Assembly (NCBI GenBank): GCA_050948785.1
Contig: JBMNEM010000002.1
Span: forward strand, 193,721 to 257,720
Source of the DNA: Dethiobacteria bacterium
Lineage (GTDB): Bacteria; Bacillota; Dethiobacteria; DTU022; UBA8154
Length of the DNA stretch: 64,000 nt
Direction of reading: 5' to 3'
The position numbers and the translations under genes were made by a program. The notes below the pieces were generated by a model. The model worked only from the letters and a program-made list of their open reading frames with translations, had not been told where the DNA came from and searched no databases. Shown piece after piece: positions 1-64,000 of the stretch. How positions within the stretch are numbered: the stretch's first letter is position 1; each line of letters begins with the position of its first letter.

Positions 1-1437
1 ATCTTGAAATGGCCGTCCAGCCCCTTGGTCGGCTCATCGAGCAGCAGGATTTGCGGCTCCCGCAGCAGCACCTTGGCCAGGGCGGCACGCTGCTGCTCCC
101 CGCCGCTCAAATCATACGGGTGCATTTTTAGCAGCCCGTCAAGCTCAGTCAGCGCACAAACATCCTGCACCTTTTGCCTTTTTTCCTCTTGGGAAAGCCG
201 TGTGCCCGCCAATATCTCGTATAAATCAAGCTCCACCGTTTTTTTAACAAAGAGGAGCTGCGGATTCTGGGGCAGCATGGCGATCCTGTTTAACACCTGT
301 TCCCGCGCATTCGCCGCGCTTGCTTTTAAAATATCCTGGCCGAGGATACGCACCCGCCCGCGGTAAGGCCTCAGGATACCGCCGATAATGGAAAGGGCGG
401 TGGTTTTTCCGGTTCCGTTGCCGCCGACAATGCCGTAAAATTGTCCCGCAGCCACTTCCAGCGACAAATCCTTCACCGCGTCGGGCAGGTCCCGGTCATA
501 TTTGAACCAGATCTCCTGCAACTGGATGTCGGGCGGCCGCTTGGTGTTTGGCCGCGGAGCAGGCTCCTGGCAGCACTGAGCAGCGGGCGCTTCGTGGGCC
601 CTTGCGTTGATAGGCAAAGCGTTGAGCCATTGACGCCCGTCCTGCACGGTAATCGGGCAGGGCAGATCACTATTCACGCCTGCATAGATCTGGACAGGCG
701 AGGGCATGGCGAGAAACAGATCATGTCTCATCTCCTTTAATCGCTCCCCAGCCCGCCGGGGCGTATCATCAATGATGATCTCACCCTCGTCCATTACCAC
801 CACACGGTCGGACATGGGCAGGACTTCCTCCAGCCGGTGCTCGGTCATGATGATCGTCGTGCCCAGTTCACGGTTGATCTTTTTGACTGTTCCCAGAAAA
901 TCCGCCGCGGCGATGGGGTCGAGCTGGCCTGTCGGCTCGTCGAGCACCAGGACGGAGGGTTGCATGGCCATGATGGACGCCAGGTTTAAGAGCTGTTTCT
1001 GCCCGCCGGAGAGCTCCGCAACATTCTTTCTAAACCAGGTCTGGATGCCGAAAAAACTAGCCATTTCAGCCACGCGCAAGCGGATGGTTTTATTGTCCAT
1101 CCCTAAGGATTCAAGCCCAAAGGCCAGCTCATGCCACACCTTATCGGTAACAATCTGATTGTCCGGATTTTGCAGAACAAAGCCTATACTCGCGGCCTGC
1201 GTGCGCCGGTCGCTTTCGGCCAGTGGCCTGCCCTGAAAAAATATCTCACCCTGAGTTTTCCCATGGGGTGTCAGCACTGTTTTGAGATGACGCAAAAGTG
1301 TGCTCTTACCACTGCCCGACTTCCCGCAGACGGTGATAAATTCGCCCTGCTTCACAGTAAGATTGATCTTCTTGAGCGCCGGCTTTTCCCGCAGCGGATA
1401 GGTAAAGCTTAAAGCCCTGATCTGATATGCTTCCATT
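1..1437 (-). CDS. ABC transporter ATP-binding protein with two tandem ATPase domains (fused ECF EcfA1-EcfA2 / CbiO-like); C-terminus runs off the window edge
   Basis: Minus-strand reading frame open from 1437 (ATG, MEAYQIRALSFTYP...) to position 1. It shows two Walker A motifs (GKSGSGKST and GGNGTGKTT), LSGGQ signatures and Walker B DEPT. It is not in the ORF track because it runs off the edge. Its start overlaps the EcfT stop. Confidence 0.8.
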
Positions 1438-2299
1438 TGAGCTCCTCCGCTAGATCGATAATAACCGGCATCAGACATAGGGCGAGATAGGCGCAGTATA
1501 CGCCGAAACTAAAGGCATCTGGCGGCGGCAGCTTAAGAGACGGGAAAAAACGCATCGTGTTGTATCCCGCTGCCGCGCCCGCGAGTATGATCACCACAAG
1601 CAGCAGCATTGCCCCAAAGACAGTTTGGTCCCGCCGGTCAAACCGGAAAATGGAAAAACTGGTGCGCCCCGGCAACCCGTAGCCCCTCGATTTCATGGAG
1701 TCGGCCGTCTCTATGGCGTTTTCCAGCGCCCAGGTCGTCATTATGGAAAGAATTTGCAAGCCGTTTCTCGCCCGCTCGAAAATATTCCCGTTTGTTACGT
1801 TCCTGCCGATGCCCTGCTGGGCAGTGGAGATGACCTGAATCTGCGCCCTGTACCTGGGAACAAAGCGCAGCACCATGGACAAAACCAGCGACAGCGCGGG
1901 GATAATCCTGCCAAACAAATAAACGAATTTATCCGCAGTCATGACGGCGTTGTAGCAGGAAAACCACAAAATGACGGCCATGAACATAGCGGCCGCCGCC
2001 AGGCCGTAAAGGATGGATTCAAGGGTAACGGGATTGCCGTTTTTCAGGTAAAACAAGATGGTCACGCCAGCGTGGTTAAAAGCGGGATTGATGACTGCCA
2101 TGAGCAGCATGCAGGGCAGCAGGTATAAAAGGTTGAACCTGATAATTTTTTTCCCCTTGAGCAGGGTAGAATACAAAAAAGAACAGGTGAGGGAAACACC
2201 CAAAAATACCGGGTGCATGAAGAACATGGAAAACAGCAGCACCGCGGTGAAATATGTGAAATTTACAACAGGGTGAAAGGTGGAAAATGCATCTTTCAT
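1409..2299 (-). CDS. ecfT: Energy-coupling factor transporter transmembrane component EcfT (CbiQ family)
   Basis: 296 aa polytopic membrane protein with the conserved EcfT C-terminal region (ARxxRG-like ...SRGYGLPGRTSF). It sits immediately upstream of the fused EcfA-A' gene. Confidence 0.8.
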   Translation of the reverse strand: MKDAFSTFHPVVNFTYFTAVLLFSMFFMHPVFLGVSLTCSFLYSTLLKGKKIIRFNLLYLLPCMLLMAVINPAFNHAGVTILFYLKNGNPVTLESILYGLAAAAMFMAVILWFSCYNAVMTADKFVYLFGRIIPALSLVLSMVLRFVPRYRAQIQVISTAQQGIGRNVTNGNIFERARNGLQILSIMTTWALENAIETADSMKSRGYGLPGRTSFSIFRFDRRDQTVFGAMLLLVVIILAGAAAGYNTMRFFPSLKLPPPDAFSFGVYCAYLALCLMPVIIDLAEELKWKHIRSGL

Positions 2300-2301
2300 C
2301 G

Positions 2302-3144
2302 TCAGCTTCCTCCCAGCCCTTCTGCATCCAGATCGCAGCTATACACCCACTCGACCATATCGCCGTCCTGCAGCAGGTAGCAGCTGCAGCCGTAGTTGGG
2401 AGACCAACCGTTCACCTTGTACGTCCAGCCCGACAGCTCCCCGCAATCAAATTCATAGATATTGTTGATGCCCTCAATGTAATGGGAGCTGTGGAGAGGC
2501 GTCAAGACAAATTCCAGATGTATTTTATGCTTTTTCATCTCCCGCTGCAGCACATTAAAAACCGATTCGCCCTCATAAAAAACAACGTTTTGGCAGGGGT
2601 AGATTACACCATCCGGCGGCAGCACCTCCAGCTTATCCTGGTTAAAGCGGTCCATATGAGCAAAGATATCATCACAGCGGACCGTTAAGCTGCAGGTCAG
2701 CTGGGATGCGGTGTCTACGGTCACCTCCTGCCAGGCGGCCGGCGCTGGTTTCCCTTCAGGCGCCGGGTTACTTTGCTGTTGGCTCCCCTCTGTCTTTGGG
2801 GTTGCATCTGCATGATTTACGGCGTTTTTTGCAGCCTCCCTTTCCGTTGTTTCACTTTTGGAGCTGCCGCCGTTAAAAACACCAGGTTCGCCCTGCATCC
2901 CGGTTTCCCTTCCAGCCGGCTGTTCCCCTGTTTCTGCGTCGGGATCCGTACCCGGGGGATACATTTCATTAGTAACAGGGGGCAAGTCTTCCCCGGGCTT
3001 TGTAATCCCTGTTCCGGCAGGCGGGTTCTGCCCCGGTTCAGCAGCTTTTTCGCAATAGTTACCCCCATAAAACCAGGCCGCGGCGAGAACACAAACGACT
3101 ACGGCTGCCACGATTATTTTATTTTTTGAAAGCTTTATCTTCAA
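2302..3144 (-). CDS. DUF4430-domain protein (transcobalamin beta-domain-like, putative cobalamin-binding), N-terminal membrane anchor, low-complexity Pro/Glu/Thr linker
   Basis: C-terminal GWTYKVNGWSPNYGCSCYLLQDGDMVEWVY motif typical of DUF4430. N-terminal hydrophobic segment. It lies between the SLH protein and ecfT in a riboswitch-controlled operon. Confidence 0.65.
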   Translation of the reverse strand: MKIKLSKNKIIVAAVVVCVLAAAWFYGGNYCEKAAEPGQNPPAGTGITKPGEDLPPVTNEMYPPGTDPDAETGEQPAGRETGMQGEPGVFNGGSSKSETTEREAAKNAVNHADATPKTEGSQQQSNPAPEGKPAPAAWQEVTVDTASQLTCSLTVRCDDIFAHMDRFNQDKLEVLPPDGVIYPCQNVVFYEGESVFNVLQREMKKHKIHLEFVLTPLHSSHYIEGINNIYEFDCGELSGWTYKVNGWSPNYGCSCYLLQDGDMVEWVYSCDLDAEGLGGS

Positions 3145-3174
3145 TGCACATCCCGTCCTTCATAATGCAAGACA

Positions 3175-4818
3175 CTAGCCGAGCGCCGCTTTTTGCAGCA
3201 TTCGATAAACCATGGCGGCGATCTCCGCGCGGGTGATAGCTTCCTGCGGTTTAATTTGCAAAACCTCTGCAGAAAGTATCGCCTGCTGATAGCAAAAGGC
3301 CAAGGGCTCTCCGGCCCAGGCGGAACAAGAAGTATAATCGGGAAACTGCGCCAGCAGATCGCGAATTTCTGTGGCAGTGGGGGCCGTATGCAGGCCGCAA
3401 AGCCTTGCCGCCTGGGCAACCATTACCGCCGCCTGTTCACGGGTAATGGTGCCCCCCGGTGTAAAAGTAGTCTCCGAGGTGCCGTGCACGATCCCATAAG
3501 CATGGGCCGTTGCGACAGCATCTGCATACCAGCTCGTTGCAGCCACATCGGCAAAAACAGCACCCCCTGCCGGAGCAAGCCCCAGTGCCCGCACGACGAG
3601 TGCAGCAAACTCTGCCCGCGTCATGGTGCGTCCGGGCTCAAAGAAAAGGTCGCTGACCCCGCTGATTATACCGCGGGCCGCCAGCGCTTCAATAGCCGCC
3701 TGCTCTTTTAGCCCCTTGATATCTGCAAAGGTTTTACCGGGATTGCAAACCGGGCGGGCTGTCACTGCAGGATCCTTCCCGGGCAGCCCTGCTGCAGCTG
3801 CATTTTGTTCCACAGCAGAAACCTGCACATCGCTCATCTCATAAAAGCCGGTCTTCCCTTTGAGAAAACGATCATAAGCAACCAGGCCGCAAAAAGCCTG
3901 TTCCGTAGCCATAGCGTCCGGCTCCGACTGGGTCAGGATATGTTTGAAACCTCCCCCCGGCACAAAATAGTGCAGCAAATGATCGACAACAGTGTTGCCG
4001 TTCTTAATAAAACGGGCGTCGGCAACAGGATCAATGCCCAGTGCAGTCAGGGCAATAAGCACCTGCGTAACACCTTCCACATTGGCCGCCTCCCAGTAGC
4101 TGGTATAACTGCCATCGCTATTTTGAAGCCTGGAAAGGCAGGTAAGCGCCCGCTCGATCACCTTTTTAATTTCAGCCCGTTCCTGATAGGGTGCCAGTGC
4201 CTGCAGCGCCATCGCCGTAACATCCGCATCACCTGTCCTGCCGCCCAGCGAAAACCCCCCGTCAGCAAGCTGTAGTTCAGTAATAGCCCCGAGCAGCCGC
4301 TCACGCACAACCTGTATCTGCTCACCGGCATGGTCCGGAAAAACATGATGCCACGCATCGAAGGCCAACAGGGCAAAAAGGGGGCCGTTAATACCCTGCA
4401 GGAAGACGTTATCAAAGTCGCCCAGCCTGGCCAGCAGATCATATCCTCCCACATCCGCAGGATTTTTGCCGATAGCAGTCAGAGCTAAGATAGCGCGAGA
4501 GTATTCCGTATATTTATTACCAGGCAGAACGCCCTGATTTTTTACAATTTCATCTTCCAGGGACTGATAATACGCCGTATACCAGCCCGCCGGCACCTTA
4601 AGCCCGGACCGTGCCAGACCGATTAGCGCCCATTCACCGCCAACAGAACCAACCCGGGGACTTTGCACTTTTTTTAACAGATAAGCGCCGGTATCCTTTA
4701 GAGCCTTTTCCAGCGTAACCGGAGCCGCAGCAGCCGGTGCTGCCAAAACGGGAAAACTACTGCTAAGAAAGAGGCAAAGCGTCAGCAGAACTACCAAAAT
4801 ATTTTTAGCCCTGTTCAT
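3175..4818 (-). CDS. S-layer-homology (SLH) surface protein with prenyltransferase/squalene-cyclase-like alpha/alpha-barrel repeats
   Basis: Signal peptide (MNRAKNILVVLLTLCLFLSSSFPVLAAPA), repeated QxxDGGF/QNSDGSY-type alpha-barrel motifs, and C-terminal SLH repeats (FADIKG...AAIEALAARGIISG; FADVAATSWYADAV). Confidence 0.75.
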   Translation of the reverse strand: MNRAKNILVVLLTLCLFLSSSFPVLAAPAAAAPVTLEKALKDTGAYLLKKVQSPRVGSVGGEWALIGLARSGLKVPAGWYTAYYQSLEDEIVKNQGVLPGNKYTEYSRAILALTAIGKNPADVGGYDLLARLGDFDNVFLQGINGPLFALLAFDAWHHVFPDHAGEQIQVVRERLLGAITELQLADGGFSLGGRTGDADVTAMALQALAPYQERAEIKKVIERALTCLSRLQNSDGSYTSYWEAANVEGVTQVLIALTALGIDPVADARFIKNGNTVVDHLLHYFVPGGGFKHILTQSEPDAMATEQAFCGLVAYDRFLKGKTGFYEMSDVQVSAVEQNAAAAGLPGKDPAVTARPVCNPGKTFADIKGLKEQAAIEALAARGIISGVSDLFFEPGRTMTRAEFAALVVRALGLAPAGGAVFADVAATSWYADAVATAHAYGIVHGTSETTFTPGGTITREQAAVMVAQAARLCGLHTAPTATEIRDLLAQFPDYTSCSAWAGEPLAFCYQQAILSAEVLQIKPQEAITRAEIAAMVYRMLQKAALG

Positions 4819-4879
4819 TTAACCACCCTTTCAGAACATCCGACTTGTCATTTTCTTTTTTGAATCAACGTTCTCGCGC

Positions 4880-5032
4880 CTAGAGCTTGATCGACTGCGT
4901 CACCTTTTCCACCCTGACCGGCTGCCCTTCCTGCACCATGATTTTCAGCCTGCCAAAATCGGTGCTGCGTATAATTTCAATGACCTTTTTTTCCTTTGAG
5001 CTTAACCCCGTACCCGTTATCTGTTCATCCAT
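4880..5032 (-). CDS. Small DUF2292/YezD-like protein (50 aa), not in the ORF track
   Basis: Minus-strand ATG at 5032 preceded by GGAGGGAGG. It translates to MDEQITGTGLSSKEKKVIEIIRSTDFGRLKIMVQEGQPVRVEKVTQSIKL. It is a paralogue of the 5560-5716 product (shared ...GQPVRVE...SIKL) and lies between riboswitch 1 and the SLH gene. Confidence 0.55.
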   Translation of the reverse strand: MDEQITGTGLSSKEKKVIEIIRSTDFGRLKIMVQEGQPVRVEKVTQSIKL

Positions 5033-5167
5033 GGCCTCCCTCCTCACACCGTCTTTATTTCACAGACCGGGCCGGCCTGCAGTCCACAAAAGTTTTACCT
5101 CCCATGATCTGTTTGTGTAGGTGTAACATCATTAATATCATTGTTCTATCGACAAATAACAACATAT

Positions 5168-5212
5168 AAAAAACCCCGGCTTTTCCATGCAAAGCGGGGC
5201 TTTTTGCTGTAA
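5168..5212 (-). terminator. Intrinsic terminator/attenuator hairpin of riboswitch 1 expression platform (also terminator-like on the plus strand)
   Basis: On the minus strand: GCCCCGCTTTGCATGGAAAAGCCGGGG followed by TTTTTTATATG. The homologous element at 9820-9862 follows riboswitch 2. Confidence 0.45.
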
Positions 5213-5244
5213 AAGAAATCACTTTCTTAAACAGACAATATCCA

Positions 5245-5435
5245 ATTCACATACACCTTTGCACGGAAGGCTTGTGGAAAACATTTACCGGGCAGGTCTC
5301 CTGGCTTGCAGCTCATCACTTGCTTTCACCTTCCCGAAGAGGCTCTCCAGTGGCATATAATGAAAGTAAATTCCCTGCTTACAGTGGCCGGACCACCCGG
5401 GATTTTCACCCGGTTCCCTTTCAACCCGATTTGGC
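5245..5435 (-). promoter_or_regulatory. Cobalamin (AdoCbl) riboswitch 1
   Basis: The reverse complement contains AAAGGGAACCGGGTGAAAATCCCGG ... GCCACTGTAAGC ... ATGCCACTGGAGAG ... GGGAAGGTGA ... AGCCAGGAGACCTGCC, i.e. the GGTGAAAATCC core plus the B12 box GCCACTG. It is upstream of DUF2292 gene 1 and the SLH/DUF4430/ECF operon. Confidence 0.8.
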
Positions 5436-5559
5436 ATCGGATCTACCCTGATAAAACCTTTATTCAATTTTTTAAATTAAACTTCAACCTTATTTAAAAA
5501 ACGGAAACACTATTCCAGTTTAAAATTGGAATAGCGCCTCCGTTGTTCGGTCAGCACCT

Positions 5560-5716
5560 TTAAAGCTTAATTGACTTTTTGATTTCTTCAACCCGTACAG
5601 GCTGCCGATCTTCTACCGCAATAACCATTTCACCATAACTGATTCCGCGCAGAATCCGGATAAACTTTCTTTCCCTGGGGGTTAATTCATCATTAAAGCC
5701 GTTATTCACTGTTTTG
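5560..5716 (-). CDS. Small DUF2292/YezD-like protein (about 52 aa; TTG start after AGAGAGGTG). The longer 5560-5811 ORF overlaps the riboswitch and is probably over-extended.
   Basis: C-terminal region ...FIRILRGISYGEMVIAVEDRQPVRVEEIKKSIKL is paralogous to the 4880-5032 product. Riboswitch 3 lies directly upstream. Confidence 0.5.
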
Positions 5717-5724
5717 CTTACAGC

Positions 5725-5905
5725 CAAGTTAAACACCTCTCTATTTCCCGTAGAGTTTCTGGTGCAAAAAACAGGCAGGCTTTCTGGCTTCGGGTCATCG
5801 CTCTCCCCCACCTTCCCGGTTTCCCAGTGGCATTCCGGGGGAAACTTCCCCTTTTACAGCGGCGGAACCGCGCGGGATTTTCACCCGCTTTCCTTTTACC
5901 GGCAT
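5725..5905 (-). promoter_or_regulatory. Cobalamin riboswitch 3
   Basis: The reverse complement contains GGTGAAAATCCCGCGCGGTTCCGCCGCTGTAAAAGGGGAAG...AATGCCACTGGGAAACCGGGAAGGTGG...AAGCCAGAAAGCCTGCC. No separate terminator is present, so control probably acts at translation. Confidence 0.75.
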
Positions 5906-6093
5906 GGACTATATTCCAGTGCATACTCCTGACCGGCACCTGTTTATGAAATAATCTTCAATTAAGAACATAATATCCCAACAGCCCCCTCTTGTCAATA
6001 ACCGGTTCTCCCCCATCTAAAAGCCTTTGGGGCTGCCCTTGTATTAAAGAGCAGCCCTTTAGCTGTGTCAGCATATCTGTATAGGCGGAAAAA

Positions 6094-9000
6094 CTACTCC
6101 AAGGGGGAAAGCCGGTAAAGCATCACCGCCGCCTGGGCACGGTTGGCATTTTGCAAGGGGGCAAAAGTGCCATCTCCCATGCCGGTTATAATCCCCTGAA
6201 TTGTGCAAAGGCCAACACCGTCTTTTGCCCACACTGCAATCTCATCCCTATCGCTGAAAATCCCCAGTTCCTGTGCAGCAGCTCCCTCAGATCCTTCCGG
6301 GCGGAGAACCCTGCCGATAATCGCAGCCATCTCCTGCCGGGTGATTGAACTTTCCGGATCGAATACCGTTGCGCTTCTGCCGCTGAGGATGCCATGATGG
6401 TATGCCCGGGCCACAGCTTCGTAATACCAGCTATTTACATGAACATCGGTAAAAGGCAGCTCCATCCCCGTATCATTGTAACCCAGCAAACGGGTAACCA
6501 AGGCGGCGAATTCTGCACGGGTAATCCGGGCACCGGGCTCAAAAACCCCTTCCCCCCGGCCGCTGATAATCCCCGCGGCGGAAAGTACCCCGATGGCCTC
6601 CCTGGCCCATTCATAGCCCTGCAAGTCGGTAAAAGGTATTTTAGTTTCTTTTTCCTGAGACTGCATGACAGTATAGAAGCTTAGGTGGTCTGTGAAGAAA
6701 GCAAATGTCTGCGTTTCCGGATCGTACTCCCCGCCCAGGCCGATAGGCACCAGAAGGCCCTCACCGTCATTTTCCAGTCGCACTCCTGTTAACCAGGCGC
6801 TTTGTTCCGGAGACAGCTTACCTAAGTGGGAAAAGTCTATAGTTATTTTTATCGGTTTGCTATATTTATCAAGTTCTTTTCCAGTGTTCCGCTCCTCCTG
6901 GGCGGTGTCAACCACCGTCAGGGTTATCTCATAAATCCCGCTTCCAACACCGACAAACCCGGCAGTTCCCTCCGGCACGTCTTTGGAAAGGATCTCCTGC
7001 TGTTTGTTGGCAGCGAGTTCCTGGACAAACACCTCTATCTGCGAATTATCGGCGGCGGTTAGCCGGGCAAATTCCTCGGTTAACAAAGCACCGCCGGCCA
7101 GTTCAACCTTAATACCCTTGTTTTCTAGCACGATCGCATGTTCTTCATTAACATTTTTAAGAAAATCCGGTGAAAAAAGCACTTTCCCGTCGGCCTTTTC
7201 CTCAAGGCTGAGCTTGGCTACGCCTGTTTGCTGCAGGTTTTCCTGCAAGGCCCGGTCATCAGCTGAAGAAGGTTGGAAGGTTTCCTTTGTTGCCCCCCCA
7301 CCGCCTCCTCCGCTACTACTCCATCCTTCCGAACCTTCCTCTTTTGTAAAATCATCAGTATAATAAAAAACCACGGCATCGCCTTGTTTCAACAAATATT
7401 CGTTTAGAGCCAGCGTAGTATGTTTACCATTGACCTTGTACATCCAACCACTAAGGGGGCCTTTGTCAAGTTCGTTAAGCCATTCCCCACTGGGCGCTTT
7501 GATGCCACTGACATAGCTGTCGTAAGACGCCCTGTATTCCATGCCTTTTTCAGATAGCACTTTGTCAAACATATCAAAGACCGTAGCCCCCTGCGGCATC
7601 TCCACACTGGTAGTTGGTATCCAGGTCTGCCCGCTATCACCGGTGAGTTTGAAGGTGACGGTAATATTACTTTCCTCGCTAGAGCCACCTGTACCTTCAT
7701 AGGTTACCGCTACGGTTGTATCTGCAGTTATGGTGAAGGTATATTTGTTATCCTCCAGGTCTGCTTTCTTGTCTTCACCGTTGACGGTAAAGGTGGCTAC
7801 CTGCTTGCCTGCCGGAGCTGTTACCGTTATCGTTACTGCAGTGTTCTCTTCAATTTCTCCAGCATCAGAAGTTGATGTTAATCCTTCGCCTGTTAAGGTT
7901 AAAGTGTAAGTAGCCGGTTCCGCTGTTTCGATCTTTAGTATAAACTCTTCGCTGGCAGCATCCCCCCCCAGGGCAGCAGCCCCGGCCTGGATGCTGATCT
8001 CGCCAACTGCAGCGGTACCTGTAAAAGCGACGGTCACCTTTTGAGCAGCGTCTTTGGTGATTTCCTCAACAGAAAGCCCGGTTTCTCCGGTATCAATTGT
8101 CCAGTTGTCCAGATCTTTTGTTTCTGCCGGATCTGCATATTCATCACCAACCAGGTTTATTTCAACCCGGGGATCTACCTCGCCGACGTCAATAACCGCT
8201 TCGCTAGAAAGTACAGGCCACCTGCTGTAGTAGAAGAACACCTCATCATTTTCTTGAACAATATAGTCGGCAGCACCAACGTCAGGGGAAACCCCGTTTA
8301 CTGTGTACGTCCAACCGTCCCAGCCGCCAAAAGCACCATTTTCCTCACCTGCAATAGAGTTGACCAAAATACCCCAATCAAAATACTGCAATTCATAGGG
8401 AATCCCCTTGGCATCCAAGCCCTGCTCCAGAACATCAAGGGCCGTCGGCTGATCGCCGGTGGTCAGCACTTCAACTTCTGCAGTAGGAAAAATTGTTTCC
8501 GTCTTTCCTTCCACCGTTAACTTCACAACTACCTTTTGGGGCTCGGCAAACTGTATCTGGCCCATTCTATGCCTTGTGGATTCACCATGTTTTAAATCTG
8601 CCAGGGCCAAAAGGGCCTGCACGGTGCTCATTTTTACCCCACCGGCAGTACCCTCTTTATACCAAAAACTGCCGTCCTCCTGCTGGTATTTTAGCAGGAC
8701 GTCAAGCACTGTTTGGCCATCTTTTACCCATCGCCCTTCCGGGTTCAGCACATCTTCTCCCACAGCAACTAATCCGGAGATAACTGCAGCGTTGGAATTA
8801 CAGTTTTCCTCTCCCCACATGCCCTCCAAAGCAAAACCGGCGTTGTCCTGCTGCTTACTATGCAGGAAGTCAATGGCTTTTCCAATTGCTTCCTGTGCAT
8901 TGGATTTTTTCTGGTGGTTGGATAAAGCCGTCAGCGCCCAGCCCGTATAGTCCAACTGGCTGAAGGCTCCAAAGCTGCCATCATCGTTTTGCTGGTTGAT

Positions 9001-9564
9001 CAGGTGCGTTATAGCCATCAGCTGACATTGAGTATTACCCCAGCCATCCACAACACCAAGTTCTTCGCCCACATCCAAAAGTACTATGGCCCAGATATGC
9101 TTTCCCAGGTCGCCAAATGCGCCGTCTGGTGGAATCTGGGGAGGACGCCGCTGCTGATCCGCCAGTTCTGCAAAAAGGTTCCTGCCGTTCCATATGTCGG
9201 CAGGGTTTTTCCCCACTGCCAGCAGCTTGAAAATGTAATAAATGTGCTCGTTTCCTGTTGTATTCGCTGCAAACCCGGGATCGTTCTCCCGCCACCCCTG
9301 GCCAGTCCCCCACGGTGCTTCATTTAAATCCTCACCAACGCCCCAAAGCGCCGGCAAACCTTCCCAGGAGTCGGGTGAAGGGTGGTTCGTTTGATACCAA
9401 GCGACTGCATTTGCTATCGATGCCTCCAAATCTGCTCCTGTTTCAACACCGCCACTGCCGGCCATAACAGGCAATGGACCTATTATAGAAAAGATCATGA
9501 ACAGGCTTAAAAAATATACCGGCCATTTTTTCAACACGCTTCGCTTTAATAACAACCTTAACAA
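6094..9564 (-). CDS. Large S-layer-anchored surface protein: signal peptide, prenyltransferase-like alpha-barrel domain, two DUF4430 domains, Ig-like/Thr-rich repeats, three C-terminal SLH domains
   Basis: 1156 aa. DUF4430 motifs GWTYTVNGVSPDVGAADYIVQENDEVFFYY and SGWMYKVNGKHTTLALNEYLLKQGDAVVFYY. SLH repeats at the C-terminus (FTDLQGYEWAREAIGVLSAAGIISG etc.). Preceded by riboswitch 2. Confidence 0.8.
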   Translation of the reverse strand: MLRLLLKRSVLKKWPVYFLSLFMIFSIIGPLPVMAGSGGVETGADLEASIANAVAWYQTNHPSPDSWEGLPALWGVGEDLNEAPWGTGQGWRENDPGFAANTTGNEHIYYIFKLLAVGKNPADIWNGRNLFAELADQQRRPPQIPPDGAFGDLGKHIWAIVLLDVGEELGVVDGWGNTQCQLMAITHLINQQNDDGSFGAFSQLDYTGWALTALSNHQKKSNAQEAIGKAIDFLHSKQQDNAGFALEGMWGEENCNSNAAVISGLVAVGEDVLNPEGRWVKDGQTVLDVLLKYQQEDGSFWYKEGTAGGVKMSTVQALLALADLKHGESTRHRMGQIQFAEPQKVVVKLTVEGKTETIFPTAEVEVLTTGDQPTALDVLEQGLDAKGIPYELQYFDWGILVNSIAGEENGAFGGWDGWTYTVNGVSPDVGAADYIVQENDEVFFYYSRWPVLSSEAVIDVGEVDPRVEINLVGDEYADPAETKDLDNWTIDTGETGLSVEEITKDAAQKVTVAFTGTAAVGEISIQAGAAALGGDAASEEFILKIETAEPATYTLTLTGEGLTSTSDAGEIEENTAVTITVTAPAGKQVATFTVNGEDKKADLEDNKYTFTITADTTVAVTYEGTGGSSEESNITVTFKLTGDSGQTWIPTTSVEMPQGATVFDMFDKVLSEKGMEYRASYDSYVSGIKAPSGEWLNELDKGPLSGWMYKVNGKHTTLALNEYLLKQGDAVVFYYTDDFTKEEGSEGWSSSGGGGGGATKETFQPSSADDRALQENLQQTGVAKLSLEEKADGKVLFSPDFLKNVNEEHAIVLENKGIKVELAGGALLTEEFARLTAADNSQIEVFVQELAANKQQEILSKDVPEGTAGFVGVGSGIYEITLTVVDTAQEERNTGKELDKYSKPIKITIDFSHLGKLSPEQSAWLTGVRLENDGEGLLVPIGLGGEYDPETQTFAFFTDHLSFYTVMQSQEKETKIPFTDLQGYEWAREAIGVLSAAGIISGRGEGVFEPGARITRAEFAALVTRLLGYNDTGMELPFTDVHVNSWYYEAVARAYHHGILSGRSATVFDPESSITRQEMAAIIGRVLRPEGSEGAAAQELGIFSDRDEIAVWAKDGVGLCTIQGIITGMGDGTFAPLQNANRAQAAVMLYRLSPLE

Positions 9565-9904
9565 GAAAATCTCCTCCCTTTGGTTTCTGCTTTCCTGTTT
9601 TCAAAACGTTTCCTTAAAATACTTTTTATAAGGCTGAAAATTTACTGGGTTACATCTCCCCTTCCCCTTTGTTTGATCGTTAGCCGGCCTCCCCTCAACC
9701 GCCTACTACCCACCTTTTGGCGTTATGATTAGGACGGTTTTTCTACAGCACAAACCTTAATTTTTGTTGTTTGTAATCAACCCCCTGGCCATCACTTATG
9801 ACAGCTCTAAAAGACGCTACAAAGCCCCGGCTTCCATGCACAGCCGGGGCTTTTATGCTGCAATAAAAGAATTGGCCTTTTAAACAGGCATTTTTCCAGC
9901 TCAC

Positions 9905-10080
9905 CCAGACCTTTGCACGGAAGGCTTGTGAAGTATCGTCAAGGCAGGTTTCCTGGCTTGTGGCTCATCGTAGCTTTCACCTTCCCGGATAGCTCCAGTG
10001 GTATGCTGAAAGCTGCTCCCCACTTACAGTGGCCGGACCACCCGGGATTTGCACCCGGTTCCCTCTTCCACCCGCTCCTG
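9905..10080 (-). promoter_or_regulatory. Cobalamin riboswitch 2 (paralogue of riboswitch 1, about 85% identical)
   Basis: Same aptamer sequence as 5245-5435 (GGTGCAAATCCCGG ... GCCACTGTAAG ... GCCACTGGAGCTATCCGGGAAGGTGAAAGC). A terminator-like hairpin at 9820-9862 follows it on the minus strand. Confidence 0.8.
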
Positions 10081-10149
10081 TCAGCGGATCACCTTGACAA
10101 TGTTGTTTTAAATATTAATTTTAGAAGATACTTTTCAATTTTTCCATAA

Positions 10150-10200
10150 AAAAAGGCACTATCCTGGATAGTGCCTCCGTTGTTCGGTCAGCATAACAAA
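10150..10200 (-). terminator. Intrinsic terminator (GGCACTATCCAGGATAGTGCC + T7) downstream of the 10421-11185 gene. A homologous module (CTGACCGAACAACGGAGG + hairpin) sits at 5500-5555.
   Basis: Perfect 9-bp stem with a T-run on the minus strand. The shared flanking sequence shows the leader modules were duplicated as units. Confidence 0.45.
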
Positions 10201-10420
10201 CAGCAACTTTTTGCCGTTTTTTTTCCGTAAAAGTTTTATATGAACATTTATTTCACCAAAATGGTGTTGTTTGTTAATTATATATTTAACACCTATTGTT
10301 GCTAAATTTATTATTCTACATTCCCCGGAACATTTCCTGTCAGGTTATAATTTTATTTAACTACTGTTAGAAAATCTTTTTCGGAATTCGTTAACCCCTT
10401 TTTCCACCAGGCAAACAGGT

Positions 10421-11185
10421 TCACATGTCTTTGAAAAAATCTAAAAAAGCCTTCGCTTCAGCTGTAAAGCCGTAAGCTTCGCTGACCAGGGCAATTTCCG
10501 GGTTGCCCTGCAGCAGGCGCAGCCCGGAAAAATCGATCTCCCCACGGCCCGGGGGAAGGTGTTCATCATCTATCCCGCAATTATCATGAATATGCAGGTG
10601 TGCCAGATGCTCCCCCAGCAACCGGATCCACGCTCCCAGGGTAAGCCTGGAAGAGAGATGGGCATGTCCCGTATCAAGGCAGGCCCGGAAAAGAGAATCA
10701 TCAAAAATTTCCAGCAACCGGCTAATCAATTCCGGGTTTGGATCCCAGACATTTTCCAGAACAATCTTGATCCTTTCCCGCTGGCAGAGGGGCAGAAATC
10801 CTTCCCAAAAACGGGTGGCGTTCTCCAGCCAGTTATCGGCATACTCCGGATACTTAAAAAGCGGATTATAACAGGAATGCACGACCATTACCCGGCAGCC
10901 CAGTTCTTTGCCCAATTGAAGCGCTTGGGCAAAGCGCCGGTGGGCCAGTTGCTGTACCTGGCGATCCATGCTGCTGGGAAAGAGCTCTTTAAAAGGACCG
11001 TGCAGGGAAAGGGTCCCCCGGAAGTCCTTCAGCAATGCCTGATACTGCCTGACAATTTCACCCGCATAGTAATCCAGGTTAGCGGGAAGAGCAAAATCCT
11101 GGATCTCCAAATGGTCAAAATGGGTCAGGTAAAATGACGGTTCCTTTTTCAATAAATCGAGAAAAATGCCGCAACCCAGCTTCAT
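10421..11185 (-). CDS. Sugar phosphate isomerase/epimerase (xylose-isomerase-like TIM barrel)
   Basis: 254 aa with a TIM-barrel pattern including ...VVHSCYNP..., ...IVLENV..., ...GHAHL.... Family assignment is by overall resemblance. Confidence 0.6.
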   Translation of the reverse strand: MKLGCGIFLDLLKKEPSFYLTHFDHLEIQDFALPANLDYYAGEIVRQYQALLKDFRGTLSLHGPFKELFPSSMDRQVQQLAHRRFAQALQLGKELGCRVMVVHSCYNPLFKYPEYADNWLENATRFWEGFLPLCQRERIKIVLENVWDPNPELISRLLEIFDDSLFRACLDTGHAHLSSRLTLGAWIRLLGEHLAHLHIHDNCGIDDEHLPPGRGEIDFSGLRLLQGNPEIALVSEAYGFTAEAKAFLDFFKDM

Positions 11186-11319
11186 GCAAAACTCCTTTTA
11201 ACTCTTTTGTAAAACAGAATTGGAAACACTTAAAAAAAGTCTTAAAAAAAGCTGCCAAGGCACCGAACGTAAAAATTTTTCTAGAAGAATAAGTTTCCCT
11301 ATAAAAATCATACTGGAAA

Positions 11320-11470
11320 GAGCCATATTCATTCTTTTTTAGCTGTACAAAGACCGACGTCGTCTTTTGCCCACACGGTGATCTCTCCCTGTCGCTGAAA
11401 ATTTTCAGTTCTTGTGCGGAAGCTACATCAGGCCCCTCCGGCCGGGAAATCCTGCCAATGATCGTAGGCA
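11320..11470 (-). pseudogene. Remnant of an SLH-domain surface protein gene (3' fragment only)
   Basis: The product ...IIGRISRPEGPDVASAQELKIFSDRERSP... matches ...IIGRVLRPEGSEGAAAQELGIFSDRDEIAVW... near the C-terminus of the 6094-9564 protein. Nucleotide homology to 6230-6340 is also evident. Confidence 0.5.
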
Positions 11471-14400
11471 TTACCTTTTATATTTTCAACAGCGATGATG
11501 ATCTCACTCCGCAAGTCTTTTATTCGTTGCTCAATACGCTCTAAATAATCATCGCCCAAAAATCGCCGAAGGGTTTCCAACTCGGCACGGAAACGTTTCA
11601 TTCCCCTTTTGGAAACTTTTCCATCCATTTCTTCTATCGTCAGCCGGCGTAAGGTATACTTTGGTAAGGTCTGGTACTCCTTTAAATCGCGCAGCAGGGT
11701 TTGAATAAAGGGCAGGTATTCTTCCAAATCGGCAGCATGCTTTTCCCAGGCACTGCGTAGGTTGTTTTCGGCCTTGACAAGCAAAGATTGTTCACTGGGG
11801 CGCATGTGTATTTGCTCACGGTAGTTCTTGATTGCCTCGTAAGCGGGCCAAAATAAAGGACTTAGGGTCTCGCGGGGCGTTTCTGGCCAGCAGTGAACAC
11901 ACGGCAGCGCTTTTTCAAGAATTAGGGGACGTACCACTGGCTTTTTGCTTGCCGTATCAGGTACGGTGTGGATAAAAAGCTGCAAACCTTTCCGGCGGAA
12001 GACCAGCAGTTCATTTTGTTTGGCTATTTTCGCCGTTTTCACCCTTGCGGGAAAATCAGCCAGCCCGGAGATCAAGTCCGGGTATTGCGCCTGCATTGCA
12101 AAAAATTCCCGCCGGAGCGTCGTCAGCAGGCTTTCCTCTTCGCCTTCCTCCGGATTACGGTTGATGCGTCTGAAAAGTTCGGCGGGGGAAGGGGTTTCAT
12201 CCGGAGCAAAAATTTTCGCATCTTCACCCAGGGTATTGTGGATCAAGAACATCTTCTGTGCTGCTATTTCACGGCTTTTAACCACTTCAGCGCCCTGTTC
12301 CGTTGGAAAAAAGTTATAGATATACAATGTCCGGAAGACCTTGCGCCCAATACGGTTGATGCGTCCCAGCCGCTGAATGACACGCGTAGGGTTCCAGGGA
12401 ATATCATAGTTAACCACCGCACCGGCCCGGTTCAGGTTTATCCCTTCAGAAAGTTTATCAGTAGCCACGAGGATATCGAAATCATCACGCTGCCTTTCTG
12501 CCGCATGGCCGGCATCGAAATTGGCATTCAGATCATCGAAAAAACCCTTGCCCAGCGAACCTTCAGCTACCAGCACACGTTCAGGAAAGGCGGCCTGCAA
12601 AACGGGGGCAATGTGTTTCACTGTATCCTGATATTCGCTGAAAATAACAACCTTGCGGCGCGGTTCACCGCTACCGGGTTGGGCTTCTATAATCTCCCGC
12701 ACAGCTTCCACAAGGCGTTTGCTTTTCGGATCGTTCACTGCCAGTTCCAAAGCCTCCACCCGATCGGCAATTTGTTGGAACAGCTCCAGATCTGAGCGGA
12801 TATCCGCAAGGAACTGTTCCGGTTCATCAAAATCTTTAATAACATAAACGTGATCCTGGTGCGGCCTCAGGTTTTTTTCTGCCGCCAGGCGCGCCGCGAA
12901 TTGCCGCAGCTCCTCCTCGATGGTTTCTTCGTCTTCTTCCCAGATTTTTTCTATTAAATTTCGGTCCAGAATATATTGGCCTGTTTTTTGGATGAAAGCC
13001 AAAATAATAGAATGAACGCTCCTAAAATTAGCCATGCTTTTGACAAAAGCGCCAAAGGAACTTTCGAAACGTTTGACCAACAGCCGGCGCATAAATTCGT
13101 ACAGGTTGCGCTGCTGCAGGTAGGCAAAATTACCCTTTTCATCCAGCTGTTCTAATTCACTGCTGTGTTCGTAAGCAAAGGGCTGGTAAATGGCACCCCG
13201 GAATTGTCCTTCCTCGCCGAAATATTCATTAATTACCTGGTTGTAGAAAGCCGATTGTGCGGTAGTTAGTTCGTAAAACAGCTCAACGGGATCGGCAACC
13301 CCGGAGAGCTTGGCAATTTCCTGGGCATACACCGGATCGCGTTTCAGGTCGAGCCGGTTACGGCGGATGATAACAGGTTCTATAACCGCACGGATTTCAT
13401 CTGCCAGCTGCCTTACCCGTTGCTGGGTGCGAATTACATTGATAGGCGGCGGGGTTTCAAAAATATCGGTATAGAATCTTTCAGCCCGGGCTTGTTTTTC
13501 ACCACCGGCGCTGTGGTAACGGAGGATGTATGAAAGCTTGCGGAATTCACTATTGTACCGGGCAAAGCGGGCAGCCAGCCCTTCATCAAGGGTCAGCGTT
13601 GATTTGCCCGGCGGGATAAAAAGTTTGAGCAGGGCAAAAATATCTGCCGGCGCATTGTTGAAAGGAGTTGCCGTCAACAGGATAACACCCCGGTTGGCAC
13701 AGATCTGGCTTAGGCGTTCATAAGCCGCCGTGTCTTCATTGCGGAAGCGGTGTGCCTCATCCACCACAATAGTAGTGACCTCCTCGCCGTACATTTCAAG
13801 ATATTCCTGTACCTTGTCCAAAGCCCCCAGGGAATAGACTTCCCAGTCATATAGTTCAAAGTCGTTCAGGTATTTATACCAGCCGGTAGCTTTGGTTTGT
13901 CGATCACCGATCAAAGCCGGGGGGCAGATCACAAGCCCGCGGCCACCTCGTTCCCGCGCCAGCCAACTGGCGATCACCGATTTCCCCAGCCCAACCACGT
14001 CGGCCAAGATCACGCCGCCATATTCCTCCAGCACGGTGAGCGCCTGCTGCACGGCCTCTTCCTGGTAACGATACACCCTGTAGCCCCGTTCTTCCATTAA
14101 ATGTTTAATCTGCGGGCGAAGCACTTTTTGTTCCATCAAATCCAGGTAGGTTTTAAGCACCAGGGCGTAAGCCTCAAAAGGCGAAATTCCCGCCACCTGG
14201 GTTTGCCGATTGATGATACGGACAATCTGCTCCTTGCGTTCATCAAGTTCGCTAAGCGGGATAGCTGTCGACCACAGATCGTCAAAATATGCTTCCGCAT
14301 CTCCCCAACCATAATCGCTGATTTCCACGTTGAATTCATGCTGCCCCAACAAACCGGCGCGGGTCAGATTGCTGGAACCGGTAATAAAGCGCCCGGGCGC

Positions 14401-14857
14401 ATCGATGAGTGATTGCCCGGCCTCATCCAGGCGGAACAGGTAAAGTTTGGCGTGGTTGGGATCCAATGTTTTGCGGATATGCAGACGGCCCTCTTCCAGA
14501 AGATGCAAAAAGAAAGAAACCTGTCCATAAAATTCTTGCGTATCCAAGGCTTCATCTTGCAGCGCAGTGCGCAAAGAGGCAAAGAAGCGCCCCACAAGTT
14601 CCTGCTGGGTGCTGCCGGCTGCCTCTGGATCGGCCACCTCCAACACCCGGCCCAAACGCAGATCGGTATCCATCCCCACCAGAATTTTGAAGATGCAGGT
14701 CATCGCTGCGCCCCTTTAGCGCCTCATAAAGCTCCCGCCAGCCGGAAAAATAGAAGAAACCCACCAAAAATTTCAGTTCCCGGCTATGCTGGATGAGCGT
14801 ATGAATGCGGCCTTTAAGACTGCGTTGCCTGGCGTTGGTGATGAAATTTTTAGCCAT
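11428..14857 (-). CDS. PLD-family nuclease (HKD) fused to an SNF2/DEAD-like helicase; one apparent frameshift near 14700
   Basis: The N-terminal piece MAKNFITNARQ...LKFLVGFFYFSGWRELYEAL (14857-14700) continues in another frame as ...HAKLYLFRLD...GSSNLTRAGL (HKD motif). Helicase motifs I (DVVGLGKS), II (DEAH) and later motifs follow. The total is about 1140 aa. Confidence 0.7.
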
Positions 14858-17800
14858 TACGCCTCACGCTCCTTGCTTTGCTGATGCGCTCCCAGACTAA
14901 CTGGCAGACGGCCCGGTAAACTTCCTTCCGCTCCTCTTCAGTCAAGTCCAAAGCATCGAAGACAAGATCGTCCAGCGCCTTGCGATCGGGCAATGGATTG
15001 GGTTCCTGTTCGGCAATGGGGATCTTAGACTGAGGATCGATGCCGCATTCGGTAAAAATAGAAACAACTGGCCTTTGTTTTAATCGTAAAAGTATATCCT
15101 TAACCTGGTTTCCCCAATTAACTGCCAAGTTAGGTGACAAAACTAGTTGTTGCTTTACTTCGTAGACCATAAGACTCCTCGGCCCCCCACCTCCGCCATA
15201 CTGTCTTGCTTTTATTTCGTCAGCAAGAATTGAAACAACAGAATTTAATATAAGTTGAACAGACTGTGTTACAGTTGCCGCATATAGTCTGCAATCAGCC
15301 AACAAGGGTTTTGTTGAAGTGAAAACAGCGATCCTTTCCCTAAGTTCCTTTCCCCAAAAAACGTTTCCCATTTCATTAGGGACAGACCACCACCGTGGAC
15401 GGGAATTGCAAGTTGGTCGCTTAGAATACCCTTGTTTTTCTCCCCATTTAATATACGCCAAGGCCTTTGTACCCTTTAAATCTTTTTTGCTTTTATGGCA
15501 CATAAAGATACGGTATTTAAAATCATCCTGTTTGATCACGACACTGCGGCATTCGCGCGGGCTCTTGATAACCGGCTTTAAAAACTCTTCCTCGATTTCC
15601 CCTTCCCAGCCGGCACCGTTGCACACCCGCAACAGGCCCGGTTGTGAACCGGGGCCCAGCGGCTCCAGGTAGAAAAAGTCGTTTGCGCCGGTTTTTATAC
15701 CGAAACGCACTTCTGCAATCTCCCCCAAACGCACCAGCTTGTCCTTGCCCTTTTCCAGGATGGTGAAAAAGATATCCGGTGCACGCAGGTATTTGCCGCC
15801 CCATTTATCGCCTTTGTATTGGCCGGGGTCCTGGAGCCGGGATGAAACCTGGCCTGCATCGGAACCCTCCCGCAGCAGCTCGCCTGCTGTAACCGGCAAG
15901 ACGCGAAAACTTTCATCCCGTAATGCAGCCCCGGCCTCTTCAATGGCCAACAGGTTTTCGGAGAGCACCGCTTCCTCAAAAGGCTGTTTGAAAGCCACAA
16001 AGCGTGTCAGCTGGTTTTCATTTACCTTTGCAGGCGCACCGGCAACGGTGATAATCGTATTGATATCGGCACGGGTGAAGGAACGGCGGGCGTGATTGTC
16101 GATCACCAGGTGAAGCGGTGCCCGCCGCAGAAAAAACTCCTGCAGCCAGGAACCATAACCGACATCCAACCAGGAATTGGAACAGATGAAAACATGCACC
16201 CCCCCGGAATTAAGCAGACGCAGGGAGCGGATATAAAAATAAGTATAAAGATCGGAGCGGCCGCTTGGTTTGCGCCCCTTTCCGAACCGATCAGGTCGCG
16301 TTTGTGACAAAGCAAAATATTCGGGAAAATCAAGACGTACCATCTCCAGCAGGGCATCCTTATATTCCTTGGGGGTTAACAGCTCTTTGGGGTCGGTAAT
16401 ATTTTCCTGGCGCACATAAGGCGGGTTGCCGATGATGATGTCAAAACCTTCAGAGATCGAAGAAGATCTCGGCAAATTCGATGCTCCAGATGAAGGGACG
16501 CTTACTTTTCAGGCTTCTTTTCTGGGCCTGCAGTTCGGCAATTTCAGCTTCCAAAACGGCACACCGGACCGCTGCCTTTTTTGTAAGAACCGGTTCAGCT
16601 TGTTCCGGCCTTGTTTCTTTCATGCCAAGTTGTTTGGGCTTCAGACTTTGTATTTGCTTCCGGCGTGTATCAATTTCCGCCTCCAGGATATCCCGGAAAA
16701 CAGCCAGTTCTGCGTGCTCGATAAGGTGCGTAATCGTCGCTTTTGTTGTGGAAAATAATCACGCTTTCTTTGTTTAAGCCGGGTGACCCTGCGCTTGATT
16801 GCCGGCGGCAAATTGTCGTGGCCCTGCACGGGAAAGGTTTTGCCGCCAACGCGCTGCACCAGTGAATCGCCGGTGCGCACCTTGAAGGTTAAATTGGGCA
16901 GCAACGGCTCTTAACGAGCTTCGGTCTTCTTCAGGCATGTCCACAAAAAGGGTTAACCACAGGCGCAGTTGGTTAATCCACACCGCCCAGCGTTTGGTTT
17001 CCACACCGTAAAGGGAATGGGCGATGATGTCTTTTTTTCGCTTGAAGGGGGTAGGTTTCGCAGCCTTTAAATCCCCGGGGGTATTGTTGCGGGAATAGAG
17101 GTTTTCCAGCACCTGTTCCAGTACCTGCAGCATACCCACTTCAAAAGCCCCGGAGCCGGCCGCCGGGTCGCACACAGTGACCCCTTCCAGCTGTTCGATC
17201 AATGTTCGAATTTCAGCGGGGGAAAAGTCGCCCTGCTTCTGGTATTCGTCATAGGCCTCACCGGTGCCGGCTTCGCGGAAGAAAAGGCGGTAGTAGGTCT
17301 CTCTTTTCCGATTTCGGTAGTTTGCTCCAGCCATTTGACCAAGGCCAGGCGGCACATCAAATCCACTTCCACCCGCGGTGTATAGACTGCCCCCTGATCC
17401 ATATTTGTGATACGCTCGAAAATAATACCTAAAAATTCGGGATTTAGTTCTAATTCCTCATCATAGAGCTCATTTTCTTCCACTGTAAAGTTGTACTGGA
17501 AGAGGAAATCAAAAAAATCGTCGATGAGGTCATCGGGAACAAAGAGCCCCCGATCATCTACTGCCGGGCTTACGTTTAAACAGCTCCCCGTTCAGGTAAG
17601 GGCGCCATCCTGGAGCGCTTCTCGGGTCTCTGTAGAGAACGGTGCATTTCCATAAGCCACCTTACGCCCATATGGCGAACTAAGTGCCTCAAAAAAAAGG
17701 GGTTCCAACCATTCCCGGTAGAAAGTGCCGGCAGGGCCGGCCTGCCGGTACTCCTCCCAAAAGTCCTGCAGGAATTTAGTGTTGTCTGCCAGCCAGCCCT

Positions 17801-18458
17801 TCTTTTGTACAAAGCCCAGAAAAATAATGCGGATAACAAAAAGCAGGGCAAAATCCAGTTTTAGATCCGTGTCGTCAGTACCTTGCACAGCACCGGCGAT
17901 GGCATCAAACCTGGGCTTAAAATCCTTGTAAAATTCATCTGAAACGGCTTCAAGTGAGAAGGTTCCCAGGATCCCGGCGAGCGTTGAAAAATCGGCACGC
18001 TGCATCTGCTGCAAAAAAGTCTTGTTGGGGAGTTCCGGATCAACGAAAAACGTATAGCGCCGGAAGGTGCTAAATTGCCGCTTCGTGCCATGGTATGTGA
18101 CCGTTATTAATGAAAACCGAAAACACCCGGCATTATCATAAAAGGCAAAAATACCGGCATTGTGATTGCCGGACTTGAGGATACGTTTGGCCAGATCGTA
18201 CTGTTTGCGTTTACCTGTACGGGCGGTAAGCTCCTTTTGAACATACACGGTGCCTATAATAAGGGTTTTACCATCTGAAAATTCAACCACGCCGATCTGT
18301 TCCGCCCTGCCAAAGGAACCATCTTCCTGGGGGGATTTTTTAATAGGAGTCCGCACCGGCCTGAAAGAAGGCGCTACATGACGTAAAAGGTTAACCAGTA
18401 GTTCATTTGCAAACCCTTTACAAAGTTTTTTCCATTTCACTAACATCGCACCATCCAT
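14850..18458 (-). pseudogene. Large gamma-class N6-adenine DNA methyltransferase (type IIG/IIL or PglX/DrmMI-like), broken into at least five reading-frame fragments
   Basis: Fragments in order on the minus strand: an N-terminal domain (18458-17592); ...GAVYTPRVEVDLMCRL... (17483-17199); motif I DPAAGSGAFEVGML (17355-16774); RTGDSLVQ (16904-16641); and an intact 541-aa C-terminal ORF with IIGNPPYVRQE (motif IV) and a TRD-like tail (16475-14850). Its stop overlaps the helicase start. Confidence 0.65.
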
Positions 18459-18792
18459 TTCTTTGCGTAAATTAAAGTTTGACTATTCGGTATAATCTCG
18501 CAAGAAAATCACCTTTCTCGCAGGCTGCATGAACTATACGGTTTTTTCTCCCCTGTGGTAAAACGCGGCGGATCTGGGTTTAATGTATCGCTAACATACC
18601 TCACCAATATTTCAGCAAGCAGATCTTTTTGGCAACCGGTAGTCAATAGCTTCTTTTGGGGGGTTGGCCTGCGGGGTTCTAAACCAATATTATCTATTAA
18701 TGCCCATTATTGTCAAGCCTTCCCTTGTTTAAAACTGTGAACTGTAAAATTGTGCAGTTTAGCCGAAAACTAGGATAAAGGGTTTTAAGGCG

Positions 18793-20148
18793 GTGAATGG
18801 CATGGCTGAAGGCATCAACAACCTTCCATTATTTTTACGGGGTAATGTGGAATGTGCCCCTGTATTAAGGATCAAAACCGGTCAGATCTTGTCCGGCCTA
18901 GTTTTGGAAGTACACGCTGATAAAGCTGTCCTCCTTTTGCAGGGTGTTAATGTGGTGGCAGAACTGGAAACCGGGATAGTGCCCGGGGAAAGAGTTGTGC
19001 TGCAAGTTGAAGAGTTGACACCAGATAGGAAGATTTTACTAAAAAAAATGGACTCGGCGGGAAGCAGACAAAATATTGAGCAGCAGGAACTGGAAGCCAT
19101 TCTGCAACATTTTGGTCTACAGTATGGAAAGCTTGAAAAAGCCATTGTGGCACAGTTGCTCCGCAACAAACTGCCGTTTTCTCGGCAGCACCTTCATCAC
19201 CTGACGGGCTTCGCCGCCGCAAACAACCTTTCCCCTGAAGAGGCGCCTGCACTTGTCTGGTTATGGTCCAACAACCTGCCGCTAACCCGGGAAACTGTAA
19301 CTGCCATCCACAATTTAATGGAAAACGGGCCGGATAAGTCTTCCCTACAGGCCTTTTTTGATGCCTTATCCGGGAATTTGGAAACCGAAAATATAAATTA
19401 CCGTCAACTTTTAAAAACTATCGAAAACCTGCTGGTTAAAGGCAACGCTGCCCCGGAAACAATAGCCGATCAGTTAAGCACCTTGGGCGAAAACCTGGGG
19501 TTAAATTATGAACATGCCTCCCTGCAACTTGAAGCTTTGAGGGAAAAACATGGCTTGGAGAATGCGGCAACAACCCTGGCGGAAAAAGAAAAAATCGAAA
19601 ACTCTTTAAAATATCGCCTGTTAAAACTTGGGCAGTCTTCGGAAACCAAAACAGCGGCCGGCCGGGGGGAGCCTGTTTTGAAAATGCTGGAGGAAATCAC
19701 CGGTTTGCAGCTGCTTAATATCGCCGGACAGCAGGAATCAGTAGCAAGCACCAGTTATTTTTTGGCAAACTGGGCTGCCTTTCCGGACGAAAAACTGTTG
19801 CCCCTGTTCCTTAAAATTAAAAAACACCACCGGCACCAGGATGACCAGGAAAACATCCTTTATCAGATTTTTTTCTTGCTCAACACCCGGCACCTAGGCC
19901 AGGTAATTTGCCGCTTGGCCCTAAAGAAGGAATGCCTAACCTGCGGTTTTACCGTTGAATATAAGGAAGGAAAAAAATTAATGGATGCTTATTTAGGGTT
20001 TTTAAAACAAAGGTTGGAGCATCTGCCGTGGAAGATCGTGATCTATCCCACCAGGGTAAATTCGTCCGAGGACATCAGGCGTGCATGGCGGGAAGAATTT
20101 TTTGCAGGCGGCCCCGGCAGAGTAAGAATATTGGACGCACGGGTCTAA
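18793..20148 (+). CDS. Hypothetical protein, possibly a FliK-like hook-length control protein
   Basis: 451 aa with no strong motifs. Clostridial genomes often place a FliK-like gene directly upstream of a FlhB C-terminal domain-like gene. This is a context-based guess. Confidence 0.3.
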   Translation: MNGMAEGINNLPLFLRGNVECAPVLRIKTGQILSGLVLEVHADKAVLLLQGVNVVAELETGIVPGERVVLQVEELTPDRKILLKKMDSAGSRQNIEQQELEAILQHFGLQYGKLEKAIVAQLLRNKLPFSRQHLHHLTGFAAANNLSPEEAPALVWLWSNNLPLTRETVTAIHNLMENGPDKSSLQAFFDALSGNLETENINYRQLLKTIENLLVKGNAAPETIADQLSTLGENLGLNYEHASLQLEALREKHGLENAATTLAEKEKIENSLKYRLLKLGQSSETKTAAGRGEPVLKMLEEITGLQLLNIAGQQESVASTSYFLANWAAFPDEKLLPLFLKIKKHHRHQDDQENILYQIFFLLNTRHLGQVICRLALKKECLTCGFTVEYKEGKKLMDAYLGFLKQRLEHLPWKIVIYPTRVNSSEDIRRAWREEFFAGGPGRVRILDARV

Positions 20149-20163
20149 AAAGGAGTGAGGTAA

Positions 20164-20485
20164 ATGGATAAAAAAGGAAAGATGCCGGGAATTAAATACG
20201 CTGCAGCCCTTAAATATAAAGAAGAGGAAAATAATGCACCCCGTATTGTGGCTTTCGGCAAGGGTGCACTGGCGGAGAAAATTATACAGGTGGCCCGGCA
20301 AAACAATATTCCTTTCCACGAGGATCCCGAACTCGCCTGTGCTTTAAGCAGCTCTGGAGATCGGGCAGGAAATACCCTTCGAACTTTACCAGGCCATCGC
20401 CGAAGTGCTGGCCTTTGTCCTGTATTTGGGACAAAAGCCCTCCGGTAAAATATTGTTTTTAATCAGGAAGGAGATTATTCCATAA
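20164..20485 (+). CDS. FlhB C-terminal domain-like protein (EscU/YscU/HrcU family, YlqH-like), apparent frameshift near 20345
   Basis: N-terminal part ...APRIVAFGKGALAEKIIQVARQNNIPFHEDPELA.... The conserved C-terminal LEIGQEIPFELYQAIAEVLAFVLYL is only recovered in the +1 frame. Confidence 0.55.
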
Positions 20486-20620
20486 TCAAGAAATAATAAA
20501 GAATACCAAAAAGTGCTTCATGCCATCATGACAGCACCGGCAGGACGAATGCAAATACCGGCCTGCATATGCGCCGCGCGCCGCGTATTCTGCGACGGCC
20601 AACGGAAAGGATTCCTGAAA

Positions 20621-23600
20621 ATGATTACCGGACAAAAAATCATCTCTCTGTTAAAGAAAATGCTGCAAAGCCCCGTCCTTCGCTCTGCCGCACCATATCT
20701 TGGTTTCTTCCTGATGACCGCTTTCTTTTTGTGCATCTTCGCCCGTATCGGCGGGCAAAGTCACTTGGGACCGGAACCTGGAAGCTCAGGCAGTTCTCCT
20801 CCTTTGACCGGGGCAGCGGAAAGCAACCTGAAAAACGATTATTTTCTGAGCGTGCTGCTTTTAACCCCGAAGGGACAAAATACCCAGAGCGCTGCACAGC
20901 ATCTGCAGCAAGCACTGCTCCCCAATGTAGAAATCGAAATGAAAACATTAAATGAAATGCCGGAACTTACGCCGGGCAGTTATGATTTCATCTACCTGGA
21001 AGCCGGGCTCTCCAACGACCAACTGTTCACTGCAGCAAAAGAACGCCTCAGTGCTTATGTGCAAGCAGGGGGCGTGCTTTTTTTAACGCAGGAGTATATT
21101 GACCATTTCCCCCGGGAATTCCTGGGCATCAGCAGGGTGGAGCGCATAAAATCCCCGCAAATGAATTTTTCCTACCCTTCCGTGCGGGGCAACCTGGCCG
21201 GGCTACAGGAAGTCTGGCGCTCCTTTGCCGAGCTTTATGGACATTATGAAGGCCTGGAACCCGCCTATTATACCGCCTGTGATCTCAGGGCCGCAGCCGG
21301 CACCGCTGTTCCCTTGGTGGAGCAGGAGGGCCTGGCCTGTCTGCTGGCCCATGATCTCGGGGAGGGTCTGGTTCTCTGGTCCAACGGCTTTTTACCCGGC
21401 GAGTATTTTGTGACCAGGTTTGATTTTGTTCCCACGGGAGAGCAGCCGTATTTTCATTTCGGCTCTGCCAGCGCCAACTACCTTTTTCGTCAGGAGTTAT
21501 TAAACCTGGTTTCCAAAGAAAAATACGGCTTCAGTTTAAAGAAAAGTTATGGCCCTTACGGCCGGCCGGGCCTGGCCTGGCAGAATCATTATGAGGAGAT
21601 CTCTTCTTTTCCCTCCCGCGATATGATCAAATGGATCGATCTTTTGGCCGCTCATGATCAGATCCCCACCTTTTCCCTCATCCGGGGAAGTTTTCAGTGG
21701 GGACAGTGGCAGAGCAGTTTAAGCATCCATCTAAACGAAGGCACAGACAGTGAGCCTGTTTTCCGGGGGACAACGGATAATTGCTTCTATTCAGCCGGGG
21801 AAAGGCTGGCCGGCGCGGACAAATACCTTCTTTTCTCCACATACCCCCTCTACAAAACGCTGCTCTCAGAAATTGAGCAGCCCTGCCGGCCCTATCCGCA
21901 GCTTCGTCGACTGGAACGGCAGCGGCCAAAAAGACTTGCTTGTGGGCACGGCGGAGGGAACGCTCCATCTGCTGAAAAATACAGGCACAGCAGAACGGCC
22001 CCGTTTCCAGGCGGCCCAGCCCCTGACCACCGCGGCAGGAAGTATTTTGGCCGTAGAGAGCCACGCCGCGCCGCTGGTTTATGATTATAATGGCAACGGG
22101 CTCCTTGACCTGCTCGTCGGTGACGGTGCAGGCAGAATCACCCTCTTTTTAAATACTGGCAGTGCTGGCCAGCCCCGTTTCGCCCCGGCCGGCTTTCTTC
22201 AAGCCGGGGGCAAGGTTTTAAAAACAGCCGGTGCCGCGGCGCCGTTGATTGTTGATTGGGACGGGGATGGCCAGCCTGATTTACTCGTCGGGGAAAGCAG
22301 CGGCAAGGTTATTTTCTTTCCGGGGTCGCCACTCAACGGGAAACTCAATTTTAAAGCGGGGCAACCGCTGCGCCATGCGGCCGGAGAGGTGCAGGTAAAC
22401 TCCTTTGCCGCCCCTTTGGCCGTCGACTGGAACAACAACGGCCGGTTGGATCTGCTTGTCGGCAGCGGAAAAGGGGAGATCAATCTTTACCTCCACCAGG
22501 AGACAGGCGAACTGTTGGATACAGGCAGCATTACCGCCCGCTCCCCCAACTTTTTCGGCAGCAGCACGCTCAAACTGGGACATAACGCCGTCCCCCTCGT
22601 CCTGGACTGGAACAATGACGGCAAAAAAGATTTGCTGACCGGACAGCTGGAATACGGCATTCCTTGCCCGATCGACAGCCCTTCCTTCCCCTACCCCCGG
22701 GAACTCCGCGAGAACCTGCGCTATGCCCGGGAGCGCCAGATCCCCATCATCCCCCACCTTTTCCTGCACGAGTTTTTAAGTACAGAGCAGGAAAAAAGGG
22801 AAGTCGCGCTGCATAAAAAAGCTTTTCAAGCCGTGGGCCTTCCCTGGGAGGACGACACCGGCGCCAATCACCATACCTGGCGCATCTCCAGGGATAATCC
22901 CCTGGGGACTTTCCACAATTTAAAACAGGCCGGTATCTGGTGGGATTTCGGCTTCAGCCCTCCGGGCAGAGTGGGCGCCCCCCGGGACGGAAAGAATTTT
23001 TTAATGGTCATTCCTTTTGCCCTGCCCGGGGAAAATTCCGATGCGCCTTTTCTCCTCTTCTCGCCGGCACCGGATTTGCTGAACTTTCCTTATGCCTGGG
23101 ATGTTCTTGCCCGCTTTGATCTGCCTGCCACATACTTTGAGCACATTGAACATTGCCTCGATCCTGACGGAACAATCTATCCTACATTGTTGCAGAAGAT
23201 CGCGCTGCTGAACAAATTTAAAGATCAATATGAATACAATTTTATGACGGAGGAACAGATGGCCCGCGCCTTCTTAAACACCTTTTTTGCCGGTGTAAGC
23301 GTGGAGATCACCAACGGGAAACAGCTGCGGCTTATACCGGATTTTGCCCCGGTACCTGCCCAGGCAAAAGAATACCGCGGCACGCTCGGCCTGAAGATCG
23401 AACTGGGGGAAGCCCTGCAGGGAAAAGAGCTGGATACTTCCGGCTTCTTCTACCATCAAGCGGCGGAGGGGGATTACTATCTCGGTCTGGAACAGCCCCT
23501 GGACATTCATTTTGTCGAGCAGTCCAGCCGGCAGAAAAAATGGCACATCGTCCGCACCAACGGCCCGGTGGAGATCGAGGCAACGGGGGATAACACTTTT

Positions 23601-23765
23601 ACCCTGACTTTAAAAGCCCACGGCTTGCAGGAAATCAAATTCTTTGCCCCGGCCCCCTTAAAGATCAGCGGAAAAGACTTAAAAATAGCCAACGAGGGTT
23701 CCTATTACACCGTCACACATTTTGGCGCTCCGGTCACAATCAAACTCACCGCCGTAGAAAAGTAA
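20621..23765 (+). CDS. Large membrane-anchored FG-GAP/VCBS-repeat protein (integrin-alpha-like beta-propeller repeats); apparent frameshift near 21890
   Basis: ATG at 20621 follows GGAAAGGA. It has an N-terminal TM segment. ORFs 20513-22084 and 21750-23765 overlap in different frames. It carries repeats of DWNGSGQKDLLVG, DYNGNGLLDLLVGD, DWDGDGQPDLLVGE, DWNNNGRLDLLVGS and DWNNDGKKDLLTG. Confidence 0.6.
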
Positions 23766-24027
23766 CCGCCACTCCAAATACGTATATTAATTTTCCATTT
23801 TTATCTGCAACCATCCTTTCTTTTCCTACGTCTTATATCATAGGAATGCTTTTTTGGCATGAACCATTGGATTTAGTTTCAGTAGTGTGTGCTGGCCAAT
23901 TGTGAACGTGTCTATCAGTCTAAATAGGCAAAAAATAGGCGCAAACCAGCGCTATTTATTATCCATATTTTACCGGCAGCACAAGAAGGCCCAACAGCTT
24001 GAAAATTCAGGGGAGAGCAAAAAGACT

Positions 24028-24700
24028 ATGCAACCAATCATCCAGGTAAACAACCTGATTAAAAAATACCGTATGGGCAATGAGGTGGTTTCCGTTTTAA
24101 ACGGCATCGATTTGCAAATTTATCCCGGGGAGATCCTCTCCATTCTGGGAACCTCCGGCAGCGGTAAAACCACTTTTTTAAATCTTGTTTCCGGCCTCGA
24201 GCGGCCCACCAAGGGAAAAATCATGATCGACGGCCATAACCTGAACAAAATCAGAGAAAAAAGATATGTCCGCCTTCCGGCGCCGCTACATCGGCTTCGT
24301 TTTTCAGCTCTACAATCTGCTTCCTGCTCTCACATGCCCTGGAAAACGCCGTGCTTCCCCTGATCCTGGAAGGGGTTACTCCCCGCGAAAGGGAAAAAAA
24401 GGGGCGTGCCCTGCTGCAGCAGGTGGGCCTGGCTGAGCGCCTGCGGCACAAGCCCTCCGAACTCAGCGGCGGCCAGCGCCAGCGCGTCTCCATTGCCCGG
24501 GCGCTGATCAACAACCCCCGGATTATCTTTGCTGATGAGCCCACCGGTAACCTGGATTCCAAAACAGCGGCGGAAATTTTGGAACTGCTGACCTCCACTG
24601 TCCGGGCACAAGGCCAAACCATGCTCATGGTTACCCACGACGCCACGGGTAGCCGGTCACGCCGATCGCATCATCGAAATGGTCGACGGGCACAATCATG
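24028..24700 (+). pseudogene. ABC transporter ATP-binding protein (MacB/LolD-like), at least three apparent frameshifts
   Basis: Walker A GTSGSGKTT, then the frame is lost at the GAAAAAAG run near 24255. ...SAFRRRYIGFVFQLYNLLPALT is in another frame. LSGGQRQRVSIARAL and the Walker B FADEPTGNLD are in the 24351-24701 ORF. The tail VAGHADRIIEMVDGHNHEL is in a further frame. Confidence 0.65.
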
Positions 24701-24742
24701 AATTACGAGACAAAAGAATATTTGAGGAGAGGAGAACAGACC

Positions 24743-26850
24743 GGTGAAAAAAGTATCCAGCAATATTTTTTTTGTTTTTGTTCGGCATTTATCTTTGCTT
24801 TATCCAGCGTTGTGCTGGCAAATCAGGCCGAAGCATCAGGGGGTGATCCTGCCGCGATCAAACCGCCCCTGCTGAATGTCATTGCCGTGCGCCTGACTCC
24901 GGAAAAACCCGGTTCCCAGGAAGTATTCGAAGCCAGTTTTACGATCAGGCAATTATCGGCCACGAGGACGCCAGAAACGTTGCTCGTCGAATTTAACGGC
25001 CTGGGCAATTTTCAGGTGGCCGAGGGCTTCACCAACCGCAAGAATCGGCTACCGCTTTACCACGGATGACAGCAACTGGGTTCACTACAAGTTAAAAAGC
25101 ATTAAAGGACGCAAGGGAAACGAAATCAGCCTGAACTTTACATATGACTATACGAAGATTCTGGCGGATTTAAACAAGATTGGCACCTGCCTCCCAGCAG
25201 CTGAACTGTAACCCTGCCCCTGCCGGAAGTCGACTCCGATCTTTTCCCGCCCAATATCTCCGTCAGGGATGTCTCCCTGGAAACGACTCTCCCCGGGGAG
25301 GAGGGTGCTTTTAACGCAGTCATTTACCTGGACAACTTTAGCGGCACCGCTGCCCGCCAGGTCTCCATTGTAGTTGACGGCCAGGATAATTTTGAGGTCG
25401 CCGAGGTCTCCAATCAGAAATACCTGCCAAACATCGCTCCGGGACGCCAATAACTTTTGTCACCTTTAAATTAAGAGCGAAAGAGGAGCGCACCAATAAC
25501 AGCCTCAAGCTAAACCTCGCCTACTACTACGGGGAGGAATCCAAGGAAGGGCAGCAAAACCTGCTGGTCAATCTTCCCCTGGAGAAAGCTGAACCGGGCA
25601 GCAAACCACAGCTGAAAGTGCAAAACTTCACCCTGTCCCAGGGAGCCAACACCGGTGAGCATCTACTGCATCTGACCCTGGCAAACCTTGGACAGGGAGC
25701 GGCCCGGGATATTTCCCTCACCTTGGACGGGGGCCAGAGCGTCTACGTGACACGCGGTTCAAATGTCAGCTACCTGCCGGAAATCAAAGGAAACGAAAAA
25801 GCGAAAATAGAATATTTTCTGGGCGTCAATGCCGGTGAGGGCATCAATTTTTATCCTCTGAATCTGAGCTATGGAATATCAGGACCGCTGGGGAAACAAA
25901 TTCAGTCCTCCCAGGAAACAGTCGGCATCAACGTCGCCGAGCTGTATGGTTCCGGCAGCGGGGCAAGCCGAAGGTGATGATCAGCAAATATTCCCTTTCA
26001 GAAGAAAAAATTCTGGCCGGCAATGTGGTCACCCTCTCCCTGTTTATTGAAAATACACATGCCCGCCCGGTGCAAAACATCAAGGTGGCCTTCGGCGTGA
26101 TCCAGGTGGAAGGAGAGAGTGGGACAAGTTCAGGGGGCACTGTTTTTTCGCCGGTGAACAGCAGCAACAGCTTTTTTATTGAACAAATCCCTGCCCGCAC
26201 AACTTTTGAAAAAAATATCGACTTGTATGTCGACCCCAACGCCACAGCTAAAACTTACATTGTCCCCATCACCATCGAATACGAAGACCAGCAGGCCAAC
26301 TCTTACTCCGCCAGCGAAATGGTCAATATCCCGGTGACCCAGGAGTGCAAGCTTCAAATACTTTCCCTGGAAGTGCCCCCCACGGCATTTGCGGGGCAGC
26401 CCGCCTTCATCGGCGCCGAATTCGTCAACGTGGGGAAAGTCGCCCTGAATAATTTTATCGTCATGCTGGAAGGCGACTTCCATAAAGAGCAGGCCTCTTA
26501 TTACGTGGGCAACCTGCAGATCGGAGACAGTGATTTTTACCAGGGCACCATTTTCCCGGAAAGTGAAGGAAAGCTTAACGGCAAGCTGGTTTTCTCCTAT
26601 ATTGATAATAATAATAAGGAAGTGCAACTTGAAGAAGCCTTTGAACTTGATGTGCAGGCGATGGCTCCCCCCATGGATTTTCCCGGCGAAGAACATCCCG
26701 CGGATGCCGGGGCATCCGGGCGGCTTTGCCGGCCGGATGAAAAGAGCGCTGTTTTGGCTCGTCCCGCTGATTGCCGTCGGGGTGGGAACAGGTATCTACC
26801 TGTGGAGAAGAAAAATCAAAAAGAAAAATGAGGAGTTTTTGGATGCGTAA
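24743..26850 (+). pseudogene. Secreted and C-terminally membrane-anchored surface protein with CARDB/COG1361-like (DUF11) repeats, spread over at least four frames
   Basis: Signal-peptide-like start around a T8 homopolymer. Repeat-type segments such as LTLANLGQGAARDISLTLDGG and LSLFIENTHARPVQNIKVAF. The C-terminal TM anchor FWLVPLIAVGVGTGIYLWRRKIKKK appears only in the 26530-26850 frame. It sits between the ABC ATPase and the FtsX permease. Confidence 0.45.
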
Positions 26851-28252
26851 ACAGGATCTTCTGGCCATGGCTCATAAAAATCTCTGGCGCCGTAAAGCCC
26901 GGACCATCCTGACCTGCCTGGGAGTGATCATCGGCACTGCCGCCATTGTGGTCATGCTTTCCCTGGGCATCGGCCTGAAGTTAAGCATGGAAAAAAGCAT
27001 GGCCCAGTGGGGCAGCCTGAACATCATCCGCGTTCATTCCGGAGCAGCTTATGATGAACAGGGAAACCCCCGCGGGGAAGCACGGCGTCTTAATCTGGAC
27101 ACAGTGGAAGAACTGAAAGGCTTTCCCGGCGTTGTCGCCGTCTCACCGGCCTATGAAGTCCATGGGGATGCCCGCCTGGGACGTAAACAGGGCTGGCTCC
27201 ATCTTGTGGGCCTCGATCCCGCTGCCCTGGAAGAGCTGGAGTTTTCCGCAGCGCACGGCCACCTGCCTTCCCCCGACGAGCGCTTTACGATCATCGCCGG
27301 TTCGCAGGTTATCAATAACTTCTGGGACGAGCGTGCTTCCCGGATGGGCCCATATGATCCTCATCAACCGCCTCCCCAGCCGGATCCTGCCGAATTGCTC
27401 AATCAAAGGATCTCGCTGACGATTATGAACCAGCATAACCCGGAAAAAAAGAAAAATTATAATCTTATGGTCGTTGGCATACTGGAAGAAACAGATATGG
27501 AACATGCCTGGCAGGTTTACGGTTCGCTGGACGATATCAAGCGCATGCGTGATTTTATGCTCCAGGGCACAAAAACCGGCAGTGAACGGGAATCTACCGT
27601 GTTTATGGAAGGGCCGGGCATGCGCTCCGCCGTGATTATGGAAAGTTCAAGTACACGGAATACCCGGAAAAAAGAAGATACCAGCAATGATTACAATTAT
27701 ATTTTGGTGCGGGTCAAGGATCTGGCCCAGACCAAGAAACTCTCCGCCGAGCTGCGTGAACAGGGGTTTAATGCCTACTCCATGGCCGATAATCTGAAAG
27801 AAATCGAGAAAATCTCCAAAGTAGTCCAGGCCGTACTGGGGGGCATCGGGGGAATCACGCTCTTCGTCGCCGCCCTGGGGATTGCCAACAGCATGGTCAT
27901 GTCCATCTATGAACGTACCCGGGAAATCGGGATCATCAAAGTCATCGGCGCTTCTTTTGCCGACGTGCGCGCCCTTTTCCTCACCGAAGCCGCGCTAATC
28001 GGCTTTATTGGAGGCCTGCTTGGCCTGGCCTTGAGCTACCTGGCCTCCCTGCTGATCAATACATTCGCCGCAAGCTATATCCAACGGGGCATGATGGTCG
28101 GCGGCGAAGCCGCCGGCAAGATCTCGGTCATCCCCCTCTGGCTGGCCCTTTTTGCCGTCGGCTTTGCCATTTTCATCGGCCTGGTCGCCGGATTTTTCCC
28201 GGCCAACCGGGCGGTCAAGTTGAGTCCCATTGTGGCCATCAGGAATGAGTAA
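26843..28252 (+). CDS. ABC transporter permease, FtsX/MacB family
   Basis: N-terminal TM helix, large periplasmic domain, three C-terminal TM helices and the FtsX signature region ...GIANSMVMSIYERTREIGIIKVIGAS.... The ATG at 26843 is preceded by AGGAG. Confidence 0.8.
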   Translation: MRKQDLLAMAHKNLWRRKARTILTCLGVIIGTAAIVVMLSLGIGLKLSMEKSMAQWGSLNIIRVHSGAAYDEQGNPRGEARRLNLDTVEELKGFPGVVAVSPAYEVHGDARLGRKQGWLHLVGLDPAALEELEFSAAHGHLPSPDERFTIIAGSQVINNFWDERASRMGPYDPHQPPPQPDPAELLNQRISLTIMNQHNPEKKKNYNLMVVGILEETDMEHAWQVYGSLDDIKRMRDFMLQGTKTGSERESTVFMEGPGMRSAVIMESSSTRNTRKKEDTSNDYNYILVRVKDLAQTKKLSAELREQGFNAYSMADNLKEIEKISKVVQAVLGGIGGITLFVAALGIANSMVMSIYERTREIGIIKVIGASFADVRALFLTEAALIGFIGGLLGLALSYLASLLINTFAASYIQRGMMVGGEAAGKISVIPLWLALFAVGFAIFIGLVAGFFPANRAVKLSPIVAIRNE

Positions 28253-28365
28253 GCATCAAATTCCGGAATCCAATTGGGCTATAAAGTATCACCATCGACT
28301 CCAAAGTGCAGATCCTGCACTACTGTTTCAAGTAAAAGAAAACAAAAGGGAATTTAGGGAGGACT

Positions 28366-29925
28366 GTGTTGTTTAAAAACCGGTACTTTTTCAGAACGCT
28401 GCTCATCATGCTTGCCCTCCTCCTGATCGGCAGCGGGGCCTGGTACTATTATTACAGCCATGCCTTTATGGCCCTGCCTTACAACGACGCCATGGATTAC
28501 GCCAGCATGGCCCGCAATATCAGCCTGGGAAGGGGCTTTACTTCCCGCTATCTAACCCCTTTAAGCCTGATGCATCACGGGGAACCTTACCCCAACCTCT
28601 GGCGGGGGCCCCTGTGGCCCCTTTTTTTGGCCGGCTGCTTCAAACTCTTTGGCGCTGCGGATCCGGTTGTCGCTGCCGCCAGCGGTTTTTTTTATTTGGC
28701 GGCGATTCCACCCCTTTTCTTGCTGGGCAGAAAAATAGTGAGTGAAACAGCCTCTTCTTTAGGTTGTCTCCTTTACCTTTTCAGCCCCCTGGCTCTTTTT
28801 TACAGTATCTCGGGGATGACAGAGTCCATGGCTCTTTTTTTAATGGCCTGCTGGCTTTACCTGCTTTTTAAGGCCCCGGGCCGGGGTTCTCTTTTTTTCC
28901 TGCTTACCGGAGGAATCGCCGGGCTTTTTTATCTCGTGCGCTACAACGCCCTCGTTTTTTTACCCCTCTCCCTTGTCTACCTGTGGCTTTCTGACCGTGA
29001 GAAAGGCAGGATCCCCAAACTGATAATTTATCTGGGAGGATGGCTGCTTGTTGTTTCCCCCTGGCTGTGGCGCAACTTCCAACTCCTGGGCAACCCCTTT
29101 TTCTCGCTGCAATCCTATGAGCTGGCCATGTTTACCCCTTCCTATCCCGACTACACCCTTTATATGCTCCCACAGCTTATTGATGTGCAAGCCTTCATGC
29201 TGCAGCACCTCGACGAGCTCCTGGTAAAAATCGGAACGGGATTAAATGCTTTCCTAAAAAATATGCCCGACCCCGCTTTCACGGGCACAACTCCACTGAT
29301 CGCCGGCCTATTTTTTGCCGGCATCTTTTTCCCCCGCGAAAGAAAAAAGAAGCTTTTCATCATCTGCTGTTTCCTGGGACAGCTGGCCGCACTTTTGGTG
29401 ATCCACTTCATCCCGCGCTTGTTTTTCATCTTTCTTCCTTTTTACATCCTTGTCGCCCTCTCCACCGTGGAATACCTGCTCGACTTCCTCCAAAGACCCT
29501 CCTGGAAGTATCTTCTGCTCAGTGCGTTTATAGCCCTGGCCCTTATTACTAACCTTCCCCCGTGGCACAAGGGCAACAGCTGGCATCACTGGCCGCAGGA
29601 TTACGCCCCGGCGATCACGGACGTCGCCGCTCAGATCCCGCCACAGGGTGTTGTTCTCTCCAATGACGGCCATATTCTCAGCTGGTATGCCGATCGCCTC
29701 ACCCTGAAGATACCGGTAAAATGGGCACAGGTAAGCGAACTGGAAAAAAGGGCCCCCATAGAAGGAATTTGGCTCAGCAACCGGCTCCGCTGGGGAAACA
29801 CACCGGAAGCGGAGGAAAAATGGCTGGAAATTATGCGTGAAAAACCGCCGCTATTGGGCAATTACCGCCTCTTTGCCGCTTACGAGGACGGTTCCCTGCT
29901 CTACATCAAAAATAATAAAAAGTGA
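28366..29925 (+). CDS. GT-C superfamily membrane glycosyltransferase (ArnT/PMT, GT39/GT83-like)
   Basis: 519 aa with about 12 TM segments, an N-terminal-loop acidic motif (PYNDAMDYASMA) and a C-terminal soluble domain. The general layout is that of PMT/ArnT-family enzymes. Confidence 0.55.
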   Translation: MLFKNRYFFRTLLIMLALLLIGSGAWYYYYSHAFMALPYNDAMDYASMARNISLGRGFTSRYLTPLSLMHHGEPYPNLWRGPLWPLFLAGCFKLFGAADPVVAAASGFFYLAAIPPLFLLGRKIVSETASSLGCLLYLFSPLALFYSISGMTESMALFLMACWLYLLFKAPGRGSLFFLLTGGIAGLFYLVRYNALVFLPLSLVYLWLSDREKGRIPKLIIYLGGWLLVVSPWLWRNFQLLGNPFFSLQSYELAMFTPSYPDYTLYMLPQLIDVQAFMLQHLDELLVKIGTGLNAFLKNMPDPAFTGTTPLIAGLFFAGIFFPRERKKKLFIICCFLGQLAALLVIHFIPRLFFIFLPFYILVALSTVEYLLDFLQRPSWKYLLLSAFIALALITNLPPWHKGNSWHHWPQDYAPAITDVAAQIPPQGVVLSNDGHILSWYADRLTLKIPVKWAQVSELEKRAPIEGIWLSNRLRWGNTPEAEEKWLEIMREKPPLLGNYRLFAAYEDGSLLYIKNNKK

Positions 29926-30193
29926 TCAAAAGCTGAAACAGGATAAATTAAGGAAAGGATGGATAAAAACCCAAATCAGTTCCCTTTACAAACCGCAACA
30001 CTAATTGCTTCCATTGAAAATTTTTAGAAAGAGAGCCTCATGGACAAAATAGACATCATTCTCAAGCCGATCAAGAATAAATGGGCACTTTTGATCGTAA
30101 ATAATAGGTAAGCTACCTCCACACTAAAAGCTGTCCAACCTTTCTAATTCTCAAATAGGCTTACTTATGTAAAAAAAGGAGGCTCGAAATGAT

Positions 30194-31033
30194 GTGGGAG
30201 CAGGGGATCCGACCATCGGTAACGTCCTTTTAGTCTGTTTTTTAACCGCGGTAATCCATCTGGTGGAAACTCTCTCCTATGGAGCCCGCATTGCCGGAGT
30301 AAAAACGAAGCGCTTATACCTGGCCGCCTGCATCTTCAGCCTGGTTGCCCTGATCGCACGCACGGCCAACCTCTTGCAGGCGCCGCTTCTGGGTTATTAT
30401 GTGGACAGCATTATCCTCATGAATAACATTCCTGTCCTGCAAAAATCTTTTCGCCTGATTATTCTTTCAGCCTCAGTGGGCAGTCTTGCTGCCATGCTTA
30501 TCCTGCCCACTTTTATCCATATTTTTATTTACCTGATTGGCTCCCTGGAAAAAAGCGGCTCCCTGGGAAGAATGCTCCTCAACATGCTCAATGCCGACCG
30601 CCTGCTGCAAAGAATGTTCGTCCGGCTGGGGAAAAGCCTCCGGCGCCCGGGATTTTATCTTTCCTTCCCTTTCCAGGGGAAAAAAATCGCCAAACACATC
30701 CTGCTGCTCTACATCATCGTCGCCTCCATCAACACCGTCGGCGTCCTCTCCGCCATTTATGCCGGCGCGCTGCTGCCGGACTACCGCCTCACTGCCAGCC
30801 AGATGTCCGGGATTATTAACGGTTTCAGTACAATCGTCCTCACCTTTTTTATCGATCCCTACGCTTCCCTGATTACCGACCATACTTTGGTGGGTAAACG
30901 CGGTTTTTCCGACCTGCAAGCCCTGGTTTCCAATTTGATTATTGGGAAAATTATCGGTACACTGTTAGGACAGCTTACCTTTCTTCCCTGTGTGCACTTT
31001 GTGGTTTTCACGACAACACTTTTAAAAAATTAA
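30194..31033 (+). CDS. amj: Lipid II flippase Amj family protein (DUF2837)
   Basis: 279 aa polytopic membrane protein. Its N-terminus (...TAVIHLVETLSYGARIAGVKTKRL...ARTANLLQAP...) resembles Bacillus Amj/YdaH. GTG start after AAAGGAGG. Confidence 0.5.
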   Translation: MGAGDPTIGNVLLVCFLTAVIHLVETLSYGARIAGVKTKRLYLAACIFSLVALIARTANLLQAPLLGYYVDSIILMNNIPVLQKSFRLIILSASVGSLAAMLILPTFIHIFIYLIGSLEKSGSLGRMLLNMLNADRLLQRMFVRLGKSLRRPGFYLSFPFQGKKIAKHILLLYIIVASINTVGVLSAIYAGALLPDYRLTASQMSGIINGFSTIVLTFFIDPYASLITDHTLVGKRGFSDLQALVSNLIIGKIIGTLLGQLTFLPCVHFVVFTTTLLKN

Positions 31034-31044
31034 CCGGGGGAAAC

Positions 31045-32913
31045 ATGGCCATGACCATTTTACTGAGGGTAAATCTGACCACCGGAAAAATCGAGAAGGA
31101 AGATCTGACCGCCTGGCAGCACCGGTATATCGGGGGCCTCGGGGTAAATACAAAACTGGCCCTGACACTAATCCCCCCCGGCTGCTCTCCATTTGCTGCC
31201 GAAAACGTCCTTTTGGCCGGCCCCGGTTCACTGAGCGGGACGTTTCTCCCCACCGCCTGCCGCACCGATATGACTGCCAAATCACCCCTGAGCGGCAGAT
31301 TCGGCAGCGCCAACTCCGGCCATAAATGGGGCCTGAAGCTGCGCCGGGCAGGGTACGCTTACCTGGCCATTGAGGGAAAAGCAGAGCGGCCGCTGGTCCT
31401 CTATATTGATCACGGAAAAATTTTTCTGGAAGAGGCCACCCATCTCTGGGGAAAAGATACCTGGTTTACTGTGGACTGGATCAAAAAACACAAGGGAAAA
31501 GACTTTGAGGTGGCATGCATCGGGCCCGCCGGGGAAAACCTTGTCGCCTTTGCCTGCATACAAAATAATTATCATGCCTCCTGGGGCCGTACCGGCCTGG
31601 GAGCGGTCATGGGCAGTAAAAATTTAAAAGCCATTGCCGTCCGGGGAAAGGAAAAAATCAAAATTGCCAGGCCCGCTGAATTTCCCCGCATAAAAAAAGA
31701 AGCCTTCCAAAAAATCAGGCAGGAGGCAAGTTTCGGCATGACCAAAAAATATGGGAGTATGGTCGCCTCCTCCCCTTTTAACAAAATAGGGGCCCTCCCC
31801 GGACGGAACTATACCCTGGGCTCCCTGCCCGGCTGGGAGGAAACGAGGGGCAGGAAATTTTTTGCCGAGCATTACAAACAAAAAGACCAGGCCTGTTTTT
31901 CCTGTCCCATCGCCTGCAAACACAGATCCAGGGTAGAAGAAGGCCCCTGGCAGGGCTACACAGCCGCAGGCCCCGAAGTCACCCACATCCTGGAATTTGG
32001 AGCCCGGCTGGATCTGCAATCCATCCCGGAAATATTAAAATGCGTCGAGATTTGCAACCGCTTGGGCCTGGATGTCGTCTCCGGCGCCGCGGCCATTGCT
32101 TTTCTGATCGAATGCGGCGAAAAACAACTGCTTCTTTCTACAGAGATAGGCTTTCTTCCCCGGTGGGGCGACTTTGAAAGCATCTGCAAGATGCTGCATC
32201 TGATTGCCTGGAAGGAAGGCGGCGGTGCGCTTTTGGCCGGGGGAGTAAAACGTGCCTCTGAACAAATCCCCGGCAGCGAACAATTTTCCCTGCAGATCAA
32301 GGGAGTAGAGCTTTCCTGCCGCGACCCGCGGGCCAAATGCGATACCTGGGCTTTGGGCTATTTAACCAACACCAGAGGGGGCGACTATCTGCGCGCTCGT
32401 TCACCCGTGGAACTGCTGTCCGCAGATTTGCTTAGTGATGAAGCGGAAGAACTGGGGGTCACCCCCGCGCATATCGATCACTTGGACATGCCTTCCGATT
32501 TAAAAGAAAAGATTTTCGGTTCTCCTCCCGACCATGTTTATATCCCCCAGATGCTCAAATACGCTGAAGATTTGATCACAATTATCAATTCTACAGGCTT
32601 TTGTATCCGGCCTCCGGTGCTCCGCTCCCTGGGACCGGACTTTTTTGCCCGGGCCCTGAACGTGGTGACCGGAAGCGATTTTACAGCGGATTCTCTGCTG
32701 GAGAGCGCCGCACAGATCTGGGAAATGCAGCACCGGTTTAACCGGCGGGAAGGGGAAACAAAGGATGAATACAGGTTCCCGGCAAGATTTTACCACGAAC
32801 CGCTATCCAGGCCCGGGGGCGAACCCCACCCGCCTCTCTCCCCGGAAAAAGTGCAAAAGATCCTGCAAGCTTATTTCCAGATCAGAAACTGGGAAATGGA
32901 AGAAAAAGTTTAA
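31045..32913 (+). CDS. aor: Tungsten-containing aldehyde:ferredoxin oxidoreductase (AOR family)
   Basis: 622 aa. N-terminal AOR domain (...NRYIGGLGVN...AGPGSLSG...SPLSGR...), a [4Fe-4S] Cys cluster (CFSCPIACKH) and a C-terminal alpha domain. Confidence 0.8.
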   Translation: MAMTILLRVNLTTGKIEKEDLTAWQHRYIGGLGVNTKLALTLIPPGCSPFAAENVLLAGPGSLSGTFLPTACRTDMTAKSPLSGRFGSANSGHKWGLKLRRAGYAYLAIEGKAERPLVLYIDHGKIFLEEATHLWGKDTWFTVDWIKKHKGKDFEVACIGPAGENLVAFACIQNNYHASWGRTGLGAVMGSKNLKAIAVRGKEKIKIARPAEFPRIKKEAFQKIRQEASFGMTKKYGSMVASSPFNKIGALPGRNYTLGSLPGWEETRGRKFFAEHYKQKDQACFSCPIACKHRSRVEEGPWQGYTAAGPEVTHILEFGARLDLQSIPEILKCVEICNRLGLDVVSGAAAIAFLIECGEKQLLLSTEIGFLPRWGDFESICKMLHLIAWKEGGGALLAGGVKRASEQIPGSEQFSLQIKGVELSCRDPRAKCDTWALGYLTNTRGGDYLRARSPVELLSADLLSDEAEELGVTPAHIDHLDMPSDLKEKIFGSPPDHVYIPQMLKYAEDLITIINSTGFCIRPPVLRSLGPDFFARALNVVTGSDFTADSLLESAAQIWEMQHRFNRREGETKDEYRFPARFYHEPLSRPGGEPHPPLSPEKVQKILQAYFQIRNWEMEEKV

Positions 32914-34301
32914 GGAAGCCTGGTCACAAAAAGAATAAACACAGCTGTCAACCCCCAAAAAACAACGGCAAAAGCTGAATTCCAGCGGACACCCAATTTG
33001 TAAGGTGATTTTCCCGTGATAGATGAAAGGATCAGGACGAGAATGGAAAAAGGTGAGAGAATAAAAGACATGGACATGCCGCCCATCAAGGCCAGAGCCA
33101 AGCCTAGCGCATTAAATTCGAGAGGGGAAGCAAGCAGAGTCTTGGCGATAATGATGCCGGAAGCAAAAGGGTGCAACCCGATAAAGGCCAGCAGCATAAT
33201 GATTAACGGTACAGCAGCCAGGATAAAAACAATATCCACCCTGCCGGCAACCAACTCCATTAAATTACCCACTAATTTTAATGCTCCGCTGGCCTCCATG
33301 GCATAGGTAAAAAACCCCGCTGCAATAAAAAGCGTGGTCTGATCGGCCATTTTGATAATACCCTGGCTAAAAAAAGAAAAACTGCGCGTCATCAGTGGAG
33401 ACAATTGGTTGCTGACCACTCCCCAGATAAAGGTGGCAAACAGGCACCCCAGCGCGATACTATTTAATGAAGGAAAACGCCAAACGTTCCCTAAAAGCAG
33501 AGTGCTGCCGACCACACCGATGAATAAAACCAGGAAACTGGCCAAACGGCGGGAAGATATTTGGGGGAGGTCCAGTCCCTCCCCCACCTGGTTTTGTATT
33601 TGTCCATTTTTTCCCGCCAGCCGGCTTGCCTCCATGAAGAAAGCTGCCGCCAGACCGGCCAGGCTTAAAAGAAAAACCGGCCCCACCAGTTGAGGCCAGG
33701 AAAGTCCGGAATATTTAACGGCTATACCCACAGTAGCTGCAACAGGACTGACAATCAAAGCCATGGCATAGCCGCGCGCCACACTCGTCGTCTCCAAACG
33801 GCTGTTTTTTTCCAACCCCAATTTCCGCAGGTTTTCTTTAACCAGATAGTAAGAAGGTGCAACAGCACCTGCCAGGGATAACAAAGTAAGCACATAAGAA
33901 ATTAACAGTGAAATTACATAAGGTTGGGAAGGCCCTTTAGCCCTGGCATAAAAACGTTGAAAAAGCTCCGCATACCGTCCCAGTTCCAACGGTATCCCCA
34001 GAATATTTACCGCTGCCATCACCGCCACAAGGGGAGCCATCTCCGTAAATCCCCCGATTAACTCCGCAGGAGGTACCGGCGTTTGGAATAAAAAAAACGC
34101 CAGCAAGCTGCTGCCGCAAAGGGCAAAGGCTATGGCTTTGGAATAAAAAGATATCAGGGGAAACAAAAAAACAAAAGCAAACAGGACAATTGCTCCCCCG
34201 GTAAAAACAAGTGCAAAGCTTTTTTCGAATAAAAATTCCAAAAGACCGATGATCACAACAGCTGTACAAAACCATGGCCTGAGACGGTTGAGACACATCA
34301 T
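32910..34301 (-). CDS. Polytopic integral membrane protein, putative transporter of unknown family
   Basis: 463 aa with about 12 predicted TM helices. No diagnostic motif was recognised. Confidence 0.35.
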   Translation of the reverse strand: MMCLNRLRPWFCTAVVIIGLLEFLFEKSFALVFTGGAIVLFAFVFLFPLISFYSKAIAFALCGSSLLAFFLFQTPVPPAELIGGFTEMAPLVAVMAAVNILGIPLELGRYAELFQRFYARAKGPSQPYVISLLISYVLTLLSLAGAVAPSYYLVKENLRKLGLEKNSRLETTSVARGYAMALIVSPVAATVGIAVKYSGLSWPQLVGPVFLLSLAGLAAAFFMEASRLAGKNGQIQNQVGEGLDLPQISSRRLASFLVLFIGVVGSTLLLGNVWRFPSLNSIALGCLFATFIWGVVSNQLSPLMTRSFSFFSQGIIKMADQTTLFIAAGFFTYAMEASGALKLVGNLMELVAGRVDIVFILAAVPLIIMLLAFIGLHPFASGIIIAKTLLASPLEFNALGLALALMGGMSMSFILSPFSILVLILSSITGKSPYKLGVRWNSAFAVVFWGLTAVFILFVTRLP

Positions 34302-34448
34302 TTTTTATCTAATCCCTACCAAGTTTAATTCCTCGAAAACTTTTTTAACATTTGAGTTTCATCATCTTCATGAGATTTAATTACCGCTTGGTACCAGCGT
34401 AACTATATTTTCTGGAACCATGTGCTCTTTTCCTGCTCAAGATACCTT

Positions 34449-35402
34449 TCATCTAAAATCCATCTTTTTTCCATCTTTTTCCCGCCAATCATTGTTTTGT
34501 TGCAGGCTTTCCAGCTTGCCGGGTTCCAAAAGCCATATTTCTGTACTTTCCGGTAATAAATCCTTACTTAAAGATACCGGTTTTGCGCCTTTTTCTTTTA
34601 TTTTTTCTTCCCCTTCCAGAAAGGGCTTCAGATCGGCAAGCGGCCAATTTCTGGTAACCTTTGTCTGGTAGTGCATCGGTATGGCTACAGCCGGAGAAAG
34701 CTGTGCGATCACCTGTTTGGCTTCCCGGGCATTGATCGTATAGTGCCCACCAACAGGGATCAAAAGTATATCCACAGGAGTTAGTTTTTCAATCTCGCCT
34801 TCGTTTAAAAGATGTCCCAGGTCCCCAAGGTGAACGATGCGCAAGTTTCCAAGATTAAAAATAAAGGCGGCATTACGGCCTCTTTGTTTCCCTGCAGCCC
34901 CGTCATGGTAGGTGGGCATGCTGGTAATATGGATCTCCCCCTGGGTAAACGAGACATCATCCCACCCGAGGCCATCAATCGTCAATCCTCTCAGAATTTT
35001 GGCCCTGGGGGAAGCAGCTGTATAGTTGTGGTCCATATGCTCATGGCTGACTGTCATTATTTGTGTTTCCAGGTTTAGTGTTTCATAACCCACATCGGGG
35101 GAATAAGGATCCATGAGGATACGCAGGCCATTTGCTTCCAGTAAAAAGCAAGAATGCCCCAGGTGCTGCAGCATGACCTCCTCCAACTGAACATCACCCT
35201 TTTCTACCCGCAGCTCTGCCCTATTCCTTTCCTGCTCCTGGTTTCCGGCATTTTCATTCTCTTCTCCTGCAGCAGTCCTCTCCCTTAATCCCGGGTCGCC
35301 GCTGCGCTTTTTCGCCATAAAGTGGTAACCTGAAAAACTGACCAGCAAAAACAAAACGACCAGCATCCATAAAAATGTTTTTCTACCCATAGGTCCCTTC
35401 AT
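34449..35402 (-). CDS. MBL-fold metallo-hydrolase with N-terminal membrane anchor
   Basis: HxHxDH-type motif (SHEHMDHN), a later HLGD motif, an N-terminal TM helix and an acidic linker. Confidence 0.65.
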   Translation of the reverse strand: MKGPMGRKTFLWMLVVLFLLVSFSGYHFMAKKRSGDPGLRERTAAGEENENAGNQEQERNRAELRVEKGDVQLEEVMLQHLGHSCFLLEANGLRILMDPYSPDVGYETLNLETQIMTVSHEHMDHNYTAASPRAKILRGLTIDGLGWDDVSFTQGEIHITSMPTYHDGAAGKQRGRNAAFIFNLGNLRIVHLGDLGHLLNEGEIEKLTPVDILLIPVGGHYTINAREAKQVIAQLSPAVAIPMHYQTKVTRNWPLADLKPFLEGEEKIKEKGAKPVSLSKDLLPESTEIWLLEPGKLESLQQNNDWREKDGKKMDFR

Positions 35403-35502
35403 CCCTTCTCCCCGGAATTGCGCCTTTAAAATATTTTAGGTGGCCGGGCGCAAACCAGTACCTAATTCATTTTATGAAGGAAATGAAGCAACCATGTCAC
35501 CT

Positions 35503-37416
35503 TTATTTTTCACGGAAACCTACTTTTACCAAGTAAACCCCGGAGCTAAATGTTTTTTTCATATCAAAACCCACTTTTTCAATGACTCGCATGATCCTGA
35601 CATTGTTTGGCAGGACCTCCGCTATAAATCCCAGCACACCCTGTTTCTTGGCCAGATAGGCCAGATAGGACATAATTTCCGTACCGACACCTATGCTTTG
35701 GTAATCATCCTTGACTACTAAAGCAACTTCGGCTGTGCGGCTGCCCTCATTTATCGCATACTGCCCCACGCCAATCACTATCTCCCTGTCTCCCTCTTGC
35801 AGTAAAGCGAGAATTACCATCTCCTTTGTGTAATCGATAACCACAAAAAGATCCTGCAGGATCTCGTGCGGCATATCTTTACGCCGTGTGATAAACCTTT
35901 TATACATAGATTCTTCGGAAAGAGAATAAATAAATTTTTTCAAGAGGGATTCATCGCTTATTTTTACAGGGCGCAATAGAAATTTAACGCCATTTTTAGC
36001 CGTCCGGTACGTCTCCAACTCACCGGGATATTCACCGCCTTTACCGGGTATAAAAGCCTGGTCCGGATAGATAAGAGACAGCTCTTTGGCGGCAGCGATC
36101 AACCCGGGGCGAAAATCGGGATGCGCAATGGCAATCAAGGACATGGCCCGCTCCCGAATATTTTTCCCGAAAAGATAGGCTATTCCATATTCGGTGATGA
36201 CATAATGAATATCACCGCGTGTCAGGGTTACACCGGCACCTTCCTGCAGTAGAGGCACAATCCTGGACACCTGGCCCTCTTTTGCCGTGGACGGCAGCGC
36301 GAGAATCGTTTTACCGCCCTGGGCCAAAACTGCTCCCCGCATGAAGTCTGCCTGGCCCCCAATCCCGGACATAAATTTTTTCCCTATCGACTCCGCAGAA
36401 GCCTGCCCGGTAAGATCTATCTCCAGGGCACTGTTGATGGCTACCATGTTTTTATTCCTGGCTATAATAGTGGGATTGTTGGTATAATCAATCGTCCGAA
36501 ACTCTATACTGGGATTGTCATGGAGAAATTCATAAGTTATCCTTTTGCCCATACAAAAAGTAGCTACAGTCTTACCGCGATCAATATTCTTACGGGAATT
36601 GTCAATAACACCTTTTTTAATCAACTCCACAACCCCGTCGCTTAGCAGTTCAGTATGCACACCAAGATGCTTTTTACTGTCAAGGCTTTTTAAAATGGCA
36701 TTAGGAATATTTCCATAACCAACCTGAATTGTGTCCCCGTCTTCAATTAACTGCGCGACATGATTTCCGATTTTCCAGGCAACCTCATCTTCAGCCTGCG
36801 TTTCATACTCTAACAGCGGCTCATCATGATGAATAAGAAAGTTTACATCCTGGACATGGATAAAGGTATCCCCATGCACCCGCGGCATATGGGCATTGAC
36901 TTGGGCAATGACCAGTGCGGCATTTTCAACTGCAGCTTTAACAATATCGACACTGATACCCAGGCTGAGATAACCATGCTCATCCGGCAGGGAGGTCTGT
37001 ATCAGCGCCACATCAACCGGAACCAGCTTGCGGTATAACAATTCGGGTACATCGGAAGCAAATACAGGCGTATAGTCAGCCATCCCCCGGTTGACTGCTT
37101 CCCTGGCATTTTTTTCGATAAAGAAGGCGTTCAGCCTGAAATTACGTTTAAACTTGAGGCTGGCGTAGGGCGCAACACCAAACGTCCAAACCTGTAAAAT
37201 TTCGGCATCCAAAAAAGCTTTGGGATCGGATTCCACATAACGGATCAGAGCACGGACCAGATACTGCGGTTCACCACAACCCGAACCAATAAAAATCCTG
37301 TCCCCCGCATGGATATTTTTAAATATATCTTTCTCCGGGACAAATTTTTGCGGATACTGGACTCTAATCTCCTCTAATTTATCTTTCTTCCCTCCAGCAT
37401 TTATTTGTCTATCCAT
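35503..37416 (-). CDS. Acetyl-CoA hydrolase/transferase family protein fused to a C-terminal GNAT N-acetyltransferase domain
   Basis: N-terminal and C-terminal CoA-transferase domains (...GSGCGEP..., ...SGIGGQADFMRGA...), followed by a GNAT fold (...VALVVKDDYQSIGVGTEIM...). Confidence 0.7.
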   Translation of the reverse strand: MDRQINAGGKKDKLEEIRVQYPQKFVPEKDIFKNIHAGDRIFIGSGCGEPQYLVRALIRYVESDPKAFLDAEILQVWTFGVAPYASLKFKRNFRLNAFFIEKNAREAVNRGMADYTPVFASDVPELLYRKLVPVDVALIQTSLPDEHGYLSLGISVDIVKAAVENAALVIAQVNAHMPRVHGDTFIHVQDVNFLIHHDEPLLEYETQAEDEVAWKIGNHVAQLIEDGDTIQVGYGNIPNAILKSLDSKKHLGVHTELLSDGVVELIKKGVIDNSRKNIDRGKTVATFCMGKRITYEFLHDNPSIEFRTIDYTNNPTIIARNKNMVAINSALEIDLTGQASAESIGKKFMSGIGGQADFMRGAVLAQGGKTILALPSTAKEGQVSRIVPLLQEGAGVTLTRGDIHYVITEYGIAYLFGKNIRERAMSLIAIAHPDFRPGLIAAAKELSLIYPDQAFIPGKGGEYPGELETYRTAKNGVKFLLRPVKISDESLLKKFIYSLSEESMYKRFITRRKDMPHEILQDLFVVIDYTKEMVILALLQEGDREIVIGVGQYAINEGSRTAEVALVVKDDYQSIGVGTEIMSYLAYLAKKQGVLGFIAEVLPNNVRIMRVIEKVGFDMKKTFSSGVYLVKVGFREK

Positions 37417-37588
37417 GGCAACCCTCTCTTTTTAATTTTATTTTCCTGATCAGGATATATCCCTTTTTTAGCGTGCCACACATTGATTAAAACGGTAAAC
37501 TTTGTTAAGATACATGATGTGGCGGTATGTTCGCTACTTCAAGGGAGTCCTTTTTCAATGATTATCGGAAAAAACGAGGCGTATTAAA

Positions 37589-38338
37589 ATGCACCCTTTT
37601 CTCGCCGCTTTGGCCTTTTTGACCAAAATACCTGTTCCCGGGCAAAACAGAATTACACTGGACAACCTGGTGAGAAGTTCTGCTTATTTCCCCCTGGTAG
37701 GAGCAATACTGGGAGGAATTTTATGGCTTTTCTCCCAATTTTTAAATTACCTTTTTGGAGGTGCGGCCCTTCCTGCTGCAGCCCTACTCCTTACTTTATG
37801 GATATTTTTTACCGGGGCGCTGCACTTGGACGGTTTGGCGGATACCTTTGACGGCATGGCCGGGGGGACTACCAAGGAAGACCGCCTACGGATCATGAAA
37901 GACAGCTCCACGGGCTCCTTTGGCCTTGTTGCCGTGGTTTTAGTGTTACTGTTGAAATTCAGCTTTCTACAGCACCTACAGGGAGAGCGCCTTACTGCCG
38001 CTCTTCTTTATAGCCCTCTTTTGAGCCGTTGGTCGATGGTTCTCTTAATGTATTTTACCCCTTATGCCAAGAAAACAGCAAGCTTGGGGAAACCTTTTGT
38101 AGAACAAATAGGCAAAAAACAGCTGGCCATGGCCAGCGCCTTGACCATCGCCGCCGGCTTCCTTTACCCCATGACTTTTTTTCTAACCCTTTTGCTGCCC
38201 ATTCTTTTGCTTGTAGCCCTTTTCCGGCGATTTTTTCTGCAAAAAATTGACGGGATTACCGGAGACTGCTTAGGTGCGACCAATGAATTGCTGGAACTCG
38301 CCGTGCTTTTTCTCCTTCTGCTGCCCCATTCATACTAA
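37589..38338 (+). CDS. cobS: Adenosylcobinamide-GDP ribazoletransferase (cobalamin synthase)
   Basis: Signature motifs ...LTKIPVP... and ...GALHLDGLADTFDG.... 249 aa membrane protein. Confidence 0.85.
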   Translation: MHPFLAALAFLTKIPVPGQNRITLDNLVRSSAYFPLVGAILGGILWLFSQFLNYLFGGAALPAAALLLTLWIFFTGALHLDGLADTFDGMAGGTTKEDRLRIMKDSSTGSFGLVAVVLVLLLKFSFLQHLQGERLTAALLYSPLLSRWSMVLLMYFTPYAKKTASLGKPFVEQIGKKQLAMASALTIAAGFLYPMTFFLTLLLPILLLVALFRRFFLQKIDGITGDCLGATNELLELAVLFLLLLPHSY

Positions 38339-38404
38339 TTATACTAAAAATGGTCAAAATAATAACAAGCAAACGAACGAAAAAAGTCAGGGGGAAAGAT
38401 CTTC

Positions 38405-39241
38405 TTGAATACCTTTCAGCTACTCTGGATTATCATCATCATCTCTGCTTTTTTACCCCTTTTAAAACAGTACCGCTTAAACATGATCCGCTTAAAAGTA
38501 CTCCGTTCTTTACAAAAAAAAAGAAAATCGCAGATAATTACATTGATCCACCGCCAGGAATTCTTTAGCTTTCTCGGTATTCCGTTTTCACGTTTTATCA
38601 ACATCGAAGACTCCGAACAGATCTTACGGGCGATCCGCCTTACACCAGGCCATGTCCCCATTGATCTTGTCCTGCACACACCCGGCGGGCTGGTCCTCGC
38701 TGCCGAGCAAATTGCGGCCGCGCTACAAAAACATGCCGCTCGCGTCACAGTTTTTGTACCTCATTATGCCATGTCCGGGGGCACGATGATTGCACTGGCC
38801 GCGGATGAGATTGTCATGGATGAAAATGCCGTTCTAGGACCTGTTGACCCCCAAATAGGAAGTTACCCGGCTGTATCCATTTTAAAAGCCGTGGAAATAA
38901 AAAACAAAAACCGCCTGGAGGACCAGACCCTCATCCTGGCGGATATTGCCCGCAAAGCGGTTCAACAGGTGGAGGCCACCATTTTCAGGCTTTTGCTTAA
39001 ACATATGGAACTGGAAAAAGCCCGCCAAACAGCCCAAATAATGAGCCAGGGACGCTGGACCCATGATTTTCCCCTGACCAGCGAGGCCCTGAAAGAGCTG
39101 GGCCTGCATATCTCCACGGAAGTTCCCTGGGAAATTTACAGCCTGATGGGCCTTTATCCCCAGCCACAGCAGCGGAGACCCTCTGTGCAATATGTGCCCC
39201 TGCCAGGCGAAGCAGAAAATGATCGCTGGAGAGGAAATTAG
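38405..39241 (+). CDS. SDH-family Clp-fold serine protease (DUF114/SppA-NfeD-like), membrane-anchored
   Basis: ...LVLHTPGGLV...HYAMSGGTMIALAADEIVM... is a ClpP/SppA-like Ser-containing core. It has an N-terminal TM segment. Confidence 0.55.
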   Translation: MNTFQLLWIIIIISAFLPLLKQYRLNMIRLKVLRSLQKKRKSQIITLIHRQEFFSFLGIPFSRFINIEDSEQILRAIRLTPGHVPIDLVLHTPGGLVLAAEQIAAALQKHAARVTVFVPHYAMSGGTMIALAADEIVMDENAVLGPVDPQIGSYPAVSILKAVEIKNKNRLEDQTLILADIARKAVQQVEATIFRLLLKHMELEKARQTAQIMSQGRWTHDFPLTSEALKELGLHISTEVPWEIYSLMGLYPQPQQRRPSVQYVPLPGEAENDRWRGN

Positions 39242-39261
39242 CGGAGACAATGCTCGACCGC

Positions 39262-39670
39262 CTGCCACAAACACCCGCCACAAGGACCGTCCGAGACCAC
39301 TGAAAAACTATGTTTTTTTTATTTATCATTTTAAAACGAAATTGAGGAGTCTGATGTTTTCAATGGTTTAGGGATCCTTCGCTATTGCTCAGGATGACAA
39401 AAGGGACTTTTTCAGTGGTCTCGGACCGTCCCCGCGGTTGGTGCCCGCGGCTGGGTGCCCTTGGCTGGCCCACCACCGCCCCTTGACCGAATCGCCTGTC
39501 CTAATGCCGGGTAATGCCGCACCCGGCTGCGCCTCAGCCAATTAATGCCTGACCGCTCCTTGGGCTACCCAGTCTACCATGGGAATCCGCGGGATCACGG
39601 GAACCGTCCCTCCGGTTGCCGCGGCTACACCTGCCACAAGCACCGTCCCCGCGGTTGGCCCAAGCCCAAT
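39262..39670. repeat. Cluster of GC-rich 25-mer repeats (CCACAAGGACCGTCCCCGCGGTTGG and variants), including a 24-bp inverted repeat (39283-39306 against 39405-39430) that encloses an AT-rich ~100-nt loop
   Basis: GGACCGTCCGAGACCACTGAAAAA ... TTTTTCAGTGGTCTCGGACCGTCC. The same 25-mer family occurs at 42720-43000, 43780-43850, 44250-44330 and, in reverse orientation, at 58405-58505. Confidence 0.7.
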
Positions 39671-39785
39671 CAAAACCCCTCAGGGCAAAATGCCCACATT
39701 TTCCCTGCCTTTTTCCTCTCTCTTTTGTGTTATAATGATTTTGTAGTTTACATAAAAAGAGAGACCTGAGAACGCGGAGGTAATA

Positions 39786-40733
39786 ATGGATCCCTTTACC
39801 CATGCAATTGTCGGCATAGGTGTAGGAGCACTTTCCGGACAACCTTTCTCCCCTTATAACCCCATCTATTGCGCGTCTGTGATGGGCGCAGTCATTCCGG
39901 ATCTTGACGTAATCACCATGCTGAAAGGTGAATTTTTTTTAATCAAGCACCACCGGGGAGCCTCACATTCCCTTGGGGGCTTTCTACTGCTCTCCGCGGC
40001 GGTTGCCGGAATAATATACCTGGATTTTGGCCTCTATCCCTGGCCCTATTTTTTCTGGGCCCTTGGCGGAGCTCTTTCCCATGGGGTGCTCGATTTTTTT
40101 AATTCCTACGGTACACAAATATGGTGGCCTTTCTGTAAAAAACGCCGCGCCGGAAACCTGCTCATGTTTTTTGACCCGCTCCTCTTTCTATTTTTCATCC
40201 CAATCCTTATTAATTATCAAAACCCCTTAAAAACAGCGCTTATGGCCTTTTCAGGGGCCGCTCTCCACCTGTTTTTGCGCTGGAAAATGCGTTTAAAAGC
40301 GGAACACTTATTAAAAAAGGAGTACGGGCCTCAGATAGAAAAGGAAGACCGATTGGCAGTTTTGCCGGCTTTAAAAAGCTTTGTCCACTGGGACTTTTTA
40401 ATCGAAAGGCCACGCGAGGTTATCGTCGGCACACTTAATTTTCTTGATCAAAAGGTCAGCAGCTGCCAGCGCATGGACAAAAATGCATTTTCCCCTTTAA
40501 TCCATAAAGCCCTGCAGACTGCTCCCGGACGCCTTTTCTGTCAGTTTACCTCTTATTATTTTATTACACAGTGGGAGGAAAAAGGTAAATACTTTGTCAA
40601 ACTGGCCGACCTCCGCTTTAAACACCAATCAGACTTTTTGTATAAACTGACCCTGATTTTTAATGAACAGCATCTTCTGGAGGAAGCCTATTTCTGCCAC
40701 CAAAATGATTTTATACCTATAGATATCATTTAA
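39786..40733 (+). CDS. Membrane-bound metal-dependent hydrolase (DUF457/YdjM-like)
   Basis: N-terminal MDPFTHAIVG...HRGASHSL... His-rich motifs within TM helices, then a C-terminal soluble extension. Confidence 0.5.
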   Translation: MDPFTHAIVGIGVGALSGQPFSPYNPIYCASVMGAVIPDLDVITMLKGEFFLIKHHRGASHSLGGFLLLSAAVAGIIYLDFGLYPWPYFFWALGGALSHGVLDFFNSYGTQIWWPFCKKRRAGNLLMFFDPLLFLFFIPILINYQNPLKTALMAFSGAALHLFLRWKMRLKAEHLLKKEYGPQIEKEDRLAVLPALKSFVHWDFLIERPREVIVGTLNFLDQKVSSCQRMDKNAFSPLIHKALQTAPGRLFCQFTSYYFITQWEEKGKYFVKLADLRFKHQSDFLYKLTLIFNEQHLLEEAYFCHQNDFIPIDII

Positions 40734-40932
40734 CACCCCTGTAAAAAACCAACACGGCGATAATCGCCACACCCAAGTAAAACAAAGGAGAAAGAAGCAC
40801 TACCGGTGCGAAAACAAAAGCAATAAAGAAAAGCCCCAAACCTAAAATAAGAAGCATAAAAAACCGGGCTTGGCCCTTTTTAGGCCAAAACAAAATCATG
40901 AGAACCAGCAAAAGCGTAATGGCCAGATCCAT
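40726..40932 (-). CDS. Small hydrophobic protein of unknown function (2 TM)
   Basis: 68-aa ORF made almost entirely of hydrophobic residues. It may not be real. Confidence 0.25.
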   Translation of the reverse strand: MDLAITLLLVLMILFWPKKGQARFFMLLILGLGLFFIAFVFAPVVLLSPLFYLGVAIIAVLVFYRGVK

Positions 40933-41078
40933 AAACAGTTATCTTCCCCTCTTCCGGTCTAGATACAGTATATAAAAAAGCGGGCCAAAAATCCATCCCC
41001 GGCAGAGCGAAGCGGCCAATTTTTTAGTTCATAAGCTGTACTGAATTTTTCCGGCCGAAAATTTTATACCCTGTCAGG

Positions 41079-41351
41079 CTATGCTGTAAGGTGCTGCAGA
41101 ATTAAAAGTAAAATCACCCCCGGCACCCCCATCATGCCTACAATTAAAGCCGTGACCACATTTAAGCCAATCTGTACCCCCCAAAAAGCTCCGAAAACAT
41201 TAAAGAGCGCCAGTAAAATGCCCCCGACCAGTGTATTGAGGAGGAAACGTAGAAATATTCGCAGGGGGAAATACAACAATCGTGCCAGAATATAAATGAC
41301 TAATACTCCGAAAAAAAAGGCAATGATAAAATTTATATCCAGATTGAGCAT
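41079..41351 (-). CDS. bofA: Pro-sigma-K processing inhibitor BofA
   Basis: 90 aa with two TM helices; ...LNTLVGGILLALFNVFG...TALIVGMMGVPGVILLLIL... is BofA-like. It is adjacent to a yaaL-like gene, as in Bacillus. Confidence 0.55.
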   Translation of the reverse strand: MLNLDINFIIAFFFGVLVIYILARLLYFPLRIFLRFLLNTLVGGILLALFNVFGAFWGVQIGLNVVTALIVGMMGVPGVILLLILQHLTA

Positions 41352-41387
41352 GGCAGGTTTTTAAAAGTCCTCCTTTCCGGTAAAATT

Positions 41388-41648
41388 TCATCCCGATTCA
41401 TTTCTTTCCCGCGCTTCCTTGAGCAAAAAAACATAGCGGCGTTCGGCGGCATTGAGATTATAAATAGCGTGATCAATGAGGTCCTCTTCACAAACATTAT
41501 TGAAAAGTGCTATAGCCGCCAGCCAATCCTGCCGGGCCTTTTCCAGCAGGGATAAGTTGTGTTCATAACTCTCCTCTATTGTAACTTCGTGTTTTTCCCC
41601 CAGCAGCTTTTGCGAAATTTCAATCAGAAAATTACTCAAGTCCTTCAT
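41388..41648 (-). CDS. yaaL: YaaL-family protein (DUF2508)
   Basis: 86 aa. The yaaL-bofA synteny is conserved in sporulating Firmicutes. Confidence 0.5.
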   Translation of the reverse strand: MKDLSNFLIEISQKLLGEKHEVTIEESYEHNLSLLEKARQDWLAAIALFNNVCEEDLIDHAIYNLNAAERRYVFLLKEARERNESG

Positions 41649-41773
41649 AAATAGTCCACTCCCACTTTTTCGTTATATTATAATATTCATCTTCCTTTAA
41701 AATAATGTATTTCTGATGGGGTATAATTTATCGTGGAAGGGACAATTTATTTTGTTTCAGGGTGGGAAAATAT

Positions 41774-42712
41774 ATGTCAAAGATTGCTATAGTCGGGGCC
41801 GGACTTGTCGGTTCAACAACAGCCTTTGCCTTGATGCTCGGAGGAACTGCGGAAGAAATTGTGCTTATCGATAAAATTAAGGAAAAAGCCCGGGGTGAAG
41901 CCCTGGATCTGAACCACGGCACCTCATTCATCCAACCTGTGACGATCTATGCCGGGGATTATCCGGACTGCCGCGGGGCCGATATTGTAATTATCACCGC
42001 CGGCATTCCCCAGAAGCCCGGCCAGTCACGCCTCGAACTGGTAGAGGCCAACAAGCGTATTATCCGGCAAGTTGTGGAAAGTATTCTAAATTACAACACG
42101 GAAGCTATTTTAATCCTCACCACTAACCCTGTTGATATCATGTCTTACGTTGCCTGGGAAGCTTCGGAGCTGCCAGCCTCCCGGGTGCTCGGTTCCGGGA
42201 CAGTTTTGGATACTTCCCGCTTCCGCTACCTTTTAGGCAGCCGCTGCAACCTGGACCCACGCAATATCCATGCTTATGTTATCGGCGAACACGGTGATTC
42301 AGAGGTACTCCTCTGGAGCACGGTAAATATCGCCGGAATACCAATGGAAAAATTTTGTGATACCTGTGAGCAAACATGCTCCCCGGAAGGTAAGGATGAT
42401 ATTTCACAACAAGTACGCCAGGCGGCTTATGAAGTTATTGAAGGAAAAGGAGCTACCTACTACGCTGTAGCATTGGCCCTGCGTAGGATTACGGAAAGTA
42501 TCCTGCGCAATGAACATTCCATTTTAACCGTTTCGACAATGATCGAAGAATTTCAGGGGGTAAAAGATGTTTACCTGAGCCTCCCCTGCATTTTAGGTGA
42601 AAACGGCGTGGAAAAAATAGTTTCCCTTGAAATGAGCAATGCAGAAAAAGAAAAGTTTTTAAAATCCGCCGAAATCGTAAAAAACTACACACACAACCAG
42701 CAACCAGTATAG
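41774..42712 (+). CDS. ldh: L-lactate dehydrogenase (NAD-dependent; an LDH-like MDH is not excluded)
   Basis: IAIVGAGLVGSTTAF Rossmann motif, active-site loop ...DLNHG..., catalytic VIGEHGDSEV. About 312 aa. Confidence 0.8.
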   Translation: MSKIAIVGAGLVGSTTAFALMLGGTAEEIVLIDKIKEKARGEALDLNHGTSFIQPVTIYAGDYPDCRGADIVIITAGIPQKPGQSRLELVEANKRIIRQVVESILNYNTEAILILTTNPVDIMSYVAWEASELPASRVLGSGTVLDTSRFRYLLGSRCNLDPRNIHAYVIGEHGDSEVLLWSTVNIAGIPMEKFCDTCEQTCSPEGKDDISQQVRQAAYEVIEGKGATYYAVALALRRITESILRNEHSILTVSTMIEEFQGVKDVYLSLPCILGENGVEKIVSLEMSNAEKEKFLKSAEIVKNYTHNQQPV

Positions 42713-42790
42713 CACCCCCGGAGCCCCGCGGTTGGTACCCGCGGCTGGTTCCCTCCGAGACCGTAGGATTTCCCCAAGATAAAAAAATAA

Positions 42791-42995
42791 CGGCAATGGT
42801 TTTAGCCATACCGTTAACCTATCCCATAAATTATTCCTAATGAGAGCCACCATTTCCGGCTCTCTTTTTCCTTCCACTATATACAGCAAGTTCAGCTTTC
42901 CCGTTTACCAGCCACAAGGTACGTCCCCGCGGTTGGTACACCACAAACACCCGCCACAAGGTACGTCCCCGCGGTTGGCCTGCCCGCGGTTGGCC
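42791..42995 (+). repeat. Composite repeat unit A (CCATACCGTTAA box, terminator-like hairpin GAGCC...GGCTCTC + T-run, then 2-3 GC-rich 25-mers)
   Basis: Unit shared with 43690-43850 and 44171-44330. Confidence 0.6.
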
Positions 42996-43214
42996 TTCGA
43001 ATCGCCCGTTACCCCCTTCCCTTTAAAGTTGACTGGTTGCCTATCTCCACATCTCGTAGAGATAGGCGGGAGAATGCCGCCGCGGCACACGGTTGATGCG
43101 GCAGCGCCGACAGGTTGGTCCAGGCCGGGATAGTATCTTTTTGAATTTTCATAACACTCAAGGAACGGGGAACAGATTGTGTTTTCTCTACCAGTGTGGT
43201 AAGATACCTTTGAG

Positions 43215-43420
43215 TTGCTGAATGCACAGCAACGAAATTGAATAGTGAAACGATGTGAGTGAATGGAAAGTGGGTGAAAGTCCCACACAGTCGCCGCTGC
43301 TGTAAGCATTACACGCGCTTATCATTATGCCACTGGAGAAATATTTACTCTGGGAAGGCGGTAAGTGTTAGATGCGAGTCAGAAGGCCGGCTCTCATCGG
43401 TTTGTCAGACCTTTCGGTGC
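43215..43420 (+). promoter_or_regulatory. Cobalamin riboswitch 4 (plus strand), orphan: no ORF downstream
   Basis: AATGGAAAGTGGGTGAAAGTCCCACACAGTCGCCGCTGCTGTAAGC ... TCATTATGCCACTGGAGAAATATTTACTCTGGGAAGGCGGTAAGTG...AGTCAGAAGGCCGGC parallels riboswitches 1-3 (GGTGAAA.TCC core, GCCACTGGAG...GGGAAGG). ORF 43259-43552 merely overlaps it. Confidence 0.65.
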
Positions 43421-43689
43421 AAAAGGACTGTCAGGATCAAGGTGTTCCCGTTTACCGGGAAGAGGCTTTTCGTAGCTACCAGGCGGAGGCTACAGGATAA
43501 TAACAATCCTGCTTTCTTTAAGCAAAAGAAGGTAGGATTTTTTTATCACTGATTTTCAGGAAAAGAAAGTTCGTATGGATGGCATACAGGAACTTTGATG
43601 AACAAGGCAGAGAATAATACGGTGTTAATGAAAATGGCAGCGGAGTATTGATAGAACATAGGATGACAAAAAGGAATAACAACATAATT

Positions 43690-43850
43690 TGACCATACCG
43701 TTAAACCCATATGGGAGCCACCTTACTGGCTCTCCTTTTTTTCCTGCCACTGTATACATGGCAGGTTCAGCACACACCAGCCACAAGGACCGTCCCCGCG
43801 GTTGGGACCGGAACCAGCCACAAGGACCGTCCGGGACCAGTGAAAAAGTC
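43690..43850 (+). repeat. Composite repeat unit B (best-preserved copy: GGGAGCCACCTTACTGGCTCTCC-T7 hairpin, CTGCCACTGTATACATGGCAGG hairpin, two 25-mers)
   Basis: See units A and C. Confidence 0.6.
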
Positions 43851-43949
43851 CCTATTAAATCACGTTAACACGTTAACACGTTAATAAGGGCAACCCCAAT
43901 CCAAAACCAAAAAAGGCTTTCCAAGCATTGTTTTTGTAGGTTTTTCAAC

Positions 43950-44012
43950 AAAAAACCCCCATAAATGGTATAATAGGTACGACCAAATACCGACCATTAG
44001 GGGGTTTTTTCA
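43950..44012. terminator. Bidirectional intrinsic terminator-like hairpin (A6-CCCCCATAAATGG...CCATTAGGGGG-T6)
   Basis: G/C-rich stem flanked by an A-run and a T-run. It lies between the plus-strand riboswitch region and the 3' end of the minus-strand V-ATPase operon. Confidence 0.4.
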
Positions 44013-44170
44013 TGCTTCGACTAGAGCCAAAGCAATTAAGTTTTCACTCATCATTATACAATAAAATTCCGGAAAATCATATACTAAAAAAGGTGGAATC
44101 AGTAGTGGACTTTAGTTTTATCAATGGTTTGTTAAAAAGATACCTATTGTAAAGAATTTGGGCGACCTGC

Positions 44171-44330
44171 ATAGCCCTGGCTATACCGTTAATTGCTTAT
44201 GAAACTACCATTTCCAGCTCTCTTTTTTCTGCCATTGCACCAACCACAAGCACCAGCCACAAGGACCGTCCCCGCGGTTGGGCACCAACCACAAGCACCA
44301 GCCACAAGCACCGTCCCCGCGGTTGAGGGG
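44171..44330 (+). repeat. Composite repeat unit C (degenerate hairpin, two 25-mers)
   Basis: CTATACCGTTAATTGC...CCATTTCCAGCTCTCTTTTTTCTGCC...AGCCACAAGGACCGTCCCCGCGGTTGGG...AGCCACAAGCACCGTCCCCGCGGTTGAG. Confidence 0.6.
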
Positions 44331-44359
44331 CGACTGCCACTGCACAGGTACATTTCCGC

Positions 44360-45004
44360 CTAAACTTTGGCCCGCACAATGTCTTTAATTTTCATCAACC
44401 TGGTCAGGGCAGCGCGCTCGCTTTCATCCAGTTTCATCGTAATATAGCGGACGGTCTCCTGCATTTTGGGAATCATAACATGCTCCAAGGCATTGACACG
44501 CCGGCGTGTCTTTTCAATTTCATCTGCCAAAAGCTGGACGGCCTTTTCCAGTTCGGCCAGCTCCATTAATTTCGGCATAATTCCCGCAAGGGTTTCAATG
44601 GAAGCATCTAAATCAGCAGAAGTGCCTACAAACCCGTAGGGGTAGATGTTGCTCTCCTCCCCCCGGGTACTCGCCTCCTGTTTCCAGGATAAACGCGGGG
44701 CATAAACACTCATAATGTTCTGCCTCTCTACCGTCAGAGAGATACGTGCCGTCGGGTACATCAGCGCTTCCTCCAGCACCTCTGTAGACATGACAGCGCG
44801 TGCCAGCAAAAACTTGGCCATGGCCGCTGTCAACTCTGTTTCAATTTGTTCACGCAGTTCCTTGTTTTTTCTCACCCGCTCTAAAAACTGGCGAACAAGT
44901 TCGTCGCGTTTATCCTTGAGTAGCTTATGTCCCCGCAGAGCCATATCCAGCCGTTTCTTGAGTTGGTTAAGTTCCATCCGCGTGGGGTTTACCCTGATTT
45001 CCAT
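44360..45004 (-). CDS. atpD: V-type ATP synthase subunit D
   Basis: 214 aa. MEIRVNPTRMELNQLKKRL...KLLKDKRDEL is the canonical V/A-ATPase D N-terminus. Confidence 0.85.
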   Translation of the reverse strand: MEIRVNPTRMELNQLKKRLDMALRGHKLLKDKRDELVRQFLERVRKNKELREQIETELTAAMAKFLLARAVMSTEVLEEALMYPTARISLTVERQNIMSVYAPRLSWKQEASTRGEESNIYPYGFVGTSADLDASIETLAGIMPKLMELAELEKAVQLLADEIEKTRRRVNALEHVMIPKMQETVRYITMKLDESERAALTRLMKIKDIVRAKV

Positions 45005-45008
45005 CCCT

Positions 45009-46412
45009 TTATTCCTCCTCCTGGGATGGCAGGTACTTGTCGAGGTACTCGTCCCGGATCCGTTTCAGTTCAGCGCGTGGCAGAAATGTAAACAGTTCCC
45101 ATCCGAGGTTGAGAGTTTCCTCGATCGTCCGGTCCTGCTCTTCCCCCTGTGCCACATAGCGAAACTCAAACTCGTCGGCAAACTGGGAAAATCTCTTGTC
45201 TATTTCAGTTAAGGCTGCCTCCCCAAGAATTGCAGCCAGCTCCTTGGCCTCTTTTCCACGTGCATAGGCTGCATAGAGCTGGTTCATCGTATCGGCGTGA
45301 TCTTCCCTGGTTTTATCGGCACCAATGCCCTTGTCTTTCAACCTGGAAAGCGAGGGAAGGACGTCGATCGGGGGGTAAATACCTTTGCGGTGCAGGTCAC
45401 GGCTGATAATGATCTGCCCTTCGGTAATATAACCGGTAAGGTCCGGAATGGGGTGTGTCTTGTCATCCTCGGGCATGGTCAGGATCGGCAGCTGGGTAAT
45501 CGAGCCTTTTCTCCCTTTGATCCGGCCGGCCCTTTCATAAATACTGGAAAGGTCCGTATAGAGGTAACCGGGATATCCTCTCCGCCCCGGCACTTCTTTC
45601 CGTGCTGCGGAGATTTCACGCAGGGCCTCGGCATAATTTGTTAAGTCTGTAAGGATTACCAAAACATGCATATCCTGTTCAAAAGCCAGGTACTCGGCCG
45701 CTGTAAGAGCCATCCGGGGGGTAGCGATCCGTTCAATCGCCGGGTCATCGGCCAGGTTGATAAAGATCACCGCCCGTTCAATGGCGCCGGTCCGGCGGAA
45801 ATCGCTGATAAAATATTCGGATTCCTCGAAAGTAATGCCCATAGCGGCGAAAACAACAGCAAACTTCTCTTCCGTGCCCAAAACTTTAGCCTGCCGGGCA
45901 ATTTGTGCCGCGAGCCGGGAATGAGGAAGTCCTGAACCGGAGAAAATCGGCAGCTTTTGCCCTCGAACCATGGTATTCATCCCGTCAATGGCCGAGACCC
46001 CCGTCTGGATAAACTCAGAAGGATAATCCCGGGCATAGGGGTTAATCGGATAACCGTTAATATCGAGTCTCTTATCCGGAATAATCTTGGGTCCTTTGTC
46101 CCGGGGACGCCCCATGCCGTCAAAAACCCGGCCGAGGATATCCATGGATACAGGCAGCTCAATTCCCTTGCCCAGAAAGCGGATTTTGGCATCACGGATA
46201 TTGATACCGCTGGTGCCTTCAAAAACCTGAACCAGGGCAGTATCTCCGCTTACTTCCAGGACCTGGCCGCGGCGTATCTCTCCACCGGGCAGCTCGATCT
46301 CCGTTAATTCCTGGTAAGTTATTCCTTCCACATTTTCCACCAGCATCAAAGGGCCGGCTACTTCGACAACAGTTTTATACTCTTTAAGCAACCGCTTCCC
46401 CTCCCTCGCCAC
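45009..46412 (-). CDS. atpB: V-type ATP synthase subunit B
   Basis: 467 aa non-catalytic alpha/beta-fold subunit (...[21 protein letters not shown]...). Confidence 0.9.
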
Positions 46413-48207
46413 TTAATTGCCCCACCTGTTTTTTAATCTCCTCGTCAATATTATCCAGCCCCGCAAGATCTTCTTCCGCCACATATTTGGCGCGGGCGAT
46501 ACGCTCGCGAACCGGCAGAGTAAAGAGTGCATCCAGGTCCAGATCGAGTTCTCCTTTTTCGACTACTTTCAGTGCCTCATGGTGGAAATTCAAAATCAGC
46601 TCCATCATCCGGAACTGTTTCTCAATGGAAGTATAGGTGTCCACCTCATGGAAGGAGTTTTGGTGGAGGAAGTCTTCGCGAATGGATTTGGCTGTTTCCA
46701 GCGTCAGCTTTTCCCTGGGGGAGAGGGCATCAATCCCGACCAGCCGTACAATCTCCTCCAGCTCTGCTTCTTCCTGCAAAATCCGCATCGCTTCACGTCG
46801 CATCTCGATCCACTTCTCACCCAGCAGTTCGCGGAAATAAGGATCTACGTTTTCCTGGTAGAGAGAATAGCTTAAAAGCCAGTTAATCGCCGGGAAGTGG
46901 CGACGGTAAGCCAGCGTGGCATCCAGACTCCAGAAAACCTTCACAACCCGCAGCGTGGCCTGCGTCACCGGTTCGGAGAGGTCGCCGCCGGGGGGTGAAA
47001 CCGCCCCTACAACCGTCAGGGCGCCATCACGCTCATCACTGCCCAGGCAGATTGTCCGCCCCGCCCTTTCATAAAACTCCGCCACACGGGAACCGAGATA
47101 AGCAGGATAGCCTTCTTCCCCGGGCATCTCCTCCAGGCGGCCGGACATCTCTCTTAAAGCTTCGGCCCAGCGTGAGGTGGAATCAGCCATCAACGCTACA
47201 CTGTAACCCATATCCCGGAAGTACTCCGCAATGGTAATTCCTGTATAAATGGAAGCTTCCCGGGCCGCCACCGGCATGTTGGAAGTATTGGCAATCAAAA
47301 CCGTCCTTTTCATCAGGGGTTCATTGCTTTTCGGGTCCAACAGCTCCGGGAACTCCATGAGCACGTCGGTCATCTCATTACCACGCTCACCGCAGCCGAT
47401 GTAAACAACAATTTCAGCATCAGCCCACTTGGCCAGCTGGTGCTGCGTTACCGTTTTGCCGCTGCCGAAGGGGCCGGGAATACAGGCGGTCCCGCCCTTG
47501 GCCACCGGGAAAAGTGTATCAAGAATGCGCTGCCCGGTAATCAAAGGAACGTAGGGCCCCAGTTTTTCTTTGTACGGGCGCCCCTTTCTCACCGGCCATT
47601 TTTGCATCATGTTAAGCTCTATAATGCCGCCTTCGGTTTCCAGACGGGCGATCGTATCGGTCACCGTGGCCTCTCCTTTGAAAATCTCCACCACTTTACC
47701 GGAGACAACATGGGGAGGAACCATAATACGGTGCTCTACCAAAGTAGTTTCCTGCACCGTTCCTAAAATATCCCCGGTGTGCACTGTGTCTCCCTTTTTT
47801 ACACGGGGCACAAATTCCCACTTGCGTTCCCGATCCAGGGCTACGGCCTCCACCCCTCTGGTGATATAGTCACCGACCTTCTTCCAGACAACATCCAAAG
47901 GACGCTGGACCCCATCGAAGATCGCTTCAATAAGGCCCGGGCCCAGCTCCACGCTTAAAGGCATACCCGTATTGTGTACCGGTTCACCCGGCCCCAGGCC
48001 GGCTGTCTCCTCATATACCTGGATGGAGGCCTGATCTCCGCGCATCTCGATGATCTCACCCAGCAGCCCGGCTTCGCTGACCTTGACCATATCGTACATC
48101 CGGGCCTCACTCATGTTTTCAGCTATAACCAGCGGGCCGGAAACTTTGATTATTCGACCAACTTCCAAGTTATCAACCCTCTTTCCTGAATAAGATATCC
48201 GCACCAA
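46384..48207 (-). CDS. atpA: V-type ATP synthase catalytic subunit A
   Basis: 607 aa. Walker A GPFGSGKT and the non-homologous-region insertion typical of A subunits. Confidence 0.9.
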
Positions 48208-48502
48208 TTGCTTTTTCTACGCTTTCCTTAACCTTGTTCATACCAATACCCAGTGTGCCTTTATTATTGGGAATGGGGACAACAACCGGCAGGAAACGTT
48301 TATTCAGCTCTGCAATGGGATCCCCAAGGTGCTGAGCAAGTTCTTCCGTAATAAAAAGCACAGCATAATTCTCTTTGGACACCTGCTTTAATACCGAAAG
48401 CGCAGCTTGAGCATCAACCACAGGAAAAGTTGTTACCCCCAGGGTCTTAAACCCTAAGATGGAGTCTTTATCACCGAGCACACCGATCTTAAACGTAGAC
48501 AT
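48173..48502 (-). CDS. atpF: V-type ATP synthase subunit F (start probably at the internal Met, [14 protein letters not shown])
   Basis: About 109 aa. [14 protein letters not shown]...VLFITEELA matches the F-subunit family. The longer 48173-48607 ORF overlaps atpC. Confidence 0.75.
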
Positions 48503-49496
48503 TACGTAATCTCTCCCTGATCGCTTCAATGGGTAATCCGTTAATTTTTCCCACCAAAATCGCCCTGATATTTTTAATTTCAATCTCCTTGGCATGTAAA
48601 TAACCAACTAAAGGATCCAGGCTAAAAGGTTTGCGTTTACCCTGCTGCAGGTAAGCAGTCAGAAGATCATCCGCCAGTTTTTCAAAATTGGTAATGTTCC
48701 CTTTTTCCTGCCATTCACGCACTCCCTCACTGACTACAGCAGCATAATCGCTCATGGCCAGGCGATCGGCCAAAAATTCCAGCGGCTCATCCAGGAGATT
48801 GATAAACAGGTCCGCGGGAAGGCGGCCATAAGGGAGAAACGCCTTTTTCAAAAATTCCTTATCACGGCCCATACGTTTTACACGCAAAAAGGTCTTGATA
48901 TTCGTCAGATCCGCTTCCCGCACAAATAAACCTTCCAAAACAGTGGAACGTAGCTCCCGGGCAGCGCTGATGAGCATCGCATAAAGGGTCCGATCCAGGG
49001 AAAGATCTATTATCTGAGGATCGCCCGAAACGACAAACTCTTCCATAATCTGCTCCACAGCAGCACGCAGAGCTGCGGGTAACTCCTGAAAATTCTCCTC
49101 GGCGACGATGGCCCGTAATTTATCAAGGGGGATTGTGCCCACGGGAAATAAGAGCGTATCGCCGTCCTCATTCAGGTATTTGGCCTTCAGCAGCACCTTC
49201 AGATTGTGAAGATCATATTTTAAAGAAATCAAATCCGTAAGATGGGCTTCGGGATTTATTTTCTGTACCAATTGATAAGTGCGCCGTATTTCTTCCTGTA
49301 AAATTTTCTCAAACTCATAAACACTGTCCAACTCTGCCACCATATTGGCATAATCAGTTTCGGCCAGCACTTTGAGTGCCTCATCCACTGTAGGGGCTTC
49401 CACCATTCTTTCCAGTTTACTTTTATCTAAAAGGCGTGTTTCCAAAACCCTGATCCGCCCTACAGCATAGGCATAGACTGTCTCACTCACAGGCAT
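48489..49496 (-). CDS. atpC: V-type ATP synthase subunit C (d-subunit homologue)
   Basis: 335 aa. Position and length fit the conserved operon order. Confidence 0.8.
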   Translation of the reverse strand: MPVSETVYAYAVGRIRVLETRLLDKSKLERMVEAPTVDEALKVLAETDYANMVAELDSVYEFEKILQEEIRRTYQLVQKINPEAHLTDLISLKYDLHNLKVLLKAKYLNEDGDTLLFPVGTIPLDKLRAIVAEENFQELPAALRAAVEQIMEEFVVSGDPQIIDLSLDRTLYAMLISAARELRSTVLEGLFVREADLTNIKTFLRVKRMGRDKEFLKKAFLPYGRLPADLFINLLDEPLEFLADRLAMSDYAAVVSEGVREWQEKGNITNFEKLADDLLTAYLQQGKRKPFSLDPLVGYLHAKEIEIKNIRAILVGKINGLPIEAIRERLRNVYV

Positions 49497-49531
49497 TTAT
49501 CTTGCCTCCTTCCCTCCCCGCGCCTTAAAGA

Positions 49532-50149
49532 TTACCCCTCTTTAAAGAGTAATGCAGCCACTTCCGGTTCCAGTTCATCCCTCTGCATTTCCAAAAGCGC
49601 ATGGAAAGAGTTATTGATTTCCACCCCTTCGGATTGCAGAATAAAACCGCCCCCTATTTCCGAGGCTTCCTGCCCTAGGGAAACCTTTCCCGTCCGGCCC
49701 GTGGCCGCGAGCTCCTGACCAAGATCTTTCCAGAATTTAGCTGGAATTCCGGCCTTATCCCGTGGGGAAAGAATGATCACTTCTTCACCTGTCTTCATCG
49801 AAGCCAGAAGCATTTGACGCAAATAATCCAAATATGCGGCCTCTTCAAGGTTTACAAGCCTGGCGACGGCTTGTTCAAAAGTCTCCTCAATCAATTCTTG
49901 TTTGGCTGCCAGTATCTCTTTGCGTGCATCCAGTTGGGCAATGCCCAAAATGCGTCGTTTTTGCTCCTCCGCCTCTTTTTGCGCACGTTCCAGGATCTGC
50001 TCTTTTCTTTTACCAGCCTCTTTTTCCGCCTCGGCAAGAATAGCGCTGGCCTTTCCGGCAGCTTCTGCAACGATCTTCTCAGCTTGAGCCCGGGCATCAT
50101 CAAGTATGCGCCGGCTGATCCTTTCCGCTCCCGCTTGCATACCGAACAC
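49532..50149 (-). CDS. atpE: V-type ATP synthase subunit E
   Basis: 205 aa. N-terminal coiled coil rich in Glu, Ala and Lys (AEAEKEAGKRKEQILERAQKEAEEQ), with a C-terminal globular part. Confidence 0.8.
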   Translation of the reverse strand: MFGMQAGAERISRRILDDARAQAEKIVAEAAGKASAILAEAEKEAGKRKEQILERAQKEAEEQKRRILGIAQLDARKEILAAKQELIEETFEQAVARLVNLEEAAYLDYLRQMLLASMKTGEEVIILSPRDKAGIPAKFWKDLGQELAATGRTGKVSLGQEASEIGGGFILQSEGVEINNSFHALLEMQRDELEPEVAALLFKEG

Positions 50150-50167
50150 TCCCTTCTAACGCTTCGC

Positions 50168-52578
<2,411 letters not shown>

Positions 52579-52592
<14 letters not shown>

Positions 52593-52917
52593 GAATACTC
52601 ACAACCTTCCCGGCAATCATGGCTACAGCCTCCGGCAGCCGGGCTCCGGCCTCAGATTTGATGCTCTCAATTTCCTTTTGATAAGCTTCTGCAAGGGCGG
52701 CCGCTTCCTGCCGGGCTTCTGTTTCAGCTTTGGCCAATAATTCCCCGGACTGCTCTTCGGCAGCAGCGATACCCTCCTTCAACAGCTGCGCCGCCTGCTC
52801 CTCGGCCTCCCTGATGATCTGCCGTGCCTTTTGCTGGGCTTCCCGGATCAGATCATCTGCCTGCCGCTCTGTTTCTCTGATAGATTCCACCAGCTTTACC
52901 GTCAAACGCCTCACCAC
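52579..52917 (-). CDS. V-type ATP synthase subunit G/H (small peripheral-stalk subunit)
   Basis: 112 aa fully helical, Ala/Glu/Gln-rich protein. It is the first gene of the operon, as in ntpF/G-I-K-E-C-F-A-B-D. Confidence 0.65.
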
Positions 52918-53287
52918 CCTCTTGATAGTCTCCTGCTAACAATCCTAGGAAACAAAAAATACGTCACTCAAAGATACATCTTGTGAAAACAGCAAACAAT
53001 CTGTTCCTTTAAATTCTTTAATATCTTCATTGTATTAAGAAATGTTATTATAGTAAGAAATGTTTAACTATATTCACCTCCTCTTTTTTTACTACAACAT
53101 AAGCGTTTCATGCTGCCCCCGCCTTTTATATATTAATAACCAATCAATGAACAAGCCCTCGAACAAGCCTTCAACTCTTTTTTAAACAGCATGTTTTTTG
53201 TTCTCCAGCCTATCCTATTATACAATTTCTATTCTAGATTTATTCTACATTCTTTCATAAATTCCTTTTCCCTGTGGATAAAAATTA

Positions 53288-54352
53288 TCAAGGAAAAACT
53301 TTACGGGGTTTTAGTTTCCCCAGAGCAATCAGCCCCCCGGATAAAAGCAAAGTATAATATGTCAGTAAGCGCCAAACAACCACAAAAATTCCTAAAATAG
53401 AAGGAGATACAAAAAACGCGAATAAACTGGCCAGGCCCAACTCTGCAACCCCGCTGCCTCCCGGCAAGGGTACATAAACAATGATCATCTGGATCACAAA
53501 TTGCCAGATTAAGGCCTGCAGGTAAGGCACCGGCTGCCCCAACCCTAGTAATATAATGGGGGCAATACTAAAAAAACAAAGCCAAAAAGCAACACTCAAC
53601 AGGATGATCAGAAACATGTTCCCCACTTTAAAACGGTTTAAAGAGCGCGCCGTATGCAGAAAGGCACGGAATTCCTGATTTAAAAAAAAGTAGGCTTTTT
53701 TCCCTGCCGGGCTTCCTTCCAACCAGCGTTTTACCCTGCCCAGGGAGCATATTTTCTGCAGCAGCCCATCAAGGATGTGTGTCTTCCAAAGGAGAAAAAA
53801 CAAAAACAGCGCTGTAAAAATAGAAACATAGACAGCATAAATATATATCCTGTTAAAAAAAGTAGGCACAAGTTTCCCCCGAAAAACCACCAAAAGAGAA
53901 ACAGCCGTAAGCGTAAAGATTAGCCTGGTGATTAAAGCACGTGTGGCCGTCACGGCAGACGATTCCCCCACCGAAAGGCCATGCCTGTTCAGGGCATAAA
54001 TATGCGCGGGCCATTCACCCGAAGAGAACGGCGTGACTGAGGCAAAAAAAAAGGTCAATAAAAAAACCTGGATCGTATCCCAAAGTGCCAGGCGTTTCCC
54101 ACTGTTGAGCGTATACACCAGCAGCTTGATCCGCAAACCCTCCAACACCCATAACACTAAAACCAGGCCGCAGGCAGCTAAAAGATACTCCACCTTGACC
54201 CTTAGCAAGCTCCCCCAAGTATTTTCATCAAAACTTCGTAAAAAAACAAAAAGTGCTGCAGCAACACTTAAAGTTAAAGAAACACCCAGCCCCTTTTTCC
54301 AGGCGGGAAGAGGTTTTGCCACGGCAAAAGCCCCCTTGTAAAATCCTTGCAT
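53288..54352 (-). CDS. UPF0104 (lysylphosphatidylglycerol-synthase TM-region-like, flippase-like) membrane protein
   Basis: 354 aa with 8 TM segments and the conserved ...VPLPGGSGVAELGL... motif. Confidence 0.6.
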   Translation of the reverse strand: MQGFYKGAFAVAKPLPAWKKGLGVSLTLSVAAALFVFLRSFDENTWGSLLRVKVEYLLAACGLVLVLWVLEGLRIKLLVYTLNSGKRLALWDTIQVFLLTFFFASVTPFSSGEWPAHIYALNRHGLSVGESSAVTATRALITRLIFTLTAVSLLVVFRGKLVPTFFNRIYIYAVYVSIFTALFLFFLLWKTHILDGLLQKICSLGRVKRWLEGSPAGKKAYFFLNQEFRAFLHTARSLNRFKVGNMFLIILLSVAFWLCFFSIAPIILLGLGQPVPYLQALIWQFVIQMIIVYVPLPGGSGVAELGLASLFAFFVSPSILGIFVVVWRLLTYYTLLLSGGLIALGKLKPRKVFP

Positions 54353-54374
54353 AAATTAAAATCCTTACCATTAA

Positions 54375-54815
54375 CTAACCGTCCCGCGACAGATGCCGGA
54401 CCTCAATCCCCGGTGTCAGCGCAAACCAGTCAAAATCTGTGGGATAATCCCGGGCAAAAACAACACGGCTGATTCCACAGTTGATAATACATTTCGCACA
54501 TTCGGCGCAAGGCCTGTCAGTAACATAAATTGTAGCCCCTTTTCTCTCACCGGGCTCGCATTCCAGCAAAGCATTGATTTCGGCATGTATTGTTCTGATA
54601 CAGTGGTTGTTGACCATCAGGCACCCTTCATCAAGACAATGGGCCAGACCGCTAGGACTGCCGTTATACCCTGTCCCTTTGATTCTTTTGTCTTTCACGA
54701 TGACTGCCCCGACACGCCTGCGGGGGCAAGTGCTGCGTTCAGCCACCTGAAAGGCAATATCAATAAAATAATTATCCCAATCTTTGCGCATCAGCATTCC
54801 CCACCTGCCCCTCAT
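54375..54815 (-). CDS. dCMP/cytidine deaminase-family protein (ComEB-like); start probably an internal Met (MLMRKDWDNYF)
   Basis: Zinc-binding motifs HAEINAL and PCAECAKCI. Confidence 0.8.
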   Translation of the reverse strand: MRGRWGMLMRKDWDNYFIDIAFQVAERSTCPRRRVGAVIVKDKRIKGTGYNGSPSGLAHCLDEGCLMVNNHCIRTIHAEINALLECEPGERKGATIYVTDRPCAECAKCIINCGISRVVFARDYPTDFDWFALTPGIEVRHLSRDG

Positions 54816-54840
54816 TTATATAGACCATCTCACCACCCTG

Positions 54841-56097
54841 CTAGTAAAGAGGAAAAGCCGCACACAGCTCCTGCACCTTACGCCTGACCTGCACCAACGC
54901 CAGAGAATTTTGCCGTTCCTCTACCGTCCGGTTGATCAGCGCAGCAATCGCCTCCATCTCCGCTTTCTTCATTCCGCGGGAAGTGACCGCCGGGGTTCCC
55001 AACCGGATCCCGCTGGTGACCACCGGGCTCTCCGGGTCACGGGGAATAGCATTTTTATTGGCAGTAATCCCCACTTCACCCAGTAAATTTTCCATATCCC
55101 GGCCATTAATATTTTTACTGCGTAAATCAATCAACAGCAGATGGTTATCCGTTCCACCGGAAACAAGATCAAAACCCTGCTCTAAAAGACTGCCGGCCAG
55201 TGCCTGGGCATTTTTAAGAACCTGTTCCTGGTAAAGAATAAACTCCTCCCCCTGGGCCTCTTTAAAAGCAACCGCCTTGGCTGCGATCGCATGCATGAGG
55301 GGTCCTCCCTGAATCCCCGGAAAAACGGCCCGATCAATGTCCCGGGCAAATTCTTCGCGGCAGAGAATAAGCCCTCCCCGCGCACCCCGCAAGGTTTTGT
55401 GGGTAGTGCTCGACACAAATTCAGCATGGGGAACCGGATTGGGATGCAGCCCGGCTGCAACCAGGCCCGCAATATGCGCCATATCGACCAGAAAGTAAGC
55501 GTCCACCTCCCGGGCAATGGCGGCAAAAGCGGCAAAGTCAATTTTGCGGGGATAAGCGCTGGCACCGGCGATAATCAGACGCGGCCTGAACTTTTGGGCC
55601 AACGATCTGACCTCTTCCATATCAATATAACCGGTTTCAGGATCTACACCATAACTTTGAAAGTCATAATACTGGCCGGAAAAATTGACCGGGCTGCCAT
55701 GCGTAAGATGTCCACCATGGGCCAGGCTCATCCCCAGGATAAGATCCCCCGGCTCCAAACAAGCAAAGTAGACAGCCATATTGGCCGTAGCCCCCGCATG
55801 AGGTTGGACATTGGCGTGCTCCGCCCCAAAAAGTTCCTTGGCCCGCTCGATGGCCAGCTGTTCCACGACATCAACAAATTCACATCCACCATAATAGCGC
55901 TTTCCAGGATAACCCTCTGCATACTTGTTGGTCAAAACCGAGCCCTGGGCTGCTAGCACCCCCTTGCTGGCATAATTTTCCGAGGCAATCAAGACAATTC
56001 TTTCCTGCTGCCGCCGGGTTTCTTCCTCTATAGCCCGCGCTACTTGAGGATCTATTCTCGCTAAAAAATTTTTACCGTTGCTTTCTTCCACGGGCAT
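54841..56097 (-). CDS. glyA: Serine hydroxymethyltransferase
   Basis: ...[40 protein letters not shown]... with a PLP-lysine region (...[13 protein letters not shown]...). The listed ORF extends to 56130; the probable start is MPVEE. Confidence 0.9.
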
Positions 56098-56149
56098 GGC
56101 CAGGCCTGATTTATCTTCTAAACCAGGCACACCCCCCTTTCACTGTGAA

Positions 56150-56638
56150 TTAATCGCTGCTTCCTTCCTGGCTGGCAGAGCATCCGTCAATCTCCCGGGC
56201 CCGCTCTTCTAGCTCCTTGATTTTTTCTACCCTTACTTGGTGTCTTCCTCCCTCAAAAGGGGTTTCCAAAAAAACTCCGACGATCTCCCGGGCCAGTTCT
56301 TTTTGTAAAACCCTGGAGCCCAACGTCAGGATATTGGCATCATTATGCGCCCGGGCATAGCGGGCAGAAAATAAATCGTTGCATAACGCTGCCCGAATCC
56401 CCGGCAGCTTATTGGCAACAATCGCCACACCGATGCCCGTTCCACAAACAAGAATTCCCCGGGCAAAATTTCCTTGCTGCACAGCACGGGCAGCCTTAAA
56501 AGCCAAATCGGGATAATCCACGGACTCCTCATCAAAAGTACCAAAATCTTCGTAGACAATCCCCTTTTCAGCCAGGTAGCCCTTGATGAATTCCTTTAAG
56601 GAAAAACCGGCATGATCCGCAGCCAGAACAATCTTCAA
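56150..56638 (-). CDS. rpiB: Ribose-5-phosphate isomerase B
   Basis: MKIVLAADHAGFSLKE...ILVCGTGIGVAIVANK is the RpiB/LacAB fold signature. Confidence 0.85.
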   Translation of the reverse strand: MKIVLAADHAGFSLKEFIKGYLAEKGIVYEDFGTFDEESVDYPDLAFKAARAVQQGNFARGILVCGTGIGVAIVANKLPGIRAALCNDLFSARYARAHNDANILTLGSRVLQKELAREIVGVFLETPFEGGRHQVRVEKIKELEERAREIDGCSASQEGSSD

Positions 56639-56719
56639 TGGTTAATTCCCCTTTGTTTCAAGTGGATTCTTCTTCGCTTTAAATGGTTCGCTCCCCTAAC
56701 AATTTTCTCCTGCGGCAAT

Positions 56720-57232
56720 TTAACTTTCTTCCACTTTTCCCCGGCCTTTTTCCTCTTTTTCCGGGGAACCGCTCCATCTGGCAGCAATCTTTTTTAAAGC
56801 TTCCCTGATCTCAGCGGCAGCCAGGCGGTATACTTCTATTCCCCGACCGAAGGGATCGGAGATCTCCTCGCCGTTACCGCCGGCGTATTCCGTTAAAAGC
56901 CATACTTTCTCCTGGGCTTCAGGGTAGCTGTTTAAAAGATAGTTCTTCTGCCCGTGAGTCATCGTAAAAATATAATGGGCTTGCTCCACCAGTTCCGGAG
57001 TTACCTGGCCAGAACGGTGCTCACGAAAATCTATCCCGTAACTGTGCAGCACTTCGAGGGCTTCTCTGCTCGCTGCAAGCCCTTCTACCGAAGCCACCCC
57101 GGCGGAAAAAACTTTTACATGTATATTTTCTCCGGGAATCTCTTTCAGGATTCCCTCCAATAAAGCTTGTGCCAGAACGCTGCGACATGTATTACCGGTG
57201 CAAACAAAAAGAACATTTAAAGTACGGCCCAT
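56720..57232 (-). CDS. Low-molecular-weight protein tyrosine/arginine phosphatase (YwlE-like)
   Basis: CTGNTCRS P-loop (CX5R). Confidence 0.8.
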   Translation of the reverse strand: MGRTLNVLFVCTGNTCRSVLAQALLEGILKEIPGENIHVKVFSAGVASVEGLAASREALEVLHSYGIDFREHRSGQVTPELVEQAHYIFTMTHGQKNYLLNSYPEAQEKVWLLTEYAGGNGEEISDPFGRGIEVYRLAAAEIREALKKIAARWSGSPEKEEKGRGKVEES

Positions 57233-57252
57233 TGTTCCACCTGCCTTTTTTG

Positions 57253-58353
57253 TTACTCTGCCTGGATAATTTTTGCCGCGGCTTTCCGCAAGCGGTTCAT
57301 GACAGCCTTGCCCATCCCTTTGTCATCAAAACCCTCCACCACAATAACATCCACATCCCGGACATCCATCTCACGCAAAACACCAAAAAGCCGTTCCGCT
57401 GCACCATGAGGATCCTTCCGGGAACTCAACACCTTGACCACCGGGGCGGGGAAAAGCCCCTGCGATTCCGCAAAAAGAATTAAGCCAATCTTGTACCCCT
57501 GCCCGGCCAAACCTGCGCATAAAGCGATCAACTGCCGCCTCTGCGCCGGCTCTTCCCCCTCCACAAGATAAAGGGGGGCCCGGGGAGCATAATGCCTATA
57601 TTTCATTCCCGGTGAAAGCGGAGCTCCCGACGGCAAATCTTTCTCCCCAGAGCTCAGGTCCCGGATCTCTTTCCCGGAAACCTCTTCCAACATTTCCAAA
57701 GTAACCCCTCCCGGACGTAACAAAGCCGGGGGAGAAGAAAGAAAGCTCAGGACCGTCGATTCCACCCCAATCGTACAGGGCCCTCCGTCAAGCACCGCCT
57801 CAATACAGCCGGCAAGGTCCTCCAACACATGCTCTGCCGTGGTGGGACTGGGGCGCCCGGAGAGATTGGCACTGGGAGCAGCCAGCGGGATCCCCACCGT
57901 CCGGAGCAGCTTTAAAGCCAAAGCATGCGCCGGAACGCGTACAGCCACAGAAGAAAGACCCGCTGTAATGATCTCCGGAACAAGTTCTTTTTTAGGTAAA
58001 ACCAGGGTTAGTGGACCGGGCCAGAAATGCTCTGCCAACCGGGCCGCTTCCGGGGGAATATTTTTCACCAGCTCCCCAACCTGCTCCAAACCTGTAACAT
58101 GGACAATAAGGGGGTTATCCGCAGGTCTCCTTTTGACCCTGAAAATACCCTTGACCGCCTCCGGATCCAACGCGTTGGCCCCCAAACCGTAAACCGTTTC
58201 CGTGGGAAAGGCAACGAGTCCCCCTTTTTGCAGAATCTCCGCAGCAACATGCAGAGCTTTTTCCTCTTCCCGGGAATGCCCTGCCCGGAGTAAAATTGTT
58301 CCTTTAACCCGTGGCCATGTTAAATACAAAACTACACCTCCGGGAAAATGCAT
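57253..58353 (-). CDS. tsaC: L-threonylcarbamoyladenylate synthase (TsaC/Sua5/YwlC) with Sua5 C-terminal domain
   Basis: YrdC domain (...GGLVAFPTETVYGLGANAL...) plus a C-terminal Sua5 domain. The ywlC-ywlE-rpiB-glyA order matches Bacillus. Confidence 0.8.
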   Translation of the reverse strand: MHFPGGVVLYLTWPRVKGTILLRAGHSREEEKALHVAAEILQKGGLVAFPTETVYGLGANALDPEAVKGIFRVKRRPADNPLIVHVTGLEQVGELVKNIPPEAARLAEHFWPGPLTLVLPKKELVPEIITAGLSSVAVRVPAHALALKLLRTVGIPLAAPSANLSGRPSPTTAEHVLEDLAGCIEAVLDGGPCTIGVESTVLSFLSSPPALLRPGGVTLEMLEEVSGKEIRDLSSGEKDLPSGAPLSPGMKYRHYAPRAPLYLVEGEEPAQRRQLIALCAGLAGQGYKIGLILFAESQGLFPAPVVKVLSSRKDPHGAAERLFGVLREMDVRDVDVIVVEGFDDKGMGKAVMNRLRKAAAKIIQAE

Positions 58354-58404
58354 CCACTAAAAATATTACCATAAAGTCATTTTTTTTGATATAATTTTTG
58401 TTAA

Positions 58405-58505
58405 ATAACAATTTTTGCATCCCCGCGGGTGCAACCGCGGGGACGGTCCTTGTGGTTGGTCCTTGAGCCAGCCGGGCCAGCCGCGGGGACGGTCCTTGTG
58501 GTTGG
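58405..58505 (-). repeat. Two copies of the GC-rich 25-mer repeat in reverse orientation (CCAACCACAAGGACCGTCCCCGCGG...), intergenic between tsaC and larC
   Basis: Reverse complement of CCACAAGGACCGTCCCCGCGGTTG, present twice. Confidence 0.7.
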
Positions 58506-58742
58506 TCCTTGCGACTGATCAGGCCTCAAGCATAATTTTTGTTGGATATAAACAGCCTTAGCCGGCGTTCATTATCATAACCTGTGCGGGCCTGCTCTAA
58601 ACTTGCCGGAATCCCAGAAAATTTTCAGGCCCCCAAACATTCATTACAAGAGTGGCAAATCAACAATATTATGTTAACTATCAAATCTGGTGTTTTTAGC
58701 AGCTGTTTGATTACGACTATATTGTACTAGGTGGGAATACAC

Positions 58743-59960
58743 ATGAACGTATTGTATTTGGAATGCCCGGCCGGTGCTGCCGGGGATATGCTGCTGGCCG
58801 CCCTGCTGGATTGCGGCCTTTCCGTGGAAGAACTGCAGGAAAAACTTTCCCTTCTCCCCCTGGAAGGTTATACTCTGCAAACCAGCCGTACACACAAAAA
58901 AGGGCTCCACGCACTGCAGGTCAAAGTTGACGTCCGGCAAAAACAACCCTTTCGCCATCTACCCGCGATTAGAGAAATAATCGAAAAATCCGCCCTGTCA
59001 ACCACGGTCAAAGAAAAAAGCCTCGCTGTTTTTCAAGCTCTGGCCCAAGCAGAAGCCAGAGTCCATGGGCTTCCTCTTGAAAAAGTCCATTTCCATGAAA
59101 TCGGTGCGATAGATGCAATTATCGATATTGTCGGCAGCATGCTCGCCCTGGAAATGCTCGGGGTGGAAAAGATCTGGGCCTCCCCCCTGCCCCTGGGACG
59201 TGGCTGGATCAACATCAGCCACGGCTGGATCCCCCTGCCGGCTCCGGCCACCATGGAGATAATCAAAAAATACCGTATTCCCTGTTACGGTTTACCCTTT
59301 AAAGGAGAAACAGTAACCCCTACGGGAGCAGCAATCCTCAGCATCATCTGTTCCCGTTTCGCGCCGCTGCCCCCGATGGTTATTCAAAGCATCGGCTACG
59401 GTGCCGGCCAGAAGGATTTTCGTTTCCCCAATATTCTCAGAGCCTTCAAAGGCCGGCTCTCCGGCACCGGCACACAAAAAGAGGGAGGCCCTGCGGTGGG
59501 TACCACGCCAAAAGGCGCCCTGCTCGCCGCGCCCCTGGAGATTCTTGAGGCCAATATTGACGACCTCAACCCGGAAATTTATGCTTACGTCCTGGAACGC
59601 CTTTTTTCCTCCGGGGCCCTCGATGTCTACCTGACCCCTATACAAATGAAAAAAAACAGGCCAGCTGTTAAAATTTCCGTCCTGGCAAATCCACAGCAAG
59701 CAAAAAAACTGGGTGAAATACTGCTGCAGGAAACTACCACCCTGGGTTATAGAAGGCTAAGCGCCGAAAAAATAATGTTACCCCGCCGGCAAACGTTGTT
59801 GAAAACTCCCTGGGGAAAAGTAAGGATAAAAATTGCCGGGACAGCTCCGGATTATCAAAATATCTCTCCCGAATATGCTGATTGCCTCCGTATTGCCCGC
59901 ACCAAGGGAATCCCCTTGAAAAAGGTCTACCGGCAAATCTGGAAGCTCCTTCGGCCCTGA
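58743..59960 (+). CDS. larC: Nickel-pincer cofactor biosynthesis protein LarC (CTP-dependent nickel insertase; DUF111/UPF0272)
   Basis: MNVLYLECPAGAAGDMLLAALLD... at the N-terminus and the conserved ...HFHEIGAIDAIIDIVG... His-rich motif. About 405 aa. Confidence 0.75.
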   Translation: MNVLYLECPAGAAGDMLLAALLDCGLSVEELQEKLSLLPLEGYTLQTSRTHKKGLHALQVKVDVRQKQPFRHLPAIREIIEKSALSTTVKEKSLAVFQALAQAEARVHGLPLEKVHFHEIGAIDAIIDIVGSMLALEMLGVEKIWASPLPLGRGWINISHGWIPLPAPATMEIIKKYRIPCYGLPFKGETVTPTGAAILSIICSRFAPLPPMVIQSIGYGAGQKDFRFPNILRAFKGRLSGTGTQKEGGPAVGTTPKGALLAAPLEILEANIDDLNPEIYAYVLERLFSSGALDVYLTPIQMKKNRPAVKISVLANPQQAKKLGEILLQETTTLGYRRLSAEKIMLPRRQTLLKTPWGKVRIKIAGTAPDYQNISPEYADCLRIARTKGIPLKKVYRQIWKLLRP

Positions 59961-60003
59961 ATAACTCCGGGAAAAAACTGCCGGCTGCAGACGGACACCC
60001 TCG

Positions 60004-61596
60004 TTAAAATTCACCGGTGATCATCTGTGCCAGGTTAACGGCGTGATCACCGACTCTTTCCAGATTACTCAATATATCCAGGTAGACAACCCCCGCCCGC
60101 GGAAGACATTCCCGGCGATTGACCCGGTCAATATGATTCCTTCTTAAAATACGTTCGCGCTCATCAACAACATTATCCCGCTTGATAACCCCCCGGGCAA
60201 CCCGGATATTTTCCCCCATCAGCGCCATAATCGCTTCCCCCAGCATGCCATCCACTTCTTCAAAGAAGCTGAATATTTCCTCCTTCGCCTTGGGGGTAAC
60301 CGGTAATTTGTCTTCGATAACCATCTCGGAAAGATAGGCTATATTGCAGGCGTGATCACTGATCCGCTCCAGATCATTTGCCGCACTCATCACGCCGGAG
60401 ATAATCTTAGACTGCTGGTGGTTTAAAGAATGCTGCGACAGCTCCCGTAAATAAACATTGATCTCTTTTTCCAGGCCATCTACCAGCTCTTCCATCTGTA
60501 AAACCTGGGGTATTTTTTTAAGATTACTGTGATAAAAAACATCCATTGAATCCTTGACCATTTCGCGGGACATATTGGCCATACGGATCAGCTCCATCCT
60601 GCTGGCTTCAATCGCAGCAGAGGGAGCCTTCAACATCCTTTTATCCAGATATTTGGGCCCCAGGTCCAGCGCAGGCTCCTCCCCGGGAACAGCCCACTGC
60701 ACAAAGGAAACAAAATATTTAAAAAAGGGAAACATAATCACCGTATTTAAAACGTTGAAAAGCGTATGGGCATTGGCTACCTGCCGGACAACAACAGAGG
60801 AAGTACCCAAAACAAGGGCTGTAAAAGGCTTCAGAAAAATCAGCGCGAGGACAACACCCAAAAGGTTAAAAAGGACATGCGAAAAGGCAGCCCTTTTTGC
60901 AGATAAAGAAGTCCCCATACAGGCCAAAATTGCCGTAATGCAGGTCCCCACATTTGTTCCGAGGATTAAAGGGATGGCCGATTCAAGGGTAAGCAAATTT
61001 TGTAAAGTAAGAGCCACTACTATACCCGTTACGGCACTGCTGCTTTGAATCAAGGCTGTAAAAAGTGCCGCAAACAAAATTCCCAACAAAGGCCGTTTAC
61101 CGAACCTCACCAGCATATTCAAAAAGAAAGCATTCTCCCTCAGAGGAAGCATCGCCTCGGACATAATCTGCATCCCCAAAAATAAAAGACCCAGGCCCAG
61201 GATCGTTTGGCCTAAATAACGGTACACTTTGCGCCGGCCAAAAAAATTTAAAAACCCCCCGATACCGATACAGGGCAAAATTAACAACCCAAACTCAAAA
61301 GATACTACCTGAGCAGTAATGGTTGTCCCAATGTTAGCTCCCATAATCGCACTGACTGCCTGGGCAAGGCTCATCAAACCGGCATTAACAAAACCAACCA
61401 GCATGACTGTGGTTGTGCTGCTGCTTTGTACCAGAACGGTAACAGCTATACCTGTAAGCACGCCGATAATCGGCTTTCCTGTTAATACCTCCAGGATACG
61501 CCTCAAATTATCCCCGGCAACTTTCTGCATTCCCGAAGCCATCATCTGGATACTATAAAGAAATAATCCAAGGCCACCAAACAAACCGGCAAACAC
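60004..61596 (-). CDS. Na+/phosphate cotransporter family protein (NptA-like) with C-terminal PhoU-like domains
   Basis: Two Na/Pi cotransporter repeats (...VLVQSSSTTTVMLVGF... and ...LIQSSSAVTGIVVAL...) and a PhoU-like helical C-terminal domain. Confidence 0.8.
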   Translation of the reverse strand: MFAGLFGGLGLFLYSIQMMASGMQKVAGDNLRRILEVLTGKPIIGVLTGIAVTVLVQSSSTTTVMLVGFVNAGLMSLAQAVSAIMGANIGTTITAQVVSFEFGLLILPCIGIGGFLNFFGRRKVYRYLGQTILGLGLLFLGMQIMSEAMLPLRENAFFLNMLVRFGKRPLLGILFAALFTALIQSSSAVTGIVVALTLQNLLTLESAIPLILGTNVGTCITAILACMGTSLSAKRAAFSHVLFNLLGVVLALIFLKPFTALVLGTSSVVVRQVANAHTLFNVLNTVIMFPFFKYFVSFVQWAVPGEEPALDLGPKYLDKRMLKAPSAAIEASRMELIRMANMSREMVKDSMDVFYHSNLKKIPQVLQMEELVDGLEKEINVYLRELSQHSLNHQQSKIISGVMSAANDLERISDHACNIAYLSEMVIEDKLPVTPKAKEEIFSFFEEVDGMLGEAIMALMGENIRVARGVIKRDNVVDERERILRRNHIDRVNRRECLPRAGVVYLDILSNLERVGDHAVNLAQMITGEF

Positions 61597-61902
61597 AAAC
61601 CATGTTTTCAGGGTAATCCCCCCATATCATAAATCAATTTAAACTAAAGTTCGCATTAATTAACCCTTTTTAATTAACTCTTTAAAAAAAGAATTCTCGA
61701 TCCCCTGTTTCATTTCCTTTATTAAAACAGATCGAGAGTTAAAAAATAAACAATTTTGTAATCTTGGGAACTGTAAGGAAGTTAAAACCGTAACGAGCCT
61801 TAATGCCAAACTCTATTCCATTGTAACCACTCCGGCCAAGAGATTGTGGCCCAAGTCATTGAGCAGGAACCGGTTTGTTCGTCTTTCCGGCAGCCTCTCC
61901 GT

Positions 61903-62667
61903 TCAGCGCTTTTTTCCCAAAAATACCTCCCATAGCCAGAAACGCCATTTACGTTGCGAACCTTCTTGCTCGCCGGCAGCACTCCCGCTCTCACACCCTT
62001 TTTCGTTTTCCCTTCCCTCAGCCACTCCGGCCTTATCTGCAGCGTTTCCTCCCATCTGCTCATCCTCCGGCAAGTTTTCACCCGCATCGTCTGCAGCTAA
62101 AGGGGGCAGCAGATTAAAACATAATGGGGGAAAAAGAACACACCACCAGTTTTCCCCACGGCCCTCTCCAATAACCATGTACAGAGCGGCGTACTCCCCC
62201 GGCGGATAAAGCTTCCCCTCATAAAAACGAGCCGGAAAAACATCGCGGACCAAGGAAACATCGACATCATAGGCAAAACCGCATTCCTGCAGGATCTCCC
62301 GGGCCACACTTTCCAGCACCGGGCTGTTTTCCGCGAGAAGAAGGCCCAGTTCGGCGCTGCTCCGGCAGCGGCTCCATTCCGGTTGAAAGCGGGTAAGTAC
62401 TCTCCGGGCAACATAATTTTTAACTTCCTGATCCTCCGGGCTGTTACTATGCGCCTTGACATGAAAACGAAGCAGATCATCATGCACCTGCACCGCTTCC
62501 GGCTTTGCCTGCCCGCCTGAGAGCGGCGTTAAAAACCCGGACTGCCCCGGCAGCAAACAGAGGGCGGCGAGAAAAAGAGCGAAACCCAAAATAAACACAC
62601 ACCTGTTTTTTCCCCTGAAAACAGACCGGCATATTTTTTTAACCGGCAGTTTATTGAAAAATAGCAT
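61903..62667 (-). CDS. spoIIR: Stage II sporulation protein R
   Basis: ...LRFHVKAHSNSPEDQEVKNYVARRVL... and ...GEGRGENWWCVLFPPLCF... are SpoIIR hallmarks. N-terminal signal/anchor. Confidence 0.8.
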   Translation of the reverse strand: MLFFNKLPVKKICRSVFRGKNRCVFILGFALFLAALCLLPGQSGFLTPLSGGQAKPEAVQVHDDLLRFHVKAHSNSPEDQEVKNYVARRVLTRFQPEWSRCRSSAELGLLLAENSPVLESVAREILQECGFAYDVDVSLVRDVFPARFYEGKLYPPGEYAALYMVIGEGRGENWWCVLFPPLCFNLLPPLAADDAGENLPEDEQMGGNAADKAGVAEGRENEKGCESGSAAGEQEGSQRKWRFWLWEVFLGKKR

Positions 62668-62674
62668 CTTTTTT

Positions 62675-63535
62675 CTAGCCCTCCTCTACCCGGGGATTTT
62701 TACTTTTGGGGCGGTTTTTCTTTTGTTCAACCTGCCCTTGATAATACCTGCGGATAAAGAGCAGGGCCGCCTTCTCAATCCTGGATATCTGAGCCTGGGA
62801 AATACCCACCTTCCTGGCTACCTCCGTCTGGGTCTTTCCCTCAAAAAAACGCGCCATCAGGATATACCTCTCCCGGGGCTCCAGCTTGCCCAAGGCTTCC
62901 TTCAAGGCGATCTTCTCCAGCCAGCGCTCATCCTCGTTTTGATCATCCGGCAGAAGATCAATAATTTGCAGGGGATCCGTACTGTCATTAAAAACCGGTT
63001 CAAAAAAAGATACCGGTTCCGCATTGGCATTATAGGCGAAAACGATCTCTTCCGGAGTTAAATCCGTCTCGGCTGCCAGCTCCGTCAAGGTTGGCTCCTT
63101 TTGATTTTTTTGCAGAAAACTGTCCCGGGCAATCTGAATTTTTTGGGCCGTGGTTTTTAAGGAACGGCTGATATGGATATAATTGTTATCCCGGAGATAG
63201 CGTTTAACCTCTCCGAGAATCATGGGCACAGCGTATGTAGAAAAATTCACGCCATGTTCCAGGGAAAAGTTGTCGATTGCTTTCATTAAACCGATACAAC
63301 CGATCTGGAAAAGATCGTCCATATTTTCGCCGCGATTAGTAAAATTTTTCAGCACGCTTAACACCAGTTTTAAATTGCCCTTAATCAATTCTTCCCTGAT
63401 CTCTACCTCACCGCCCGCCAAACGTTGAAAAAGATTTCTCATCTGTTCCCAGGGTATGGTCGGCAATTCATAGGTATTGACACCGCTGATCTCCACTTTT
63501 TTAAACCTGCGCATAAATTCCTGCCCCCCGGACAA
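62675..63535 (-). CDS. sigG: Sporulation sigma factor SigG (forespore late sigma; SigF is the less likely alternative)
   Basis: Near-identity to Bacillus SigG blocks: GNLKLVLSVLKNFTNRGENMDDLFQIGCIGLMKAIDNF; FSTYAVPMILGEVKRYLRDNN; region 4 GKTQTEVARKVGISQAQISRIEKAAL. The start may be the second Met. Confidence 0.75.
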   Translation of the reverse strand: MSGGQEFMRRFKKVEISGVNTYELPTIPWEQMRNLFQRLAGGEVEIREELIKGNLKLVLSVLKNFTNRGENMDDLFQIGCIGLMKAIDNFSLEHGVNFSTYAVPMILGEVKRYLRDNNYIHISRSLKTTAQKIQIARDSFLQKNQKEPTLTELAAETDLTPEEIVFAYNANAEPVSFFEPVFNDSTDPLQIIDLLPDDQNEDERWLEKIALKEALGKLEPRERYILMARFFEGKTQTEVARKVGISQAQISRIEKAALLFIRRYYQGQVEQKKNRPKSKNPRVEEG

Positions 63536-63686
63536 AAGTACTTTCTACTTTTAGTATGCGCTAAATTTCCATTTTTTAGACATTGCGGGGTATGTTATAA
63601 TAAATTAAAGGTGCAGAGGTAGGGCTTAATTTGGAACGAGAGTATAACGAGGGTATAATCTTGAGGAAAAGAATGGGAGGCTGAAA

Positions 63687-64000
63687 ATGACCGAACTTGT
63701 CCGCTTTGGTGTTTCCATCAGCGCAGGTCTGCTGGAATCATTTGACAAGGTAATTATGAAAAAAGGTTACAATAACCGCTCGGAAGCAATCCGCGATTTG
63801 ATTCGCAACCAGCTTGTGGAGATGGAATGGGAGCAAGGAGATGAAGAGGTAGCCGGAACGATCACGCTAATCTATGACCACCACGTGCGGGGATTAAGCA
63901 ACCTGCTTTTAGAGGTCCAACACGACTATCATAATTTAATCCTATCCACAATGCACCTGCATCTTGACCATCACAACTGCCTGGAAGTGCTTGCTGTCCA
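63687..64000 (+). CDS. nikR: Nickel-responsive transcriptional regulator NikR (5' part; continues past the window end)
   Basis: RHH N-terminus ...[18 protein letters not shown].... His-rich metal-binding region ...HHVRGL...HLHLDHHNC.... GGGAGG RBS 7 nt upstream of the ATG. Confidence 0.75.

Follow-up and report, generated by a model that had tools for sequence, protein, structure and literature searches.

In Listeria monocytogenes, a B12 riboswitch controls AspocR, an RNA transcribed antisense to pocR (Mellin et al. 2013, reviewed in PMC8079631). In its long form AspocR measures 1.4 kb and overlaps pocR, which encodes a regulator of B12-dependent pathways (PMC8079631). The small RNAs Rli55 of Listeria and EutX of Enterococcus are likewise controlled by a B12 riboswitch, and they act by sequestering EutV, an ANTAR regulator (Mellin et al. 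2014, reviewed in PMC8079631). The term 'orphan riboswitch' is used in the literature for a riboswitch of unknown ligand, and we found essentially nothing there under the phrases riboswitch relic or riboswitch pseudogene. Here we analyse a riboswitch that has lost its gene, in a 64-kb stretch of bacterial DNA (the window). A sequence-only reading of the window had seen in it either a relic whose cargo gene was deleted, a riboswitch-controlled small RNA or an AspocR-like antisense transcript.

Using cmscan, we obtained a full-length RF00174 match (model positions 1–189) at 43240–43409 on the plus strand, which scored 82.1 bits where the gathering cutoff is 31.5 (E = 1.1e-18), and a second Rfam search over 42700–44400 recovered the same match. 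The sequence-only reading, whose quoted motifs lie at 43271–43361, had called this the fourth B12 aptamer of the window, on the plus strand, and the call is borne out; the other three, at 5274, 5757 and 9926, are encoded on the minus strand. Its proviso that the copy might be a degenerate pseudo-aptamer scoring below threshold does not apply, as the score is above threshold and the aptamer is intact. The conserved core (B12 box, GCCACUG and GGGAAGG elements, P3–P6 junction) aligned with high posterior probability. The aptamer carries the B12 box AGUCAGAAGGCCGGCU, lacks the optional P2 hairpin, has the P6 extension and presents UCGCCG as L5. We take the element to be a class-I (AdoCbl-type) cobalamin riboswitch, a predicted B12 sensor. 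We also considered an origin as a paralog of the other three riboswitches of the window, which have the same aptamer–P13–terminator layout, and found that they are not the source of the 43240 copy. A likeness between 43590–43631 and the start of the DUF2292 ORF that follows the riboswitch at 5757 (score 26) was equalled by the best of 200 shuffles and was abandoned once homology to btuC emerged.

A metagenome pattern scan identified a locus (L050) with the same aptamer, P13 and terminator, 78% identical over 43284–43543, in which a 347-aa FecCD permease and then a 262-aa ABC ATPase follow 55 nt further on. Through this permease we reached five further homologous loci in related Bacillota (L051, L054, L057, L058 and L059); the relatives compared are all metagenome assemblies. 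In all five, an RF00174 riboswitch lies directly upstream of a FecCD–ATPase–(CbiK)–Peripla_BP_2 (BtuF-like) operon, and the alignment of all five leaders to the window extends from the promoter as far as codon 6, with promoter, aptamer, P13, terminator, ribosome-binding site (RBS) and start codon in common. The parts of the unit in the window are as follows.

43177–43205, plus strand: promoter of the riboswitch unit, with −35 TTGTGT (43177–43182), a 17-nt spacer, and TGg with −10 TAAGAT (43197–43205).
43240–43409, plus strand: cobalamin riboswitch aptamer (RF00174, 82.1 bits, full model), 72–84% identical to the five homologous aptamers.
43410–43426, plus strand: P13 hairpin, CCUUU-CGGUGCA-AAAGG, read directly from the sequence.
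43432–43437, plus strand: antiterminator strand CAGGAU, which pairs with AUCCUG (43506–43511) in the 5′ arm of the terminator; the pairing can take in the 3′ strand of P13 as well.
43505–43546, plus strand: intrinsic terminator, its stem of 15 bp closing a 5-nt loop and followed by a U-run (−18.1 kcal/mol).
43560–43598, plus strand: stub of the former cargo gene, RBS region GAAAAGAAAG and then ATG GAT GGC ATA CAG GAA CTT TGA (MDGIQEL*).

The stub ORF occupies 43575–43598, and its ATG and six codons align with the FecCD/BtuC N terminus MD[GS]IQ[EK]RKK.... The RBS, the ATG and MDGIQE match the N termini of ten FecCD/BtuC homologs, also at the DNA level. Homology with the relatives begins at about 43170, and homology with the cargo-bearing leaders ends at about 43593–43597; beyond 43597, identity to the five homologous loci drops to 25–39%, which is background. 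The block that survives begins just before the −35 and ends shortly beyond the start codon, a neat fit that is suggestive but subject to ascertainment bias.

We then asked what else the transcription unit might encode, and the search for a downstream ORF or operon failed: the 7-codon stub alone remains. The earlier claim that no gene follows, just repeats and hairpins up to atpD, holds in that no ORF with family support was found from 43410 to the atpD stop at 44360, but it passed over what is left of the former cargo gene (RBS, ATG and six codons), and an IS1182 relic is also present. Neither FecCD homologs nor cbi genes were found within the 64-kb window. The roughly 70 nt past the junction (43599–43667) had no match to operon 3′ ends, any relative's locus or the rest of the window; their likeness to a btuD start (MNKAENN... 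compared with the BtuD N termini MNETNN... and MNKKN...) was not significant. Two minus-strand ORFs of 54 and 55 aa lying across the region gave no family hits. A minus-strand ORF of 134 aa (42905–43309) was judged spurious because it runs antisense to the aptamer and includes the peptide PGLDQPVGAAA of the cbiD fragment described below.

The expression platform is conserved along with the aptamer. In alignments of the homologous leaders, the TTG and TG.TA...TA columns of the promoter are invariant among cargo-bearing homologs; a generic promoter scan gave no score for the 43177–43205 site. The L13 sequence CGGUG is complementary to CGCCG in L5, predicting a kissing loop, and complementarity of CGGUG to C(G/A)CCG holds in six of six homologs. 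Across the six, P13 is paired in 100% of cells, with one double change from C-G to U-A, and 97.8% of terminator cells are paired, with four pairs changed on both sides; P13 and terminator together give 98.3% of cells paired and five double-changed pairs. The antiterminator is 100% paired in the six homologs, and a G-C to A-U change in it is accompanied by a change of the corresponding terminator pair (three-way covariation). The predicted transcription-termination platform is therefore complete, with P13/L13, antiterminator and terminator all present.

In the ancestor, a sigma-70-type promoter would have driven a riboswitch acting through transcription termination. With B12 bound, the L5–L13 kissing loop would lock P13, leaving CAGGAU free, so that the 15-bp terminator could form and stop transcription at about 43545. 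In the absence of B12, CAGGAU and the 3′ strand of P13 would pair with the 5′ arm of the terminator, and polymerase would continue into an operon that encodes a FecCD permease (btuC), an ATPase (btuD), CbiK and a BtuF-like binding protein. We infer the same switching mechanism for the unit in the window. This unit is probably still transcribed, and the predicted RNAs are a terminated form of about 335 nt with B12 and a read-through form of about 535 nt without B12, which would end at the hairpin of the repeat unit RU2. That repeat is one of several pieces of debris that fill the space from ldh to atpD.

42795–42996, plus strand: repeat unit RU1, directly past the ldh stop (42712), with a CCATACCGTTAA box, a hairpin and tandem 42-nt ...CCACAAGGNACGTCCCCGCGGTTGG units.
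43079–43135, minus strand: fragment of cbiD (cobalt-precorrin-5B methyltransferase gene), 57 nt, with a 1-nt deletion inside.
43599–43667, no strand assigned: unassignable sequence of about 70 nt between the deletion junction and RU2.
43668–43835, plus strand: repeat unit RU2, with a hairpin at 43713–43734 followed by U7, −12.5 kcal/mol.
43945–44174, plus strand: IS1182-family relic, with a promoter-like site, a hairpin at 43950–44010 followed by U6 (−22.2 kcal/mol) and a transposase N terminus; truncated by RU3.
44176–44335, plus strand: repeat unit RU3, with a degenerate hairpin (−2.6 kcal/mol) and two 45-nt tandem units, abutting the atpD stop.
44360–45004, minus strand: atpD (V-type ATPase subunit D, PF01813), given as context outside the relic.

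The RU1 hairpin (GAGAGCC...GGCUCUC with a U-run, −12.0 kcal/mol) is likely the ldh terminator. The cbiD fragment is 84.6% identical over 52 nt to the cbiD gene of L054 (blastn, E = 5e-9) and 81% identical to that of L053, which is the same organism as L051, whose cbiD copy was included in the cbiD alignment. Its peptide PGLDQPVGAAA is identical at 11 of 11 positions to residues 114–124 of L054 CbiD (tblastn). These matches mark 43079–43135 as the remnant of the divergent cbi operon that is sited upstream of the riboswitch in relatives. In the upstream part, no remnant of the cbi operon's divergent riboswitch was found at E ≤ 1 in the Rfam search over 42700–44400, which at that cutoff returned RF00174 only, plus three far sub-threshold chance matches. 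RU2 has weak similarity to positions 12689–12732 of L054 (79.5% over 44 nt, E = 0.095), and the RU2-like element in this closest relative sits right past CN_hydrolase, the last gene of the homologous operon; RU2 may therefore represent the terminator of the deleted operon itself.

The transposase N terminus of the IS1182 relic begins at 44012–44152, as a 46-codon ORF, and continues after a frameshift to 44174 (...DTYCKEFGRPA*). The frame-corrected 53 aa are 62% identical to a Sporomusa termitida plasmid transposase (tblastn against plasmids, E = 1e-14), and many hits are annotated 'IS1182 family transposase'; neither the 46-aa ORF nor the frame-corrected 53 aa, an N-terminal fragment only, had a Pfam hit. 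The interval 43410–44360 thus holds the terminator of the unit, the unassignable stretch of about 70 nt, two repeat-unit copies and a frame-shifted IS1182 ORF. A strain variant (L002) carries an IS21 and restriction-modification island inserted at window position 43994, which, together with the IS1182 relic, identifies the region as a rearrangement hot spot. The 174-aa ORFs of L002 and L011 are unrelated.

Relatives show how the locus was once arranged. L054 and L011 are parts of the same contig, from the closest species-level relative (91% amino-acid identity in atpD), and there the homologous riboswitch is convergent with atpD, in the orientation seen in the window, at a distance of 10.1 kb as compared with 0.95 kb in the window. 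Another riboswitch adjoins atpD in L011; it has the opposite orientation and governs a second transporter, and was rejected as the ortholog. In a relative with 92% LDH identity (L061), ldh is followed by a convergent cbiC, and in L062 by a cbi operon; in other relatives (L013, L017–L019), the ldh–atpD spacer is about 60–575 bp and contains no riboswitch. The remnants in the window (ldh, cbiD fragment, riboswitch with btuC stub, RU terminator, atpD) are collinear with these layouts and have the same relative orientations. The debris is probably that of a B12 gene island formerly sited between ldh and the V-ATPase operon, which is convergent, with atpD as its last gene, as the sequence-only reading had stated.

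From the observed aptamer, platform, homology to cargo-bearing leaders, truncation point and collinear remnants, we conclude, with a probability of roughly 85%, that the element is the 5′ regulatory region (about 430 bp, 43170–43596) left orphaned when a cobalamin transporter operon was deleted, and that it regulates nothing. Of the three proposals of the sequence-only reading, the relic is the one that is strongly supported, since the leaders of five relatives drive btuC–btuD–(cbiK)–btuF and the window keeps the first btuC codons. We envisage a set of deletions, associated with the IS1182 element and the dispersed terminator-bearing repeat units, that would have removed the transporter operon from codon 7 on, the divergent cbi operon and all else up to the V-ATPase operon. 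The absence of function is inferred.

The unit shows no sign of excess decay. Of 130 columns without variation among the five cargo-bearing homologs, the window departs at 4; for the homologs themselves the count is 4–22. Lineage-specific aptamer substitutions number six in the window, compared with five in L051 and nine in L054, and two functional homologs have lower covariance-model scores (69.4 and 74.8 bits) than the 82.1 bits of the window. This missing decay could mean that the unit has been retained by selection, and a promoter, aptamer, kissing loop, antiterminator and terminator without excess substitutions would suit a stand-alone small RNA under B12 control, comparable to Rli55/EutX; its long form, ending at about 43745, would act in trans and be shortened by B12. 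The second terminator-like hairpin (43713–43734) would yield a discrete long form, and the arrangement is fixed in every sampled same-species contig. However, the RBS and codons 2–6, now useless, are preserved equally well as the aptamer, which favours recent loss over selection as the explanation, and the same-species contigs (L001–L010) are 99–99.9% identical across the spacer and are therefore uninformative on ancestry or selection. The read-through segment (43597–43745) has no homolog in relatives, contains neither an ANTAR element nor any other Rfam element at E ≤ 1, and has an unremarkable folding energy (z = −1.7). We therefore regard exaptation as a small RNA as improbable, and recent loss of the operon as probable. 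Convergence with atpD, whose stop lies 815 nt from the riboswitch terminator, had raised the further idea of AspocR-like antisense transcription or transcriptional interference, in which read-through without B12 would enter atpD on the opposite strand. This is disfavoured by the two further terminator-like hairpins with U-runs that intervene, those of RU2 (−12.5 kcal/mol) and the IS1182 end (−22.2 kcal/mol), and by a convergent geometry that was inherited from an ancestor with about 10 kb of genes between riboswitch and atpD. The layout of riboswitch and antisense target also failed a conservation test, as relatives have either those 10 kb in between (L054/L011) or an ldh that abuts atpD without a riboswitch (L013, L017–L019). 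None of the present results indicates a functional link between B12 and the V-ATPase, and we give this idea very little credence.

The IS relics and repeat units that flank the segment would also fit a partial duplicate, a 430-bp leader copied by IS- or repeat-mediated recombination while the true riboswitch–btuCD operon sits elsewhere in a genome of which 64 kb are visible. Against such a copy, the remnants are collinear with the layout of relatives and all in the same relative orientation. In addition, the only JGI entries among BtuC homologs at 67–100% identity are P0002 (96% to L050, that organism's own species) and P0015 (69%), although at least 10 JGI metagenomes contain the species of the window in abundance. 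A duplicate is accordingly very unlikely, if a shade less so than antisense control. Retention of the RBS and ATG at 43560–43577, and a second ATG at 43598, might point to a micro-ORF as the regulated gene, the candidates being the 7-codon MDGIQEL stub and an overlapping ORF of 17 codons, MNKAENNTVLMKMAAEY; but the former is the BtuC N terminus cut by the deletion and the latter has no homolog, leaving this notion next to no probability. Co-option of the unit in any form as a free-standing B12 sensor, whether as a small RNA of about 535 nt repressed by B12 or as a B12-gated convergent transcript interfering with the 3′ end of the V-ATPase operon, has a slim chance of being correct. If true, it would capture the birth of an Rli55- or AspocR-type regulator from a decapitated operon leader.

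Comparative genomics thus explains an orphan riboswitch that resembled an antisense or small-RNA candidate as what is left of a deleted operon for B12 uptake. For annotation, high-scoring riboswitch matches that regulate nothing are to be expected. A complete promoter–aptamer–terminator leftover that is apparently expressible could serve as raw material for the evolution of Rli55/EutX- or AspocR-type RNAs. The locus probably records a recent loss of a cbi/btu island in a Dethiobacteria-like lineage. This lineage retains riboswitch-controlled surface proteins with SLH and DUF4430 domains, plus cobS.

Compared with RF00174 AdoCbl-type riboswitches upstream of btuFCD-type transporters, the window copy has the same full model, B12 box, L5/L13 and antiterminator/terminator alternatives, but it is without cargo, its operon ending past btuC codon 6–7. 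Like AspocR, it combines a B12 riboswitch and premature termination with an opposite-strand gene ahead and no ORF of its own; unlike AspocR, it has two further terminator-like hairpins and 815 nt ahead of atpD, a gene that the present results do not tie to B12, and its layout was produced by deletion and is absent from relatives. With Rli55/EutX it has in common a stand-alone unit of riboswitch and terminator, with a short form in B12 and a long form without it (both predicted for the window), whereas its long form has no ANTAR-binding dual hairpin or other recognisable element and its read-through is not conserved. It also resembles gene remnants of IS- or repeat-associated deletion, as in ordinary pseudogenisation, given the truncated ORF stub, the 57-nt cbiD fragment, the frame-shifted IS1182 relic and the IS21/restriction-modification hot spot; what differs from such remnants is that the survivor in the window is a complete, undecayed regulatory RNA unit.

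The orphan plus-strand cobalamin riboswitch proposed by the sequence-only reading is real. An Rfam scan of the whole window found four cobalamin riboswitch aptamers, and the only part missing from the plus-strand copy is the optional P2 hairpin; the motifs cited for it earlier map to 43271-43361. We consider the observation confirmed because the RF00174 match covers the full model, an ORF and family search found no ORF with family support from 43410 to 44360, and the V-ATPase operon beyond is convergent. Here we call the plus-strand leader at about 43170-43596, which lacks a cargo gene, the relic. It lies in a 1.65-kb spacer between ldh and atpD.

Features of the ldh-atpD spacer
41762-42712, plus: ldh (Ldh_1_N/Ldh_1_C), upstream of the riboswitch
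42795-42996: repeat unit RU1
43079-43135: 57-nt piece of cbiD, upstream of the riboswitch, in the expected orientation
43177-43182 and 43197-43205, plus: conserved promoter (-35 TTGTGT; TGg + TAAGAT), from alignment with five homologs
43240-43409, plus: cobalamin aptamer (RF00174, model positions 1-189), 82.1 bits vs gathering score 31.5
43410-43426, plus: P13 hairpin CCUUU-CGGUGCA-AAAGG, right after the aptamer
between P13 and the terminator, plus: two small hairpins
43505-43546, plus: terminator, 15-bp stem-loop then U-run, -18.1 kcal/mol (0/200 shuffles as stable)
43668-43835: repeat unit RU2
43713-43734, plus: RU2 hairpin plus U7, -12.5 kcal/mol
43950-44010, plus: IS1182-end hairpin plus U6, -22.2 kcal/mol
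44176-44335: repeat unit RU3
44360: end of atpD, last gene of the convergent V-ATPase operon, downstream of the riboswitch

The aptamer has an unusual B12-box variant, and a pattern scan of metagenome contigs for it hit only one, L050, the end of which is 78% identical to window 43284-43543 through the aptamer, P13 hairpin and terminator. In L050, ATGGACAGCATCCTGGAA..., 55 nt past the terminator, is the start of a 347-aa FecCD (BtuC-type) permease, followed by a 262-aa ABC ATPase. After a homologous ribosome-binding-site region, the window reads ATG GAT GGC ATA CAG GAA CTT TGA (43575-43598). This stub is the start codon plus six codons of an L050-type permease gene, and the similarity ends there. 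Searching with the L050 permease protein and looking up where its homologs are encoded gave six further loci (L051, from the L050 organism, L054, L057, L058, L059 and L060), all with an RF00174 match directly upstream of FecCD-ABC ATPase-(CbiK)-Peripla_BP_2; a CN_hydrolase gene follows in L051 and L054. Five of the six (not L060) align with the window unbroken from promoter through aptamer, P13, terminator and ribosome-binding site to codon 6. The homologous permeases begin MD[GS]IQ[EK]RKK..., and the window has MDGIQE and then breaks. The aptamer is 72-84% identical to those of the homologs and the platform (P13 to terminator) 56-76%; after 43597 identity drops to 25-39%, equal to background. 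The gene that normally follows this riboswitch in relatives, which the sequence-only reading had asked for, is thus a FecCD (BtuC-type) permease. Its suggestion of a relic with deleted cargo is upheld, as the relatives' leaders drive this transporter operon and the window stops at btuC codon 6. We conclude that the relic is what remains of a deleted btuCD-cbiK-btuF operon, its control region at the 5' end still intact.

The control region retains its switching elements. Across six homologs, 98.3% of cells in P13 and the terminator are paired, and both members have changed in five pairs; this value was not attained by any shuffle, and slid controls scored 46-66%. In each of the six, L13 (CGGUG) complements L5 (C(G/A)CCG). 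Immediately past P13, a CAGGAU or CAAGAU strand can pair with the terminator 5' arm (AUCCUG or AUCUUG) and changes together with the matching terminator pair, a three-way covariation for which the statistics are weak (six sequences, probably a single evolutionary event; 29/500 shuffles). As in a standard switch, bound B12 would favour an L5-L13 kissing loop that locks P13, allowing the terminator to form and transcription to stop; without B12, the P13 3' strand and CAGGAU would sequester the terminator 5' arm and transcription would continue. The window copy has every one of these parts intact, and its sole terminator change (43533 C>U) converts a G-C pair to G-U.

Synteny indicates how the cargo was lost. 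An AtpD scan with one genome per species yielded Bacillota/Dethiobacteria-like MAGs at 80-91% identity. In L013, L017, L018 and L019, ldh is the convergent neighbour of atpD (spacer about 60-575 bp), and the spacer has no cobalamin riboswitch. The closest relative (L011, AtpD 91%) has other genes at this site, as well as a different B12 riboswitch that runs the opposite way and precedes a BtuF-FecCD-ATPase transporter. L011 and L054 belong to one contig, JAAZMP010000009.1, on which the homologous riboswitch (end 27087, plus) and atpD (stop 37179, minus) converge at a distance of 10.1 kb; the window has the same orientation at a distance of 0.95 kb. Within the 10.1 kb lie btuC, btuD, cbiK, btuF-like and CN_hydrolase genes, a MarR and a PIN-domain gene, and a second, convergent transporter that has a riboswitch of its own. 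In L051, L058 and L059 the riboswitch stands back to back with a cbi (corrin ring synthesis) operon that likewise has its own riboswitch; L054 has the divergent cbi operon too, separated from the riboswitch by two small ORFs (207 and 92 aa). In L061 (LDH 92% identity) a convergent cbiC 3' end lies 108 nt past ldh, and in L062 a few inserted genes separate ldh from cbiC and the remainder of the cbi operon.

Back-to-back riboswitch pairs in relatives, about 110-140 nt apart, the partner controlling the cbi operon
L051: 7370-7537 (minus) and 7646-7813 (plus)
L058: 4389-4554 (minus) and 4673-4839 (plus)
L059: 4359-4525 (minus) and 4663-4829 (plus)

Remnants of this arrangement persist in the window. 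The cbiD piece is 84.6% identical over 52 nt to L054 cbiD (E 5e-9), and its translation, PGLDQPVGAAA, is identical at 11/11 residues; the RU2 hairpin region weakly resembles the terminator after the operon's last gene in L054 (79.5% over 44 nt, E 0.095). The window order of ldh, cbiD fragment, promoter-riboswitch-btuC stub, RU terminator and atpD is thus collinear with the relatives' B12 island of cbi operon, two divergent riboswitches and btu operon. Judged by gene order, the window appears to have lost nearly all of this island in situ, through at least three deletions and no transposition. Around the relic lie leftovers (cbiD fragment, IS1182 relic, repeat units) of a B12 gene island once located between ldh and the V-ATPase operon.

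The IS1182 relic contains a 46-codon ORF (44012-44152, between RU2 and RU3) that Pfam did not detect; its frameshift-corrected reading (...DTYCKEFGRPA) matches IS1182-family transposase N-termini at 62% identity (E 1e-14). Between RU2 and this relic, CACGTTAA occurs in three perfect tandem copies (43861-43884) overlapping HpaI-like GTTAAC sites. RU1-RU3 share one design: a CCATACCGTTAA box, a GAGAGCC/GGCUCUC hairpin followed by a U-run, and tandem units of 42-45 nt that end in GTCCCCGCGGTTGG. The GTCCCCGCGGTTGG core occurs 13 times in the window, in four intergenic regions, vs 0.5 expected by chance. More broadly, tandem 37-45-nt units ending in GTCCCCGCGGTTGG, often joined to the CCATACCGTTAA box and terminator hairpin, form a dispersed intergenic family (39428-39658, 42722-42996, 43776-43835, 44237-44326 and 58431-58490) that may be a terminator-carrying REP/MITE-like element. 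Related copies follow CN_hydrolase in L054 and possibly, by eye only, ldh in L061; the 3' end of the window's ldh ORF (…NYTHNQQPV) also seems, by eye, to enter repeat-like sequence.

Within the species, 23 metagenome contigs encode identical AtpD, and those spanning the spacer match the window at 99-99.9% identity, riboswitch included. The variant L002 departs from the window exactly at 43994, inside the IS1182 relic, and has no riboswitch within 10 kb. In L002 (10645-20645; JGI 3300065951) the sequence upstream of this point is swapped for IS21 (IstA/IstB) and an island encoding a type III restriction-modification system and a helicase. This makes the spacer a rearrangement hot spot, and a group II intron D1-D4 fragment in the L019 spacer (6843-7015; RF02001, 156 bits) is further evidence that it attracts insertions across the clade.

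Of 130 columns that do not vary among the five cargo-bearing homologs, the relic departs from 4; when each homolog is left out in the same way, it departs from 4-22.

Polarised lineage-specific changes
Aptamer: window 6, L051 5, L054 9
Platform: window 7 (3/7 in alignment-gap columns), L051 6, L054 3
Leader plus stub: window 5, L051 3, L054 2

From these two measures, the relic does not show accelerated decay. Selection may have kept the relic RNA, a matter on which the near-clonal population data are uninformative. The now useless ribosome-binding site and codons 2-6 are nevertheless still near the family consensus, so that recent cargo loss, as read from the sequence, would be the simplest explanation.

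Elsewhere in the window, cobS (cobalamin-5-phosphate synthase) is kept 5 kb upstream (37589-38338, plus), and no FecCD transporter or other FecCD homolog, and no cbi ring-synthesis gene, was found within the 64 kb. This combination, seen in one window only, is consistent with a shift toward salvage. The other three aptamers are on the minus strand. Two are in tandem, about 290 nt apart, each with its own terminator and then a small ORF; the second ORF matches DUF2292 and the first is similar-looking with no Pfam match. Large SLH-domain surface proteins with DUF4430 domains come next, and a 1156-aa SLH + DUF4430 protein is encoded after the riboswitch at 9926-10111. The set resembles cell-surface B12-capture proteins under riboswitch control. 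A protein with an Eco57I-type restriction-modification methylase domain (14850-16475, minus) is unrelated to the riboswitch.

Minus-strand riboswitches and accompanying ORFs
5274-5465, 5757-5958 and 9926-10111, minus: cobalamin riboswitch aptamers (Rfam scan)
5561-5727, 4880-5032, 3175-4818 and 2302-3144: ORFs that go with the tandem riboswitches
6094-9564: the 1156-aa protein ORF

The sequence-only reading had also offered a riboswitch-controlled small RNA and a B12-gated antisense transcript running into the V-ATPase operon, and neither gained support. The read-through segment, 43597-43745, lacks homologs in relatives, folds unremarkably (z -1.7) and gives nothing in Rfam at E<=1 beyond far sub-threshold noise, and so has no ANTAR element. 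An antisense transcript would meet the RU2 hairpin and then the more stable IS1182-end hairpin before reaching atpD; the convergent geometry that suggested it is a by-product of the deletion. We regard co-option of the orphaned unit as a stand-alone B12-responsive RNA as very improbable. In Listeria, the antisense RNA to pocR, AspocR, is 1.4 kb long and B12-repressed, and Rli55 sequesters EutV through an ANTAR site (both reviewed in PMC8079631); the window riboswitch shows neither of these hallmarks. The riboswitch family itself is well known, and what is new here is the cargo-less copy.
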